Assembly: GCF_004010195.1 (NCBI RefSeq) | Contig: NC_057760.1 | Coordinates: 1,864,776-1,925,418, forward strand | Length of the DNA stretch: 60,643 nucleotides | Source: Chiloscyllium plagiosum | Lineage: Eukaryota | Reading direction: 5' to 3' | Shown: positions 1 through 60,643 of the stretch, piece after piece | Position numbering within the stretch: the stretch's first letter is position 1 | Layout of the letters: each line of letters opens with the position of its first letter | Made by a program: the position numbers and the translations under genes | Notes under the pieces: model-generated | Database searches by the model: none | What the model was told of the DNA's origin: nothing | What the model saw: only the letters and a program-made list of their open reading frames with translations

Positions 1-693
1 GCAGCGCTCTGATCTAATCCCATTAGTATGCAGTTTCAATAACCCAGGCCCCACTTATATAAATCCAATTAATAAGAATAGTAAATTAAACTTAGTCTCT
101 CGAGGTTCACACAGAATGGATCGTACTGGATTTTCTGTATTTTACGTTCCGCTGATTGTACTGTCAGGCATGTTTTCTCTACGAATCATCTGTTCTCAAA
201 GCCTCGCTCTTTAAATTCTGGTGTCAACAATATTTGCTAAATGTGCCACATACGTTTCAGATGGACAGTGTTTTTTTTAAGAGAGCTTTCTTGTGGAGAT
301 TTCTTGTGAAAGCCTGATATCTCTTTCTCAGATAGCACTTTACTCTCATCGCTTTAGATGACAGTTCTTTCTCCCTCTAACTTTTAAATACATGCTTCTT
401 TTATCCCCATGATTATATTTTAATTTCTTTACAATCGGATTGGTTCGAGGTTGTCAAAGTCATCAGATTTGAATTTAGTTGATCCTTAGTCTCCAAGTGC
501 CTTTGTGAATTAATTGGCTGAATTTAAACTGTTGTCTGGGTAAAAATGCTGCTTGGGCCTACGAACTGAACAGCTTTTTGAGACATTGTCAATTCGAGCA
601 CCTGCAGCTGCTCACAGACATTTATTTTTAAATCTCGAAGCAGCAAGGGACGTCACAGTGCTTACCCCAATTTACAATTTCCCCATTTTTACA
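1..693. mobile_element. Partial LTR-like sequence, truncated by the window edge
   Basis: Positions 410-535 (tcggattggttcg...aattggctgaatttaaactgttgtc) resemble the LTRs at 10140-10290 and 15300-15430. The right boundary (657 or 693) is uncertain. Confidence 0.45.
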
Positions 694-759
694 GACCAAC
701 TTCGTGGCAATAGGGACAGTTTGGAGAGAGCTTTAGAGGTAGCATTGCTCTGTAGCTAA

Positions 760-1292
760 TACTGTGCTGTCCCTGTCTTGGGAGAGTATAATAGGGGCAG
801 TGTAGAAGGAGTTTTACTCTGTATCTAACATGGTGCTGTCCCTGTATCCATGTCCTTGGAGTGTTTGATCAGGGACAATGTAGAGGGAGCTTTACTCTGT
901 ATCTAACCCCATGCTGTCCCTGTCCCTTGGAGTGTTTGATGGAGGCACAGTGTAGAGGGAACTTTACTCTGAATCTAACCCCGTGCTGTCCCTGTCCCTG
1001 GGAGTGTTTGATCAGGGACAATGTAGAGGGAGCTTTACTCTGTATCTAACCCCATGCTGTCCCTGTCCCTTGGAGTGTTTGATGGAGGCACAGTGTAGAG
1101 GGAACTTTACTCTGAATCTAACCCCGTGCTGTCCCTGTCCCTGGGAGTGTTTGATGGGGGACAGTGTAGAGGGAGAGTTACTCTGTATCTAACCCCGTGC
1201 TGTCCCTGTCCCAGGGTGTGTTTGATGGGGGGACAGTGTAGAGGGAGCTTTACTCTGTATCTAACCCCGTGCTGTCTCTGTCCCTGGGCGTG
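760..1292 (+). repeat. ~70-72 bp minisatellite array (ctttactctgtatctaaccccgtgctgtccctgtcc...gggagtgtttgatgggggacagtgtagagggag)
   Basis: Tandem units are directly visible. Confidence 0.95.
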
Positions 1293-1335
1293 TTTAATAA
1301 AGAGGTCTAAGCTAATCCGTGTGTGTTGATTTCAG

Positions 1336-1611
1336 CATCGGGGTAATGAGGATATCATGGTGAGACTGAAGACCACTCCAGCATCGATGAGGAAGTGTCT
1401 GGATAAAAAGGCCTGTGAGCTGATCAGGGATTTCCAGTCACATCTGTTGCTGAGTGAGGGGGAGAGTGAGAAGGAGGTCACTGAATTGAAGGAACATCTG
1501 AATGAGATGATTGAGAACTTCTGCATATCACACGGGAATACATTCACCTCAGCAATCGAGAAACTGAGGCAGGAGAAACTGAAAGAGTTTGAAAGTTTCA
1601 TCAATCAACAG
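1336..1611 (+). CDS. Internal coding exon, copy 1: 92-codon helical module, RNF112/atlastin-GBP-like stalk (tentative)
   Basis: Acceptor ttgatttcAG (1334-35) with an upstream CTAAT branch-like motif and donor CAG|GTAAGT (1612). The exon is 276 nt, open, phase 0-0: HRGNEDIMVRLKTTPASMRKCLDKK...KLKEFESFINQQ. The family call rests on recalled similarity and was not searched. Confidence 0.75.
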
Positions 1612-1649
1612 GTAAGTCAAATAAAACAAGAACAAAGCATTTAAGTATT

Positions 1650-1933
1650 GCAGTGTGGAGGGAGCTTTACTCCGTATCTAACCCCGTGCTGTCCCTGTCC
1701 TGGGAGTGTTTGATGGAGGCACAGTGTAGAGGGAGCTTTACTCCGTATCTAACCCCATGCTGTCCCTGTCCTGGGAGTGTTTGATGGGGGGGACAGTGTA
1801 GAGGCAGCTTTACTCCGTATCTAACCCCGTGCTGTCCCTGTCCTGGGAGTGTTTGATGGGGGGGACAGTGTAGAGGGAGCTTTACTCTGAATCTAACTCC
1901 CTGCTATCCCTGTCCTGGGAGTATTTGATGGGG
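1650..1933 (+). repeat. 72-bp-family minisatellite in the intron between exon copies 1 and 2
   Basis: About four tandem units. Confidence 0.95.
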
Positions 1934-1984
1934 ATGTCAAAGCTGAGCATTTCTCTCAATTTAATCTGCATGTATTGATTTCAG

Positions 1985-2251
1985 CAGCAGGATAACAAGG
2001 ATATACTGAAGAACACTCCAGCATCGATGAGGAAGTGTCTGGATAAAAAGGCCTGTGAGCTGATCAGGGATTTCCAGTCACATCTGTTGCAGAGTGAGGG
2101 GGAGAGTGAGAAGGAGGTCACTGAATTGAAGGAACATCTGACTGACAAGATTGAGAAATTCTACAGATTGTACCGGAATACATTCGCCTCAGCAATCGAG
2201 AAACTGAGGCAGGAGAAACTGAAAGAGTTTGAAAGTTTCATCAATCAACAA
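1985..2251 (+). CDS. Internal coding exon, copy 2 (89 codons) of the same module
   Basis: Acceptor gtattgatttcAG (1983-84) and donor CAA|GTAAGT (2252). The exon is 267 nt, open, phase 0-0, and 9 nt shorter in frame than the other copies: QQDNKDILKNTPASMRK...FINQQ. Confidence 0.75.
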
Positions 2252-2289
2252 GTAAGTCAAATAAAACAAGAACAAAGCATTTGAGTATT

Positions 2290-2789
2290 GCAGTGTGGAG
2301 GGAGCTTTACTCCGTATCTAACCGCGTGCTGTCCCTGTCCTGGGAGTGTTTGATGGGGGGGACAGTGTAGAGGAAGCTTTACTCCGTATCTAACACCGTG
2401 CTGTCCCTGTCCTGGGAGTGTATGATGGGGGGGACAGTGTAGAGGGCGCTTTACTCTGAATCTAATCCTGTGCTGTCCCTGTCCTGGGAGTGTTTGATGG
2501 GGGGACAGTGTAGAGGGAGCTTTACTCTGAATCTAACCCCATGTTGTCCCTGTCCTGGGAGTGTTTGAAGAGGGGACAGAGTAGAGGGAGCTTTACTCCG
2601 TATCTAACCCCGTGCTGTCCCTGTCCCTGGGAGCGTTTTATGGAGGACAGTGTAGAGGCAGCTTTACTCTGTATCTAACCCCGTGCTGTCCCTGTCCTGG
2701 GAGCGTTTGATGTGGGGACAGTGTAGAGGGAGCTTTACTTTGTATCTAACCCCGTGCTGTCCCTGGAATGGGGGGGACAGTGTAGAGGG
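2290..2789 (+). repeat. 72-bp-family minisatellite running into a gap
   Basis: Tandem units. Confidence 0.95.
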
Positions 2790-3289
2790 NNNNNNNNNNN
2801 NNNNNNNNNNNNNNNNNNNNNNNNNNNNNNNNNNNNNNNNNNNNNNNNNNNNNNNNNNNNNNNNNNNNNNNNNNNNNNNNNNNNNNNNNNNNNNNNNNNN
2901 NNNNNNNNNNNNNNNNNNNNNNNNNNNNNNNNNNNNNNNNNNNNNNNNNNNNNNNNNNNNNNNNNNNNNNNNNNNNNNNNNNNNNNNNNNNNNNNNNNNN
3001 NNNNNNNNNNNNNNNNNNNNNNNNNNNNNNNNNNNNNNNNNNNNNNNNNNNNNNNNNNNNNNNNNNNNNNNNNNNNNNNNNNNNNNNNNNNNNNNNNNNN
3101 NNNNNNNNNNNNNNNNNNNNNNNNNNNNNNNNNNNNNNNNNNNNNNNNNNNNNNNNNNNNNNNNNNNNNNNNNNNNNNNNNNNNNNNNNNNNNNNNNNNN
3201 NNNNNNNNNNNNNNNNNNNNNNNNNNNNNNNNNNNNNNNNNNNNNNNNNNNNNNNNNNNNNNNNNNNNNNNNNNNNNNNNNNNNNNNNN
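2790..3289. other. Assembly gap (500 N)
   Basis: N run. The round size suggests a placeholder length. Confidence 0.99.
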
Positions 3290-3771
3290 TCCCAGGACAC
3301 GAACAGCACGGGGTTAGATACAGAGTAAAGCTCCCTCTATACTGTCCCCCCATCAAACACTCCCAGAACAGGGACAGCACAGGGTTAGATACAGAGTAAA
3401 GCTCACTCTACACTGACCCCCATCAATCATTCCCACAGACAGTGTGAGCTCGGTGTTAGATACAGAGTTATGGTCCCTCTACACTGACCCCCATCCCAGG
3501 GACAGCACGGGGTGAGATACAGAGTAAAGCTCCCTCTACACTGTCCCCACCAACCCAGGACAGGGACAGCACAGGGGAAGAGACAGAGTAAAACTCCCTC
3601 TACACTGTCCCCCATCAAACACCCCCAGGACAGGGACAGCACAGGGTTAGATACAGAGTAAAGCTCCCTCGACACTGTACCCCCCATCAAACACGCCCAG
3701 GACAGGGGCAGCATGGAGTTAGATAGAGAGTAAAGCTCTCTCTACACTGTCCCCCAACAAACACTCCCAGG
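3290..3771 (-). repeat. 72-bp-family minisatellite, opposite orientation to the array left of the gap
   Basis: gggttagatacagagtaaagctccctctacactgtccccc units. Confidence 0.95.
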
Positions 3772-4285
3772 AAAATCATGTCTCACAAACTTGATTGAGG
3801 TTTTTGAAGAAGTAACAAAGAAGATTGATGAGGGTAGAGCAATAGATGGGAACTATATGGACGTCAGTCAGGCATTCGACAAGGTTCCCCATGGGAGACT
3901 GATTAGCAAGGTCAGATCTCATGGAATACAGGGGGAACTAGCCATTTGGATACAGAACTGGCTCAAAGGTAGAAGACAAAGGGTGGTAGTGGAGGGTTGT
4001 TCTTCACACTGGAGGCCTATGACCAGCGGAGTGCCACAAGGATCAGTGCTGGCCCCTCTACCTTTTGTCATTTATATAAATGATTGCTGCCAGAGGATGA
4101 GGTGGAGGCTGGTACAATTGCAATATTTAAGAGGCATTTGGATGGGTATATGAACAGGAAGGGTTTGGTAGGATATGGGCCGGGTGCTGGCAGGTGGGAC
4201 TGGATTGGGTTGGGATATCTGGTCAGCATGGACGGGATGGACCGAAGGGTCTGTTTCCATGCTGTACATTTCTATGACTCTATGA
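3772..4285 (+). mobile_element. CR1-clade LINE fragment: RT segment joined by an internal deletion to the 3' end
   Basis: Translation contains [13 protein letters not shown] and [20 protein letters not shown], then [14 protein letters not shown] and a (ctatgact)n tail. Confidence 0.9.
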
Positions 4286-7200
4286 CAGGGGCAGCATGGG
4301 GTTAGATACAGAGTAATGGTCCCTCTACACTGTCCCCCATCCCAGGGACAGTACGGGGTTAGATATAGAGTAAAGCTCTCCCTACACTGTCCCCCAGCAA
4401 AGAGTGTTCAGGACAGGGACAGCATGGGGTTGGATACAGAGTAAAGTTATCTCCACTTATGCCTGGACCAAATCCTCGTAGGACAGGGACAGCATGGAGC
4501 TAGATACAGAGTAATGGTCCCACTACGCTGTCCCCCATCCCAAGGAAAGCACGGGGTTAGATACAGCGTAAAGTTCCATCTGCAATGTATCCCATCAAAC
4601 ACGCCCAGGACATGGGCAGCACGGGGTTAGATACAGAGAAAAGCTCCATCCACACTGTACCCCCATCAAACACTCACAGGACAGGAGCAGCACGGGATTA
4701 GATACAGAGTAATGGTCTCTCTACACTGTCCCCCACCCCAGGGAAAGCACGGGGTTAGACAAAGCATAAAGTTCCATCTACACTGTCCCCTCATCAAACA
4801 CTCCCAGGGCAGGGGCAGCACGGGATGAGATACAGAGTAAAGCTACCTCTATACTGTTCCCCCATCCCAGCGAGAGCACGGGGTGAGATACAGTGTATAG
4901 ATACAATGTAAAGCTAAATCTACACTGATCCCCCCATCAAACACTCCCAGGGACAGGGACAGCATGGGATTAGATACAGAGTAAAGCTCCCTCTACACTG
5001 TCCCCCACCCCAGGGAAAGCACGGGGTTAGACAAAGCATAAAGTTCCATCTACACTGTCCCCCCATCAAACACTCCCAGGGCAGGGGCAGCACAGGGTTA
5101 GATACAGAGTAAAGCTCTCTCTACACTGACCCCCATCAAACACGCCCAGGGACAGGGACAGCACGGGGTTAGATACAGAGTAAAGCTCCCTCTACACTGA
5201 CCCCCATCAAACACGCCCAGGGACAGGGACAGCATGGGGTTAGATACAGAGTAAAGCTCTCTCTACACTGACCCCCATCAAACACTCCCAGGGACAAGGA
5301 CAGCACAGGGTTAGATACAGAGTAAAGCTTCCTCTACACTGTCCCCCCATCAAACACTCCCAGGGACAGGGACAGCATGAGGTTAGATACAGAGTAAAGC
5401 TCCCTCTACACTGTCCCCCCATCAAACACTCCCAGGGACAGGGACAGCACAGGGTTAGATACAGAGTAAAGCTCTCTCTACACTGTCACCCCATCAAACA
5501 CTCCCAGGGACAGGGACAGCACGGGGTTAGATACAGAGTAAAGCTCCCTCTACACTGTCACCCCATCAAACACTCCCAGGACAGGGACAGCACGGGGTGA
5601 GATACAGAGTAAAGCTCCCTTTACACTGATCCCCCATCAAACACTCCCAGGACAGGGACAGCACGGGGTTAGATACAGATAAAGCTAAATCTACACTGTC
5701 CTCACAATCCTGGACAGGGTCAGCATGAGGTTAGATACAGAGTAATGGTCCCACTACGCTGTCCCCCATCCCAGAAACAGCACGGGGTTAGATACAAAGT
5801 AATGGTCCCTCTACATTGCCCGCATCCCAGGGACAGCACGGGGTTAGATACAGAGTATAGCTCACTCTACACTGTTCCCCATACCAGTGAGAGCATGGGG
5901 TTAGATACAGAGTAAAGCTCACTCTACACTGTCCTCACCATCTCAGGACAGGGACAGCACGGGGTTGGATACAGAGTAATGGTCTCTCGACACTGTCCCC
6001 CACCCCAGGGAAAGCACGGGGTTAGATAAAGCAGAAAGTTCCGTCCACACTGTCCCCCCATCAAACACTCCCAGGGCAGGGGCAGCACGGGGTTAGATAT
6101 AGAGTAAAGCTCCCTCTACACTGTCCCCTTTAAACACTGCCAGGACAGAGACAGCACAGGGTTAGATTCAGAGTAAAGCTCCATCCACACTGTCCCCCCA
6201 TCAAACACTCCCAGGGACAGGGACAGCACGGGGTTAGATACAGAGTAAAGCTCCCTCTACACTGTTCCCCATCAAACACCCACAGGGACAGGGACAATAT
6301 GGGGTTAGATACAGAGTAAAGCTCCCTCTACACTGTCCCCCATCAAACACTCCCAGGGACAGGGACAGCATGGGGTTAGATACAGAGTAAAGCTCCCTCT
6401 ACACTGTCCCCCCCATCAAACACTCCCAGGGACAGGGACAGCACAGGGTTAGATACAGAGTAAAGCTCCCTCTACACTGTCCCCCATCCCAGCGAGAGCA
6501 CGGGGTTAGATACAGAGTAAAGCTAAATCTATACTGTCCCCACCATCCCAGGACACGGACAGCACGGGGTTAGATACAGAGTAAAGCTCCCTCTACACTG
6601 TCCCCCATCCCAGCGAGAGCATGGGGTTAGATACAGAGTAAAGCTCCCTCTACACTGTCCTCCCATCAAACACTCCCAGGGACAGGGACAGCACAGGGTT
6701 AGATACAGAGTAAAGCTCCCTCTACACTGACCCCCATCAATCATTCCCACAGACAGTGACAGCACGGGGTTAGATACAGAGTTATGGTCCCTCTACACTG
6801 ACCCCCATCCCAGGGACAGCACGGGGTGAGATACAGAGTAAAGCTCCCTCTACACTGTCCCCACCAACCCAGGACAGGGACAGCACAGGGGAAGATCCAG
6901 AGTAAAGCTCCCTCTACACTGACCCCCATCAAACACTCCCAGGGACAGGGACAGCACGGGGTTAGATACAGAGTAAAGCTCCTTCTACACTGTCCCCCAT
7001 CAAACATCCCAGGACAGGGACAGCACGGGGTGAAATATTGAGTCATGCTACCTGTACACTGTCCCCCATCCCAGGGACAGCAGGGGGTTAGGCATAGAGT
7101 AAAGCTGCCTCAACACTGTCACCCTATCAAAACCTCCTGGGTCAGGGACTGCACGGGGTGAGATACAGTGTTATCCCTCCTGTACACTGTCCCGCATTCC

Positions 7201-7660
7201 AGGGAGAGTAGGGAGTTAGACACAGAGTAAATTTCCCTCTATACTGTCCATCACATCAATCACACCCAGGACAGGGACAGCTCGGGGTTAGATACAGAGT
7301 AAAGCTCCTTCTACACTGTCCCCCATCAAACACTCCCAGGGACAGGGACAGCACGGGGTTAGATACAGAGTAATGGTCCCTCCACACTGTCACCCCATCC
7401 CAAGAAAAGCAAGGGGTTAGATACAGAGTAATGCTATCACTATACTGTTCCCCCATCAAACACGCCCAGGACAGGGTCAGCACGGAGTTAGATACAGAGT
7501 AAAGCTCCCTCTACACTGTCACCCATCAAACACTCCCAGCACAGGGAAAGCATGGGGTTAGATACAGAGTAAAGCCCACTCAACACTGTCCCCCATCAAA
7601 CACGCCCAGGACAGGGACAGCACGGGGTAAGATACGGAGTAAAGCTCCCTCCACACTGCA
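4286..7660 (-). repeat. Long diverged 72-bp-family minisatellite array
   Basis: Continuous tandem units with length variants. Confidence 0.95.
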
Positions 7661-7697
7661 ATACTCAAATGCTTTGTTCTTGTTTTATTTGACTTAC

Positions 7698-7973
7698 CTG
7701 TTGATTGATGAAACTTACAAACTCTTTCAGTTTCTCCTGCCTCAGTTTCTCGATTGCTGAGGCGAATGTATTCCGGTACAAACTGTAGAATTTCTCAATC
7801 TTGTCAGTCAGATGTTCCTTCAATTCAGTGACCTCTTTCTCATTCTCCCCCTCACTCATCAACAGATATGGTCGAAAATTCTGAATCAGCTCATCTGCCT
7901 TTTTATCCAGACACTTCCTCATCGATGCTGGAGTGGTCTTCAGTATCACCATGATATCCTCATTACCCCGATG
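7698..7973 (-). CDS. Internal coding exon, copy 3 (92 codons) of the helical module
   Basis: Minus-strand acceptor atttcAG, donor CAG|GTAAGT (acttac at 7692-7697), 276 nt open: HRGNEDIMVILKTTPASMRKCLDKKADELIQNFRPYLLMS...FVSFINQQ. Confidence 0.75.
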
Positions 7974-8013
7974 CTGAAATCAACACACACGGATCAGCTT
8001 AGACCTCTTTATT

Positions 8014-8555
8014 AAACACGCCCAGGGACAGAGACAGCATGGGGTTAGATACAGAGTAAAGCTTCCTCCACACTGTCCCCCACCCTCCATCCCAGGACAG
8101 GGACAGCACAGGGTAAAGCTCCCTCTATACTGTCCCCCCATCAAACACACCCAGGGACAGGGACAGCACGGGGTTAGATACAGAGTATAGCTCCCTCTCC
8201 CCTGTCTCCCCATCAAACACTCGCCAGACAGGGACAGCACGGGGTTAGATATTGAGTAAAGGTCCATCTAAACTGTCCCCCCATGAAACACTCCCAGGGA
8301 CAGGGACAGAACGGGGTTAATTACAGAGTAAAGCTCCCTCTACACTGTCCCCCATCAAATCCTCCCAGGGATAGGGACAGTACGGGGTTAGATACAGAGT
8401 AAAGCTCCCTCTACACTGTCCTCCATCAAACACTCCCAGCACAGGGGCAGCACGGTGTTAGATATAGAGTAAAGCTCCTTCTACACTGTCCCCCCATGAA
8501 ACACTCGCCAGGCGGGGACAGCATGCGGTTAGATTCTGAGTAAAGGTCCATCTCC
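8014..8555 (-). repeat. 72-bp-family minisatellite
   Basis: Tandem units. Confidence 0.93.
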
Positions 8556-9485
8556 AGGTTTTTAAGGAGCAGGGTGAGCAGCCAAAAGTATTGGTACACA
8601 TCGGTACAATGATATGGGTAGGAAAAGGGTGGAGGACCTGGAAAGAGAATATGGGGAGTTTAGGTTGGAAGCTAAGAAGTAGGATGACCAGAGTAGTAAT
8701 CTCAGGATTGCTACCAGTGCCATGGGATCATGGGACTAGGAACAGAGAGTGAGTGCAGCAAAACACGTAGCTGCAGGGCTGGTTTGGGAAGGAGGAATTC
8801 AGATATATAGATCATTGGGATACCTTCTGGGGAAGGTGGGACCTGTACAAGAAGGACAGGTTGCACCTGAACTGGAGGGGCACCAATACCCTGGGCAGGA
8901 GGTTCGGGAGAGTTTAAACGAGTTTGGCAGGGAGGTGGGAACTGGAGCCATGGATCAGAGGATGGGATAGCTGGTGAACAGGCAGACACAGCATGCAGAG
9001 ATTCTGTGAGGAAAGATAGAGATTTGATAGGGCAAAGATGCAGTCAGTGTGATGTGTTGAAGTGTATCTATTTATTGGGAGTTTTCTAGAGAACCCCCAG
9101 TAGCAACAGAGACACAGAGGAGCAGATTGGTCAGCAGATTTTGGAAAGATGCAGAAGTAACAGGGTTGTTGTCATGAGTGACTGCAACTTCCCTAATATT
9201 GAATGGTATGTCCTTGGTGCAAATAGTTGGATGGAGCAGATTTTGTCAGGTGTGTCCAGGAAGGATTCCTGACTCAATATGTAGATAGGCCGACTAGAGG
9301 GGAGGCCATATTGAATTTGGTGCTTAGCAATGAGCCAGATCATCGGAGGGAGAGCATTTTGGTGACAGTGATCACAACTCCCTGACCTTTACTATAGTCA
9401 TGGAGAGGAATAGGAGCAGTCAGTGTGGGAAAGTATTTAATTGGGGTAGGGGGAATTACAATATTATCAGGCAGGAACTGTGCAG
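8556..9485 (+). mobile_element. CR1-clade LINE 5' part: degenerate ORF1 esterase-like region and ORF2 AP-endonuclease pieces
   Basis: Motif remnants VLVHIGT, VVISGLLPVP, DRLHLNWRGTN (ORF1) and DCNFPNIEW, ILNLVLSNEP, FGDSDHNSLTF (endonuclease), broken by frameshifts and deletions. Confidence 0.85.
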
Positions 9486-10412
9486 TGTTACGACACGGGG
9501 TAAACCCCTCTGCTAATTTAAACCCGACACACAGATGCTCACCTCGTGCCATAATCTGTTAAAATTCAAGAGGCAAAGAACTATCCCAGAGGTCACTATT
9601 TAAAGTAAAATTTAACAATTTTATTCTTTAAGTCCTACAGGGAACATTAAAACAACAGCTATTTCCAACTTCTTTCTCTTAAAGCTATCTTGGATCTCCC
9701 ACTCTACAATACTGGTCTGATAAAAGCTGAAAATGTGTTGCTGGAAAAGTGCAGCAGGTCAGGCAGCATCCAAGGAGCAGGAGAATCGACGTTTCGGGCA
9801 TGAGCCCTCCTTCAGGAATCCTGCTCCTTGGATGCTGCCTGACCTGCTGCGCTTTTCCAGCAACACATTTTCAGCTCTGACCTCCAGCATCTGCAGACCT
9901 CACTTTCTCCTGGTCTGATAAAAAACCCTGATTAAATTTGCAACAACATTCAACTTTCAAAACCAGCCGTCTCAGAATCTTCTCTTTGTATCTTCCTCTA
10001 TAGATTTTCCTCTGTCATCTTTTCTTCAGTATTCTGCTTCACAGGTCTCCATATGAAGAGGTTCCCTTCAGACACTTATCCATCTTACAGTCGAGACTTG
10101 TTGGTGCTTGGCAGTTCACCCCCTAACTGTACAAAATGTCTGGTTTCATACCCCAAAACATCGGATCATTTCATTGGGTTTGATGTCATCAAAAACATTA
10201 TATTTCAAATTTGATGTGAGTTTGGTATTTTGGGGCATAATTTACACTGAGTGGCTCAATTTGAATTTGTCTCTGTTCCACAGCAACACAACTATTTGTT
10301 TCGACCAAGTGTTAGAATTTTACCTTGTTCAGGACCCTCTGCGCTTTCAGTCAGTCCTTGCTCACTTTTCAATTCTCTTAAAGGAACAGTACACACCTAC
10401 ACCTTCATAACA
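9486..10412 (-). repeat. 3' LTR of the Gypsy element, interrupted at 9726-9909
   Basis: TGTTA...TAACA termini, adjacent to the polypurine tract at 10413-10423. Confidence 0.85.
9726..9909. mobile_element. Foldback Penelope-end mini-element with a hammerhead-like core
   Basis: Inverted arms gctgaaaatgtgttgctggaaaag / cttttccagcaacacattttcagc and a 14-bp TSD ctggtctgataaaa (9712-9725, 9910-9923). The minus-strand core reads CTGAAGG-A-GGGC-TCAT-GCCC-GAAAC-GTC, with one core change. Confidence 0.75.
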
Positions 10413-10423
10413 CCTCCCTCTTT
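10413..10423 (-). promoter_or_regulatory. Polypurine tract of the Gypsy element
   Basis: AAAGAGGGAGG on the minus strand immediately before the LTR TG. Confidence 0.85.
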
Positions 10424-10579
10424 AAGAAAAATGAACCATCATAATAACAAGATAGCTTTTTTTCCCTCTATTCTTTAACCACATTACCATAACTTACAGA
10501 GAACTTTAATCTAAGTTCATTTTGAACTTCTCACCATATATGTAACATTGGATGAATACCAATCTCATCAGTTAAATCT

Positions 10580-11760
10580 GCGATAACGCATTTTCTTACG
10601 ACCTGATTTGATGTGAATTGAAAGTCTGTAACATGAAACTCCAATGAAATAGTCTCACATTCTTTCTTTCAAGTGTTCCAAGAATGTAAGAGGATTGTGA
10701 TCCGTGTACAAACCTTCTCCAACACACTGTTCATGATATACACATTAAAATGTTATAAGGCCAGTACCAATCTCAATAATACTTTTTCAATCGTGGAGTA
10801 TTTCCTCAGGTGGATGCTGAGTTTCTTTGAAAAGTAACCAACTGGCAGTTCGATCCTATCCTCATCTTCCTGTAGCAATACACCTTCAACTCCTCGGTCA
10901 CTAGCACTGATGGCAACTTTGAAGGGTTTAGAAAAGTTTGGAGTAACTCAAATTGGAGCAGGGGTTCATATTGCTTTTAAATGGTCGAATGCCTCCTGGT
11001 ATTGTTCTGTCCACCGAAACTTTATGTTCTATCCCAAGAACATCACCTCTGCTTTCGTGAATTCAGTTTTATTTACGTTTATCACCAGTTCTGCTTCTTG
11101 TAGTCATTCAACAAGCTCTGCCAACTGATCTTTCCAGATCTTATTAAAGATCACTACATCGTCCAAGTGGACTGTACAGTTTGTTAGCCCAGCTACAACT
11201 CTGTTCATGAGTCTTTGGAATGTGGAGGGTGCATTCTTCATTTCAAAGGACATCACTTTGAACTGATATAGCCCATTTGGGGTTACAAACGCAGAAATTT
11301 CTTTAGCCGCCTCTGATAAAGGTACCTGCCAGTAACCATGCAGTAAGTCCAACTTGATGGTGTAATTGGCTTGTCCAACTTTCTCGATATAGCCCTCCAA
11401 TCTCGGTATGGAATAGGAGTCTGATTTTGTAACAGCGTTGACCTTCCGATAATCCACACAAAATCGACAAGTCCCATCCAGTTTGGGAGCTATGATAATC
11501 AGCAAACTTCACTCGCTCTGGCTTGGTTCGATGATGTCCTCCTCAAGCATATCCTCCACCTCCATCTGGACCTGTCTGGCTTTGAAAGGATTAAGCCGAT
11601 AGGGGTGTTGTTTTATTGGAACAGCATTCCTTACGTCTACTTCATGTATAAGAGCATTAGTCCTCCACATCTGATTCCTACATATGTCCTCATGCTGCAG
11701 GAACAAACCTTTTAACGGTGTTCTTTGCTCCTGAGACAGATAGCTTATTAATCTATTCCA
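10580..11760 (-). pseudogene. Gypsy RT and RNase H coding remnant
   Basis: ORFs 11509-11706 (PIKQHPYRLNP) and 11104-11505 (RT core), followed by frameshifted RNase H motifs. Confidence 0.9.
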
Positions 11761-12118
11761 CTCCTCAAGGACTTTTCATTTTTTAACATATTTTGAGGCA
11801 CCTCAAAATCCACATCATTTGGATTTGATTCCTCACTCTGCGGGGCAGTAACTAACACCTGTTTCTCCATTTCTTTCTCTCTTCGAGTTCTCTGGAGGGG
11901 ACCTACACATTCATTTATAACCCACATGAAAAAGTACTTTGTTTGTGTACCTTAGCCTGAGTCTTTTGTACCCCTCAGTGACCTCCTGCAGGTAGTATGT
12001 CCTGTAACACCTCCTGTCTATGCTAACGGCAACACAATCTGGTACACTTCGGCCCATTTCTCCTCTGCACTAACCTGCCGTGGTCTCCATTTCCACCTTA
12101 GGATTCTATCCTTCAGAT

Positions 12119-12329
12119 ATGATTTGGAGATGCCGGTGTTGGACTGGGGTGTACAAAGTTAAAAATCACACAACACCATGTTATAGTCCAACAGGTTTAA
12201 TTGGAAGCACTAGCTTTCGGAGTGACGCTCCTTTATCCACCTGATGATGGAGTGCCGCTCTGAAAGCTAGTGTGCTTCCATTTAAACCTGTTGGACTATA
12301 ACCTGGTGTTGTGTGATTTTTAACTTTGT
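12119..12329. mobile_element. Foldback Penelope-end mini-element (second family) inserted in the Gypsy pol
   Basis: About 70-bp inverted arms at 12153-12222 and 12258-12329. The same terminus ends the Penelope copies at 16857 and 19460. Confidence 0.75.
12238..12272 (+). ncRNA. Minimal type I hammerhead ribozyme motif
   Basis: cac-CTGATGA-t-GGAG-tgccg-CTCT-GAAA-GCTA-gtg gives the conserved core, helix II, a palindromic AGCT mini helix III and a cac/gtg helix I. Confidence 0.7.
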
Positions 12330-12659
12330 CCATTCTTCAGACAATAACCCTCAGTAACATTTTTTGACTCCTTTTCAGTGAATCCATCCACACATATATA
12401 TCTTTTATCATCTTGTCTTTCTGTTGCAAGTCCCTTAGCCTTTCAGGACTAAACACTTCTGTCTGACCCTCTGCCTGTTCAGGATTTTCCTGCACCATTA
12501 CATCAAACAGGTTGTCTGCTGACTAAACCTCAATTCCTTAATCTTTCTGTTTAGTTTCTGTTTGGTGCTGTGACTTGTGACTGTGGGATCTGGTTACTAC
12601 ACAGTTTGGGAAAATACTAGGATATTTTTCTTTTAACTCCTCAGTTTCTTGGTCTTATT

Positions 12660-13004
12660 AGACTTTTTTCTTCGAATCCCTACAGTGTGAAAACAGGCCC
12701 CTTGGCCCAACAAGTCCACACTGACCCTCGGAAGAGTATTCCACCCAAACCCATTCCCCAACATTTACCCCTGACTAATGCACCGAACCCACATATCCCT
12801 GAACACTATGGGCAATTTAGCATGGCCAATTCACCTACTTTGCACATCTTTTGGATTGTGGGAGGAAACCGGAGCATCCAGAGGAAACCCACGCAGACAC
12901 AAGGAGAATGTGCAAACTCCACACAGTCACCCAAGGCTGGAATTGAACCCTGGTCCCTGGCGCTGTGAGGCAGCAGTGCTAACCACTGTTCCATTGTGCC
13001 ACCC
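12660..13004 (-). mobile_element. HE1-type tRNA-derived V-SINE
   Basis: Reverse complement shows A/B-box-like motifs (cagtggttagcactgctgcctcacagc, ggttcaattcc) and the V-domain gtgtggagtttgcacattctcc...ggtttcctccc. Confidence 0.9.
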
Positions 13005-13019
13005 AAGAAAAAAACTAAA

Positions 13020-14652
13020 GGTTTTCCTTGGGCTTCTCCACAACAAAGGGTGTTACTCCCACCTTGGATCCTGCTAAATGATTCCTAAGAACAAACTGGA
13101 TTCCTGGAACTGACACTTTTACTTCCCCAGTCCAGAGTTGGCACTCCGATCTGATCTTACACAGGTGAACGTCACATTTCTGTCCATCTTTCCACAAATG
13201 ACCACACTCTCGGGTAACATGTCAGAAAGAGTGCAAATACATTCATCTCTTACTATTAGTGACCGATTAGATCCTGTATCTCTCAAAATTATAACTTCTT
13301 GACCTTCTCCCCTTGTTCTTTCTAAGTAAACTTTACCCACAGCGGTGAATTCTTCATAGAGGTCAGGCATTAACTCCATACTCAGCCCCTGCCTAGGCTG
13401 GGCACACTCCTTTGGATCCTCGACTGTTTTTGGGGTTTCCTTTACTACTTTCACTAATGGCACTGCCTTAGCTTCTTTTACCACATCTTTTCCCACAGCC
13501 TTTCTTTAATGACCAGCACTGTGACTTTACGTGCCCCACCTTATCACAGTGGAAACACCTAAGGCATTTCACCTCCATTCCACCCTCTGGGGCTTCGTTT
13601 TTATCCTGTGGTAAACGATTACGAGTGTGTTTTACTCTTTCTTTTGTAGTGTAGGATCTCCCCTTCTTCCAATTTCTATCCCTCACAGGATGGAATTCTT
13701 GCCGGAAGCTGAAGTTTGCCTGATGCACCAATGTGTATTCATCTGCCATCTGTGCTACTGTTCTCACTTCTTGAACTTTCTGTTCATCCACATGAATCCT
13801 TACCATCTCTGGGAGTGAGTATTTAAACTCCTCCAGCAGAATAATCTCTCTTACAGCCTCATAGGTCTTACCTATTTTTAAGGCCTGCACCCGCAGCTAT
13901 CAAAATGGCTATGTTTAATTCTTTCAAACTCAACGTAAGTCTGACCTGGTTCCTCTTTTATGTTTCTGAACTGCTGTCTATATGCTTCTGGTACCAACTG
14001 ATAAGCACTTAAAATAGTCTTTTTGACATCTCCATAATCTCTTAACCCCTCATCTGACAACACTGCAAATACCTCACGAGCTCTGTCTACCAGTTTAGTC
14101 AGAACTAGCATTACCCACAAGTTCTCTGACCACTCCATCTGCCTAGCCAATGTTTCAAATGAAATAAAGAAGACTTCAACATCTTTCTCATCAAAATGCA
14201 GCAATGTTTTAACATAATTGTACACATCATCACCTTCTCCCTTCATCATCATCCTGTTAACTTGACTTTCCTGACTAACTCACAACTTCTTAAGTTGAAA
14301 TTCTCTCTCCCTTTCTCTCTCTGTTTTTCCTCTCTCTCTGCTCAGCTAAGAACCTTCTCTCTTTTTTTCCTCTCTCTCTTTTTCTCCTCTCATGGCTCTT
14401 CTTTCCTTTATCTTCTAACTCCATTTGCCTCAATTGCAATTAAAGTTTGTCTAACTCTACTGCACTTGTCTGTTTCTCTGATACACCTAAGTGCCTGACT
14501 AATTTCAGCTTTCCTTTTGTCCCTGGTTAAACCCATTCTAACCTATCTGCTAATTCTAAAAGTATGCCCTTCCTCTGTCTTTCTAAACTTTCCTGGCAAA
14601 TTTGGGAAGCATCTTCAAACCCCAGAACCTCTTCAGCAATGTTAAAAGCCAT
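13020..14652 (-). pseudogene. Gypsy gag and protease coding remnant
   Basis: ORFs 13878-14252, 13468-13890 (CX2CX4HX4C knuckle) and 13119-13496 (LRDTGS). Confidence 0.9.
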
Positions 14653-14824
14653 TTCTCTCACTTTGAATATAACCAACCACAAGTAAAGAAATTAAACAAA
14701 TTGTCTTTTATTTAAAGATCTGGGACACTAATCGGCAAGTGTTTAAACCTACTGGGATCTTTTGTACCTTAAATCTGTTCAAATCTCAGATTAAATCTGT
14801 CTAAACCTGTCCAAATCTATCCAA

Positions 14825-14843
14825 ATCCCAGAACCGAGCCCCA
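14825..14843 (-). promoter_or_regulatory. Primer-binding site, tRNA-Pro-like
   Basis: TGGGGCTCGGTTCTGGGAT lies 3 nt after the 5' LTR CA and resembles the tRNA-Pro PBS TGGGGGCTCGTCCGGGAT. Confidence 0.75.
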
Positions 14844-14846
14844 AAT

Positions 14847-15578
14847 TGTTACAACATGGTGGTGAACCCTTCTGTTAATTCAACCAAACACCCAGAAAAG
14901 CTCACCTCACCTCACCTCATGATATGTTAAAATATGAGGGTCAGAGAAGTCCCCAAATTCCACTATTTAAAGAAAGTAACATCAATTTTTTTTAAACTCT
15001 AAAAGTGAACATTAAAAGAATATTCACAACTCTAAGCCTCTCTTTCTCTTAACTGCTTATTCTCTGCCTCCAACGCTATAACAATATACTGTTCCAACAA
15101 AACACTTGTTAAAATTACATCAGCTTAATTTCAAAACCGTACAGCCACTGTCATCGTCGGTGTCTGTCTTCTTCCAGCTGAAGATCTCCCTGGGTTGTCT
15201 TCTTTCTTTTACTGTGAATATGTTTGATATTCACAGTACCTTTGATTGAGAGTAATTCCTAATTTCTTGAATCTGTTTTGATGGCAGTTGCTCTGTCATT
15301 TTTCTATCCCCAACTTCGGATTGTCACATTGGTTCAATGTTGGCAAAACAATAAATTCAAACTCAATTGGGTTTTAGTATCCTGAGGCATAATTCAAACT
15401 GATTGATTAAATTCAAATTGTTGTCAAAACAGCAACAAAACTCTGGTATCCCTTTCACAGCTGTGTGTTACATACTTTCAGTTTTCCAGTACCTCTGAGA
15501 CTGCTCTTGTTAGCTCTCAGTGCAGAATAGCATTCATTCTCTATTAAAGGTACAGTACACGCTTTCAACTTCATAACA
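14847..15578 (-). repeat. 5' LTR of the Gypsy element
   Basis: TGTTA...TAACA termini; homologous to, but clearly diverged from, 9486-10412. Confidence 0.85.
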
Positions 15579-15832
15579 TTAGACAAACTGCCAAAAATAA
15601 AACCGAATCAAACCAGAGAAAAGCTGAGCTGGGGGAACTGGCCATTCCCCTTTCATTGCACAAGTGGTTTTTTTAAACTTGTTAGCCTTTTACCTGAGGC
15701 AGTATCTGTTGCCTATCCAAACTGGCCCTGAAACCCATCCTAGCCAGACGTTTAGGAATTGCTGCTTTCATGACCTCTCTGAAAAGAAAAGCCAAGGACA
15801 ACAGAACCTTGTTAAAGGAGCAGCATCGTCAC
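15579..15832. mobile_element. Fragment of a probable different LTR
   Basis: Ends in aaaggagcagcatcgtcac, which reads as a (T)GTGACG-type terminus on the minus strand. It lies between the Gypsy LTR and a CR1 tail. Confidence 0.4.
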
Positions 15833-16152
15833 TCGATAGAGGTCGACAAGAGATGAGAGGCAGAGACAGAGTGGATAGCTAGAGACTTTTACCCAGGGCT
15901 ATCATGAAGGGACATAATTTTAAGGTGATTGGAGGAAGTTTCAGGGGAAATGTCAGAGGTAAGTTCTTTGCACAGAAAGTGGTGGGCGTGTGGAATGCAC
16001 TGCCAGCAGTGATTGTAGAGTCTGACAGATTAGGGACATGGGATGCTAGTAAAATGTAGGGTACATAGGTTAGTTTTATCTTGGAAAGAAGGCTGCCACA
16101 ACGTCAAGGGCCAAAGGGCCTGTACCGTGTTGTACTGCTCTATGTTCCATGC
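15833..16152 (+). mobile_element. CR1-clade LINE 3' end
   Basis: gggacataattttaagg...tggaatgcactgccag...gggcctgtaccgtgttgtactgctctatgttccatg, homologous to 22350-22700. Confidence 0.85.
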
Positions 16153-16580
16153 AATGACACAGTGATATCAACAAGTTTCATCCCAACATCAGACATAACA
16201 TGGACTCCTCTTTAGTATCTGTCTCATTCTTGGAAACATTCATCTCCATCAAGAACGGGCACCTCATTACCTCACTCTACCGCAAACCCATGGATAATCT
16301 CACAATGCTGCACTTCTCTATATTAGAACAGCCATCCCCTACGGACAAGCCCTACACATACACAGCATCTGTTCAGATGAGGGAGAATGCGACAGACACC
16401 TGAAGGTGCAGAAGGACACCCTCATAAGGACCGAGTACAATGCTCAACTCATCCATCGTCAGTTCTGAGATGCCACAGCGAGAAAGTGTATTGACCTCCT
16501 CAGGAGACAGACATGGGATACGACCAATAGGGTACCCTTCGATGTCCAGTTCTTCATGGGAGCGGAGAAACTACATCATG

Positions 16581-16664
16581 TCGATTGGGTTGGGATATCT
16601 GGTCGGTATGGACGGGTTGGACCAAAGGGTCTGTATCCATGCTTTACATCTCTATGACTCTATG
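16581..16664 (+). mobile_element. Short CR1 3' tail inserted in the Penelope element
   Basis: gattgggttgggatatctggtcgg...ctctatgactctatg matches the tails at 4200-4285 and 34445-34518. Confidence 0.85.
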
Positions 16665-16909
16665 TTCTTCGCAGCCTGCAATACATTATCAATGAGGACG
16701 AGCACCTCACCAAACCTTCTCTACGCCTTCAATTCTCACCTTCAAACAACCGCCAACCTTAAACCGACCACCGTTCGCAGCAAACTGCCCAGCCTTCAGG
16801 ACAACATTGACCACAACACCGTATAACCCTGTCACGGCAACCACTGCAAGATGTACAAAGTTAACGATCACACAACACCAGGTTATATTCCAACAGGTTT
16901 ATTTGGAAG

Positions 16910-16944
16910 CACTAGCTTTCAGAGTGCTGTTCCTTCATCAGGTG
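16910..16944 (-). ncRNA. Minimal hammerhead ribozyme motif in the Penelope 3' terminus
   Basis: Reverse complement cac-CTGATGA-a-GGA-acagcac-TCT-GAAA-GCTA-gtg; helix II is weakened. Confidence 0.6.
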
Positions 16945-17234
16945 GTTGTGGAGGACACAATTGTAAGACACAGAAATTATGGGAAAAGTTTACAGTATGA
17001 TGCAACTGAAATTATACATTGAAAAAGACCTTGATTTCTTGATTGTTTGTTAAGTCTCCCATCTGTTAGAGTGACCATGTCAGTTTCACTTCTTTCACAT
17101 GTAAGTCGCGAAACTTGTTAAAAAAGTTACATTCTCAGGTGAACTTTAACTACTGGTGTCAGCCTAGATAATGCGATGAAGGTGTTAGCCCCCTGTGTAA
17201 TGTTGTCTGTGCGATAATGTTTAGACTGATTCTA

Positions 17235-17542
17235 GCAGCATGGTGGCACAGTGGTTAGCAATGCTGCCTCGCAGCGCCAGAGACCCGGGATCAATTCCCG
17301 CCTCAGGCGACTGACTGTGTGGAGTTTGCACATTCTCCCCGTGTCTGCGTGGGTTTCCTCCGGGTGCTCCGGTTTCCTCCCACAGTCCAAAGATGTGCAG
17401 GTTAGATGAATTGGCCATGTTAAATTGTCCGTAGTGTTAGGTAAGGGGTAAATGTAGGGGTATGGGTGGTTTGCGCTTCGGCGGGTCGGTGTGGACTTGT
17501 TGGGCCGAAGGGCCTGTTTCCACACTGTAAAGTAATCTAATA
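17235..17542 (+). mobile_element. HE1-type V-SINE
   Basis: tggcacagtggttagc (A box), ggatcaattccc (B box), the V-domain, and a CR1-like 3' end gggcctgtttccacactgt. Confidence 0.92.
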
Positions 17543-18591
17543 CGTAGTAGCAGTAATCCAAGTGTTCTATTTAGAACATAGAACATAGAACAGTTCAGCG
17601 GGGGGGGGGGGGGGAGGTTGTGAGTGTCTGTGTGAGAGAGAGTGTATGTGTATGTGTGTAAATGTAAAGGGTCTAAGTCTGTGAGAGGGTGCATGTGAGA
17701 GTGTGGAAGTATGTGTGTCTGTTGGAGTGAGTGAGTGAGTGAGTGAGTGAGTGAGTGTGTGTGTGTAGTGCATGGTGGTCACCTGTAATGTGAGGGCATC
17801 CCTGTGGGTACCAAACTTAGCTATCAGCCTCTGCTCGGCCACTTTTCACTGCTGCCTGTCCCAAAGTCCGCATTGGAGGATGGTCACCCGAAGGTCTGGG
17901 GTCGAATGTCCCAGACTGCTGAAGTGTTCTCCAAATAGACGGGAACACTCCTGGCTGGTGATTATTGTGTGGTGCACATTCATCTGTTGCAGTAGCCCCT
18001 GCTCAGTTGCACCAATGTACCATCCCTCAGAGCATCCTTGCCTGCAGGGTATGTGATATACAATGTTGGCTGAGTCACCTGTAGTGTCACGTGAAGCCAA
18101 GGTCCCAATTAAGGCCATAGGTGAAAGTGGGTACTGCACATGGGAGGTGTCCCCACACATAAAGGTGGTATCCATGTCGACACTCTGACACGTATTGCAG
18201 CACCTACCGTGACAGGGTTGTCTCCAAATCATGACTGCAAGACGTGTCAGAGTATCGACATGGATACCACCATTACATGTGGGGATACCACCCACCATGT
18301 ACACAGGTATTCATGTGACTCAGCCAACATTGTATATTTCATACCCTGCGGGCAAGGATGCCCTGAGGGATGGTACATTGGTGAGACCAAACAGATGCTA
18401 CGACAATGTAATAATCGCCAGACAGGAGTGTTCCCTCCCAGTCAGGGGAACACTTCAGCAGGTGGGGACATTTGGCCTTGGACCTTCGGGTGACCATCCT
18501 CCAAGGTGGACTTCAGGATAGGCAACAATGCAGAGTGGCTGAGCAGAGGCTGATAGCCAAGTTCAGTACCCATGGGGATGGTCTTAACTGG

Positions 18592-18775
18592 AGTCAAGAT
18601 TAGAGTGGTGCTGGAAAAGAACAGCAGGTCAGGCAGCATCCAAGGAGCAGGAAAACTGATGTTTCGGGCAGGAGCCTTCATCACCTCCTCGGATGCTGCC
18701 TGACCTGCTGTGCTTTTCCAGCACCACTCTAATCTTGACTCTAATCTCTAGCATCTGCTGTACCCACTTTCGCCT
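18592..18775. mobile_element. Foldback Penelope-end mini-element
   Basis: Inverted arms agtcaagattagagtggtgctggaaaag / cttttccagcaccactctaatcttgact and a 14-bp TSD atggYcttaactgg (18578-18591, 18776-18789). The hammerhead core is decayed. Confidence 0.75.
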
Positions 18776-19476
18776 ATGGCCTTAACTGGGACTTTGGCTT
18801 CATGTGACACTACAGGTGATCCCATTGTACTACACAATCTCTCTCACACACACGCGAGCACACACACACTCTCACTCTCACGTACACACACACACAAACA
18901 CACTCTCGCCGCTTCCCCCACAACACACACACACACAAACACTCTCTCTCTATCTCTCTCTTCCCCCTTCACCCACACACACACACTCGCACTCTCAGAT
19001 GCGCACACACTCACACATAAATAAGTCAATGGGGCAAATTTGCATTTACAGAATAGTATTTGCAGATACATTCTATTTTGTTCAAAAAACACATTTGTAG
19101 GCACTCACTCCTAGTTTGGAAATAAAACTAGTCAGGGTTGAAATACAGGCAGTCTCTAACCTCACACCTTTAATGCATTGCCTGAGCTGAGATGTCACTT
19201 TTCTTGGGAATATGACTTGAAAGAAATTCTGGCATTTACATATTAATGAATCAAAACCTGTATCCTCAATTTAAAAGACTAAAGATTTAACAGCATTCTT
19301 GGTTTGTTCAATATTTCTCATCAGTTGTATGACACTAATCATTTGCTATAAATTCTGTGTCCTGTCCCACTAGCTACCTGTCAAAAGAGCAGCGCTCCGA
19401 AAGCTTGTACTTCCAAATAAACCTGTTGGACTATAAACTGGTGTTGTGAGACTTTTAACCATTTTTTTTGACTTAC

Positions 19477-19752
19477 CTGTTGATTGATGAAACTTTCAAA
19501 CTCTTTCAGTTTCTTCTGCCTCAGTTTCTCGATTGCGGAGGTGAATGTATTCCCGTGTGATATGCAGAAGTTCTCAATCATCTCATTCAGATGTTCCTTC
19601 AATTGAGTGACCTTCTTCTCACTCTCCCCCTCACTCAGCAACAGATGTGACTGGAAATCCCTGATCAGCTCACAGGCCTTTTTATCCAGACACTTCCTCA
19701 TCGATGCTGGAGTGGTCTTCAGTATCACCATGATATCCTCATTACCCCGATG
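19477..19752 (-). CDS. Internal coding exon, copy 4 (92 codons) of the helical module
   Basis: Acceptor atttcAG, donor CAG|GTAAGT (acttac at 19471-19476), 276 nt open and nearly identical to copy 1. Confidence 0.75.
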
Positions 19753-19792
19753 CTGAAATCAACACACACGGATTAGCTTAGACCTCTTTATT

Positions 19793-20140
19793 AAACACGC
19801 CCAGGGACAGAGACAGCACGGGGTTAGATACAGAGTAAAGCTCCCTCTACACTGTCCCTCCATCATACACTCCCAGGGACAGGGACAGCACGGGGTTAGA
19901 TACAGAGTAAAGCTCCCTCTACACTGTCCCTCCATCATACACTCCCAGGGACAGGGACAGCACAGAGTTAGATACAGAGTAAAGCTGCCTCTACACTGTC
20001 CCCCGCCATCCCAGGGATAAGGACAGCACAGGGTTAGATACAGAGTAAAGCATTCCTCTACAGTGTCACCCATCAAACACTCCCAGGGACAGGGACAGCA
20101 CGGTCTTAGACACAGAGTAAAGCTCCCTCTACACTGTCCC
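19793..20140 (-). repeat. 72-bp-family minisatellite
   Basis: Tandem units. Confidence 0.95.
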
Positions 20141-20535
20141 ATAGAACATAGAATAATACAGCACCGAACACGCCCTTTGGCCCACGATGTTGTGCTGAAC
20201 ATTTGTCCTAGCTTGAGCACCCATCCATGTACCTATCCAATTGCCGCTTAAAGGTCACCAAAGATTCTGACTCTACCACTCCCACAGGCAGCGCTTTCCA
20301 TGCCCCCACCACTCTCTGGGTAAAGAACCCATCCCTGACATCTCCCCTATACCTTCCACCCTTCACCTTAAATTTATGTCCCCCTGTAACACTCTGTTGT
20401 ACCCGGGGAAAAAGTTTCTGACTGTCTACTCTATCTGTTCCCCTGATCATCTTATAAACCTCTATCAAGTCACCCCTCATCCTTCGCCGTTCCAACGAGA
20501 AAAGGCCGAGCACTCTCAACCTATCCTCGTACGAT
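20141..20535 (-). mobile_element. CR1-clade LINE 3' end
   Basis: Open frame SYEDRLRVLGLFSLERRRMRGDLIEVYK...FKRQLDRYMD and a (ttctatg)n tail. Confidence 0.93.
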
Positions 20536-21416
20536 AGGGACAGCACGGGGTTAGATACAGAGTCAAGCTCTCTCTACACTATTCCCCATCAACCACTCCA
20601 AGGACAGAGACAGCAAAGGGCTATATACAGAGTGAAGCTCCCTCCACACTGTCCACCCCATCAGACACGACCAGGATAGGGACAGTATGGGATTAGATTC
20701 AGAGTAAACCTCCCTCGGCACTGTCCCCAAATCAAACACTCCGAGGATGTGGACAGCACAGGGTCAGACACAGAGTAAAGCTCCCTCGACACAGGGCCCC
20801 ATCAAAACCTCCAAGGACAGGGACAGCAGGGGTTAGGTACAGAGTAATCCCTCCTCTGCACTGTCCCCCATTCCAGGGAGAGCAGGGAGTTAGAGACAGA
20901 GTAAAGCTCCCTCTATACTGTAGATCCCAGCAAACACGCCCAGGAAAGGGACATCACAGGGCTAGGTACAGAGTAAAACTTCTTCTACACTGTTCCCCAT
21001 CAAACACTCCCAGAGACAGCACGGGGTTAGATACAGAGTAAAGGTCCCTCTACACTGTCCCCCCATCAAACACTCCCAGGGACAGGGACAGCACGGGGTT
21101 AGATACAGAGTAAAGNNNNNNNNNNNNNNGGACAGGGACAGCACAGGGTTAGATACAGAGTAAAGCTTCCCCTACACTGTCCCCCCCATCAAACACCCCC
21201 AGGACAGGGACAGCACGGGGTTAGATACAGAATAAAGCTCCCTCTACACTGTTCCCCCATCAAACACTCCCAGGACAGGGACAGCACGGGCTTAGATACA
21301 GAGTAAAGCTCCCTCTACACTGTCCCCCATCAAACACTCCCAGGGACAGGGTCAGCACGGAGTTAGATACAGAGTAAAGCTCCCTCTACACTATCCCCAT
21401 CAAATACTCCAGGACA
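20536..21416 (-). repeat. 72-bp-family minisatellite containing a 14-N gap at 21116-21129
   Basis: Tandem units. Confidence 0.93.
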
Positions 21417-22702
21417 GAATTCCGAGAGACAGGATTTATGATTATTATGAAAACCTTAGCTTGATTAGCATGGCTTTGTGTGGGGCAGGTCATGGCTCAC
21501 AAAACGTATTGAATTCTTTGAGGATGTGACAAAACACCTTGATGAAGGTGGAGCAGTGGATGTGTGCATGGATTTTAACAAGCTGTTTAATGAGGTTCCC
21601 CACAGTAGGCTCATTCAGAATGTAAGGAGACATGGGATACAGGGAACTTTGGCTATCTGGATACAGAATTGACTGGCCGTTTGAAGACAGAGGGTGGTGG
21701 TAGATGGAAAGTATTCAGCCTGGAGCTCATGATCAGTGGTGTTCTGCAGGAATCTGGTCTGGGACGTCTGCTCTTTGTGATTTTTATAAATGAGTTGGAT
21801 GAGGAAGTGGAAGGGTGAGTTACCAAGTTTGCTGATGACACGAAGATTGGTGGAGTTGTGGATAGTGTTACAGGTTGCAACGGGACATTGACAGGATGCA
21901 GAGCTGGGCTGCGAAGTAGCAGATGGAGTTCAGTCTGGAAAAGTGTGAAGTGATTCAGTTTGGAAGGTTGAATTTGAATGCAGATGACAGGGTTAAAGCA
22001 GGATTCTTGGCAGGGTGGAGGAACAGATGTATCTTGGGATCCAAGTCCATTGATCCCTCAAAGTTGCCACCCAAGTTGATAGAGTTATTAAGAAGTCATA
22101 TGGTGCATTGGCTTTCATTAGCAGGGGTACTAGATTATAGAGTGGTGAGGTTATGCTGCAGCTCTATAGAGCCATCTTTGGGTCACACTTGGAATATTGT
22201 GTTCAGTTCTGGTTGCCTCATTATAGGAAGGATGTGGAAGCTTTAGAGAGAGTGCAGAGGAGATTTACCAGGAAGCTGCTGGGACTGGAGGGCATGCCTT
22301 ATGAAGAAAGGTTGACAGAGCTACGGATTTTTTTCACTGGAGTGGAGAAGGATCAGAGGTGACTTGATAGAGGTGTGCAAGATGATTAGAAACACAGATA
22401 GAGTGAATAGCCAGAGACTTTTCCCAGGGCAGAAATGGCAAACGTGAGGGGGCATAATTTTAAGGTGATTGAGGGAAGGTTGAGCACAGATGTCAGAGGG
22501 AAGTTCTTTACATAGCGGATGGTGGGTGTGTGGAATGCACTGCCAGTAGTGGGATAGAGTCAGATACACCAGGGACATTTAAGCGACTCTTGGGTCGGCA
22601 CATGGAAGATAGTATGTAGGTTAGTTTGATCCTAGAGCAGAATAAAAGTTCGGCACAACATCAGGAGTCAAAGGGCCTGTACTGTGCTGTACTGCTCCAT
22701 GT
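21417..22702 (+). mobile_element. 5'-truncated CR1-clade LINE (RT domain to 3' tail), degenerate
   Basis: MDFNKLFNEVPH, KFADDTKIGG, HLEYCVQFWLPHYRKDVEALERVQRRFTR, then a tail gggcctgtactgtgctgtactgctccatgttc. Confidence 0.93.
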
Positions 22703-23370
22703 TCCAGGACAGGGACAGCACGAGGTTAGATACAGAGTAAAGCTCTCTCTACACTGTCCCCCCATCAAACACTCCCAGGGACAGGGACAGCACGGAGTTA
22801 GATACAGAGTAAAGCCCCCTCTACACTGTCTCCTCATCAAACACTCCCAGGGACAGGGACAGCACGGGGTTAGATACAGAGTAAAGCTTCCTCTACACTG
22901 TCCCCTCTCCCATCCCAGGGACAGGGACAGCACGGGGTTAGATACAGAGCAAAGTTTACTCTACACTGTCTCCTCATCAAACACTCCCAGGGACAGGGAC
23001 AGCATGGGGTTAGATACAGAGTAAAGCTGCCTCTACACTGTCCCACCAGCTCAGGGACAGGGACAGCACGGGGTTAGATACAGAGTAAGGCTTCTCTACA
23101 CTGTCCCCTCACCAAACATTCCCAGGGACAGGGACAGCACGGGGTTAGATACAGAGTAAGGCTTCTCTACACTGTCCCCTCACCAAACATTCCCAGTGAC
23201 AGGGACAGCACGGGGTTAGATACAGAGTAAAGCTTCCTCTACACTGTCCCCCCATCAAACACTCCCAGGGACAGGGACAGCACGGGGTTAGATACAGAGT
23301 AAAGCTCCCTCTACAGTTTTGAACCGAAAGTAAAGCTCTCCCTACACTGCATCCATCAAATATTCCCTGG
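22703..23370 (-). repeat. 72-bp-family minisatellite
   Basis: Tandem units. Confidence 0.95.
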
Positions 23371-23589
23371 AATCAGTGTTGGAATGGTTACCAAAGTGGC
23401 AAATTTCACTTGCTTTAGTTTGTTTTGTAAATTCTCCTTTAACTGTGTTTGGAAAAGCCTGGGTTTCGGCAGCAGATATTAATTTCATTGCCTTTTTGTT
23501 CATCTTTGTTCTGATGAAGTCACATGATTAATAACAAATTATATCTGCAGATCCAGTTTTATAATTCCTATTTGATCTGTTTTGCTATT

Positions 23590-24395
23590 CCTGTCCTTTC
23601 ACATTATTGGGCCTCAGTTCCTGAAGTTTGAAAGGCATAAAACAGACACCTAGAATTGGCAACTCACACCCTGGAGTGGGTAGTCTGAAAACAAGCTGAC
23701 ATACTGCCTTAATACGGCACTAGAAATTGTTAAATATGTTTTCAAGGTGTCAGAAGGTTGCCTGGTATTCTTGCAGAACATGATTAAAACTAAACAGACA
23801 TTTTTAATCAGAAGACTGGAAATAATCTTGTCCGAGCAAGCTAAGATCACAAACATTATGGATATAATAATGAAACAATGGATTTAATGAAAATAGAGAG
23901 GCTCAGTATCAAAAATAGATCTAGAGATAGGTCAGTAACCCCCGAAATGCAGTTAATGCAAACTGAACTGAGAAAATTGGAGATGGAATTCCAAAGGGTA
24001 GAAAAAGAGAAAGCATTTCAAAGAGCATTTGAACATTAAAGACAGGACCTTCAAAAGGAGGAAACGGTGAAACAAAGGGAATTTAAATTACAAATCATGC
24101 AGTGTAAGCAAGTTAAACCAGAAGAGGAAAGCCAGAGTCATAATCTATGGTTCAATCAGGAGATGTTTCTGATTGTCTTGGTCTCACCAAGATTTGAAAA
24201 GAAATGTTGTTTGAGAAGGCAGCAACCCAACTAAGGTGGTCAACCCCAGATTGGACACTGTCCATACAAAGTGGTTTAGAGGAATCTTCCAGAGATTATG
24301 ATGAGATGAAAAAGGGTATTCGAAGCACATTTGGACTGGTCCCAGAAGCAAACAGACAGATGTTTCAGAATAGAACGAGACAGCCTGAACAGGCT
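23590..24395 (+). mobile_element. Gypsy gag relic (second element)
   Basis: A coiled-coil E/K-rich stretch, then GLEESSRDYDEMKKGIRSTFGLVPEANRQMFQN, homologous to the gag at 13878-14252. Confidence 0.75.
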
Positions 24396-25665
24396 AACAT
24401 CACCAATTTTACCTGTGTCCCATACTTCCTTACTTTCTGAATGATTCTACCATGGGGAACCTCATCAAACACCTTGTTAAAATTCATGTACACCACATCA
24501 CTGCTCTCCCTTCATTAATATGTTTTGTCACATCCTCAAAGAATTCAATAAGACTTGTGAGGCATGACCTGCTCCTCACAAAGCCATGCTGACTATCTCT
24601 AATCAAACTATACTTTTTCAATAAGTCATACAATATGGAATAGGCCCTTCGGCCCATTCAATCTGTCCATCCAAAGCTGCAATAAATGTACAGTGGTCCT
24701 ACTTTTATACACTCCGTCCATGTCCCTCATAATCTTCTACCCCTCTCTCAGGCCCACCATGCTCACCCTTTTCTGCTCCAAATTAAACCCTCCCAGTTTA
24801 TCCAGCCTCTCCTCACAGCTGAATTGCTCCATCCCAGGCAACATCCTGGGGAATCTTTGCTGCACCCCCTCCAGTACAATCACATCCTTCCTGTACTGTG
24901 GGGACCAGAACCACACACAGTACACCAACTGTGGTCTAACCAAAGTCCTGTACAGCTGCAATATAACCTCCCTGCTCTTGTAATCCACATAATGACTGAG
25001 AAAGGTAGATATTAACTTCCCTAAACCCACCTTGAGGGATCTGTGGACAAGCATCTCAAGATATCTCTGTCCCTTGGGACTCTACACTATCCTACCATTC
25101 ATTGAGTATCCCCTTCTCTTGTCCCTTCTTCCATAGTACATCACCTCACATTTATCAGGGTGAAAACCTATCAGCCACTGATCTACCCATCTGACCAATC
25201 CATTTCTATCCTCCTGTACCCTAACACCATCTTCCTCACTGCCAATAGCCCGGTGAGCTTTGTATCAGCTACAAAGTGACTTATCATTACCCTCCATATT
25301 CTCACTGATGTTCTTTATCTATCTCAGAAACAGGAAGGGAGCCAGCACTGATCCCTGTGCCACATCACTGCACACCGGGCTCCAGTCATACAGACTACCT
25401 TCAACCACCACCCTCTGTCTCCTGTCACTGAGATAATTCTGGATGTGACTTGTCAAATTACCCTGAGTCCCATGAGCTCTTAACCTTCTTTATTAGGCTA
25501 TCAGGTGGGACTTTGGTAAAGGCCATGCTAAAATTGATATGAACCTGTTTGTTAGGTATGATCTCCCTCTGACAAAGACACGCTGACTATCCCTGATCAA
25601 ACCTTGCCTCTCCAAGTGGAGATTAATGTGCTCCTTCAGAACTTTCTCCAATACTTTCCCTACCT
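24396..25665 (-). mobile_element. Two or more CR1-clade LINE fragments
   Basis: Minus-strand LQLYRTLVRPQLVYCVWFWSPQYRKDVIVLEGVQQRFPRMLPGM, plus RT pieces at 24400-24620 and 25100-25660. Confidence 0.85.
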
Positions 25666-25674
25666 GTTAGAAAC

Positions 25675-26625
25675 GGTACATATCTAATTGCTACTCCTTA
25701 TTGTAGGAAAATAATTGATTGTGTCGTGTGAACATATTAACACAGTGCTATTGTACAGAAGACAATGAGAATGTACAAAATATAAAGAGCTGCAGATGTT
25801 GGAAATCTGAAACAAAAACATACAATCCTGTACAAACTGAGTAACATTTGTGGAGAGAAAGCAGTGATAACATTTCGGGATCAGTGACCTTTTGCCAGAA
25901 CCTTCCTGACGAAGAATTACTGGACTCGAAACATTTAACTGGTTTCTCTCCACAGATGTTGCCAGACCTGCTGAGTTTCTCCAGCATTTTCTGGAGCCGT
26001 ATGTGAATGTACAGCTGTGTCAACTAGTAAGTAGAGGAGGATATGAGAAAGAAGAATGAGAACTGAAGAGAATTGACAATTCCCAAACAGAGCTCTCCAT
26101 TTCAGATTATCCAATGCGGAGATATTAGAGCGTTCAGACATTGTATTATTGTATATGGAGAAACGTCAACAGAGAGATATATTTAAACTGCTCAGAAAAT
26201 ACAAAGACATTTACAAAGATACACTTGGATAGGCCATATTAACTAAACGTGACATGGACCCGATAAAACAAAAGCCCTGTATTGGTTAATCTCAGAGAAA
26301 CAGCCCAAAATAACAAAGGAAATTTAATACATGTTGGAGGATCTATTGATCAAACCAACTCAGAGTAATTGGAGTTCTCCTGTAGTATTGGTTCCTAAAC
26401 CATATGGTTTAATTAGATTATGTGTAGACTGTAGGAAAGTTTGTGCAGTCAGTCAGAAAGACAGATTCACAACCCACTCCCAGACTAAAAGCTTGCATTG
26501 GTAGAGTTGTTAGCGTGTCATTCTTATATAAAATTGATTTGTTGAAATGATACTGACAAATAAGAGTTGACAACAAAAGTGAAGGAAAATTTTGCACGTC
26601 ACACCCAATGGATTGCACTTTTGCC
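25675..26625 (+). mobile_element. Gypsy pol relic: integrase C-terminal tail followed by RT N-terminus
   Basis: TYLIATP...LCRVNIL near 25680-25750, then NWSSPVVLVPKPYGLIRLCVDCRKV near 26365-26440. Confidence 0.75.
25778..26000. mobile_element. Foldback Penelope-end mini-element (third variant, older)
   Basis: Inverted arms around CTGACGA-agaattactggactc-GAAAC (25906-25932). Probable TSD atgWgaatgtaca (25765-25777, 26001-26013). Confidence 0.6.
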
Positions 26626-26629
26626 ACAC

Positions 26630-26808
26630 AAATGCCAGGCTCTGACCATCACCAATAAGAGACACTAACCACCACCCCAAGGCACTCAATGGTGTTCCCA
26701 TCACTGAATTCCCCCCCACTATCTACATCCGGGGAGTTATCATAGATCAGAAACTCAGCTGGACTCACCACATAAACACAGTGGCTCGAAGGGAAGGTCA
26801 AAAGCTGG
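26630..26808 (+). mobile_element. CR1/L2-type LINE ORF2 fragment
   Basis: Homologous to 51390-51570 (catcactgaat...ggggttaYcatWgaYcagaaact). Confidence 0.7.
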
Positions 26809-27268
26809 AGTCATAAAGGTGTAGAGTCAGAGAGTCATAGAGATGTACAGCACGAAAACAGACCCTTCGGTCCAACCTGTCCATGCCGACCAGATATCCC
26901 AACCCAATCTAGTCCAACCTGCCAGCACCCGGCCCATATCCCTCCAAACCCTTCCTATTCATACACCCATCTAAATGCCTCTTAAATGTTGCAAGTGTAC
27001 CAGCCTCCACCACATCCTCTGGCAGCTCATTCCATACACGTACCACCCTCTGGGTGAAAAAGTTGCCCCTTAGGTCTCTTTTATAGCTTTCCCCTCTCAC
27101 CTTAAACCTATGCCCCTCTAGTTCTGGACTCCCCGACCCCAGGGAAAAGACTTTGTCTATTTACCCTATCTATGTACTTACTTACATCACAGAAACATGT
27201 CCTTTGGTTCAACTCATCCATACCAACCAGATATTCTAACCTAATCTAGTCCCATTTGCCAGCACTTG
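26809..27268 (-). mobile_element. Two CR1 3' ends
   Basis: RGESYKRDLRGNFFTQRVVRVWNELPEDVVEAG and a (gagtcata)n tail. A second tail at 27190-27268 runs into the gap. Confidence 0.9.
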
Positions 27269-27768
27269 NNNNNNNNNNNNNNNNNNNNNNNNNNNNNNNN
27301 NNNNNNNNNNNNNNNNNNNNNNNNNNNNNNNNNNNNNNNNNNNNNNNNNNNNNNNNNNNNNNNNNNNNNNNNNNNNNNNNNNNNNNNNNNNNNNNNNNNN
27401 NNNNNNNNNNNNNNNNNNNNNNNNNNNNNNNNNNNNNNNNNNNNNNNNNNNNNNNNNNNNNNNNNNNNNNNNNNNNNNNNNNNNNNNNNNNNNNNNNNNN
27501 NNNNNNNNNNNNNNNNNNNNNNNNNNNNNNNNNNNNNNNNNNNNNNNNNNNNNNNNNNNNNNNNNNNNNNNNNNNNNNNNNNNNNNNNNNNNNNNNNNNN
27601 NNNNNNNNNNNNNNNNNNNNNNNNNNNNNNNNNNNNNNNNNNNNNNNNNNNNNNNNNNNNNNNNNNNNNNNNNNNNNNNNNNNNNNNNNNNNNNNNNNNN
27701 NNNNNNNNNNNNNNNNNNNNNNNNNNNNNNNNNNNNNNNNNNNNNNNNNNNNNNNNNNNNNNNNNNNN
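27269..27768. other. Assembly gap (500 N)
   Basis: N run that truncates a KCNN exon. Confidence 0.99.
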
Positions 27769-27789
27769 TCCATTATCTATCATGAAAAG
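27769..27789 (-). CDS. KCNN3: SK channel exon following the S2 exon; only the first 7 codons are visible before the gap
   Basis: Pyrimidine-rich acceptor ctctgtcctgttctgtcttgcAG followed by LFMIDNG, the conserved continuation of REVQ in KCNN channels. Phase 0 matches exon 54857-54952. The paralog assignment is tentative. Confidence 0.75.
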
Positions 27790-28887
27790 CTGCAAGACAG
27801 AACAGGACAGAGGGTTCTGTAGAACGTGGGAGAAAGATTTATCAAAGTTATGTTGTGCAAATCACTGGCCTTTTCCCAGCTGTGTTCTGGTCACTACACT
27901 TTATAAAGAATCTGAAGGCTTCGGAGAGGAGATTAAACCTGAGATGAGGGACTTTGGATGTGTGGAGAAGTTGGAATTGTTCTTAAGAAGCCTGCAGGGA
28001 GGTTCAAAACAGGTTTTCAATTATTACATTGGGTTCTGGTCGAGGAGACAGTGAGAAAATGTTTCAGTGAATAACCCAAGGACATAAATTCAAGATAATT
28101 CTCAAAAGAACTAGGAGGGGATCAGAATTTTTTTTTTGCAGTGAGTGATGATCTGGAACATAGTGTCTGAAAGGATGATGGAACAGGCTTAATGGTAACT
28201 TTCAAAAGGATATTGGATAAATAGGAACATAACAGGCCTTTCAGCCCTTTGAAACTATACTAGCCATTCTAGATCATAGCTGATAATCGACCTCAATGCC
28301 ATATCCCCCATATGCTTTGCTGTCATTAACTAGCTAGAGATGTGGTCTGGCTCTGTTGGGCTGAGGGTCCTCTTTCTTTGCTGTAATGTTTCTCCAGATA
28401 AATGAGCAATGAGAAGAGCCAGAAGATCTGCTCTGTTCAGGGGTCATCAGTCAGCTGCCAGTTTACTGCTTATTCCCTCCTGCCCTTTGCCCTGTTCAGA
28501 ATCTCACAGTGAGAGATGAGGAGGATTGCTCAGCACGCTGACCAAACTGCACTGCATCACTTGTCAAAGACAAGCCAAGGCCCCTGGGACTGACATCCTA
28601 ATATCCTTACCCATCATCGGCAATATCCTTATGATCAGCTTCCTATAACCCAACCCCGTGTGAAAAGTTCCTCACCGGCAGGATTGAAAGGAGGTGGCAT
28701 GAGGGGGTACATCTTGCAGTGAAATGAGAATAGCAACGGGCATTTCTGCTAGGTACTCCGGTTTCCCCTTGAAATAATTTCACACGGGCTGGTATCCCGT
28801 CACCAAGTCTCCCTTTACTTACATGTGGAAAGTCCTTGACACTGATCCAGCTCCCTCAGAGCAAATAGGATGTCTGACATTCCTGTT

Positions 28888-29182
28888 GCTTTTTTTTTGT
28901 ACAAAGCTTTATTCAGTTTCCACCACCAGGAAGAAAGGAAACACCCGAGTGGCCAGTGACAAGCAGTGCCCTTCACATCAAAGGGCAATGCTGTGTGATC
29001 AAACAGTGAAGGGGAGGGCAGGGATTAAATCAAAATAAAGTTGGAGGGAGAGATAATACACTCAGCTCCCTGCAGTGCCCAGTTCTCCATGAACAGCTTA
29101 ACGGCGTTGGTGGACACCACGTGCTCCTTCTCCAGAGACACCCAGGCTCTAACGTAACCGCGGAAGAGGGGCAGGCGGTCGG
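28888..29182 (-). mobile_element. Tx1/L1-clade non-LTR retrotransposon, short 5'-truncated copy
   Basis: Highly similar to 29480-29757, with a poly(A) tail on the minus strand just after an AATAAA. Confidence 0.85.
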
Positions 29183-29354
29183 ACACTCGTGTTTCTTCTT
29201 TTTCCTCTTTTTTTTACTAATCCAGCTCCCTCAAGAGCCAGCTCTCAGAGTGAACAGCACCTCTGACACTTATTTATCTAAAACACTCCGGCTTTTTTTT
29301 TGTTTTGTTTTTTTTTAAGCTCTCAGAGTGTCAGGATGTTGGACACTCCTGTTT

Positions 29355-30521
29355 TTTAAAAAATTTTTTTATTTTAACCCCCACACTACTGCCTAATTGC
29401 GGTAGTGCTTATTTTTTCCCCAGCACCCATGATATGTGTGTGCAGGTGTGAGACACAGTGAGAGACACAAGGTGCACGAATCTTTATTCAAATTTCCACC
29501 ACCAGGAAGAAAGGAAACACCCGAGTGGCCAGTGACAAGCAGTGCCCTTCACATCAAAGGGCGATGCTGTGTGATCAAACAGTGAAGGGGAGGGCAGGGA
29601 CTAAATCAAAATAAAGTTGGAGGGAGAGATAATACACTCCACTCCCTGCGGCGGCCACCTCTCCCTGAACAACTCCAGGGTGTCGGTGGATACTGCGTGC
29701 TCCTTTTCCAGAGACACCCGGGCTCTAACGTAACCGCGGAAGAGGGGCAGGCAGTCAGCCCTAACGACCCCCTCCAGGGCCCGCTGCCTCGACCTGTCTA
29801 TGGCCAGTTTGGCCAGGCCCAGGAGCAGACCCACGAGGAGGTCTTCAGACCTGCCCTCCCTCCTCCGTACCGGGTGCCCGAAGATCAGGAGCGTGGGACT
29901 GAAGTGCAACCAAAAGCAGAGAAGGAGGTTTTTAAGAAAGTCAAAAAGGGAGTGCAAACGCCCACACCCAATATATACATGGTCCACGGACTCCACAGCG
30001 CCACAGAACAAGCAGTTGGGCTGGGAGTCCGTGAACCACCGCAATCTGCGGTTGCAGGGGGCTGCTGCGTGCAGCACCCTCCACCCAGATCCCTGAGAGA
30101 AAGGGGGAGGACTCCCGTGTAGAGAGCCCTCCACTGGGGATCCCCACCGCCCGGTGGCAAATGGGCACGCCAAGGCGTGTCCGGACGGTGGATGAGGGAG
30201 AAGAGGTGGACGGTGTGCAGCAGCAGTCTATATAAGGCCCTCCTTTTTTTACCCCCTGGAAGGGAACAAAATTAAAATTCCGGAGGCGGCTCAGGTTGTG
30301 GGGCACAGGCTCCCGCGGGAAGTATGGGACCTTGGGGCCAAAGTGAAATTCTGTCCCGGCTGGGGTGAGCGCGGACGGGATCCCACCGCACACCTGAGCG
30401 TCCTCCAACTGGTGCACTATGTCGGGTCCGAGCACCACCTTTTTAAGGCGTCGGATAGCAGTGGCCACGTTTTGGATGTCTACCGCTGCCCTGCTTCCTA
30501 TGTCCTGCGGCAGCATCCAGA
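29355..30521 (-). mobile_element. Tx1/L1-clade non-LTR retrotransposon 3' part (ORF2 C-terminal zinc finger, 3' UTR, poly(A))
   Basis: WRVLHAA...CLFCGAVESVDHVYIGCGRL is a CCHC zf-RVT-type motif. Stop near 29601, A-rich tail at 29355-29375, flanked by ACACTCCTGTTT on both sides. Confidence 0.9.
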
Positions 30522-30533
30522 ACACTCCTGTTT

Positions 30534-30695
30534 CTTTTTCTTTTTTTTTTCTTTTTCTTTTTCTCTTCGTTTTTTTATTAACCCCCACACTAACGCCTAA
30601 CTGCGGTAGTGCTTATTTTACCCCAGCACCCATGGTATGTGTGCAGGTGTGAGACACAGTGAGAGACACAAAGTGCACGAATCTTTATTCAATTT
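30534..30695 (-). mobile_element. Tx1/L1-clade element, 3' UTR-only copy with an A-rich tail
   Basis: Near-identical to 29370-29495 and flanked by ACACTCCTGTTT at 30522 and 30696. Confidence 0.88.
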
Positions 30696-31969
30696 ACACT
30701 CCTGTTTCTATCTGTCAGCCAAGGTTCCCTGATTGGACCAGACTAATAGCCTCAATTAGGGAACTCATATTCCATAAGGTCCACCTGGTTGACCTTGTTA
30801 CAATCACTAAATCTCCCACAGTCCAAAGACATGCTAAATTGCCCTTAGTGTCCAGGGAGGTGCAGGTTAGGGTGGATTGGCCATGGGAAATTGTCCCGTA
30901 GTGCCCAGGGATGTGCAGGTTAGGGTGGATTGGCCATGGGGAATTGTTCCATAGTGTCCAGGGATGTGCAGGCTAGGGTGGATTGGCCATGGGAAATTGT
31001 CCCATAGTGCCCAGGGATGTGCAGGCTAGGTGGGTTAGCTATGGGAAATGCAGGGTTATAGGGATAGGGTGGGAGGCTTGGTCTGGGTGGGATGCTCTTC
31101 GGAAGATTGGTGCAAACTCGATGGGCCGAATGTCATCTTTCCATACTATTGGGATTCCCGAACAGAAATGGTCAAAAAGGGAACCTCAGTTGTATTGTGC
31201 TGTTTATAAGACTGGAACATCCTGTTGGTGTTCTGCAGCCCATTTAGTATTTTCTGAAGTGTGGGCACTGTTGTTTTGCAGGAAGTGCACAGAGAGCTCA
31301 CACAAACAGCAATGTGACTCAGACCAGATAGGAATACATACTCTCAATGTCAAAATGGCCATCCACACTGCTCCCCATGCAACACACTGCAAGTGGGTCA
31401 TGATGTTGTTGCATTCACATTAGCAGACTGCACCCTTCATTAGAGAGGAAGGAAGAAATGGGCCGTGGGCAGGGGGAACACTCCCTTGCCAACTCTCCTC
31501 TGCCTGGGCATTGTGAGAGGGGGCAGCAAGCCAGGGACAGTGTCAGTGCTGGCCATGACTAGTCGTTTGTCTGTTGAAAACCCAGTCTGGGTTTTCTTGG
31601 CTACGATTAATCGCCAAAAACACATTACGCAGGCTAGAAAACAACTTTAAACAAAAGACGCACAGACGAGGTTCCTGACAGCTACCATTCTGTCACTTTG
31701 CTGAGAAATGACAGACCGGATCATCTGTTCTTTTAAACTGCTTTGAGGAATAAGCAGAGTAGAGCTCCCTTCTTTCTCGCCCACCTCATAGAGCAGACAC
31801 GAGAGATAGCATATTGGGCTGCAGGTTTCTGTGCTGTATACCTATCATTCCAACAGACTGCACCTCTGACGGTACAGCATTCCTTCAAGTACCGCTACAG
31901 CATCGGGAACATCAGCTTTGAATTTGCTGACAAGTTTCTCAGAAGAGATTTAACCCCACAATCCTCTGT

Positions 31970-32200
31970 CGGTTCTAGCTCTGTTGGCTGGATGGCTGGT
32001 TTGTGATACTGAGTGACAACAGCAGAGTGGGTTCAGTTCTGACTGGGCTGAGGTTACGATGAAGAGATCTCCTTCTCAACCTCTCCCTTCACCTGAACTG
32101 TGCTGACCCTCAGCTTAAACCATCCCTGACCCCTCTCTCTTGCTCCCTAACGAAAGAGCAGTCCTGTGGTCTGGTAAGACTATGACAATTTTACCCTCAC
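31970..32200 (+). mobile_element. tRNA-derived SINE (family other than HE1), diverged
   Basis: tagctctgttggctgg (A-box-like) and gtgggttcagttct (B-box-like) followed by a ~150-bp body. Confidence 0.55.
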
Positions 32201-32639
32201 CTTGACAGAGTGAGTGTGCAGGAAGATTTAAATGCATCTAAGATCCCAGAATGGAGTGGACACAGTCCAAACTGAGAAAGGACAGGTGAGAGAAAGAGTA
32301 AGCCTATCTGGAAAGGGCTCAGTGTGGGTAGAGTCATTCTAGAACGACAGCCATTCAAGGTAGATCTTACATTTCCACTGGAAAGACTGCCTCAATCTTA
32401 GCGATCTCCTGGGAGTTTAATTTTTCAGTCATTTAACTTGACATTTAGTGACAGGTTTGATGCAAGGTTGTGGTGCCCTTCGGTAATCCAATGGTTGGTG
32501 CTGGGGCCTCGGTGCGCGATGCTCAGGGGACGTGAATTAACTTAAACATACTTCAAAGAAGATCACAGATAAAGCAGGATATTGAGAGCTGGGGGGGTGG
32601 TGGTGGTGGGGTTGCTGGTGTTGCTGTTTAAAGCAGATA

Positions 32640-32940
32640 AGAGAGAAACTGCAGACTTCTCAGTTACTGTAAGGGAGAGGGAATGGGAGGCAGAGGAAAA
32701 GGAATAGGGAGAGGCAAAAGGTGAAGAAAGCAGGGAGAAAGACAGGCATGGGAGAAGAAGATGGGGGAGACAGAGAGAGAAGCAACTGACATAATGAGAC
32801 AAAAAAGGGGAGAGAGAGCAAGTAACAGAAAGAGCGGATGAGAGAAGTAGAGAGAAACAAACAGGAAAAACAGAGTGAATGAGAGTGAAATGGTGAAGAA
32901 GGGGGAGCAATGGTGAGTGAGAAAGACAAGGGTGGAATAT
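32640..32940. repeat. Purine-rich (GA) low-complexity tract
   Basis: Base composition. Confidence 0.7.
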
Positions 32941-33959
32941 GGTGGGGTCTGAGCGGTGGGGGTTTCAACAGGATTAGTGGTAGAATTGTAGAACAGCTCA
33001 CTCCATCTTTCACATCTTTTCACAAGTGCTCGGGTGAGATTCTGGGCAGGCAACGGCCAATCAACAGTGACTGAAGTTCGTTAGACCCTTTGTTAATGAC
33101 CCAATCACCTCATTCACATGCAGCTTTCTATCTTACCAGACAAGCTAGATATCAACATAGAAACCAGATTAAGAACTTGGCGAATTCAGATTGCTGCTTG
33201 CTCCAAAGGACATCAGGCATTAATATCTCAGGGCACACTCTGTGGGCACCCGCCCATCCACAGGCATTGGTAACCGACATGGCACAGTTCTGACCCACTT
33301 ACAGGACGTTCCTCCATTTTAAAGTTACACTCAGCATCTATCACGGTAATGTTCCAGTGAAGACACAGTGTGCTCAGAGGACACACCTACTTCTCACAGA
33401 CTGCACCTGGCTGTTTCTTTGTCTGTGTGCTCACTCGCATAGCGCTCATCACTCTGCACCTGCCTGGATGCTGACAGCACCCCTGCTTTGCCTTGCTATC
33501 CTCTTCACAGTTTGTCCCCTCATGATACCACTCTCATCACACTGCTGTTGTTTAGCTCTGACACAGAGGATAGAAGCTTGCCATGGTCATCAGCAGGCAT
33601 TTGTGGGGACCCTGATACAGTTATGATATCAGTCAAGGGCTTCTCTTTAGGAGCATGAAAATGGCTGACACAGTTGTTACTTTCAGTTCAGGGCACCATC
33701 TACAGTGGGTGTGCCAAGCAAGTGCTTCGGCAGGGGGTTAGTGGCATCGTGGGCTTGAGGTGGGTCACAGCAAGCATGGGAAGAATGGGTAGGAATCGGT
33801 GAGAGTGGTAAAGCAGGAGCCTTACTGAGAGGTGGCCGCAGCAGTAGGGATAGAGTTAGCATGGGACATCAGACAGAGAGGTCAGTGGCACTTACAGTGA
33901 CAGACTGAATGCTTCCTAGACTTTCCCCTTATCTGGGGCGAGTGTCAGGAACCACGCAG

Positions 33960-34518
33960 GACATTGGCTAGGCCACTGTTGGAGTATTGCGTGCAATTCT
34001 GGTCTCCTTCCTATCAGAAAGATGTTGTGAAACTTGAAAGGGTTCAGAAAAGATCTCCAAGGATGTTGCCAGGGTTGGAGGGTTTGAGCTATAGCGAGAG
34101 GCTGAACAGGCTGGGGCTGTTTTCCCTGCAGTATCGGAGGCTGAGGGGTGACCTTATAGAGGTTTATAAAATCATGAGGGGCATGGATAGGGTAAATGAA
34201 CAAAGTCTTTTCCCTGGGGTTGGGGTGTCCAGAACTGGAGGGCATAGGTTTAGGGTGAGAGGGGAAAGATATAAAAGAGACCTAAAGGGCAACTTTTTCA
34301 CACAGAGGGTGGTACGTGTATGGAATGAGCTGCCAAAGGAAGTGGTGGAGGCTGGTACAATTGTAACATTTAAAAGGCATCTGGATGGGTATATGAATAG
34401 GAAGGGTTTGGAGGGATATGGGCCAGGTGTTGGCAGGTGGGGCTAGACTGGGTTGGGATATCTGGTCAGCATGGACGAGTTGGACCGAAGGGTCTGTTTC
34501 CGTGCTATGACTGTATGA
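33960..34518 (+). mobile_element. Young 5'-truncated CR1-clade LINE 3' end
   Basis: Uninterrupted 160-aa ORF2 C-terminus (LEYCVQFWSP...RGDLIEVYK...[10 protein letters not shown]) plus tail. Confidence 0.95.
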
Positions 34519-35914
34519 GGATAACTCCAGACAGTCAGTGCCTCATCTGGGTGCACAGTGCTTTTAAAGATGGCAAGGATGCAAGGAATACTTGTGAATT
34601 CCCCAATATGCACCGAGTGACAAATTGTCCTGGAATGGCACATGGTAAGACAGGGCTGGAATCAAGATGTGAGTGACACTGTGGGGGCTGTAGATAGCTC
34701 TTGAGGCAATTAATGGTAAGATCCAACAAGAAAGCCCGCTAGGCCTCACAGTGAAAAACCTTCCAAAAACAAAACATGACATAGTCAACATGACATAGTC
34801 AACATGACATAGTCAGACTGAGTCAAAAGTATGTAAGATTCAGCCCTTAGTGACTAATAGAGAGGTAGAAAGAGAAGGCAATGAGGCAGAAATGGACAGA
34901 GACAAAGAGAGAGAGATACAGACAGACAGAAATGGAGTAAGGCTTGAGATATATTCCAAGAGCGAGAGAGAGAAATAGAGAGAGGGACAGAAGCTCTGAG
35001 GGCCATTGGCTGAGAGAAATGGGAGAACAGAGAGGGAAGGCAGAGGAAGAGTGACATGTAAAGAGGGGACACAGTGAGAGACTGAGCATCAACAAAAATT
35101 CTTTGAATGTGGAACAGCAGTGTGCTGTTCCCGTTGCCTAGGAGACAACATCAAAGTCCAGTAATAGCTAATTAGCTTCCTGGTGGAGGCCATTGAGTGC
35201 CACATGTGCAGTGAAGGGTATCTTTGTCTGAACACCCATTCAACACTTATGAAATTGGACAATTTCCCCAGCAAGGGAATTCTATTTATGAAACTCAATC
35301 TAAAGTGTTTAAAACTGAAATGGTAGCAAGGTTTAGTTTTTAACACTGCTCCCTCCCACCTCCCCCCCCCCACTTCCAGAATGGTTATCAGATGTGGGAA
35401 CAGCACCAAAGTGCTGGGTATGGCTGCCATTTCCATCTTGGTCCAGAATCATTTGATGTTGTCGTGAATCAGTGGCAGCACAAATGGGTGTTTACACAAT
35501 GATGTGTTGACCTCGATAAAAAACCAAGGCAGGCTGAGCCAAGACAAACCACTCCCCACCCCCCCCCCCCTCTCTTCAGAAGTGTAGCCATCACTGTAAT
35601 GTAGGAAACATGGCAGGCAACTCATACATAGCACGCTCCCACATGCAGCAATCTGGCTGTAACCTTATTATTTTCATCTTAGACATTGCTTAAGAGTTAA
35701 AAGTTGGTTAGGCTACACAGAGGAACCTTCCCTGCTCTTTCAATGGGATCTTCCCTTTCCACACAAGAGGACAGCTGGGATCTCACTTTAACATCTAATC
35801 CCAGTGGTAGCACTGTAACACAGTGTTATCCTAGACTATATGTTCATGAATTCCAAAGTTGAACCACCTTCTGGTTCAAAGTTGAGATTGCTACTCAATG
35901 AGCCCCAGCTAACA

Positions 35915-36277
35915 GGGGCAGCACAGTGGCCCAGCGGTTAGCACTGCTGTCTCACAGCACCAGGGAACCAGCTGTGATTCCACCCTTGGGTGTCTGTGTG
36001 GAGTTTGCACATTCTCCCCGTGTCTGCGCGGGTTTCCTCCGGGTGCTCTGGTTTCCTCCCACAATCCAAAGGTGTGCAGGTTAGGGTGGATTGGCCGTGG
36101 GTAATTGCCCTGTAGTGTCCAGGGAAGGTGCAGATGGGTTAGCCATGGGTAAAACTCCATGTGGGGTTATGGGAATGGAGTGAGGGTGAGTGGGATGCTC
36201 TTTGTGGGGGGGGGGGGGGTTAGCAGGGAGTTGATAGGCCAAATGGCCTCTGTCTGCACTGTAGGCAGTCTATGATT
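35915..36277 (+). mobile_element. HE1-type V-SINE
   Basis: tRNA-like head, V-domain and ctatgattct tail. Possible TSD ctaaca (35909-35914, 36278-36283). Confidence 0.9.
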
Positions 36278-36979
36278 CTAACACCTTAGTCAAAGAGGTG
36301 GCATTCCAATATGGAAGAGGTGGTTGGGTTAAGATACAGAATTCCAGATCCTAGGGCTAATGACATGGCTATAGAGAAGCCAGAATTAGAGATTGCAAGG
36401 CTGGAAGTGGTTACAGAAGCTGGAGGAAGAGCAGCCTATGGACTTAAACCAAGAGTTGCACAGGGAGAAGGGGCAATTCAGACTGCAGGATCAGACTGTG
36501 TTCCACTAAATGTTTGTTCCCAGTTTCTGGGACGGGACTGTAGCAGGGCACCCTCAGGGGTGAGAGGTAGGTTTTGGCAGCCTTAGTCCAAGCGCCAAGC
36601 TTTCAAAGACAAAACGTTGCCACTTGCCAGCAAGAGAGATATATCTGGTGCCCCTCCCACAGTTACCAGCTCAGCTCGGATACATTCTGGGAGGTGCCTT
36701 CCACCAACTACCTGAGCCCCTTAGTCTCCCACCACTGGCAGCTCAACATATCCAACCCCACAGTATCCTGTCCTTACGGCTAATTGGAAAGCAAGTAAAC
36801 TCTTCACAACCATACTAGGTGATGCTTGCCAATCTCAACCTTGCACCTGACCTATATCTCATATCCTTTAAGGCAAAGTTAAACAAAATGAATTTTGAGA
36901 AGCAGACATCTTCAACTTAATAGTCAAACAGTGCTGAAAAGGACTTGCTGCTGAAACTATTCATCTTGCACTCAGGGAT

Positions 36980-37308
36980 TCAAACAGCACAGAATCAGAC
37001 GCTTCAGTCCAACTGATCCATGGCAATCAGGTGTCCCAAACTAAACTAGTCCCATTTGCCTGCATTTGGCTTGGATCCCTCTAACTTTTCCTATTCACAC
37101 ACCCACCCAGATGCCTTTTAAATGCTGCAATTGTACCAGCATTACACTACCTTCTCATTCCATACGCACATTACCCTTTGCTTGAAAAAGTTGCCCCTTT
37201 AAATGTCTCACCTTAAACTTATTCCTCTAGTTTTAAACTCCCCTACCCTGGGAAAAAGACCTTGGCCATTCACTCAATCCATGCCCCTCATGATTTTATA
37301 AACCTCGT
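36980..37308 (-). mobile_element. CR1 3' end, diverged
   Basis: Reverse homology to 34155-34510 (EVYKIMRGMD). Confidence 0.85.
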
Positions 37309-38014
37309 CCATAGAAACTCTCCTGTGGTATAAATTGTTGTGACCAGTTGTGAAGTTTGGCATTCTTGCATTTACCCTGATGACTGCAAGACGGAAAGCC
37401 TCAACAGCATCTCTCTTTTCAGCAAGGTTAAAACTCTGTACTACCAGTTGACAATTTATGACTCCTATAATACACCACCCACACGCCCCCTGAAACCCCA
37501 GCTTTCCAGTTTTGTTTGCTTGCAGCAGTGATATGGAGATTAAATTGGAATCCCCAGAGGATGCAGGTTTTTCTGCCCTGAGAACATGCACATTCAAGCA
37601 AGGTGGCTTTGCACTTTGAGTTGGAGCATTCTGCACACAGTCCTTGAAGCAGGAACAGGGTTTGATCTCTCCCGGCTTCAGCACAGCTAAAAACCCACAG
37701 AAACTGTGGCAGCAGCTGCGGTCTAGGAGGTAAGAGTTCTGGTTGTCATGGTTACCGAGTACTGGAAACCAATCGAGGCAGCAATTATTACCGTTGGGGA
37801 AAAAAAAAATCAGACTGAGCTCCACTCTATCCTTCTCCTAACTTATTGATTTCCAAGCTGAATTTATGACCATTGCAAATGGGAGCAAAATGTTTCCCCT
37901 CCCTCCTTCCAACAGAGGAAACAGACTGAAATGGAAATGAGTCCACATGCCTCACTCCTGATTGCTAGTGGACACACAGACCAGAGAGGTTCCCACCTTC
38001 AACAAATGGCAGTC

Positions 38015-40360
38015 CTGAAACAGTGAGCTGTACTCTCGCCTCTGAGCCACAGAGCTGAGGGATCACACACCCCACTCCAGTTTGAGATGACCAATGTAAT
38101 CCTGAGGGAGCACTATACTGGGGGAAGATCAGTGCTCATGGAGCATCACTCTCAGAAGGGCAGCACTGAGAGAAAACACCTCATTGTCAGACGGTCAGTA
38201 CTGAGGGAGCGCTGCACTGTCAAAGGGTCAGCATAGAGCGAGCGCTGCACTGTCGGAGGGTCAGTGCCAAGGGAGTGGGCACTGTCGGAGGGTCAGCACT
38301 GAGGGAGGACTGCACTATCAGAGGTTCAGCGCTGAGGGAGTGGGCACTGTCCGAGGGTCAGCACTCAATGAGTGCCACCCTGTCAGATGGTCAGTACTGA
38401 GGGAGTGGTCAACTGTCAGAGGGTCAGTGCTGAGGGAGTGGGCACTGTCGGAGGGTCAGCACTGAGGGAGCGGGCACTCGGAGGGTCAGTGCCAAGGGAG
38501 TAGCCACTGTCAGAGGGTCAGCACTGAAGGAGCCCTGCACTGTCAGAGGGTCAGTGCTGAGGTAGCACCACACTGTCAGAGAGTCATTGCTGAGGGAACG
38601 GCAATGCTGAGGTAGTGAGCATTGTTAGAGTGTCAGCACTGAGGGAGTGGGCACTGTCATAGGGTCAGTGCTGAGGGAGCGCTGCACTGTCGGAGGGTCA
38701 GTGCTGAGGGAGTGGGCACTGTCATAGGGTCAGTGCTGAGGGAGCGCTGCACTGTCGGAGGGTCAGGGCTAAGGGAGCACCGCACTGTCGGAGGGTCAGT
38801 GCTGATGGAGCGTCGCACTGTCAGAGGGTCAGCGCTCAATGAATGCCACACTGTCAGACGGTCAATAATGAGGGAGTGGTCAACTGTCAGAGGGTCAGTG
38901 CTGAGGGAGTGCTGTACTGTTGGAGGGTCAGCACTGAGTGCCACACTGTCAGAGGGTCAGTGCTGAGGGAGCGCCACATTGTCAGAGGGTCAGTGCTGAG
39001 GGAGCGCCGCACTGTCAGAGTGTCAGCACTGAGGGAGCGCTGCACTGTCGGAAGGTCAGCACTGAGCGAGTGCTGCACTGTTGGAGGGTCAGTGCTGAGG
39101 AGTGCCGCACTGTCAGACAGTCAGTACTGATGGAGCATCGCACTGTCAGACGGTCAGCGCTCAATGAGTGCCACACTGTCAGACGGTCAATACTGAGAGA
39201 GTGGTCAACTGTCAGAGGGTCAGCGCTGAGGGAGTGCTGCACTGTCGGAGGGTCAGCGCTGAGGGAGCTCTGCACTGTCGGAGGGTCAGCGCTGAGGGAG
39301 CTCTGCACTGTTGGAGGGTCAGCAATGAGTGAGTGCTGCACTGTCAGAGGGTCAGTGCTGAGGAAGCGCCACACTGTCGGAGGGTCAGTGCTGAGGGAGC
39401 TCTGCACTGTTGGAGGGCCAGCAATGAGTGAGTGCTGCACTGTCAGAGGGTCAGTGCTGAGGAAGCGCCACACTGTCGGAGGGTCAGTGCTGAGGGAGTG
39501 CTGCACTGTCGGAGGGTCAGTGCCGAGGGAGCTCTGCACTGTTGGAGGGTCAGCAATGAGTGAGTGCCACACTGTCGGAGGCTCAGCAATGAGGAAGCGC
39601 CACACTGTCAGAGGGTCAGTGCTGATGGAGCGCTGCATTGTCGGAGGGTCAGTGCCGAGAGAGCTCTGCACTGTTGGAGGGTCAGTGCTGAGGGAGTGCT
39701 GCACTGGCGGAGGGTCAGCGCCGAGGGAGCTCTGCACTGTTGGAGGGTCAGTGCTGAGGGAGTGCTGCACTGTCGGAGGGTCAGTGCCGAGGGAGCTCTG
39801 CACTGTTGGAGGGTCAGCAATGAGTGAGTGCCACACTGTCGGAGGCTCAGCAATGAGGAAGCGCCACACTGTCAGAGGGTCAGTGCTGAGGGAGCGCTGC
39901 ATTGTCGGAGGGTCAGTGCTGAGGGAGCGCCACACTGTCAGAGAGTCAGCGCTGATGGAGCACCAATGCTGAGTTAGTGGGCATTGTTAGAGTGTCAGCA
40001 CGGAGGGACTACTATACCATTGGGGCTGCCAATGTGAGGCTTTCCATTAACTCCTTGTCTGCCCTTTCAACTTGGAGGCTGGAAGAACATAGCAAGCCAG
40101 GCAGCATCAGGAGGTGGAGAAGTCAACGTTTTGAGTGTAACCCTTCAACAGAGATTCCATGACACTATTTTGAAGAACTGCAGAGTCAATATTTACCATT
40201 TAACTGAAAAGCATCACTAAAAACACACCAACAGGTCAATGCCATTTGTGGGAGATTGTTGTTCACAGATTGGCCCCTGAATTTCCTCCATTACTACATT
40301 GCCTGCACTCCAAAAGGTGTACAGTACTTTGATCCTGAGGTCATGGCAGATACTATTTCT
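38015..40360 (+). mobile_element. Old DeuSINE/SacSINE1-like SINE split by a minisatellite expansion
   Basis: Head actctcgcctctgag...cccactccag at 38030-38080 and 3' body atggcactatttNgaagaa-like...gtgggagattgttgt...ctgaggtcatg at 40150-40350. The family name comes from recall. Confidence 0.5.
38170..40012 (+). repeat. 33-bp minisatellite (actgtcggagggtcagtgctgagggagcgctgc), about 55 units
   Basis: Tandem units. The 33-bp period produces the 11-aa-periodic ORFs in the track. Confidence 0.97.
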
Positions 40361-40439
40361 CATTGATCTCATTTGTAGTTGGAATCAGCACATGCTAAGC
40401 AAAACATACATACATTGGACACAAGAGATGTCAGAGGCT

Positions 40440-41110
40440 GGACATTTGTATTTTCCCAAAGTTTGTCCACCATCTACAAAAGCTGGCTGGGTGGGTGCAG
40501 CTCCAATACTGTTGGAGAAGCTCAATATTATTCAGGACACAGCAGCCTGTTAGATCATCATTTCATCCACTACCTTAATCATCCACTCCCAAAGCGGCTG
40601 TGCATGCCATCTACAAGATAACTTTGGAATTCCCTCCCTCGAAAGGCAGTAGGAGCAGCGTCATTGAATCTATCCAAGCAGAAGTAGGTAGATTCTTGCC
40701 AAGTATGGGGTTGAAAGGTCATGGGTGGAAGGGTGAGTTGGTAGGCAGGTATATGCAGTGAGCAAATCAGCCATGATCTTACTGAAGAGCAGAACAGGCT
40801 CAAAAGGCTGAACAACATACTCCTGTCCCTCATTTTGTCTGCTGTTATGTATAAACTTCAGCAACTCACCAATTCTCCTCCAACAGTATTTTCCAAATCT
40901 GCAGCCTCCACCACCATGGAGAGTCAAGGCAGCAGGCACCTGGCAACACCAACCCCCTGCAAGGTCCCTCTCCAAACCCCACGCACTGTCCAGACTGGGA
41001 ACCAAACAGCCAATCCTTCAGTGTCACTGAGTCAAAATCCTGCAACTCCTTCCCTTTCAACGTGACGTGGACTTCATAAAGGCAGCTCACCACCACCCTC
41101 TCCAGGGCAG
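40440..41110. mobile_element. Mixed CR1/L2-type LINE 3' fragments
   Basis: Homology to 51600-51820 and 52060-52320, with a CR1-type tail at 40625-40835. Confidence 0.65.
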
Positions 41111-41214
41111 CAACTGGCAAGATCGTTCAGAGTGAAGATGGTGAGCAGCTCCAAAGGGAACTTGCGGACAATGGTGCTCCCACGTTCCATTGTCCTTCTG
41201 GGCAGTAGAAGCCA

Positions 41215-41623
41215 CAGATTTGGAAGGTGCTGTCTGAGGAAATTTGGTCAGTTGTTGCTGTTCAATAAATGCTCATGATGCCCATCTACTGAGAGTGAAT
41301 GGGGTAAAGGTGAATCACTGAGCTCTCTTTGTATATTGCTTTCTGTAACAAGTCTTACTGCTTGCAAAACCAGTGATCCCCATAACTCCGATCAATCACC
41401 ACAATAAAAGACTGGGAGCAGATTTGGAAGGTGCTGTCTGAGGAAATTTGGTCAGTTGTTGCTGTTCAATAAATGCTCATGATGCCCATGTACTGAGAGT
41501 GAATGGGGAAAAGGTGAATCACTGAGCTCTCTTTGTATATTGCTTTCTGTAACAAGTCTTACAGCTTGCAAAACCAGTGATCCCCATAACTCCGATCAAT
41601 CACCACAATAAAAGGACTGGAGC
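41215..41623. repeat. Tandem duplication of a 204-bp unit
   Basis: cagatttggaaggtgctgtctgagg... starts at 41215 and again at 41419; the two copies are near-identical. Confidence 0.95.
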
Positions 41624-41766
41624 TCACACAAGCCTTTCAGCAAAACAGCCATGGACAAACAAAAAAGTCAATAAAAAGCAAATAAGAACAAAAATCACCA
41701 CTCCTGGCAGCAAGTGGAAACAGAACAGTCAATTTCAGCATTGTAGCATTAAACCCAATTACTAAA

Positions 41767-42135
41767 CTATTCAGGGTAAGGGTCGCTCCCCGTGAAACTG
41801 TACAGAGTCAGTGTTTATACAGCAGGGTAAGGGTCGCTCACTGTGAAACTGTACAGACAGTGTTTATTCAGCAGGGTAAGGGTCGCTCCCCGTGAAACTG
41901 TACAGACAGTGTTTATTCAGCAGGGTAAGGGTCACTCACTGTGTAACCGTACAGAGTCAGTGTTTATACAGCAGGGTAAGGGTCACTCACTGTGTAACTG
42001 TACGGAGTCAGTGTCAATTCAGCAGGGTAAGGGTCACTCACTGTGTAACCGTACAGAGTCAGTGTCTATTCAGCAGGGTAAGAGTCTCTCACTGGGTAAC
42101 TGTACAGAGGCAATGTTTATTCAGGGTGAGGGTAA
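41767..42135 (+). repeat. ~48-51 bp minisatellite (cagggtaagggtcactcactgtgtaactgtacagagtcagtgtttattcag), about 7 units
   Basis: Tandem units. Confidence 0.93.
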
Positions 42136-42489
42136 TGAGATCCCTCAGTTTGAGGTCAGTCCTGAACTGATCTCAATGTTTTTTTGCAGCATTGTTGAAG
42201 GACGACAGGATAAGTGTAGATCAAGTGGGTCAAACTAGACAGGTCTTTGGAATGGTTAGCAAAGCCCTAATAGGCCGTGCGGCCTCCATATCATGCGGTA
42301 TGCCTCTTTGATTCTATAAACACATTCGGAGACTTGGGGGAAAAAGGCATGGAATCAAATCAATGCATTTACAGTGGAAAGAGGTTAATTTCAGTGCAGC
42401 CACATAAAGAGCAGAATCCCATTGAGAGCAAGTGATTATTGAGGTTGGAGAAGGTGGGAAAGGTTCTGAAGAAAGATTGATTGTCCTTC

Positions 42490-42890
42490 ACAACACTGAG
42501 ACATCATTGAAGTGTTTTACCAAGAACTAAATATTTATTAAGTGGAGCTACCATTGCAATGTACAGCACACTCCCACGTACAGCAATGCGATAATGCCCA
42601 GATCATCTTTAGTTTTTAGCAATGCTGGTTTGCAAGATAAATAATGATTCCAGAATGCCAGTGTGAATCCATCAGAGCGCTTCAAATAGTAGCTGTGGGA
42701 TCTTCTCTGTCAATATGGGAAGGCAAGTGGAGCTTCAGTTTAAAATCTCATTCGAAAGGCAAATTTCTGGCAGTGCATCGGTACTGCACTAGAGTTCGCC
42801 TCAATTATCAGGTTCCTCTGGTAGAAATAAATTCCTCAATCTTCTGACTCTGAGGCAAAAGACAGAGTGACCAAATTGATTCATGGCTGA
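42490..42890 (-). mobile_element. Old DeuSINE/SacSINE1-like SINE
   Basis: Reverse homology to the head and body at 38030 and 40150-40350 (cttctgactctgaggc, gtgggatctt, gtttaaaatctcattcgaaag). Similar relics lie at 35580-35905 and 52625-52860. Confidence 0.5.
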
Positions 42891-43344
42891 CTGATCACAA
42901 AATTGTGGCTCGGTGACACCAAGATTGGATCTCCTAAAGGGGCAGATTGTTGGGGGTTGGAGGATAAAGAATGGATGATTCCATATCTGAGACAGAAGCA
43001 CACTAGTGAACATTGCAGGATGCTATGTGTAACTGCCACTCTCCCATCCCACTGTGTATCTCTGTCCGGACAGGAAAGAACTGAATCAACAGGAATGTGA
43101 CAATCTGATCCTGATATCCCAGGTGTTTCCTGACAACAGAGGCAGGAAAGATCGGGAGTGGAGTTCTCACTGCATAACTCTGACATGGAAATCTAGCGCA
43201 GCAGTAAGATCTCTTTGGGGATGTGAGCAGATCCATTTGGAAAGGGAGGATCAGGATCAGGCACACCCTGCCCATACCCCACTAGTCCCTTAGCCAGACA
43301 TAGGCACTTAATCAGACTCCTTGGGAGGGCTTTACGGGGACGAT

Positions 43345-44295
43345 GTATGGGCAGCTTTGCCTTGTATCTAACTCCTTGCTCTCCCAGTCTTGTGAGAGTT
43401 TGATGGGAACAGTGTCGAGGCAATTTTATGTTCAGTCTAAAAGAGTAGAGGAGGATCTATTTTATATCTGACCCCATGCTGTCCCAATCTCGAGAGTGTT
43501 TGATGGGGGACAGTGTACAGGGAGCATTATTCTGCATCTGACCCCATGCTGTCCCAATCTCGAGAGTGTTTGATGGGGGACAGTGTACAAGGAGCTTTAT
43601 TCTGCATCTGACCCCATGCTGTCCCTGTCCTGGGAATGTTTGATGGGGGGGATAGTGTAGAAGGAGCTTTACTCTGTATCTAACCCTGTGCTGTCCTTGT
43701 GCTGGGAGGGTTTGATGGGGGGACAGTGTAGAGGGAGCTTTACTCTGTATCTAACCCTGTGCTGTCCTTGTGCTGGGAGGGTTTGATGGGGGACAGTGTA
43801 GAGAGAGCTTTACTCTGTATCTAACCACGTGCTGTCCTTGTGCTGGGAGTGTTTGATGGGGGACAGTGTAGAGGGAGCTTTACTCTGTATCTAACCCCGT
43901 GCTGTCCCTGTCCTGGGAGTGTTTGATGGGGGACAGTGTACAGGGAGCTTTACCCTGGATCTAACCCTGTGCTGTCCCTGTCCTGGGAATGTTTGATGGG
44001 GTGGATAGTGTAGAGAGAGCTTTACCCTGTATCTAACCCCATGCTGTCCCTGTCCCTGGGAGTGTTTGATGGGGGAACAGTGTAGAGGGAGCTTTACCCT
44101 GGATCTAACCCTGTGCTGTCCCTGTCCTGGGAATGTTTGATGGGGGGGGATAGTGTAGAGGGAGCTTTACTCTGTATCTAACCCCGTGCTGTCTCTGTCT
44201 TGGGAGTGTTTGATGGGGGGGGAGGGGACAGTGTAGAGGGAGCTTTACCCTGTATCTAACCCTGTGCTGTCCCTGTCCTGGGAGGGTTTGATGGA
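43345..44295 (+). repeat. 72-bp-family minisatellite
   Basis: Tandem units, degenerate at the left edge. Confidence 0.95.
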
Positions 44296-44892
44296 AGAGC
44301 GAAAATGGAAAGAGTTAGAAAGAGACTGAGAAATGGAAATAGAGATCGTCAAACTGAGACAGAACAATCACGAGAGGGACTGACAGTGGGAACTGGTGAT
44401 GTCGTGAGGGAGAGAAGCTGTCCCAAGTCTGATAACGTGGGGTTGCTAGAATAAAGCGTGACAGATGGTTTAAGAAAACAATGCTCAACCTTGAACATTT
44501 CAGTTTAAAGTCTACTCTTGATAGAGGAAAAATCAACAATGAAACCTTTCCAAAGAACTGAATTCCTATTATGTGGAATAATCTTCAGTCCTCTCCCTGA
44601 GCCCTCAAGGGCACTGAATTCTTTCCCAAAGATAGGTGAACAAAACTGCACCTAAATGGTGATGAATTGAAGTTCGGTTATTATTCCATTAATAAAATAT
44701 TTTCACTTACAGGAACAGCAGAGAAAAATTAAATATTAAAATGTTCTTCTCACAGATTGACTGTGTGCATTGATATTATTGAAGAATATCCCCCCTTGGG
44801 GACTTTTAAGATTCGTTTACTTGGGAGAGAAGTTGGTCTGGTTTATGGACGTAATAAACCCAATACTGTGCAGCCACTTCCCTCTCCTTAAA

Positions 44893-47800
44893 CCCCAGGA
44901 CAGGGACAGCACGGGGTTAGATACAGAGTAAAGCTCCCTCTACACTGTCCCCCATCCAAACACTCCCAGGACAGGGACAGCACGGGGTTAGATACAGAGT
45001 AAAGCTCCCTCTACACTGTTCCCCTATCAAACATTCCCAGGACAGGGACATCACGGGGTTAGATACAGAGTAAAGCTCCCTCTACACTGTCCCCACATCA
45101 AACACTCCCAGGGAGGTTAGATACAGAGTAAAGCTCCCTCTACACTGTCCCCTCCATCAAACCCTCCCAGGACGGGGACAGCACGGGGTTAGATACAGAG
45201 TAAAGCTCCCTCTACACTGTCCCCTCCATCAAACCCTCCCAGGACGGGGACAGCACGGGGTTAGATACAGAGTAAAGCTCCCTCTACACTGTCCCCTCCA
45301 TCAAACCCTCCCAGGACGGGGACAGCACGGGGTTAGATACAGAGTAAAGCTCCCTCTACACTGTCCCCTCCATCAAACCCTCCCAGGACGGGGACAGCAC
45401 GGGGTTAGATACAGAGTAAAGCTCCCTCTACACTGTCCCCTCCATCAAACCCTCCCAGGACGGGGACAGCACGGGGTTAGATACAGAGTAAAGCTCCCTC
45501 TACACTGTCCCCTCCATCAAACCCTCCCAGGACGGGGACAGCACGGGGTTAGATACAGAGTAAAGCTCCCTCTACACTGTCCCCTCCATCAAACCCTCCC
45601 AGGACGGGGACAGCACGGGGTTAGATACAGAGTAAAGCTCCCTCTACACTGTCCCCTCCATCAAACCCTCCCAGGACGGGGACAGCACGGGGTTAGATAC
45701 AGAGTAAAGCTCCCTCTACACTGTCCCCTCCATCAAACCCTCCCAGGACGGGGACAGCACGGGGTTAGATACAGAGTAAAGCTCCCTCTACACTGTCCCC
45801 TCCATCAAACCCTCCCAGGACGGGGACAGCACGGGGTTAGATACAGAGTAAAGCTCCCTCTACACTGTCCCCTCCATCAAACCCTCCCAGGACGGGGACA
45901 GCACGGGGTTAGATACAGAGTAAAGCTCCCTCTACACTGTCCCCTCCATCAAACCCTCCCAGGACGGGGACAGCACGGGGTTAGATACAGAGTAAAGCTC
46001 CCTCTACACTGTCCCCTCCATCAAACCCTCCCAGGACGGGGACAGCACGGGGTTAGATACAGAGTAAAGCTCCCTCTACACTGTCCCCTCCATCAAACCC
46101 TCCCAGGACGGGGACAGCACGGGGTTAGATACAGAGTAAAGCTCCCTCTACACTGTCCCCTCCATCAAACCCTCCCAGGACGGGGACAGCACGGGGTTAG
46201 ATACAGAGTAAAGCTCCCTCTACACTGTCCCCTCCATCAAACCCTCCCAGGACGGGGACAGCACGGGGTTAGATACAGAGTAAAGCTCCCTCTACACTGT
46301 CCCCTCCATCAAACCCTCCCAGGACGGGGACAGCACGGGGTTAGATACAGAGTAAAGCTCCCTCTACACTGTCCCCTCCATCAAACCCTCCCAGGACGGG
46401 GACAGCACGGGGTTAGATACAGAGTAAAGCTCCCTCTACACTGTCCCCTCCATCAAACCCTCCCAGGACGGGGACAGCACGGGGTTAGATACAGAGTAAA
46501 GCTCCCTCTACACTGTCCCCTCCATCAAACCCTCCCAGGACGGGGACAGCACGGGGTTAGATACAGAGTAAAGCTCCCTCTACACTGTCCCCTCCATCAA
46601 ACCCTCCCAGGACGGGGACAGCACGGGGTTAGATACAGAGTAAAGCTCCCTCTACACTGTCCCCTCCATCAAACCCTCCCAGGACGGGGACAGCACGGGG
46701 TTAGATACAGAGTAAAGCTCCCTCTACACTGTCCCCTCCATCAAACCCTCCCAGGACGGGGACAGCACGGGGTTAGATACAGAGTAAAGCTCCCTCTACA
46801 CTGTCCCCTCCATCAAACCCTCCCAGGACGGGGACAGCACGGGGTTAGATACAGAGTAAAGCTCCCTCTACACTGTCCCCTCCATCAAACCCTCCCAGGA
46901 CGGGGACAGCACGGGGTTAGATACAGAGTAAAGCTCCCTCTACACTGTCCCCTCCATCAAACCCTCCCAGGACGGGGACAGCACGGGGTTAGATACAGAG
47001 TAAAGCTCCCTCTACACTGTCCCCTCCATCAAACCCTCCCAGGACGGGGACAGCACGGGGTTAGATACAGAGTAAAGCTCCCTCTACACTGTCCCCTCCA
47101 TCAAACCCTCCCAGGACGGGGACAGCACGGGGTTAGATACAGAGTAAAGCTCCCTCTACACTGTCCCCTCCATCAAACCCTCCCAGGACGGGGACAGCAC
47201 GGGGTTAGATACAGAGTAAAGCTCCCTCTACACTGTCCCCTCCATCAAACCCTCCCAGGACGGGGACAGCACGGGGTTAGATACAGAGTAAAGCTCCCTC
47301 TACACTGTCCCCTCCATCAAACCCTCCCAGGACGGGGACAGCACGGGGTTAGATACAGAGTAAAGCTCCCTCTACACTGTCCCCTCCATCAAACCCTCCC
47401 AGGACGGGGACAGCACGGGGTTAGATACAGAGTAAAGCTCCCTCTACACTGTCCCCTCCATCAAACCCTCCCAGGACGGGGACAGCACGGGGTTAGATAC
47501 AGAGTAAAGCTCCCTCTACACTGTCCCCTCCATCAAACCCTCCCAGGACGGGGACAGCACGGGGTTAGATACAGAGTAAAGCTCCCTCTACACTGTCCCC
47601 TCCATCAAACCCTCCCAGGACGGGGACAGCACGGGGTTAGATACAGAGTAAAGCTCCCTCTACACTGTCCCCTCCATCAAACCCTCCCAGGACGGGGACA
47701 GCACGGGGTTAGATACAGAGTAAAGCTCCCTCTACACTGTCCCCTCCATCAAACCCTCCCAGGACGGGGACAGCACGGGGTTAGATACAGAGTAAAGCTC

Positions 47801-48718
47801 CCTCTACACTGTCCCCTCCATCAAACCCTCCCAGGACGGGGACAGCACGGGGTTAGATACAGAGTAAAGCTCCCTCTACACTGTCCCCTCCATCAAACCC
47901 TCCCAGGACGGGGACAGCACGGGGTTAGATACAGAGTAAAGCTCCCTCTACACTGTCCCCTCCATCAAACCCTCCCAGGACGGGGACAGCACGGGGTTAG
48001 ATACAGAGTAAAGCTCCCTCTACACTGTCCCCTCCATCAAACCCTCCCAGGACGGGGACAGCACGGGGTTAGATACAGAGTAAAGCTCCCTCTACACTGT
48101 CCCCTCCATCAAACCCTCCCAGGACGGGGACAGCACGGGGTTAGATACAGAGTAAAGCTCCCTCTACACTGTCCCCTCCATCAAACCCTCCCAGGACGGG
48201 GACAGCACGGGGTTAGATACAGAGTAAAGCTCCCTCTACACTGTCCCCTCCATCAAACCCTCCCAGGACGGGGACAGCACGGGGTTAGATACAGAGTAAA
48301 GCTCCCTCTACACTGTCCCCTCCATCAAACCCTCCCAGGACGGGGACAGCACGGGGTTAGATACAGAGTAAAGCTCCCTCTACACTGTCCCCTCCATCAA
48401 ACCCTCCCAGGACGGGGACAGCACGGGGTTAGATACAGAGTAAAGCTCCCTCTACACTGTCCCCTCCATCAAACCCTCCCAGGACGGGGACAGCACGGGG
48501 TTACATACAGAGTAAAGCTCCCTCTACACTGTCCCCTATCAAACACTCCCAGGACGGGGACAGCACGGGGTTAGATACAGAGTAAAGCTCCCTCTACACT
48601 GTCCCCCCCATCAAACCCTCCCAGGACGGGGACAGCACGGGGTTAGATACAGTGTAAAGTTCCCTCTGCACTGTCCCCCCATCAAACCCTCCCAGGACAG
48701 GGGTAGCACGGGGTTAGA
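44893..48718 (-). repeat. 72-bp minisatellite containing ~47 identical units (45115-48503)
   Basis: The line pattern recurs every 360 nt (5 x 72) with no visible mismatch until 48504. Confidence 0.98.
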
Positions 48719-49522
48719 ATAAAGCCCTCTCTTTTAAACTGGAGGTGAAACTCCTCCAATTTTAAACAGAGTGTAAAGCTCTGTCTACACTACCCACTGC
48801 GATGCTCCTCCAAACCAAATCTTTGGCCGTTCCTCATGCCTTTCAGCACCTGTTGGTGAATTCCCCTCATGTGGGTTAGTGAAATGTTTTGGCTCCGAAT
48901 GACAGTACACACCCACATCCAGTCAGTGAAACTGAGACCAAGACACCTTCCTTAGTGGTTAGCATTAATGAACTATTTAGTCGTGGAGCCGGGGCTCCTG
49001 AATCTTTTCCTATAGCTGCAATGGCCAAGTGCACGTCGAGTCAGGAGAGAAACGGGCTCCATTGAGATGGAACCAAAGAGCTGGCTGCCTCTCATTGGGC
49101 TTTCCCTTTTGTTCGACTGGTCATCCTGCCATCGTATTGAACAAAATCAGACCCAATGGAGTCAGGGAAACTCACTCAATTGTAATCTTCAACAGCAACA
49201 AGAAATGAGAAATCCACGTTTATATTTGAGGCAGGGAGACACGGATTGGAATTAACTAATCTTTGTGGGAAGCTGCCACAGACATGATGGGTTGAATAGC
49301 CTCCTGCTTTATGATAGTATTTGAGGATTTTGTTTAAAGATTACAAGATCAAGGAGAGCTGTAACTATCACCATTGTAGTGTTGTATGGGAACCAGACTG
49401 GGTGAAACCAAGCAAACAGGCTCCCAGGAAGTTGGACACTAACCAGCTTCCTGGAAACAAACCTCAACTGAATAGCAGCGCCAAGGTGATCATCCTCATC
49501 ATTTTGGTTAATCCTTTGCTTT

Positions 49523-49692
49523 TCGGAGAAAGTGAGGGCTGCAGATGCTGGAGATCAGAGCTGAAAATGTGTTGCTGGAAACGCGCAGCAGGTCCTTCCT
49601 GAAGAAGGGCTCACGCCCGAAACGTCGATTCTCCTGCTCCTCGGATGCTGCCTGACCTGCTGCGCTTTTCCAGCAACACATTTTCAGCTCTG
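49523..49692. mobile_element. Foldback Penelope-end mini-element
   Basis: Inverted arms gatcagagctgaaaatgtgttgctgg / ccagcaacacattttcagctctgatc and a 12-bp TSD atcctttgcttt (49511-49522, 49693-49704). Confidence 0.78.
49596..49631 (+). ncRNA. Minimal hammerhead ribozyme motif
   Basis: CTGAAGA-a-GGGC-tcac-GCCC-GAAA-C-GTC: intact core, perfect helix II, palindromic ACGT mini helix III and a GUC triplet. Helix I is weak. Confidence 0.7.
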
Positions 49693-50599
49693 ATCCTTTG
49701 CTTTGCCAACTCTGCAGCTCACTTGGGCCGACCTTTCCTGCCAGTATCTGTCAGCATTGGCCACCCAAGTTCCTGTCTTGTTCCACAGACTCGAGGACCA
49801 ATTTCCACGCCAAGCCAAGGAGGGGCTGCACTAATACTGGCCTTTCAAGCAAATGAGAGTTTTAAACTCAGATCCCATCTGCCCACTCCATATAGCAGAG
49901 CTCTTTGAACCGTTCAGTGTGGCATACCTGATCGTGACAGTATTGGTAGAAATGACAATGGCACAGATCCCATCAAGGTAAAGACAATGTCTTCACACTG
50001 AAGATACCATCCATTGTGTTGAGGCGCTAACACTACGCTAAATGGGATAGATCATAACTTCCAGTAAGATAGTGGTGGAGAAGGGCTCCTGAGCCTGGAA
50101 CTTGTCCACTGTCTCTGCTGTTCTCTACGAGTGGGCCCAGTGGTATGGATTCATGGTGGTGGTGGTGGTGGAGGCAAGTTTGGGTTCCCATCTGTGTTCA
50201 GCGTGGATTCCCAGGAGCGGGTTTGGGCCCAGTACAAGATCCGGCAACATCAGTGGAGTCGTGTTTGGGTCAGTGCAGTACCCACTGGCGCCTGCATTGG
50301 CATGGGCCATCGAAGACCCATAGTGGCGAGGGTGTCAGTGGAGGTGAGGTGGTGCTGAAGAGTGGTGACCTTCCTTCTAGCAGTAACAGCGCAACAAACT
50401 GGACTTGTGCCCAGCCACCAGGCCCATGGCACATAGCTAAGCATTTAACAAGGATGGCCGTAAAGTTGAACACATTTTCTTTATTTCTTCATTCTCCACT
50501 TTAGTTTGTTTTTCTGTGTTTTAAGATGGTGCTGGCAAGTGGTGACACTATCCGTATTTTGTAACAATAAATAAATAAATCAAATCAAAAGATTTTGGG

Positions 50600-52370
50600 A
50601 AAATCAAGGAACTCAGTACTGGGCATGCATGAAGCAGTGGGGACCATCAGCAGCAACGGAACTGTATATTCCAGCACAATCTCTACCATCATGGCCCCGC
50701 ATATCCCCCACTCAATCAATACCCCAAGCCAGGGATCAACCCTGGTCCAACAGAGAGTGCAAAGGGCACACCAGGAGCAGCGTCGCAGGGATCAACCCTG
50801 GTCCAACAGAGAGTGCAAAGGGCACACCAGGAGCAGCATCGCACATTCCTAAACCTGGTGAAGCCACTAAACAGAACTACCCGCGTAGCAAACAGCACAA
50901 GTAGTAAGTGACAGACAGAGCTAAGTAATCTCATTGGAACAGATCAGATCCAAGCTCTTCAGCACCGTCACATCCAGTTATCAGTGGGGCGGGGGGAGTA
51001 GCTGAACAACTAACAAGAGTTGGATTCTCCACAGATGTCCCCATCCTCAATGATTGTGCAGCCCAGCATATCCGGGGTAAAGAATTTGCAACATTTTCAG
51101 CCTGAGTGCCAATTGGGTGATCCACCTTGCCTCCTCCAGTGGTCCCCATATTACAGATACAGCTTGTGGTTGTTGGAGGTCAGTCATCTCAGCTCCAGGA
51201 TACCATTGCAGGAGTCCCTCAGGGTTGTGTCCTCGGCAATGACCTTCCCTCCATCAGAAGGTCAGAAACGGGGATGTTTTCACTGATGATTGCATAATAT
51301 TCAGCAGCATTCACCGCTGCTCAGACACTGAAGAAGTCCATGTTCAAATGCAGCAAGATTTGAACAAAATCAGGCAAGTAACAGCCACAGGAATGTCAGG
51401 CAATGATCTTTTCCAATAACAGAGGATCTAACCATCACCTCTTGACATCCAATGGCATTACCATCACTAATCCCCCTCATATCAGTATCCTGGGGTTATC
51501 ATTGACCAGAAACTGAACTAGACCAGCCATGTTAATACAGTGGCTACAAGAGCAGGTCAGAGGTTGAGAATCCTGCAGCAAGTAACTCACCTCCTGACTC
51601 CCCAAAGCCTGTCCACCATCGACAGGGCACAAGTCAGGAGTGTGATGGAATATTCCCCACTTACCGAGATGGGTGCAGCTCCAACAACACTCAAGACGCT
51701 CAACACATCTAGGACAAAGCAGTCCACAGGACTGGTACCCAATCCACTACCTTCAACATCTTTTATATCCACTACCGGTACATAATAGCAGCAATGTGTA
51801 CCATTTACAAGTTGCACGTCAATAGAACATAGAACATAGAATAACACAGAACAGGCCCTTCGGCCCACGATGTTGTGCCGAACACTTGTCCTAGCTTAAG
51901 CACCTATCCATGTACCTATCCAATTGCTGCTTAAAGGTCACCAATGATTCTGACTCTACCACTCCCACAGGCAGCACATTCCATACTCCCACCACTCTCT
52001 GGGTAAAGAACCCACCCCTGACATCCTCCCTATACCTTCCACCCTATACCTTCAATAATGTGAACTGCTCCTTTGACAGCACCTCCCACGCCCATGATCT
52101 TTGTCACTTAGAAAGACAAGGGCAGCAAAAATATGGGAACACTTGTGTGTTCCCCTCCAAGCCACTGACCATCATGACTGGAAACTATATCGGCTGTTCT
52201 TTCAGTGTCACCTGGTCCAAATTCTGGAACTCTCTCCCTAATGTCATTGTAGATCTATCTACACCGCACAGACTCTGCGGTTTAAGAAGGCAGCTCACTC
52301 CCACCTTCTCAGGGATGGGTGATCAATGCTAGCTCAAACCAGTGACACCTAATCCTGTGTCTGAATGAAT
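50600..52370 (+). mobile_element. Internally deleted CR1/L2-type LINE, with a 57-bp tandem duplication at 50731-50845
   Basis: AGVPQGCVLG-like and FTDDCIIF-like RT remnants, and RAGQRLRILQQV...AQVRSVMEYSPL. Confidence 0.75.
51822..52053 (-). mobile_element. CR1 3' end nested in an older LINE
   Basis: Near-identical to 20141-20365, with an (atagaac)n tail. Confidence 0.92.
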
Positions 52371-52879
52371 ACAAGATAAACTGAGAGCTCGGAGTTGGGA
52401 TTTTTGCACCTTCAGGGTCTGAAAACCTGACATTGAAAACCTGCAACACTCCTTCTGAACTGCCCCAATTGTTCTGGAAGCATGCCCATTTCAACCAAGC
52501 AAGGAATTTGGCCAATTCACTTTCCATTCCCACCCATCAGTACGCATTCCAATCTGCCAGATCACTTCAATCCACTGCCCTGCTGCAGATTCCTGCTGAC
52601 CAGCTCACTTCCCATTCCAGAGGCTTCTTGTCAGAAGTGGTTCAGTGGATCACGCTCTCCGCTCTGAGTCAGGAGCTAATGCGATCTGACTAACACACCA
52701 GCAATATCGAGAGCAAACTCTGGGCGGACATTAGGGAGTGCTGCATTGTCAGGCACACCGTCCTCAAATCAAGGCAAGAAACACTCCCAGATGGCTCCAA
52801 AATAAGATCACGCCACGCTATTTCCAACAAAACCGCAAGTGCCCTGATCCCCCAACAAACATTCCCAAACCAAAAGGAG

Positions 52880-53330
52880 ATGCAGCTTTACTCAGTATCT
52901 AACCCTGTGCTGTCCCAGTCCTGGGAGAGTTTGATGGGGGGACAGTGTAGAGGAAGCTTTACTCTGTATCTAATCCTGTGCTGTCCCTGTCCCTGGGAGA
53001 GTTTGATGGGGGGACAGTGTAGAGGGAGCTTTACTCTGTATCTAACCCCATTCTGTCCCTGTCCCTGGGAGTGTTTGATGGGGGACAGTGTAGATCTAAC
53101 CCCGTGCTGTCCCTGTCCTGGGAGTGTTTGATGGGGGCACAGTGTAGAGGGAGCTTTACTGTGTATCTAACCCCGTGCTGTCCCTGTCCTGGGAGTGTTT
53201 GATGGGGGCACAGTGTAGAGGGAGCTTTACTCTGTCCTGGGAGTGTTTGTTTGGGACATTTTAGAGAGAGCTTTACTTGCAGTCTGGAAGAGGCAGCTTT
53301 AACCCTGTGCTTTAACCCTGTGCTGTAACG
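52880..53330 (+). repeat. 72-bp-family minisatellite
   Basis: Tandem units. Confidence 0.93.
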
Positions 53331-54082
53331 CTGTGCACTGACTGCTTTGGGAGTGTCTGATGCTGAGACTGGGTCCAAACAATACCTGGTGTTTATACAG
53401 CTCTTTAAAAGCAATTATATAACCAAGTTCTTCATAGGAGCAATCATCAAACACTGTTTTACGAGTCACATTAGGACAGGTGGCCAGAAACACGATCAAA
53501 CGGGGTGCTTTTAAAGGTGCATCTGAGGCAAAGAGAGGAGGAAGTATGAGAGAAAGAGAAAGAAAAGAGATAGAGACAGAAAGAAGATGAGAGTTGGAGG
53601 GATTTAAGATGCAGAGTTCAAGGTCCCGGACAGCTGGAGTCATAGCCACCTGGTCTGTAATCGAGACAGGAAGAAGAGAAAGATTTCAAAAGTAAGGGGA
53701 GGGTTTTAACAGCAAGGCACTGCCAGACGGGGAGCCAGCGTCGGCTGGAGACACAGCAGGGTGAGAGGGCACTGCATCACAGCTTTGGATCTTTTTTCAA
53801 ATTCCAGGAAGGTGCTGTACTCACAGAGCACAACGGTTGGGCTTTTTGAGAGGAACATGACATCAGTTTGGAAAGGTAGAAGACAGTAGCCAAGGACAGA
53901 ATTCTGTAGCTAACACAGAAACCAGCAAGAGGAGATGGGTGCTTCGAGCAGTTTGGTAAGAGTCGGCTTTCTCATGGACAAGGCGGACTCAGGGAGAACA
54001 TGAAGGAGGACTGATGGGGAGATGCAGTCGGGAAAATCTGGATTTGGGTAGGGGGATCTTTGGAGGGCATTTGACCCAGTCA

Positions 54083-54792
54083 GAGAGTCATGGAGTTTTT
54101 ACAGCACAGGAAGAGGCCATTCGGCCCACTGTGTCATCAAACATCCACCTCCTCTAACCCCATCTCCCAGCACCTGGCCCATAGACTTGCGTACAATGGT
54201 AAATCAAAGCACTCACGTAAAAAATTCTGACATGTCTTGAGGGTTCCCACCTCTTTTGGGCAGCGAATTCCAGATACCTAGCACCATCCAGGTGAAAACC
54301 TTTTCTTCCAATCTCTTCTAAACCTCCTGCACCTTACCTTAAATTAATTTTATACCCCTCAATCACATCCCCCTACCCCAGCCTTCTCAAATGTAAACAA
54401 CCCCAGTCTTATCTCTCTTCATAGCTGAATCACTCCAGCCCAGGTAACATCCTGGTGAATCTCCTCTGCACCCCCTCCAGTGCTGTCACATCCTGCCTAC
54501 AGTGTGGGGACCAGAACTGCACACTGTACTCCAGCTGTAGCCTGACCAATCATCGTGCTGTCCAACATCCTTCGCCCCTATATTCAGTGCCCCTAAATTA
54601 TAAAGTCAAGTATCCCATCTGCCTTCTGGAGCACCGAATCTAACTGTCCTGTTGTCTTCAAGGGTCAATGGGGCCATGCACACCAAGATCCCTCTGATAC
54701 TCTGTACTCCCTGGGGTCCTACATACAGCGTGCCTCGCCAATCCTCCCAAAATGCAGCACCTCACACTTTTCAGGATTGAATTCCATTCCAG
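54083..54792 (-). mobile_element. CR1-clade LINE 3' part, diverged
   Basis: gaccagaactgcacactgtactccag is the reverse of LEYSVQFWSP; tail near 54085-54135. Confidence 0.85.
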
Positions 54793-54856
54793 GTCAACAG
54801 ATGATCTCAAACTCAATGATGGAAAAGACCATGAGCTCTCAGCAGTTAGTGCCTAC

Positions 54857-54952
54857 CTGGACTTCCCTGGCATGGTAGGCGATGATGAGGCCCAGCAGGA
54901 TCAATGTGGACAGGCTGATAAGGCATTTCAGGGTGAGTGAATACATAGAGCC
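54857..54952 (-). CDS. KCNN3: Small-conductance Ca2+-activated K+ channel (SK/KCNN) exon encoding transmembrane segment S2; most like KCNN3
   Basis: 96-nt phase-0 exon with acceptor tgtctttcAG and donor CAG|GTAGGC. It translates as [32 protein letters not shown], the conserved SK S2 segment. IIAYH, REVQ and IDNG favour KCNN3, but the paralog is not proven. The ORF track missed this exon. Confidence 0.9.
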
Positions 54953-55249
54953 CTGAAAGACAGGCAGAAGACAACGGCATAACCAACATTTTCAGATCAG
55001 AGTGCAAGAAAGCTGCTCACTACCATCTTCACACCATTCGTGTAGACTCACCCCCATCCTGGACTCAATCAGTCCTTTTAACCCCCTAAACAAGGCTGCT
55101 GGCGCCCCAATGCCCATACATAATGCAGCTGGCACAGTTATGCCCACGTGTTTGTACAAGGCTTGGCTGGCGGCCCAGTGTCCACGCCTATACAAACCTC
55201 ATCTGGCACCTCGGTGCCCATGTGCCTGCAAATAGATTGGCTTGCACAT

Positions 55250-55366
55250 CAGTGCCTGCACGCCTGTACACTTGTTCACTTGTTCACGCCTGTACACTTG
55301 TTCACTTGTTCACTGGCACCCTTATACAAGCACAGCTCACCTGGCACCCGATTACCTGCATGTACG

Positions 55367-55397
<31 letters not shown>

Positions 55398-55970
55398 TTG
55401 GCTGGTGCACCTGTGCCCACACACACACACACACACACACGTGCTTGGCTGGTGCACCTGTGCCCACACACACACACACACACACGTGAGTGGCTGGTGC
55501 ACTTGTGCCCACATACATGCACGCACACATGCTTGGCTGGCACACCTGTGCCCATAGACATACATACACACACACACACACACACCTGACTGGCACACCA
55601 GAGCCCACATAATTACACACACACACACACTTGGCTGGCACACCAGTGCCCACACACACTTGGCTGGCACACCAGTGCCCACACACACATACTTGGCTGG
55701 CACACCAGTGCCCATAGATATACATACACACACATACCTGACTGGCACACCAGAGCCCACATAATTACACACACACACACTTGGCTGGCACACCAGTGCC
55801 CACACACACTTGGCTGGCACACCAGTGCCCACACACACATACTTGGCTGGCACACCAGTGCCCATAGATATACATACACACACACGTACCTGACTGGCAC
55901 ACCAGAGCCCACATAATTACACACACACACACACTTAGCTGGCACACCAGTGCCCACACACACATACTGG
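55250..55970. repeat. Compound (CA)n / ttggctggcacaccagtgccc repeat with a ~152-bp higher-order unit
   Basis: cctgactggcacaccagagcccacataattac recurs near 55585, 55737 and 55889. Confidence 0.92.
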
Positions 55971-57929
55971 TGTGTGTGTGTAAGAAGACAGCCATCATTC
56001 AGTACACCGTGGGAATTATTGTTCTCTTTTCTCCGAATAAGCAAAGCACTTACAGAACCAAACTTAAAAAAAAACATTTGAAAAGTGGAAGCAAGGCAAT
56101 AAGTCCCTTGAGGACTGGGCTGTGACAGTAACTCTGATGGTTGATAAGTGGCATTCAAAAATATCTTTTGTTTATAAAGGAAATCCCTGTTAAAAGATGC
56201 AGACAAACTTAGAGTGAAGCCTTGGAAGTTACTGATCTACCTCACTCAGCAATACCACTTGCGATAAACACAGGTTGCATTCAGTTAATGTTCCTGTTGC
56301 CCTGGGGAGGTACAGAGAGTCATTCAAACTGACTCCAGCACTTCAGGATTCCCTTTCTCACTGTTTGCCTCTGCTCAATCCCTTCAGTGGCCTGGCTCCA
56401 TCAGATCGCTAGCTGTTTCCTCTCCTTCTGATGTTCTGCTGGGTGTATCAGTCTGGTTGACAAGGTCTTTCCAAGGCCTCCTGGCTACACTGTCACACAC
56501 AGTTCAACATACTGACTGGGCTTCCAACAACACCATGCCAGTCTTTCTGGAGCCCCAGCCTTGGAGGTGACCAGCCAATTCCAGCCTGAGGGGGCTCCCG
56601 GGGAGAGTTCATTCCCTACTGCTGGGTGCCAAGTCCCCCCAGCTGGGAATGTGCAGAGCCACCCCTGGTGCCACAGCCCGGACAGAGCCAGCACAATCCC
56701 ACTACACCGTGGACGGTGTCAGGTTGCACGCCAGTGATGTGAGTTTGGTCGGTCGTGCCACTGATGGAGGCCATTCAGGCAATGGTGTCTGTGCTGTTCC
56801 CCTGCCCCAACTCCCACCACAGGAGCAGTTCACCCCATGCCACACCTCTGCCCTTTCTCCACCCATTTTTCCTTTCCAGCTAAATTCCTAATTGCCTCCA
56901 TCACAATCTTAGTCAGCACTGGCCAAATCCCAACTCCTCACTGCATGAGAAGGACTGCCCCTCCTTCGTTGTGAGTTACCTTAATTACCTTTCTAACAAC
57001 AAGTACATTTCTTTTTCCCTCCTTATGTACTCTTGAGATTTCCAACGCCTCGATCAAATCTCCTCTCACTCTGTCTTCTTCAGGGAAAGCAGGACCAGTC
57101 TTTTCTGCGCACACTCTCGAACGTAAACTTTAGAGAGATGGGGAGATTTTGGTGCCTCACTCCCTTTCAAACGCTCCTCAGATATCCCGGCTCATACCCT
57201 CCTGGGCACATTTCATTAGCTCCCCATGTGCAGAGATTTCTAAAACAGCACACCACGTGATTACCGGGATACTGTCAATCAGAAACAGAAATTGCTGGGA
57301 AAGCTCAGCAGGTCTGGCAGCATCGGATTTTGGGGATGCAGCTCATGGGAGACTCAATCCTCCTGAGGCTCCGAGATACTCCATTTCTCCCTCTGAGTGA
57401 CTTATCAAGAGGTTTGGAATATATATGTTTCAGAAGGAATCCCACTTTCTCCATCCTTCCTATTCTTGTTCTTCTACAGTGGAGATGTCTAGTCGATTGT
57501 TTCAATGAAATGACATCGGCTGTAAAGCAATTCACCAAGTCAAGCCCTAATCCTGACCCTAATGTCTCACCCTCCTCCACAAGCTTACACACCCCCCCCC
57601 ACCCATACCAGTCTCCTCCCTGAACCACCCTAATGGTAGGTAACAGACTGACTAATCAGTGGCTCCTCTCTCAGTACAGCAGGAAGCTGATTCACACAAC
57701 ATTTCACCGACAGAACCTTTCCTGCATAAACAGTTTTTATTAAAACCTATTTCCTGCTCAACCAGTCCCCAGCGGAAGGATAATATGATAAGTTTATCCC
57801 TTCAGAATCCATTTCATATATCCGAGCAGCTAAGAGATAAGTATTGCAGTTCAAATCAAAGTTTAATCCCATCTCAAACTACTCCAATACATATCTGAAA
57901 TGCACTGGCAATCTCACAAAAACTAGGGG

Positions 57930-58560
57930 AAGGTAACACTGCTGCCTCACAGCACCAGGGACCCGGGTTCAATTCCACCTTCGGGCGACCCTCTGTGTGG
58001 AGTTTGCACACTTTCCCCGTGTCTGTGTGGGTTTCCTCCGGGTGCTCCGGTTTCCTCCCACAGTCTAAAGATGTGCAGGTCAGGTGAATTGGTCATGCTA
58101 AGTTGTCTCATAGTGCCCAGGGATGTGCAGGATAGGGCAGATTGGCCATGGGAAATTGTCCCATAGTGCCCAGGGATGTGCAGGTTAGGGTGGATTGGCC
58201 ATGGGAAATTGTCACATTGTGTCCAGGGATGTGCAGGTTAGGGTGATTTGGCCATGAGAAATTGTCCCATAGTGTCCAGGGATGTGCAGATTAGGGTGGG
58301 TTGGCCATGGGAAATTGTCCCATAGTGCCCAGGGATGTGCAGGTTAGGGTGGGTTGGCCATGGGAAATTGTCCCATAGTGCCCAGGGATGTGCAGGTTAG
58401 GGTGGATTCGCCATGCTAAGTTGTTCCATATTATCTAAGTGAATTAGCCATGGGAAGCCTAGGGTTACAGGGATAGGTTTGAATCTGGTTGGGATGCTCT
58501 TTAGAGGGTTGGTGTGAACTAGATGGGCCAAATGGCCTGCTTTCCCACTGTAGGGATCCT
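57930..58560 (+). mobile_element. HE1-type V-SINE with an internal 53-bp tandem expansion (~7 units)
   Basis: B box ggttcaattcc, V-domain, and repeats of gtgcccagggatgtgcaggttagggtggattggccatgggaaattgtcccata at 58070-58430. Confidence 0.92.
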
Positions 58561-58809
58561 ATAATACAGTTGTTCTGTTTTTGATGGGTCTGCTTGAGGG
58601 ATGAATTTTGTAACTGCTGACCCAAGGTTACCTGAGAGAGCTCCTTGTTCTTGTAGCAGTTGTGCCTGGGGACCCAACTATATCCCGTTGACTGCAATGA
58701 ATCAAACCAAATCTGCTGTCTATTTGGGTTCAGCACCTTTTTTCAGTGCCGTCCCAGCTCCAAATCTGACAGCATCAACTCTCCTCTGAGTACAGTCAAG
58801 TGCTTTCTT

Positions 58810-59036
58810 GTGTGTATGTGTGCGTTGTGTGTGAGTGTGTGAGTGTGTGAGTGTGTGAGTGCGTGAGTGCGTGAGTGCGTGAGTGCGTGAGTGCGTGAGT
58901 GCGTGGGTGAGTGTGGGTGAGTGTGGGTGAGTGTGGGTGAGTGTGGGTGAGTGTGGGTGAGTGTGGGTGAGTGTGGGTGAGTGTTTGTGTGAGTGTGGGT
59001 GAGTGTTTGTGTGAGTGTGTGTGCACGTGTGTGCGT
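58810..59036. repeat. Compound microsatellite (GAGTGTGT)n(GAGTGCGT)n(GAGTGTGGGT)n
   Basis: Directly visible. Confidence 0.95.
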
Positions 59037-59585
59037 TTGGGGTGGCGGGGGGGCGGATTTGAAAATTCCACTTGCAGGAAGACAGTTGGTATTACAGACA
59101 ACTTGAGAAGAAAGAAAAGGCATTTTGTCTGTGGTGGCCCACGAAACCATTCCAAAAACTGTCACAAACAACTGAAAACTTGCGAGGATATTTTTGCCCC
59201 TTACATAGTCCCAGACCACTGCTGAACCATTTGCTGCTAGCTCTTTACATAATCTGTTGTTTTCCCAGCAATCCATAGTACCCATATTGCCCAGATGTGC
59301 GTTGCTCTCCTGAGAGTACTGAGGCAGCTAGGCTTTGTGAAGTTGGCTGCAAATTATCCCAGTCCACTGAACCTACAAGAACTGACAAGTGCATAGATTT
59401 AATCTCCAGATCAGGAGCTCCTTTGAAGCTGAAAATATTAAAGAGAATTTCTGATCAAATTAGTCCATATGTTTACTGTAACAAAAACAAAACAAGGCAG
59501 CGCTGTACAAAAGCCAGGTCTTTGTGCTTTATCAAAATGGGATTTGTACATCAACCAATGCTCCCCTTAACCCCACCAAATAGCA

Positions 59586-59798
59586 GCTGAAAATGTGTTG
59601 CTGGAAAAGCGCAGCAGGTCAGGCAGCATCCAGGGAGCAGGAGAATCGACGTTTCGGGTATGAGCCCTTCTTCAGGAATTTCCTGTACAAGGGCTCATGC
59701 CCGATTCTCCTGCTCCTTGGATGCTGCCCGACCTGCTGCGCTTTTCCAGCAACACATTTTTCAGCTCTGACCTCCAGCATCTGCAGGCCTCACTTTCT
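59586..59798. mobile_element. Foldback Penelope-end mini-element
   Basis: Same family as 9726-9909, with a 14-bp TSD cccaccaaatagca (59572-59585, 59799-59812). Confidence 0.8.
59644..59680 (-). ncRNA. Minimal hammerhead ribozyme motif
   Basis: Reverse complement CTGAAGA-a-GGG-ctcata-CCC-GAAA-C-GTC. Confidence 0.62.
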
Positions 59799-60359
59799 CC
59801 CACCAAATAGCACACAATTCCAAAATCCAGAGGCAAAAGATGGCTTCTGTTTGAAACAGGACAACTCTCGAGGCATCCAAAGTCTTAGAAATGGGAACTT
59901 CCTGATTGAAAAGTGGCTGCTGCATTCTGACTGAGGCACACTCAGAGAATATTCTGCACTGGGCTGCAATGCTGGCACACTCTTGAGGCCATGCAAATGC
60001 ATTTTCGTTCCTGTCAAGGTTGACTGTAACGCCAAATCTCTTCCTCCACAATCCATCACCGGCACGTGCACTCAAGGACCATAACAGATAGCCTCCTCAT
60101 TGAATTCCTCACATTCTGTTGTTGGATATTTGAGCAGTCACACCCATAAAGACAGCTGCTTGTCAACCCAGACACACCTCAGCTCCCAGATTGCCGACTG
60201 ACAGCTCTTATCGTTACAAGGATACCTGACCCCGGAGCCAGAGGACACTGCGGCTTCGACTCTTACGCCGTCTCAGGCACAGGAAAATCTGGCTATGAAG
60301 GAAGTGATCTGGGAATTCTCATCTTCACCTGGGCAGCCAGATCGCAAAGCAACATGACA

Positions 60360-60542
60360 GGGAGATGGGAGCTCCAACTAGCCATTTAACCCCTCGGGGA
60401 GATGGGAGCTCCAACTAGCCATTTAACCCCTCGGGAGATGGGAGCTCCAACTAGCCATTTAACTCCTCGGGAGATGGGAGCTCCAACTAGCCATTTAACC
60501 CCTCGGGAGATGGGAGCTCCAACTAGCCATTTAACTCCTCGG
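60360..60542 (+). repeat. 36-bp minisatellite, 5 units (gggagatgggagctccaactagccatttaacccctc)
   Basis: Tandem units. Confidence 0.95.
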
Positions 60543-60643
60543 TACCACTGCATCGAGAGTCTACATCTGACCAACTTTAACCCACTCTATACTCCTTACT
60601 TCTGTCACCCCCTCCAGCCCCTACACCCCCTCCCTATCCCTAT

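Follow-up and report, generated by a model that had tools for sequence, protein, structure and literature searches.

The 60,643-nucleotide stretch of Chiloscyllium plagiosum DNA analysed here (the window) carries four repeats, E1 to E4 (Table 1). They are exons, and shark transcripts show splicing of this exon type. Very probably they are tandem, frame-preserving exon copies within one shark RNF112-like GTPase gene of the atlastin/GBP clan, with a product predicted to combine a GTPase head, a stalk of as many as twelve chained three-helix bundles and a hydrophobic tail that anchors it in the membrane. With about twelve copies of a three-helix stalk that is normally single, the protein would form an extended rod whose length can evolve.

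Stalk-module exons and their transcripts

The four exons measure 276, 267, 276 and 276 nt, are 88–98% identical in pairs, are open in frame 0 only and all lie between the splice ends TTTCAG and GTAAGT. A shuffled exon of the same make-up stays open in frame 0 in 0.05–0.19% of cases (20,000 shuffles). The original prediction of four paralogous exons thus holds in its exact coordinates, strands, lengths divisible by three, AG/GT ends and freedom from stops. Symmetric phase and a length divisible by three are found in 11 of 11 internal module exons, and also in all six other internal exons located. E2 has a tandem acceptor and ends before its donor in the codon CAA instead of CAG, while a repeat is inserted about 10 nt past the E4 donor. 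The surrounding transposon relics had been described as mostly broken, and by eye they look so.

Table 1. Positions in the window of the stalk-module exons and associated features.
Feature	Position	Strand	Remarks
72-bp minisatellite upstream of E1	734..1298	+	exon sense
E1 stalk-module exon, 92 codons, phase 0-0	1336..1611	+	identical to P0001 352–443
Intron E1>E2, 373 nt, GT-AG	1612..1984	+	39 nt unique, ~4 satellite units, 51 nt unique
E2 stalk-module exon, 89 codons	1985..2251	+	mosaic: E1/E4-type middle and E3-type 3' block; tandem acceptor
72-bp minisatellite downstream of E2	2291..2789	+	runs into 500-N gap
24-kb block carrying E4 and E3	3290..27268		between two 500-N gaps (2790–3289, 27269–27768)
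72-bp minisatellite tracts around E3	3290..8556	-	E3 sense
E3 stalk-module exon, 92 codons	7698..7973	-	likely last E-type exon before M10
E4 stalk-module exon, 92 codons	19477..19752	-	5/276 nt differ from E1; repeat just after donor
72-bp minisatellite tracts upstream of E4	19790..23315	-	E4 sense; interrupted by repeats
Last 'exon' of public gene model P0001	24294..24437	+	repeat-derived; 46% identity to second repeat copy near 14,000

An array of only four exons had been proposed, and a genome-wide search for extra copies enlarges it. Five further close copies (U1–U5) lie 7–15 kb upstream, giving nine on the scaffold, and three divergent copies (M10, M11 and the terminal exon) lie on tiny contigs, so that module exons in the genome total 12. 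Dispersal in the manner of a transposon was not found, the exon being confined to one locus and to fragments of the same gene.

The junction proposed between 1611 and 1985 is used: the intron is spliced in two public runs, with the joint 1608>1982 (GT..AG) at a depth of 487 in X10 and 14.5 in X11. In both runs an E1/E4-type 3' end is joined to E2, and the X10 contig shows no differences from E2 over 2014–2212. X10 also contains joints of E-type to E1/E3/E4-type exons, and one transcript contig in which an E-type exon, M10, M11 and the terminal exon are joined, the last being transcribed with an open frame. The four E4-specific letters (E1 positions 1474/1483/1551/1573) are all present in X11, three of them in X2 and X1 and two in X10, whereas E1's own letter combination has no clear sighting among the run contigs, the E1-type contigs of X11, X2 and X1 bearing E4 letters. 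E3-type letters are seen only in X1, a run with another organism label; among the matches listed, none of the three same-label runs has E3-specific letters. An E4>E3 junction looks the same in the contigs as E1>E4 or similar because exon ends are shared. Most runs have no RNA label on record, their RNA nature being taken from spliced joints and bare intron flanks, and neither the lack of a listed E2 match among RNA-labelled runs nor that of a terminal-exon contig in X2 counts as evidence.

The last 'exon' of P0001 was rejected as a real 3' end, as the actual transcript continues from an E-type exon through M10 and M11 to the terminal exon. The source name of P0001, 'serine/threonine-protein kinase dst2-like', was likewise set aside, no kinase family being present in the protein.

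Relationship to RNF112-like GTPases

A profile of 10 modules retrieved 40 proteins at E<=0.001, with source names that are RNF112-like or uncharacterised (sharks, turtles, frogs, alligator); 16 of the 40 contain PF02263. The shark relatives consist of a GBP-type GTPase, one to nine modules and a hydrophobic tail, arranged in Stegostoma P0052 as GTPase-U-U-E-M10-M11-terminal. The best solved relative of the shark protein P0045 is Xenopus RNF112 (9JJU, E 7.7e-75), in an alignment that extends through module 1 to the end of the middle domain. The module is homologous to helices 2–3 of this domain, and its profile matches single-module RNF112 with probabilities of 92 and 78. The 19-residue hydropathy peak of the Gly/Ala-rich C-terminal tail reaches 2.28 in the orthologue P0002 vs 2.2–2.4 in single-module RNF112, and no RING Pfam family occurs in the 12 shark-labelled proteins listed. 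On these sequence likenesses, E1–E4 likely belong to an RNF112-like GTPase gene. Apolipoprotein A-IV, the best PDB sequence match of the module profile (E 2.5e-5), reflects amphipathic-helix likeness and was dropped after the GTPase-bearing relatives were found. Pfam searches with single exons gave only sub-threshold helical matches, and a Foldseek search with the module on its own found nothing at E<=0.001, RNF112 ranking 9th and 11th.

PF02263 is found in the orthologues, and the matching GTPase exons of the genome are intact in G1 (GEERKGKS, with the arginine finger position kept), G2 (TTKG), G3 (DTEG) and G4 (RDW), the roles of these motifs being those given in PMC12012479. All GTPase exons located are in phase 0. 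Their tie to E1–E4 is one of orthology only, and the linkage of U1–U5 to E1–E4 would follow from the orthologues in the same way. RNF112-like paralogues are present in the genome and in relatives; speaking against the tie, exon 1 on C17 is slightly closer to the paralogue P0045, at 88%, than to P0043, at 85%. The part of the gene that would encode the last ~100 residues of the GTPase domain was not located in this genome, and a PF02263 search of C51 gave no match. The gene would run in the order GTPase exons, helix-1 exon, U1–U5, E1, E2, E4, E3, M10, M11 and terminal exon, and its exons appear to be spread over eight or more scaffolds, the assembly being fragmented.

Predicted stalk architecture

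The AlphaFold model of P0006 (pLDDT 77) contains five helices of 42–55 residues, each spanning two neighbouring bundles, and the prediction is that every exon lengthens the chained stalk by one three-helix bundle; a rod shape is not established, because the full-length model has a pTM of 0.50. Exon and structural domain are offset from each other: E1 encodes helices 2–3 of one predicted bundle and helix 1 of the next, the first helix 1 has a 75-nt exon of its own, and exon borders do not coincide with the folding domain. The original prediction, one helical module per exon, missed this offset, as it did the RNF112-like identity of the protein and the phase 0 common to all GTPase exons located. 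The broader proposal, that of symmetric, frame-preserving spliced exons of a modular helical protein, stands, and module number varies across genes and species. Canonical RNF112, which is known for brain-restricted expression and for GTP-dependent dimerisation and membrane remodelling, has one module, and by counts from public gene models, which can err in repeats, a single module is found in 15 of 16 squamate, 3 of 3 urodele, 8 of 8 marsupial and 2 of 2 coelacanth rows, while forms with several modules turn up repeatedly in turtles, frogs, gar and crocodilians.

Minisatellite, assembly and alternative explanations

The exons had been described as embedded in the 72-bp minisatellite with some 40 nt of unique flank each. 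The unique gap before the satellite measures 37–51 nt upstream of the exons and, for E1–E3, 39 nt downstream, but E4 is not embedded, with 10,920 nt free of satellite on its 3' side; wherever the satellite borders an exon it has the exon's orientation, as predicted. Whether it is also the main driver of unequal crossover, with cassettes added or dropped between individuals, is doubtful. In favour, all 13 stalk-region exons have it in exon sense no more than 80 nt away, but neither the 76 kb surrounding six GTPase exons nor 9 of 10 other GBP-family loci contain it (the remaining locus has one 22-nt match), and the unique flanks of the copies are short (22–63 nt on satellite-bounded sides). However, such flanks are equally expected from selection on splice signals, and the satellite is a genome-wide repeat (2,387 exact 33-mer matches; 0 for the reversed control) which also adjoins the single-copy helix-1, M10, M11 and terminal exons. 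The same stalk is enlarged in turtles, frogs, gar and crocodilians, the satellite counts here being those of the shark. E1–E4 are moreover mosaics, in which 28 of 40 adjacent variable sites share their pattern (reached in 0 of 100,000 permutations), a block pattern that locates points of exchange within the exons themselves. Since the satellite is genome-wide and exchange also occurs inside exons, neither its role as driver nor that as source of crossover homology is established. Between the close copies dN/dS is 0.5–2.0, at few sites.

The E4–E3 block was likely placed in reverse orientation by scaffolding, as judged from satellite sense, transcribed E4 alleles and module order in relatives; in P0002 an E3-type middle sits before the M10 orthologue, and E3 groups with it. 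That the block is instead an uncollapsed second haplotype of E1–E2, or a short-read chimera, with fewer true E exons, is improbable. The block does lie between gaps, E4 and E1 differ at only 5 of 276 nt and the E4 letters of E1-type contigs fit such a reading, but the introns are not colinear (373 nt in E1–E2 vs 11.5 kb in E4–E3), the 8 kb before E1 and the 7 kb before E4 share two short repeat matches only, E3 and E2 differ at 9% of sites, and independent run contigs match both E2 and E4 haplotypes, with both kinds of joint in X10. Still less probable is a real inversion with E4 and E3 in a second, convergent gene copy or an inverted silenced duplicate. The opposite strand in the assembly and the existence of paralogues speak for it; against it, the genome search found M10, M11 and the terminal exon only once each, GTPase exons are absent from the window, from 100 kb upstream and from 41 kb beyond E4, and E4 letters are transcribed. 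That the units are transposon-borne or non-functional pseudo-exons is hardly credible: although they sit among repeats and the assembly's terminal exon has one extra base, this base is missing from the X10 transcript contig, the copies are confined to the gene, all 12 module exons examined are open up to the extra base and spliced where tested, and orthologous proteins occur across sharks. The spliced contigs already refute the pseudo-exon reading unless they are artefacts.

Comparison with known systems

Retaining the reading of tandem exon copies in one RNF112-like gene, several known systems may be compared. GBP1/2/5 belong to the same GTPase clan, but their sequence match is much weaker (E 4e-7 at best, against 8e-75 for RNF112), and GBP_C (PF02841) has no match at E<=1e-4 in any of the 40 module-profile proteins. 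GBPs are an interferon-inducible, multi-copy, fast-changing gene family whose proteins coat pathogen membranes, with a long back-folded helix and a CaaX motif where the shark gene has a hydrophobic tail. Atlastins, the second-best solved relatives (E ~1e-39), likewise combine a GTPase, a three-helix bundle and a membrane anchor, but have a single bundle, and the match covers the GTPase part only. Exon-coded repeat rods and copy-number-variable genes such as spectrin, nebulin, LPA kringle IV-2 and NBPF/Olduvai display frame-preserving exon duplication, concerted evolution and assembly collapse; to our knowledge, none of these is a mechanical stalk of a dynamin-superfamily GTPase.

RNF112 (ZNF179/neurolastin, 9JJU), as described in PMC12012479, shares the GBP-type GTPase with an arginine finger, a homologous three-helix middle domain and a C-terminal hydrophobic segment. 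It differs in having one middle domain vs up to twelve in the shark gene, and canonical RNF112 has an N-terminal C3HC4 RING, which the shark orthologues P0045, P0043 and P0052 lack; neither 'shark' nor 'duplicat' is mentioned in the main text of PMC12012479. Sey1p, according to PMC4576867, has a stalk of chained three-helix bundles, the last helix running into the first of the next; shortening this stalk blocks fusion, and the GBP1 stalk starts with two bundles arranged like the first two of Sey1p. The AlphaFold model of P0006 has the same bundle-chain topology, but Sey1p/RHD3 has a fixed four bundles in fungi and plants vs recent exon-coded near-copies of variable number, and the RHD3 GTPase (PF05879) and Sey1_3HB (PF20428) families have no match at 1e-4 in the 40 proteins; in the atlas comparison it is a third look-alike, at feature level only. 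The literature covered, with few subscription papers, contained no work on amphibian RNF112 paralogs or atlastin/RNF112 phylogeny, and its listings for sharks and expanded families were unrelated.

Proposed mechanism and significance

In the proposed starting state every exon of the gene would already be in phase 0, with the module exon encoding helices 2–3 of bundle n and helix 1 of bundle n+1, and therefore any duplication would insert exactly one bundle with frame and fold intact. Unequal crossover and conversion between neighbouring exon-plus-satellite units would then expand and shuffle the array. If RNF112, atlastin and Sey1p are a guide, the molecules, anchored by their tails, may dimerise head to head during GTP hydrolysis, the stalk setting the reach of the GTPase head from the membrane; twelve bundles, if straight, would span about 45 nm (reckoned from ~25 helical residues in each bundle, 0.15 nm apiece). 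A putative role in GBP-like cell-autonomous defence on membranes, at nearly even odds, is ranked ahead of organelle tethering or fusion, which is a weaker candidate.

A wider reading, offered tentatively, is that of an undescribed vertebrate branch of dynamin-superfamily GTPases with a one-exon, one-bundle molecular ruler of 1 to ~12 bundles, which would have expanded anew in each of sharks, gar, frogs, turtles and crocodilians, be polymorphic and splice-tuned within species, and determine how far a membrane-anchored GTPase for defence or tethering can extend. Mammalian AHSP, an orphan haemoglobin chaperone, may be a freed single bundle of this RNF112-like family and so gains a testable origin; in a broad 41-protein profile search toward AHSP, the best 60 matches were all to GTPase and RING proteins. 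The analysis also flags mis-named public gene models, such as the 'kinase' P0001 without a kinase domain. Stalk length is a central variable for membrane tethering and fusion by atlastin-clan GTPases, and since one to ~12 bundles are set on nearly the same head, the effect of reach becomes directly testable. The out-of-register symmetric exon would be a route to the repeated lengthening of a mechanical domain.

Genomic organization of the module array

The four paralogous exons in the window (E1-E4, see table) are real and expressed, and are best explained as the stalk, multiplied exon by exon, of an RNF112-like GTPase, a member of the GBP/atlastin clan. Their positions, TTTCAG acceptors, GTAAGT donors and lengths proved as originally predicted. 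All are open in frame 0 only, share 88-98% identity and have no fifth copy within the window, while shuffled exons left frame 0 open in 0.05-0.19% of 20,000 trials. A tandem acceptor (CAG CAG) is present at E2, and a one-Gln difference occurs at the same place between the Stegostoma isoforms P0006 and P0052. The further copies sought genome-wide do exist, the close ones all on C51, the scaffold whose positions 1864776-1925418 form the window, and the array extends past the window: a protein search of the assembly gave nine matches, which are E1-E4 and five exons (U1-U5) located 7-15 kb upstream on the plus strand, likewise phase 0-0 and open. Repeating the search with U1 returned the same nine, with further matches only at E>0.006.

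Locations of exons and repeats (window positions unless a contig, C, is named)
Feature	Location	Strand	Remark
E1	1336-1611	+	276 nt
E2	1985-2251	+	267 nt
E2 tandem acceptor	1979-1990
E3	7698-7973	-	276 nt
E4	19477-19752	-	276 nt
Relic 1	~10400-14700	-	retroelement-like
Relic 2	~23850-26500	+	retroelement-like
P0001 last exon	24294-24437		likely spurious
33-bp satellite	38185-39961		54 copies
Uniform 72-bp satellite	45115-48718		fifty copies
U2	C51:1854659-1854934	+
M10	C30283		tiny contig; counterpart of P0002 divergent part
M11	C61282		tiny contig; further module
Terminal exon	C18897		tiny contig; counterpart of P0002 tail
Extra base	C18897, position 762 of locus L021
Repeat downstream of terminal exon	C18897, positions 1-290 of locus L021
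GTPase exon 1	C17
GTPase exons 2-3	C84494
GTPase exons 4-6	C99885
Helix-1 exon	C34267		75 nt
Other paralogues	C16843; C54734; C9:84608566-84659893

The public gene model at the locus, P0001 (source label Chiloscyllium plagiosum), joins U1, U3, U4, U5, E1 and E2 to a last exon that is likely spurious, as it shares 46% identity with another copy of a repeat, located near 14,000. The window holds a pair of related retroelement-like relics, both broken (LTR/Gypsy by eye), and the second is the source of this exon. The relative P0002 instead goes on to a divergent module and then a Gly/Ala-rich hydrophobic tail. In the tail counterpart, one extra assembly base shifts the frame; it is missing from a contig of sequencing run X10, uncovered in run X12, and represents either an assembly error or an allele. 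U2, skipped by P0001, groups with the modules of a paralogous gene (P0045/P0051 type; support 0.99) though it lies inside this gene's array, which suggests module exchange between paralogues.

The GTPase exons, scattered over separate contigs, retain intact G1-G4 motifs, including the arginine shown in PMC12012479 to be required for hydrolysis. Exons for the roughly 100 residues closing the GTPase domain of this gene were not found in the assembly, and GTPase exon 1 could, judged by sequence, belong to a paralogue instead. Every exon border located is in phase 0. More distant RNF112-like/GBP-family exons elsewhere in this genome represent other paralogues.

E3 and E4 occupy a 24-kb block with a 500-N gap at each end; uniform gaps of this kind mark long-range scaffolding joins. 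Satellite sense, the transcribed E4 letters, an E3-type module preceding M10 in P0002 and the fact that M10, M11 and the terminal exon each occur once all point to an order in which E4-E3 follows E2, with these exons sharing one strand. Going by their upstream introns, which have only two repeat matches in common, E1 is not simply an allele of E4.

The original prediction also embedded each exon in a 72-bp satellite of constant orientation. Satellite in exon sense does lie 37-51 nt upstream of all four and, for E1-E3, 39 nt downstream as well, but no satellite follows E4 for 10,920 nt. The repeat is common (2,387 exact 33-mer matches on many scaffolds); each of the 13 exons of the stalk region has it, in sense, within 80 nt, yet it is missing around six GTPase exons and at 9/10 other GBP-family loci, which fits a single entry into stalk introns followed by multiplication with them. 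It may help misalignment, but it flanks single-copy exons too and would be a possible contributor rather than an established cause. One tract of 72-bp copies matches at 99%, versus 71-93% in other tracts, reflecting either recent amplification or an assembly artefact. The repeat downstream of the terminal exon resembles, by eye, the 33-bp satellite.

Splicing and expression

Run contigs were aligned to window 1296-2292 (four runs) and to the terminal exon, X10-X12 not being on record as RNA. The predicted junction from 1611 to 1985 is seen in X10 and X11 (2/4 runs, one study), whose contigs skip exactly the 373-nt GT..AG intron, and the unique intron flanks have zero cover in run contigs. In X10 an E-type 3' end runs into the first bases of M10, and another contig carries a joint between an E-type end with CAG and a start of E1/E3/E4 type, an E4 to E3 junction not being separable from other E-type joints. 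X10 shows zero differences from E2 over 2014-2212, and E4-specific letters are present in X11, X2, X1 and X10. One 1,182-nt X10 contig spans the terminal exon and continues into the M11 3' end, its 565 extra bases comprising M11 and M10 (537) and 28 bases of an E-type end. The same M11 joint occurs in X12 (another study); X15, on record as RNA, has 7 raw reads on the terminal exon and X2 no contig there. Module skipping into the terminal exon was not seen, both contigs arriving from M11. Isoform pairs one module apart exist in public data as gene models only: 967 and 876 aa in Stegostoma (M10 type skipped), 605 and 513 aa in Mustelus, and 770 and 675 aa in C. punctatum. Contig depth, a poor measure, at the joint of an E-type exon to E2 was 487 in X10 versus 14.5 in X11 under the same study code, hinting at tissue- or condition-dependent expression.

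Relationship to RNF112 and evolution of module number

Of 1.84 billion proteins searched, 40 matched a ten-module profile. PF02263, the GBP GTPase domain, is present in 16 of them, one additionally with a RING. Source records, looked up in part for 20/40 and P0001/P0002, name them RNF112-like or carry descriptive misnomers, and come from sharks (bamboo, epaulette, zebra, cat, hound, white and basking) as well as turtles, frogs and alligator. Among solved relatives of the shark protein P0045, Xenopus RNF112 ranks best (E 7.7e-75), then atlastins (~1e-39) and GBPs (4e-7), and the RNF112 alignment extends through module 1 onto the final two helices of the RNF112 middle domain. The module profile also hits newt and coelacanth RNF112, both of them single-module (probability 92 and 78), and Stegostoma P0052 has the order GTPase-U-U-E-M10-M11-terminal. 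The parts are known already; literature searches of incomplete coverage turned up neither the architecture nor its recurrence.

An iterated profile covered 175 proteins, many rows being isoforms, with 33 unlabelled rows excluded from tallies. One module is found in squamates (15/16 rows), urodeles (3/3), coelacanth (2/2) and marsupials (8/8). Elsewhere the count runs from 1 to 9 in sharks (19 rows), 3 to 7 in frogs (7 rows), 0 to 4 in gar (10 rows), 2 to 5 in crocodilians (3 rows) and 1 to 10 in turtles (72 rows, 49 of these having at least two). On a midpoint-rooted FastTree built from 136 GTPase domains, the long forms mingle with the short ones inside lineage clades, and modules group by gene and lineage; this would indicate either repeated expansion or concerted evolution. 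Stegostoma has one E-type module, four being present here. Variable sites of E1-E4 fall into incompatible blocks, setting E2 apart at the 5' end and E3 in the middle, with E2=E3 versus E1=E4 in the 3' block; adjacent variable sites share a pattern in 28/40 cases (reached by 0/100,000 permutations). Judged by these incompatible blocks, exchange took place inside the E exons.

A possible mammalian relative is the alpha-haemoglobin stabilising protein (AHSP). Pfam AHSP matched 10/40 relatives at E<=1e-4, in most of them as a sum over repeats; in P0024 a single stretch matches profile positions 3-83 of 87 with 30.6 bits (cut-off 27). No match occurred in 18 proteins that carry the GTPase and mostly have a single module. 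The homologues concerned include P0024, P0035, P0022 and P0031, along with the model md52f443d3db9. When two profiles built from short relatives were searched against PDB, they placed AHSP right behind RNF112, at E 1.7e-4 to 5.9e-4 versus 1.3e-3 for ApoA-IV and 2.4e-3 versus 0.052, respectively. By Foldseek the module superposes on AHSP at 1.2 A over 60 columns, and the AHSP alignment stays in register across the border of helix 1 and module. The margin over ApoA-IV is narrow; we lean slightly towards homology of AHSP with the bundle family, and AHSP may have arisen from the middle domain of an RNF112-like protein.

Predicted structure of the stalk

AlphaFold models a single module as helices 2-11, 15-36 and 41-91 (pLDDT 91), and the full-length Stegostoma P0006 (pLDDT 77, pTM 0.50) as a GTPase fold and helix 1, followed per module by one 22-residue and one 42-55-residue helix. 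Foldseek of the isolated, out-of-register module gave no significant match. Read against the three-helix middle domain of RNF112, each exon would supply the second and third helices of one bundle together with the first helix of the bundle that follows. The predicted chained bundles share the topology reported for Sey1p, whose stalk, according to PMC4576867, has four bundles and a length that matters for fusion. With twelve module exons (U1-U5, E1-E4, M10, M11 and the terminal exon), the bamboo shark gene would code for as many as twelve bundles in a stalk of predicted rod shape.
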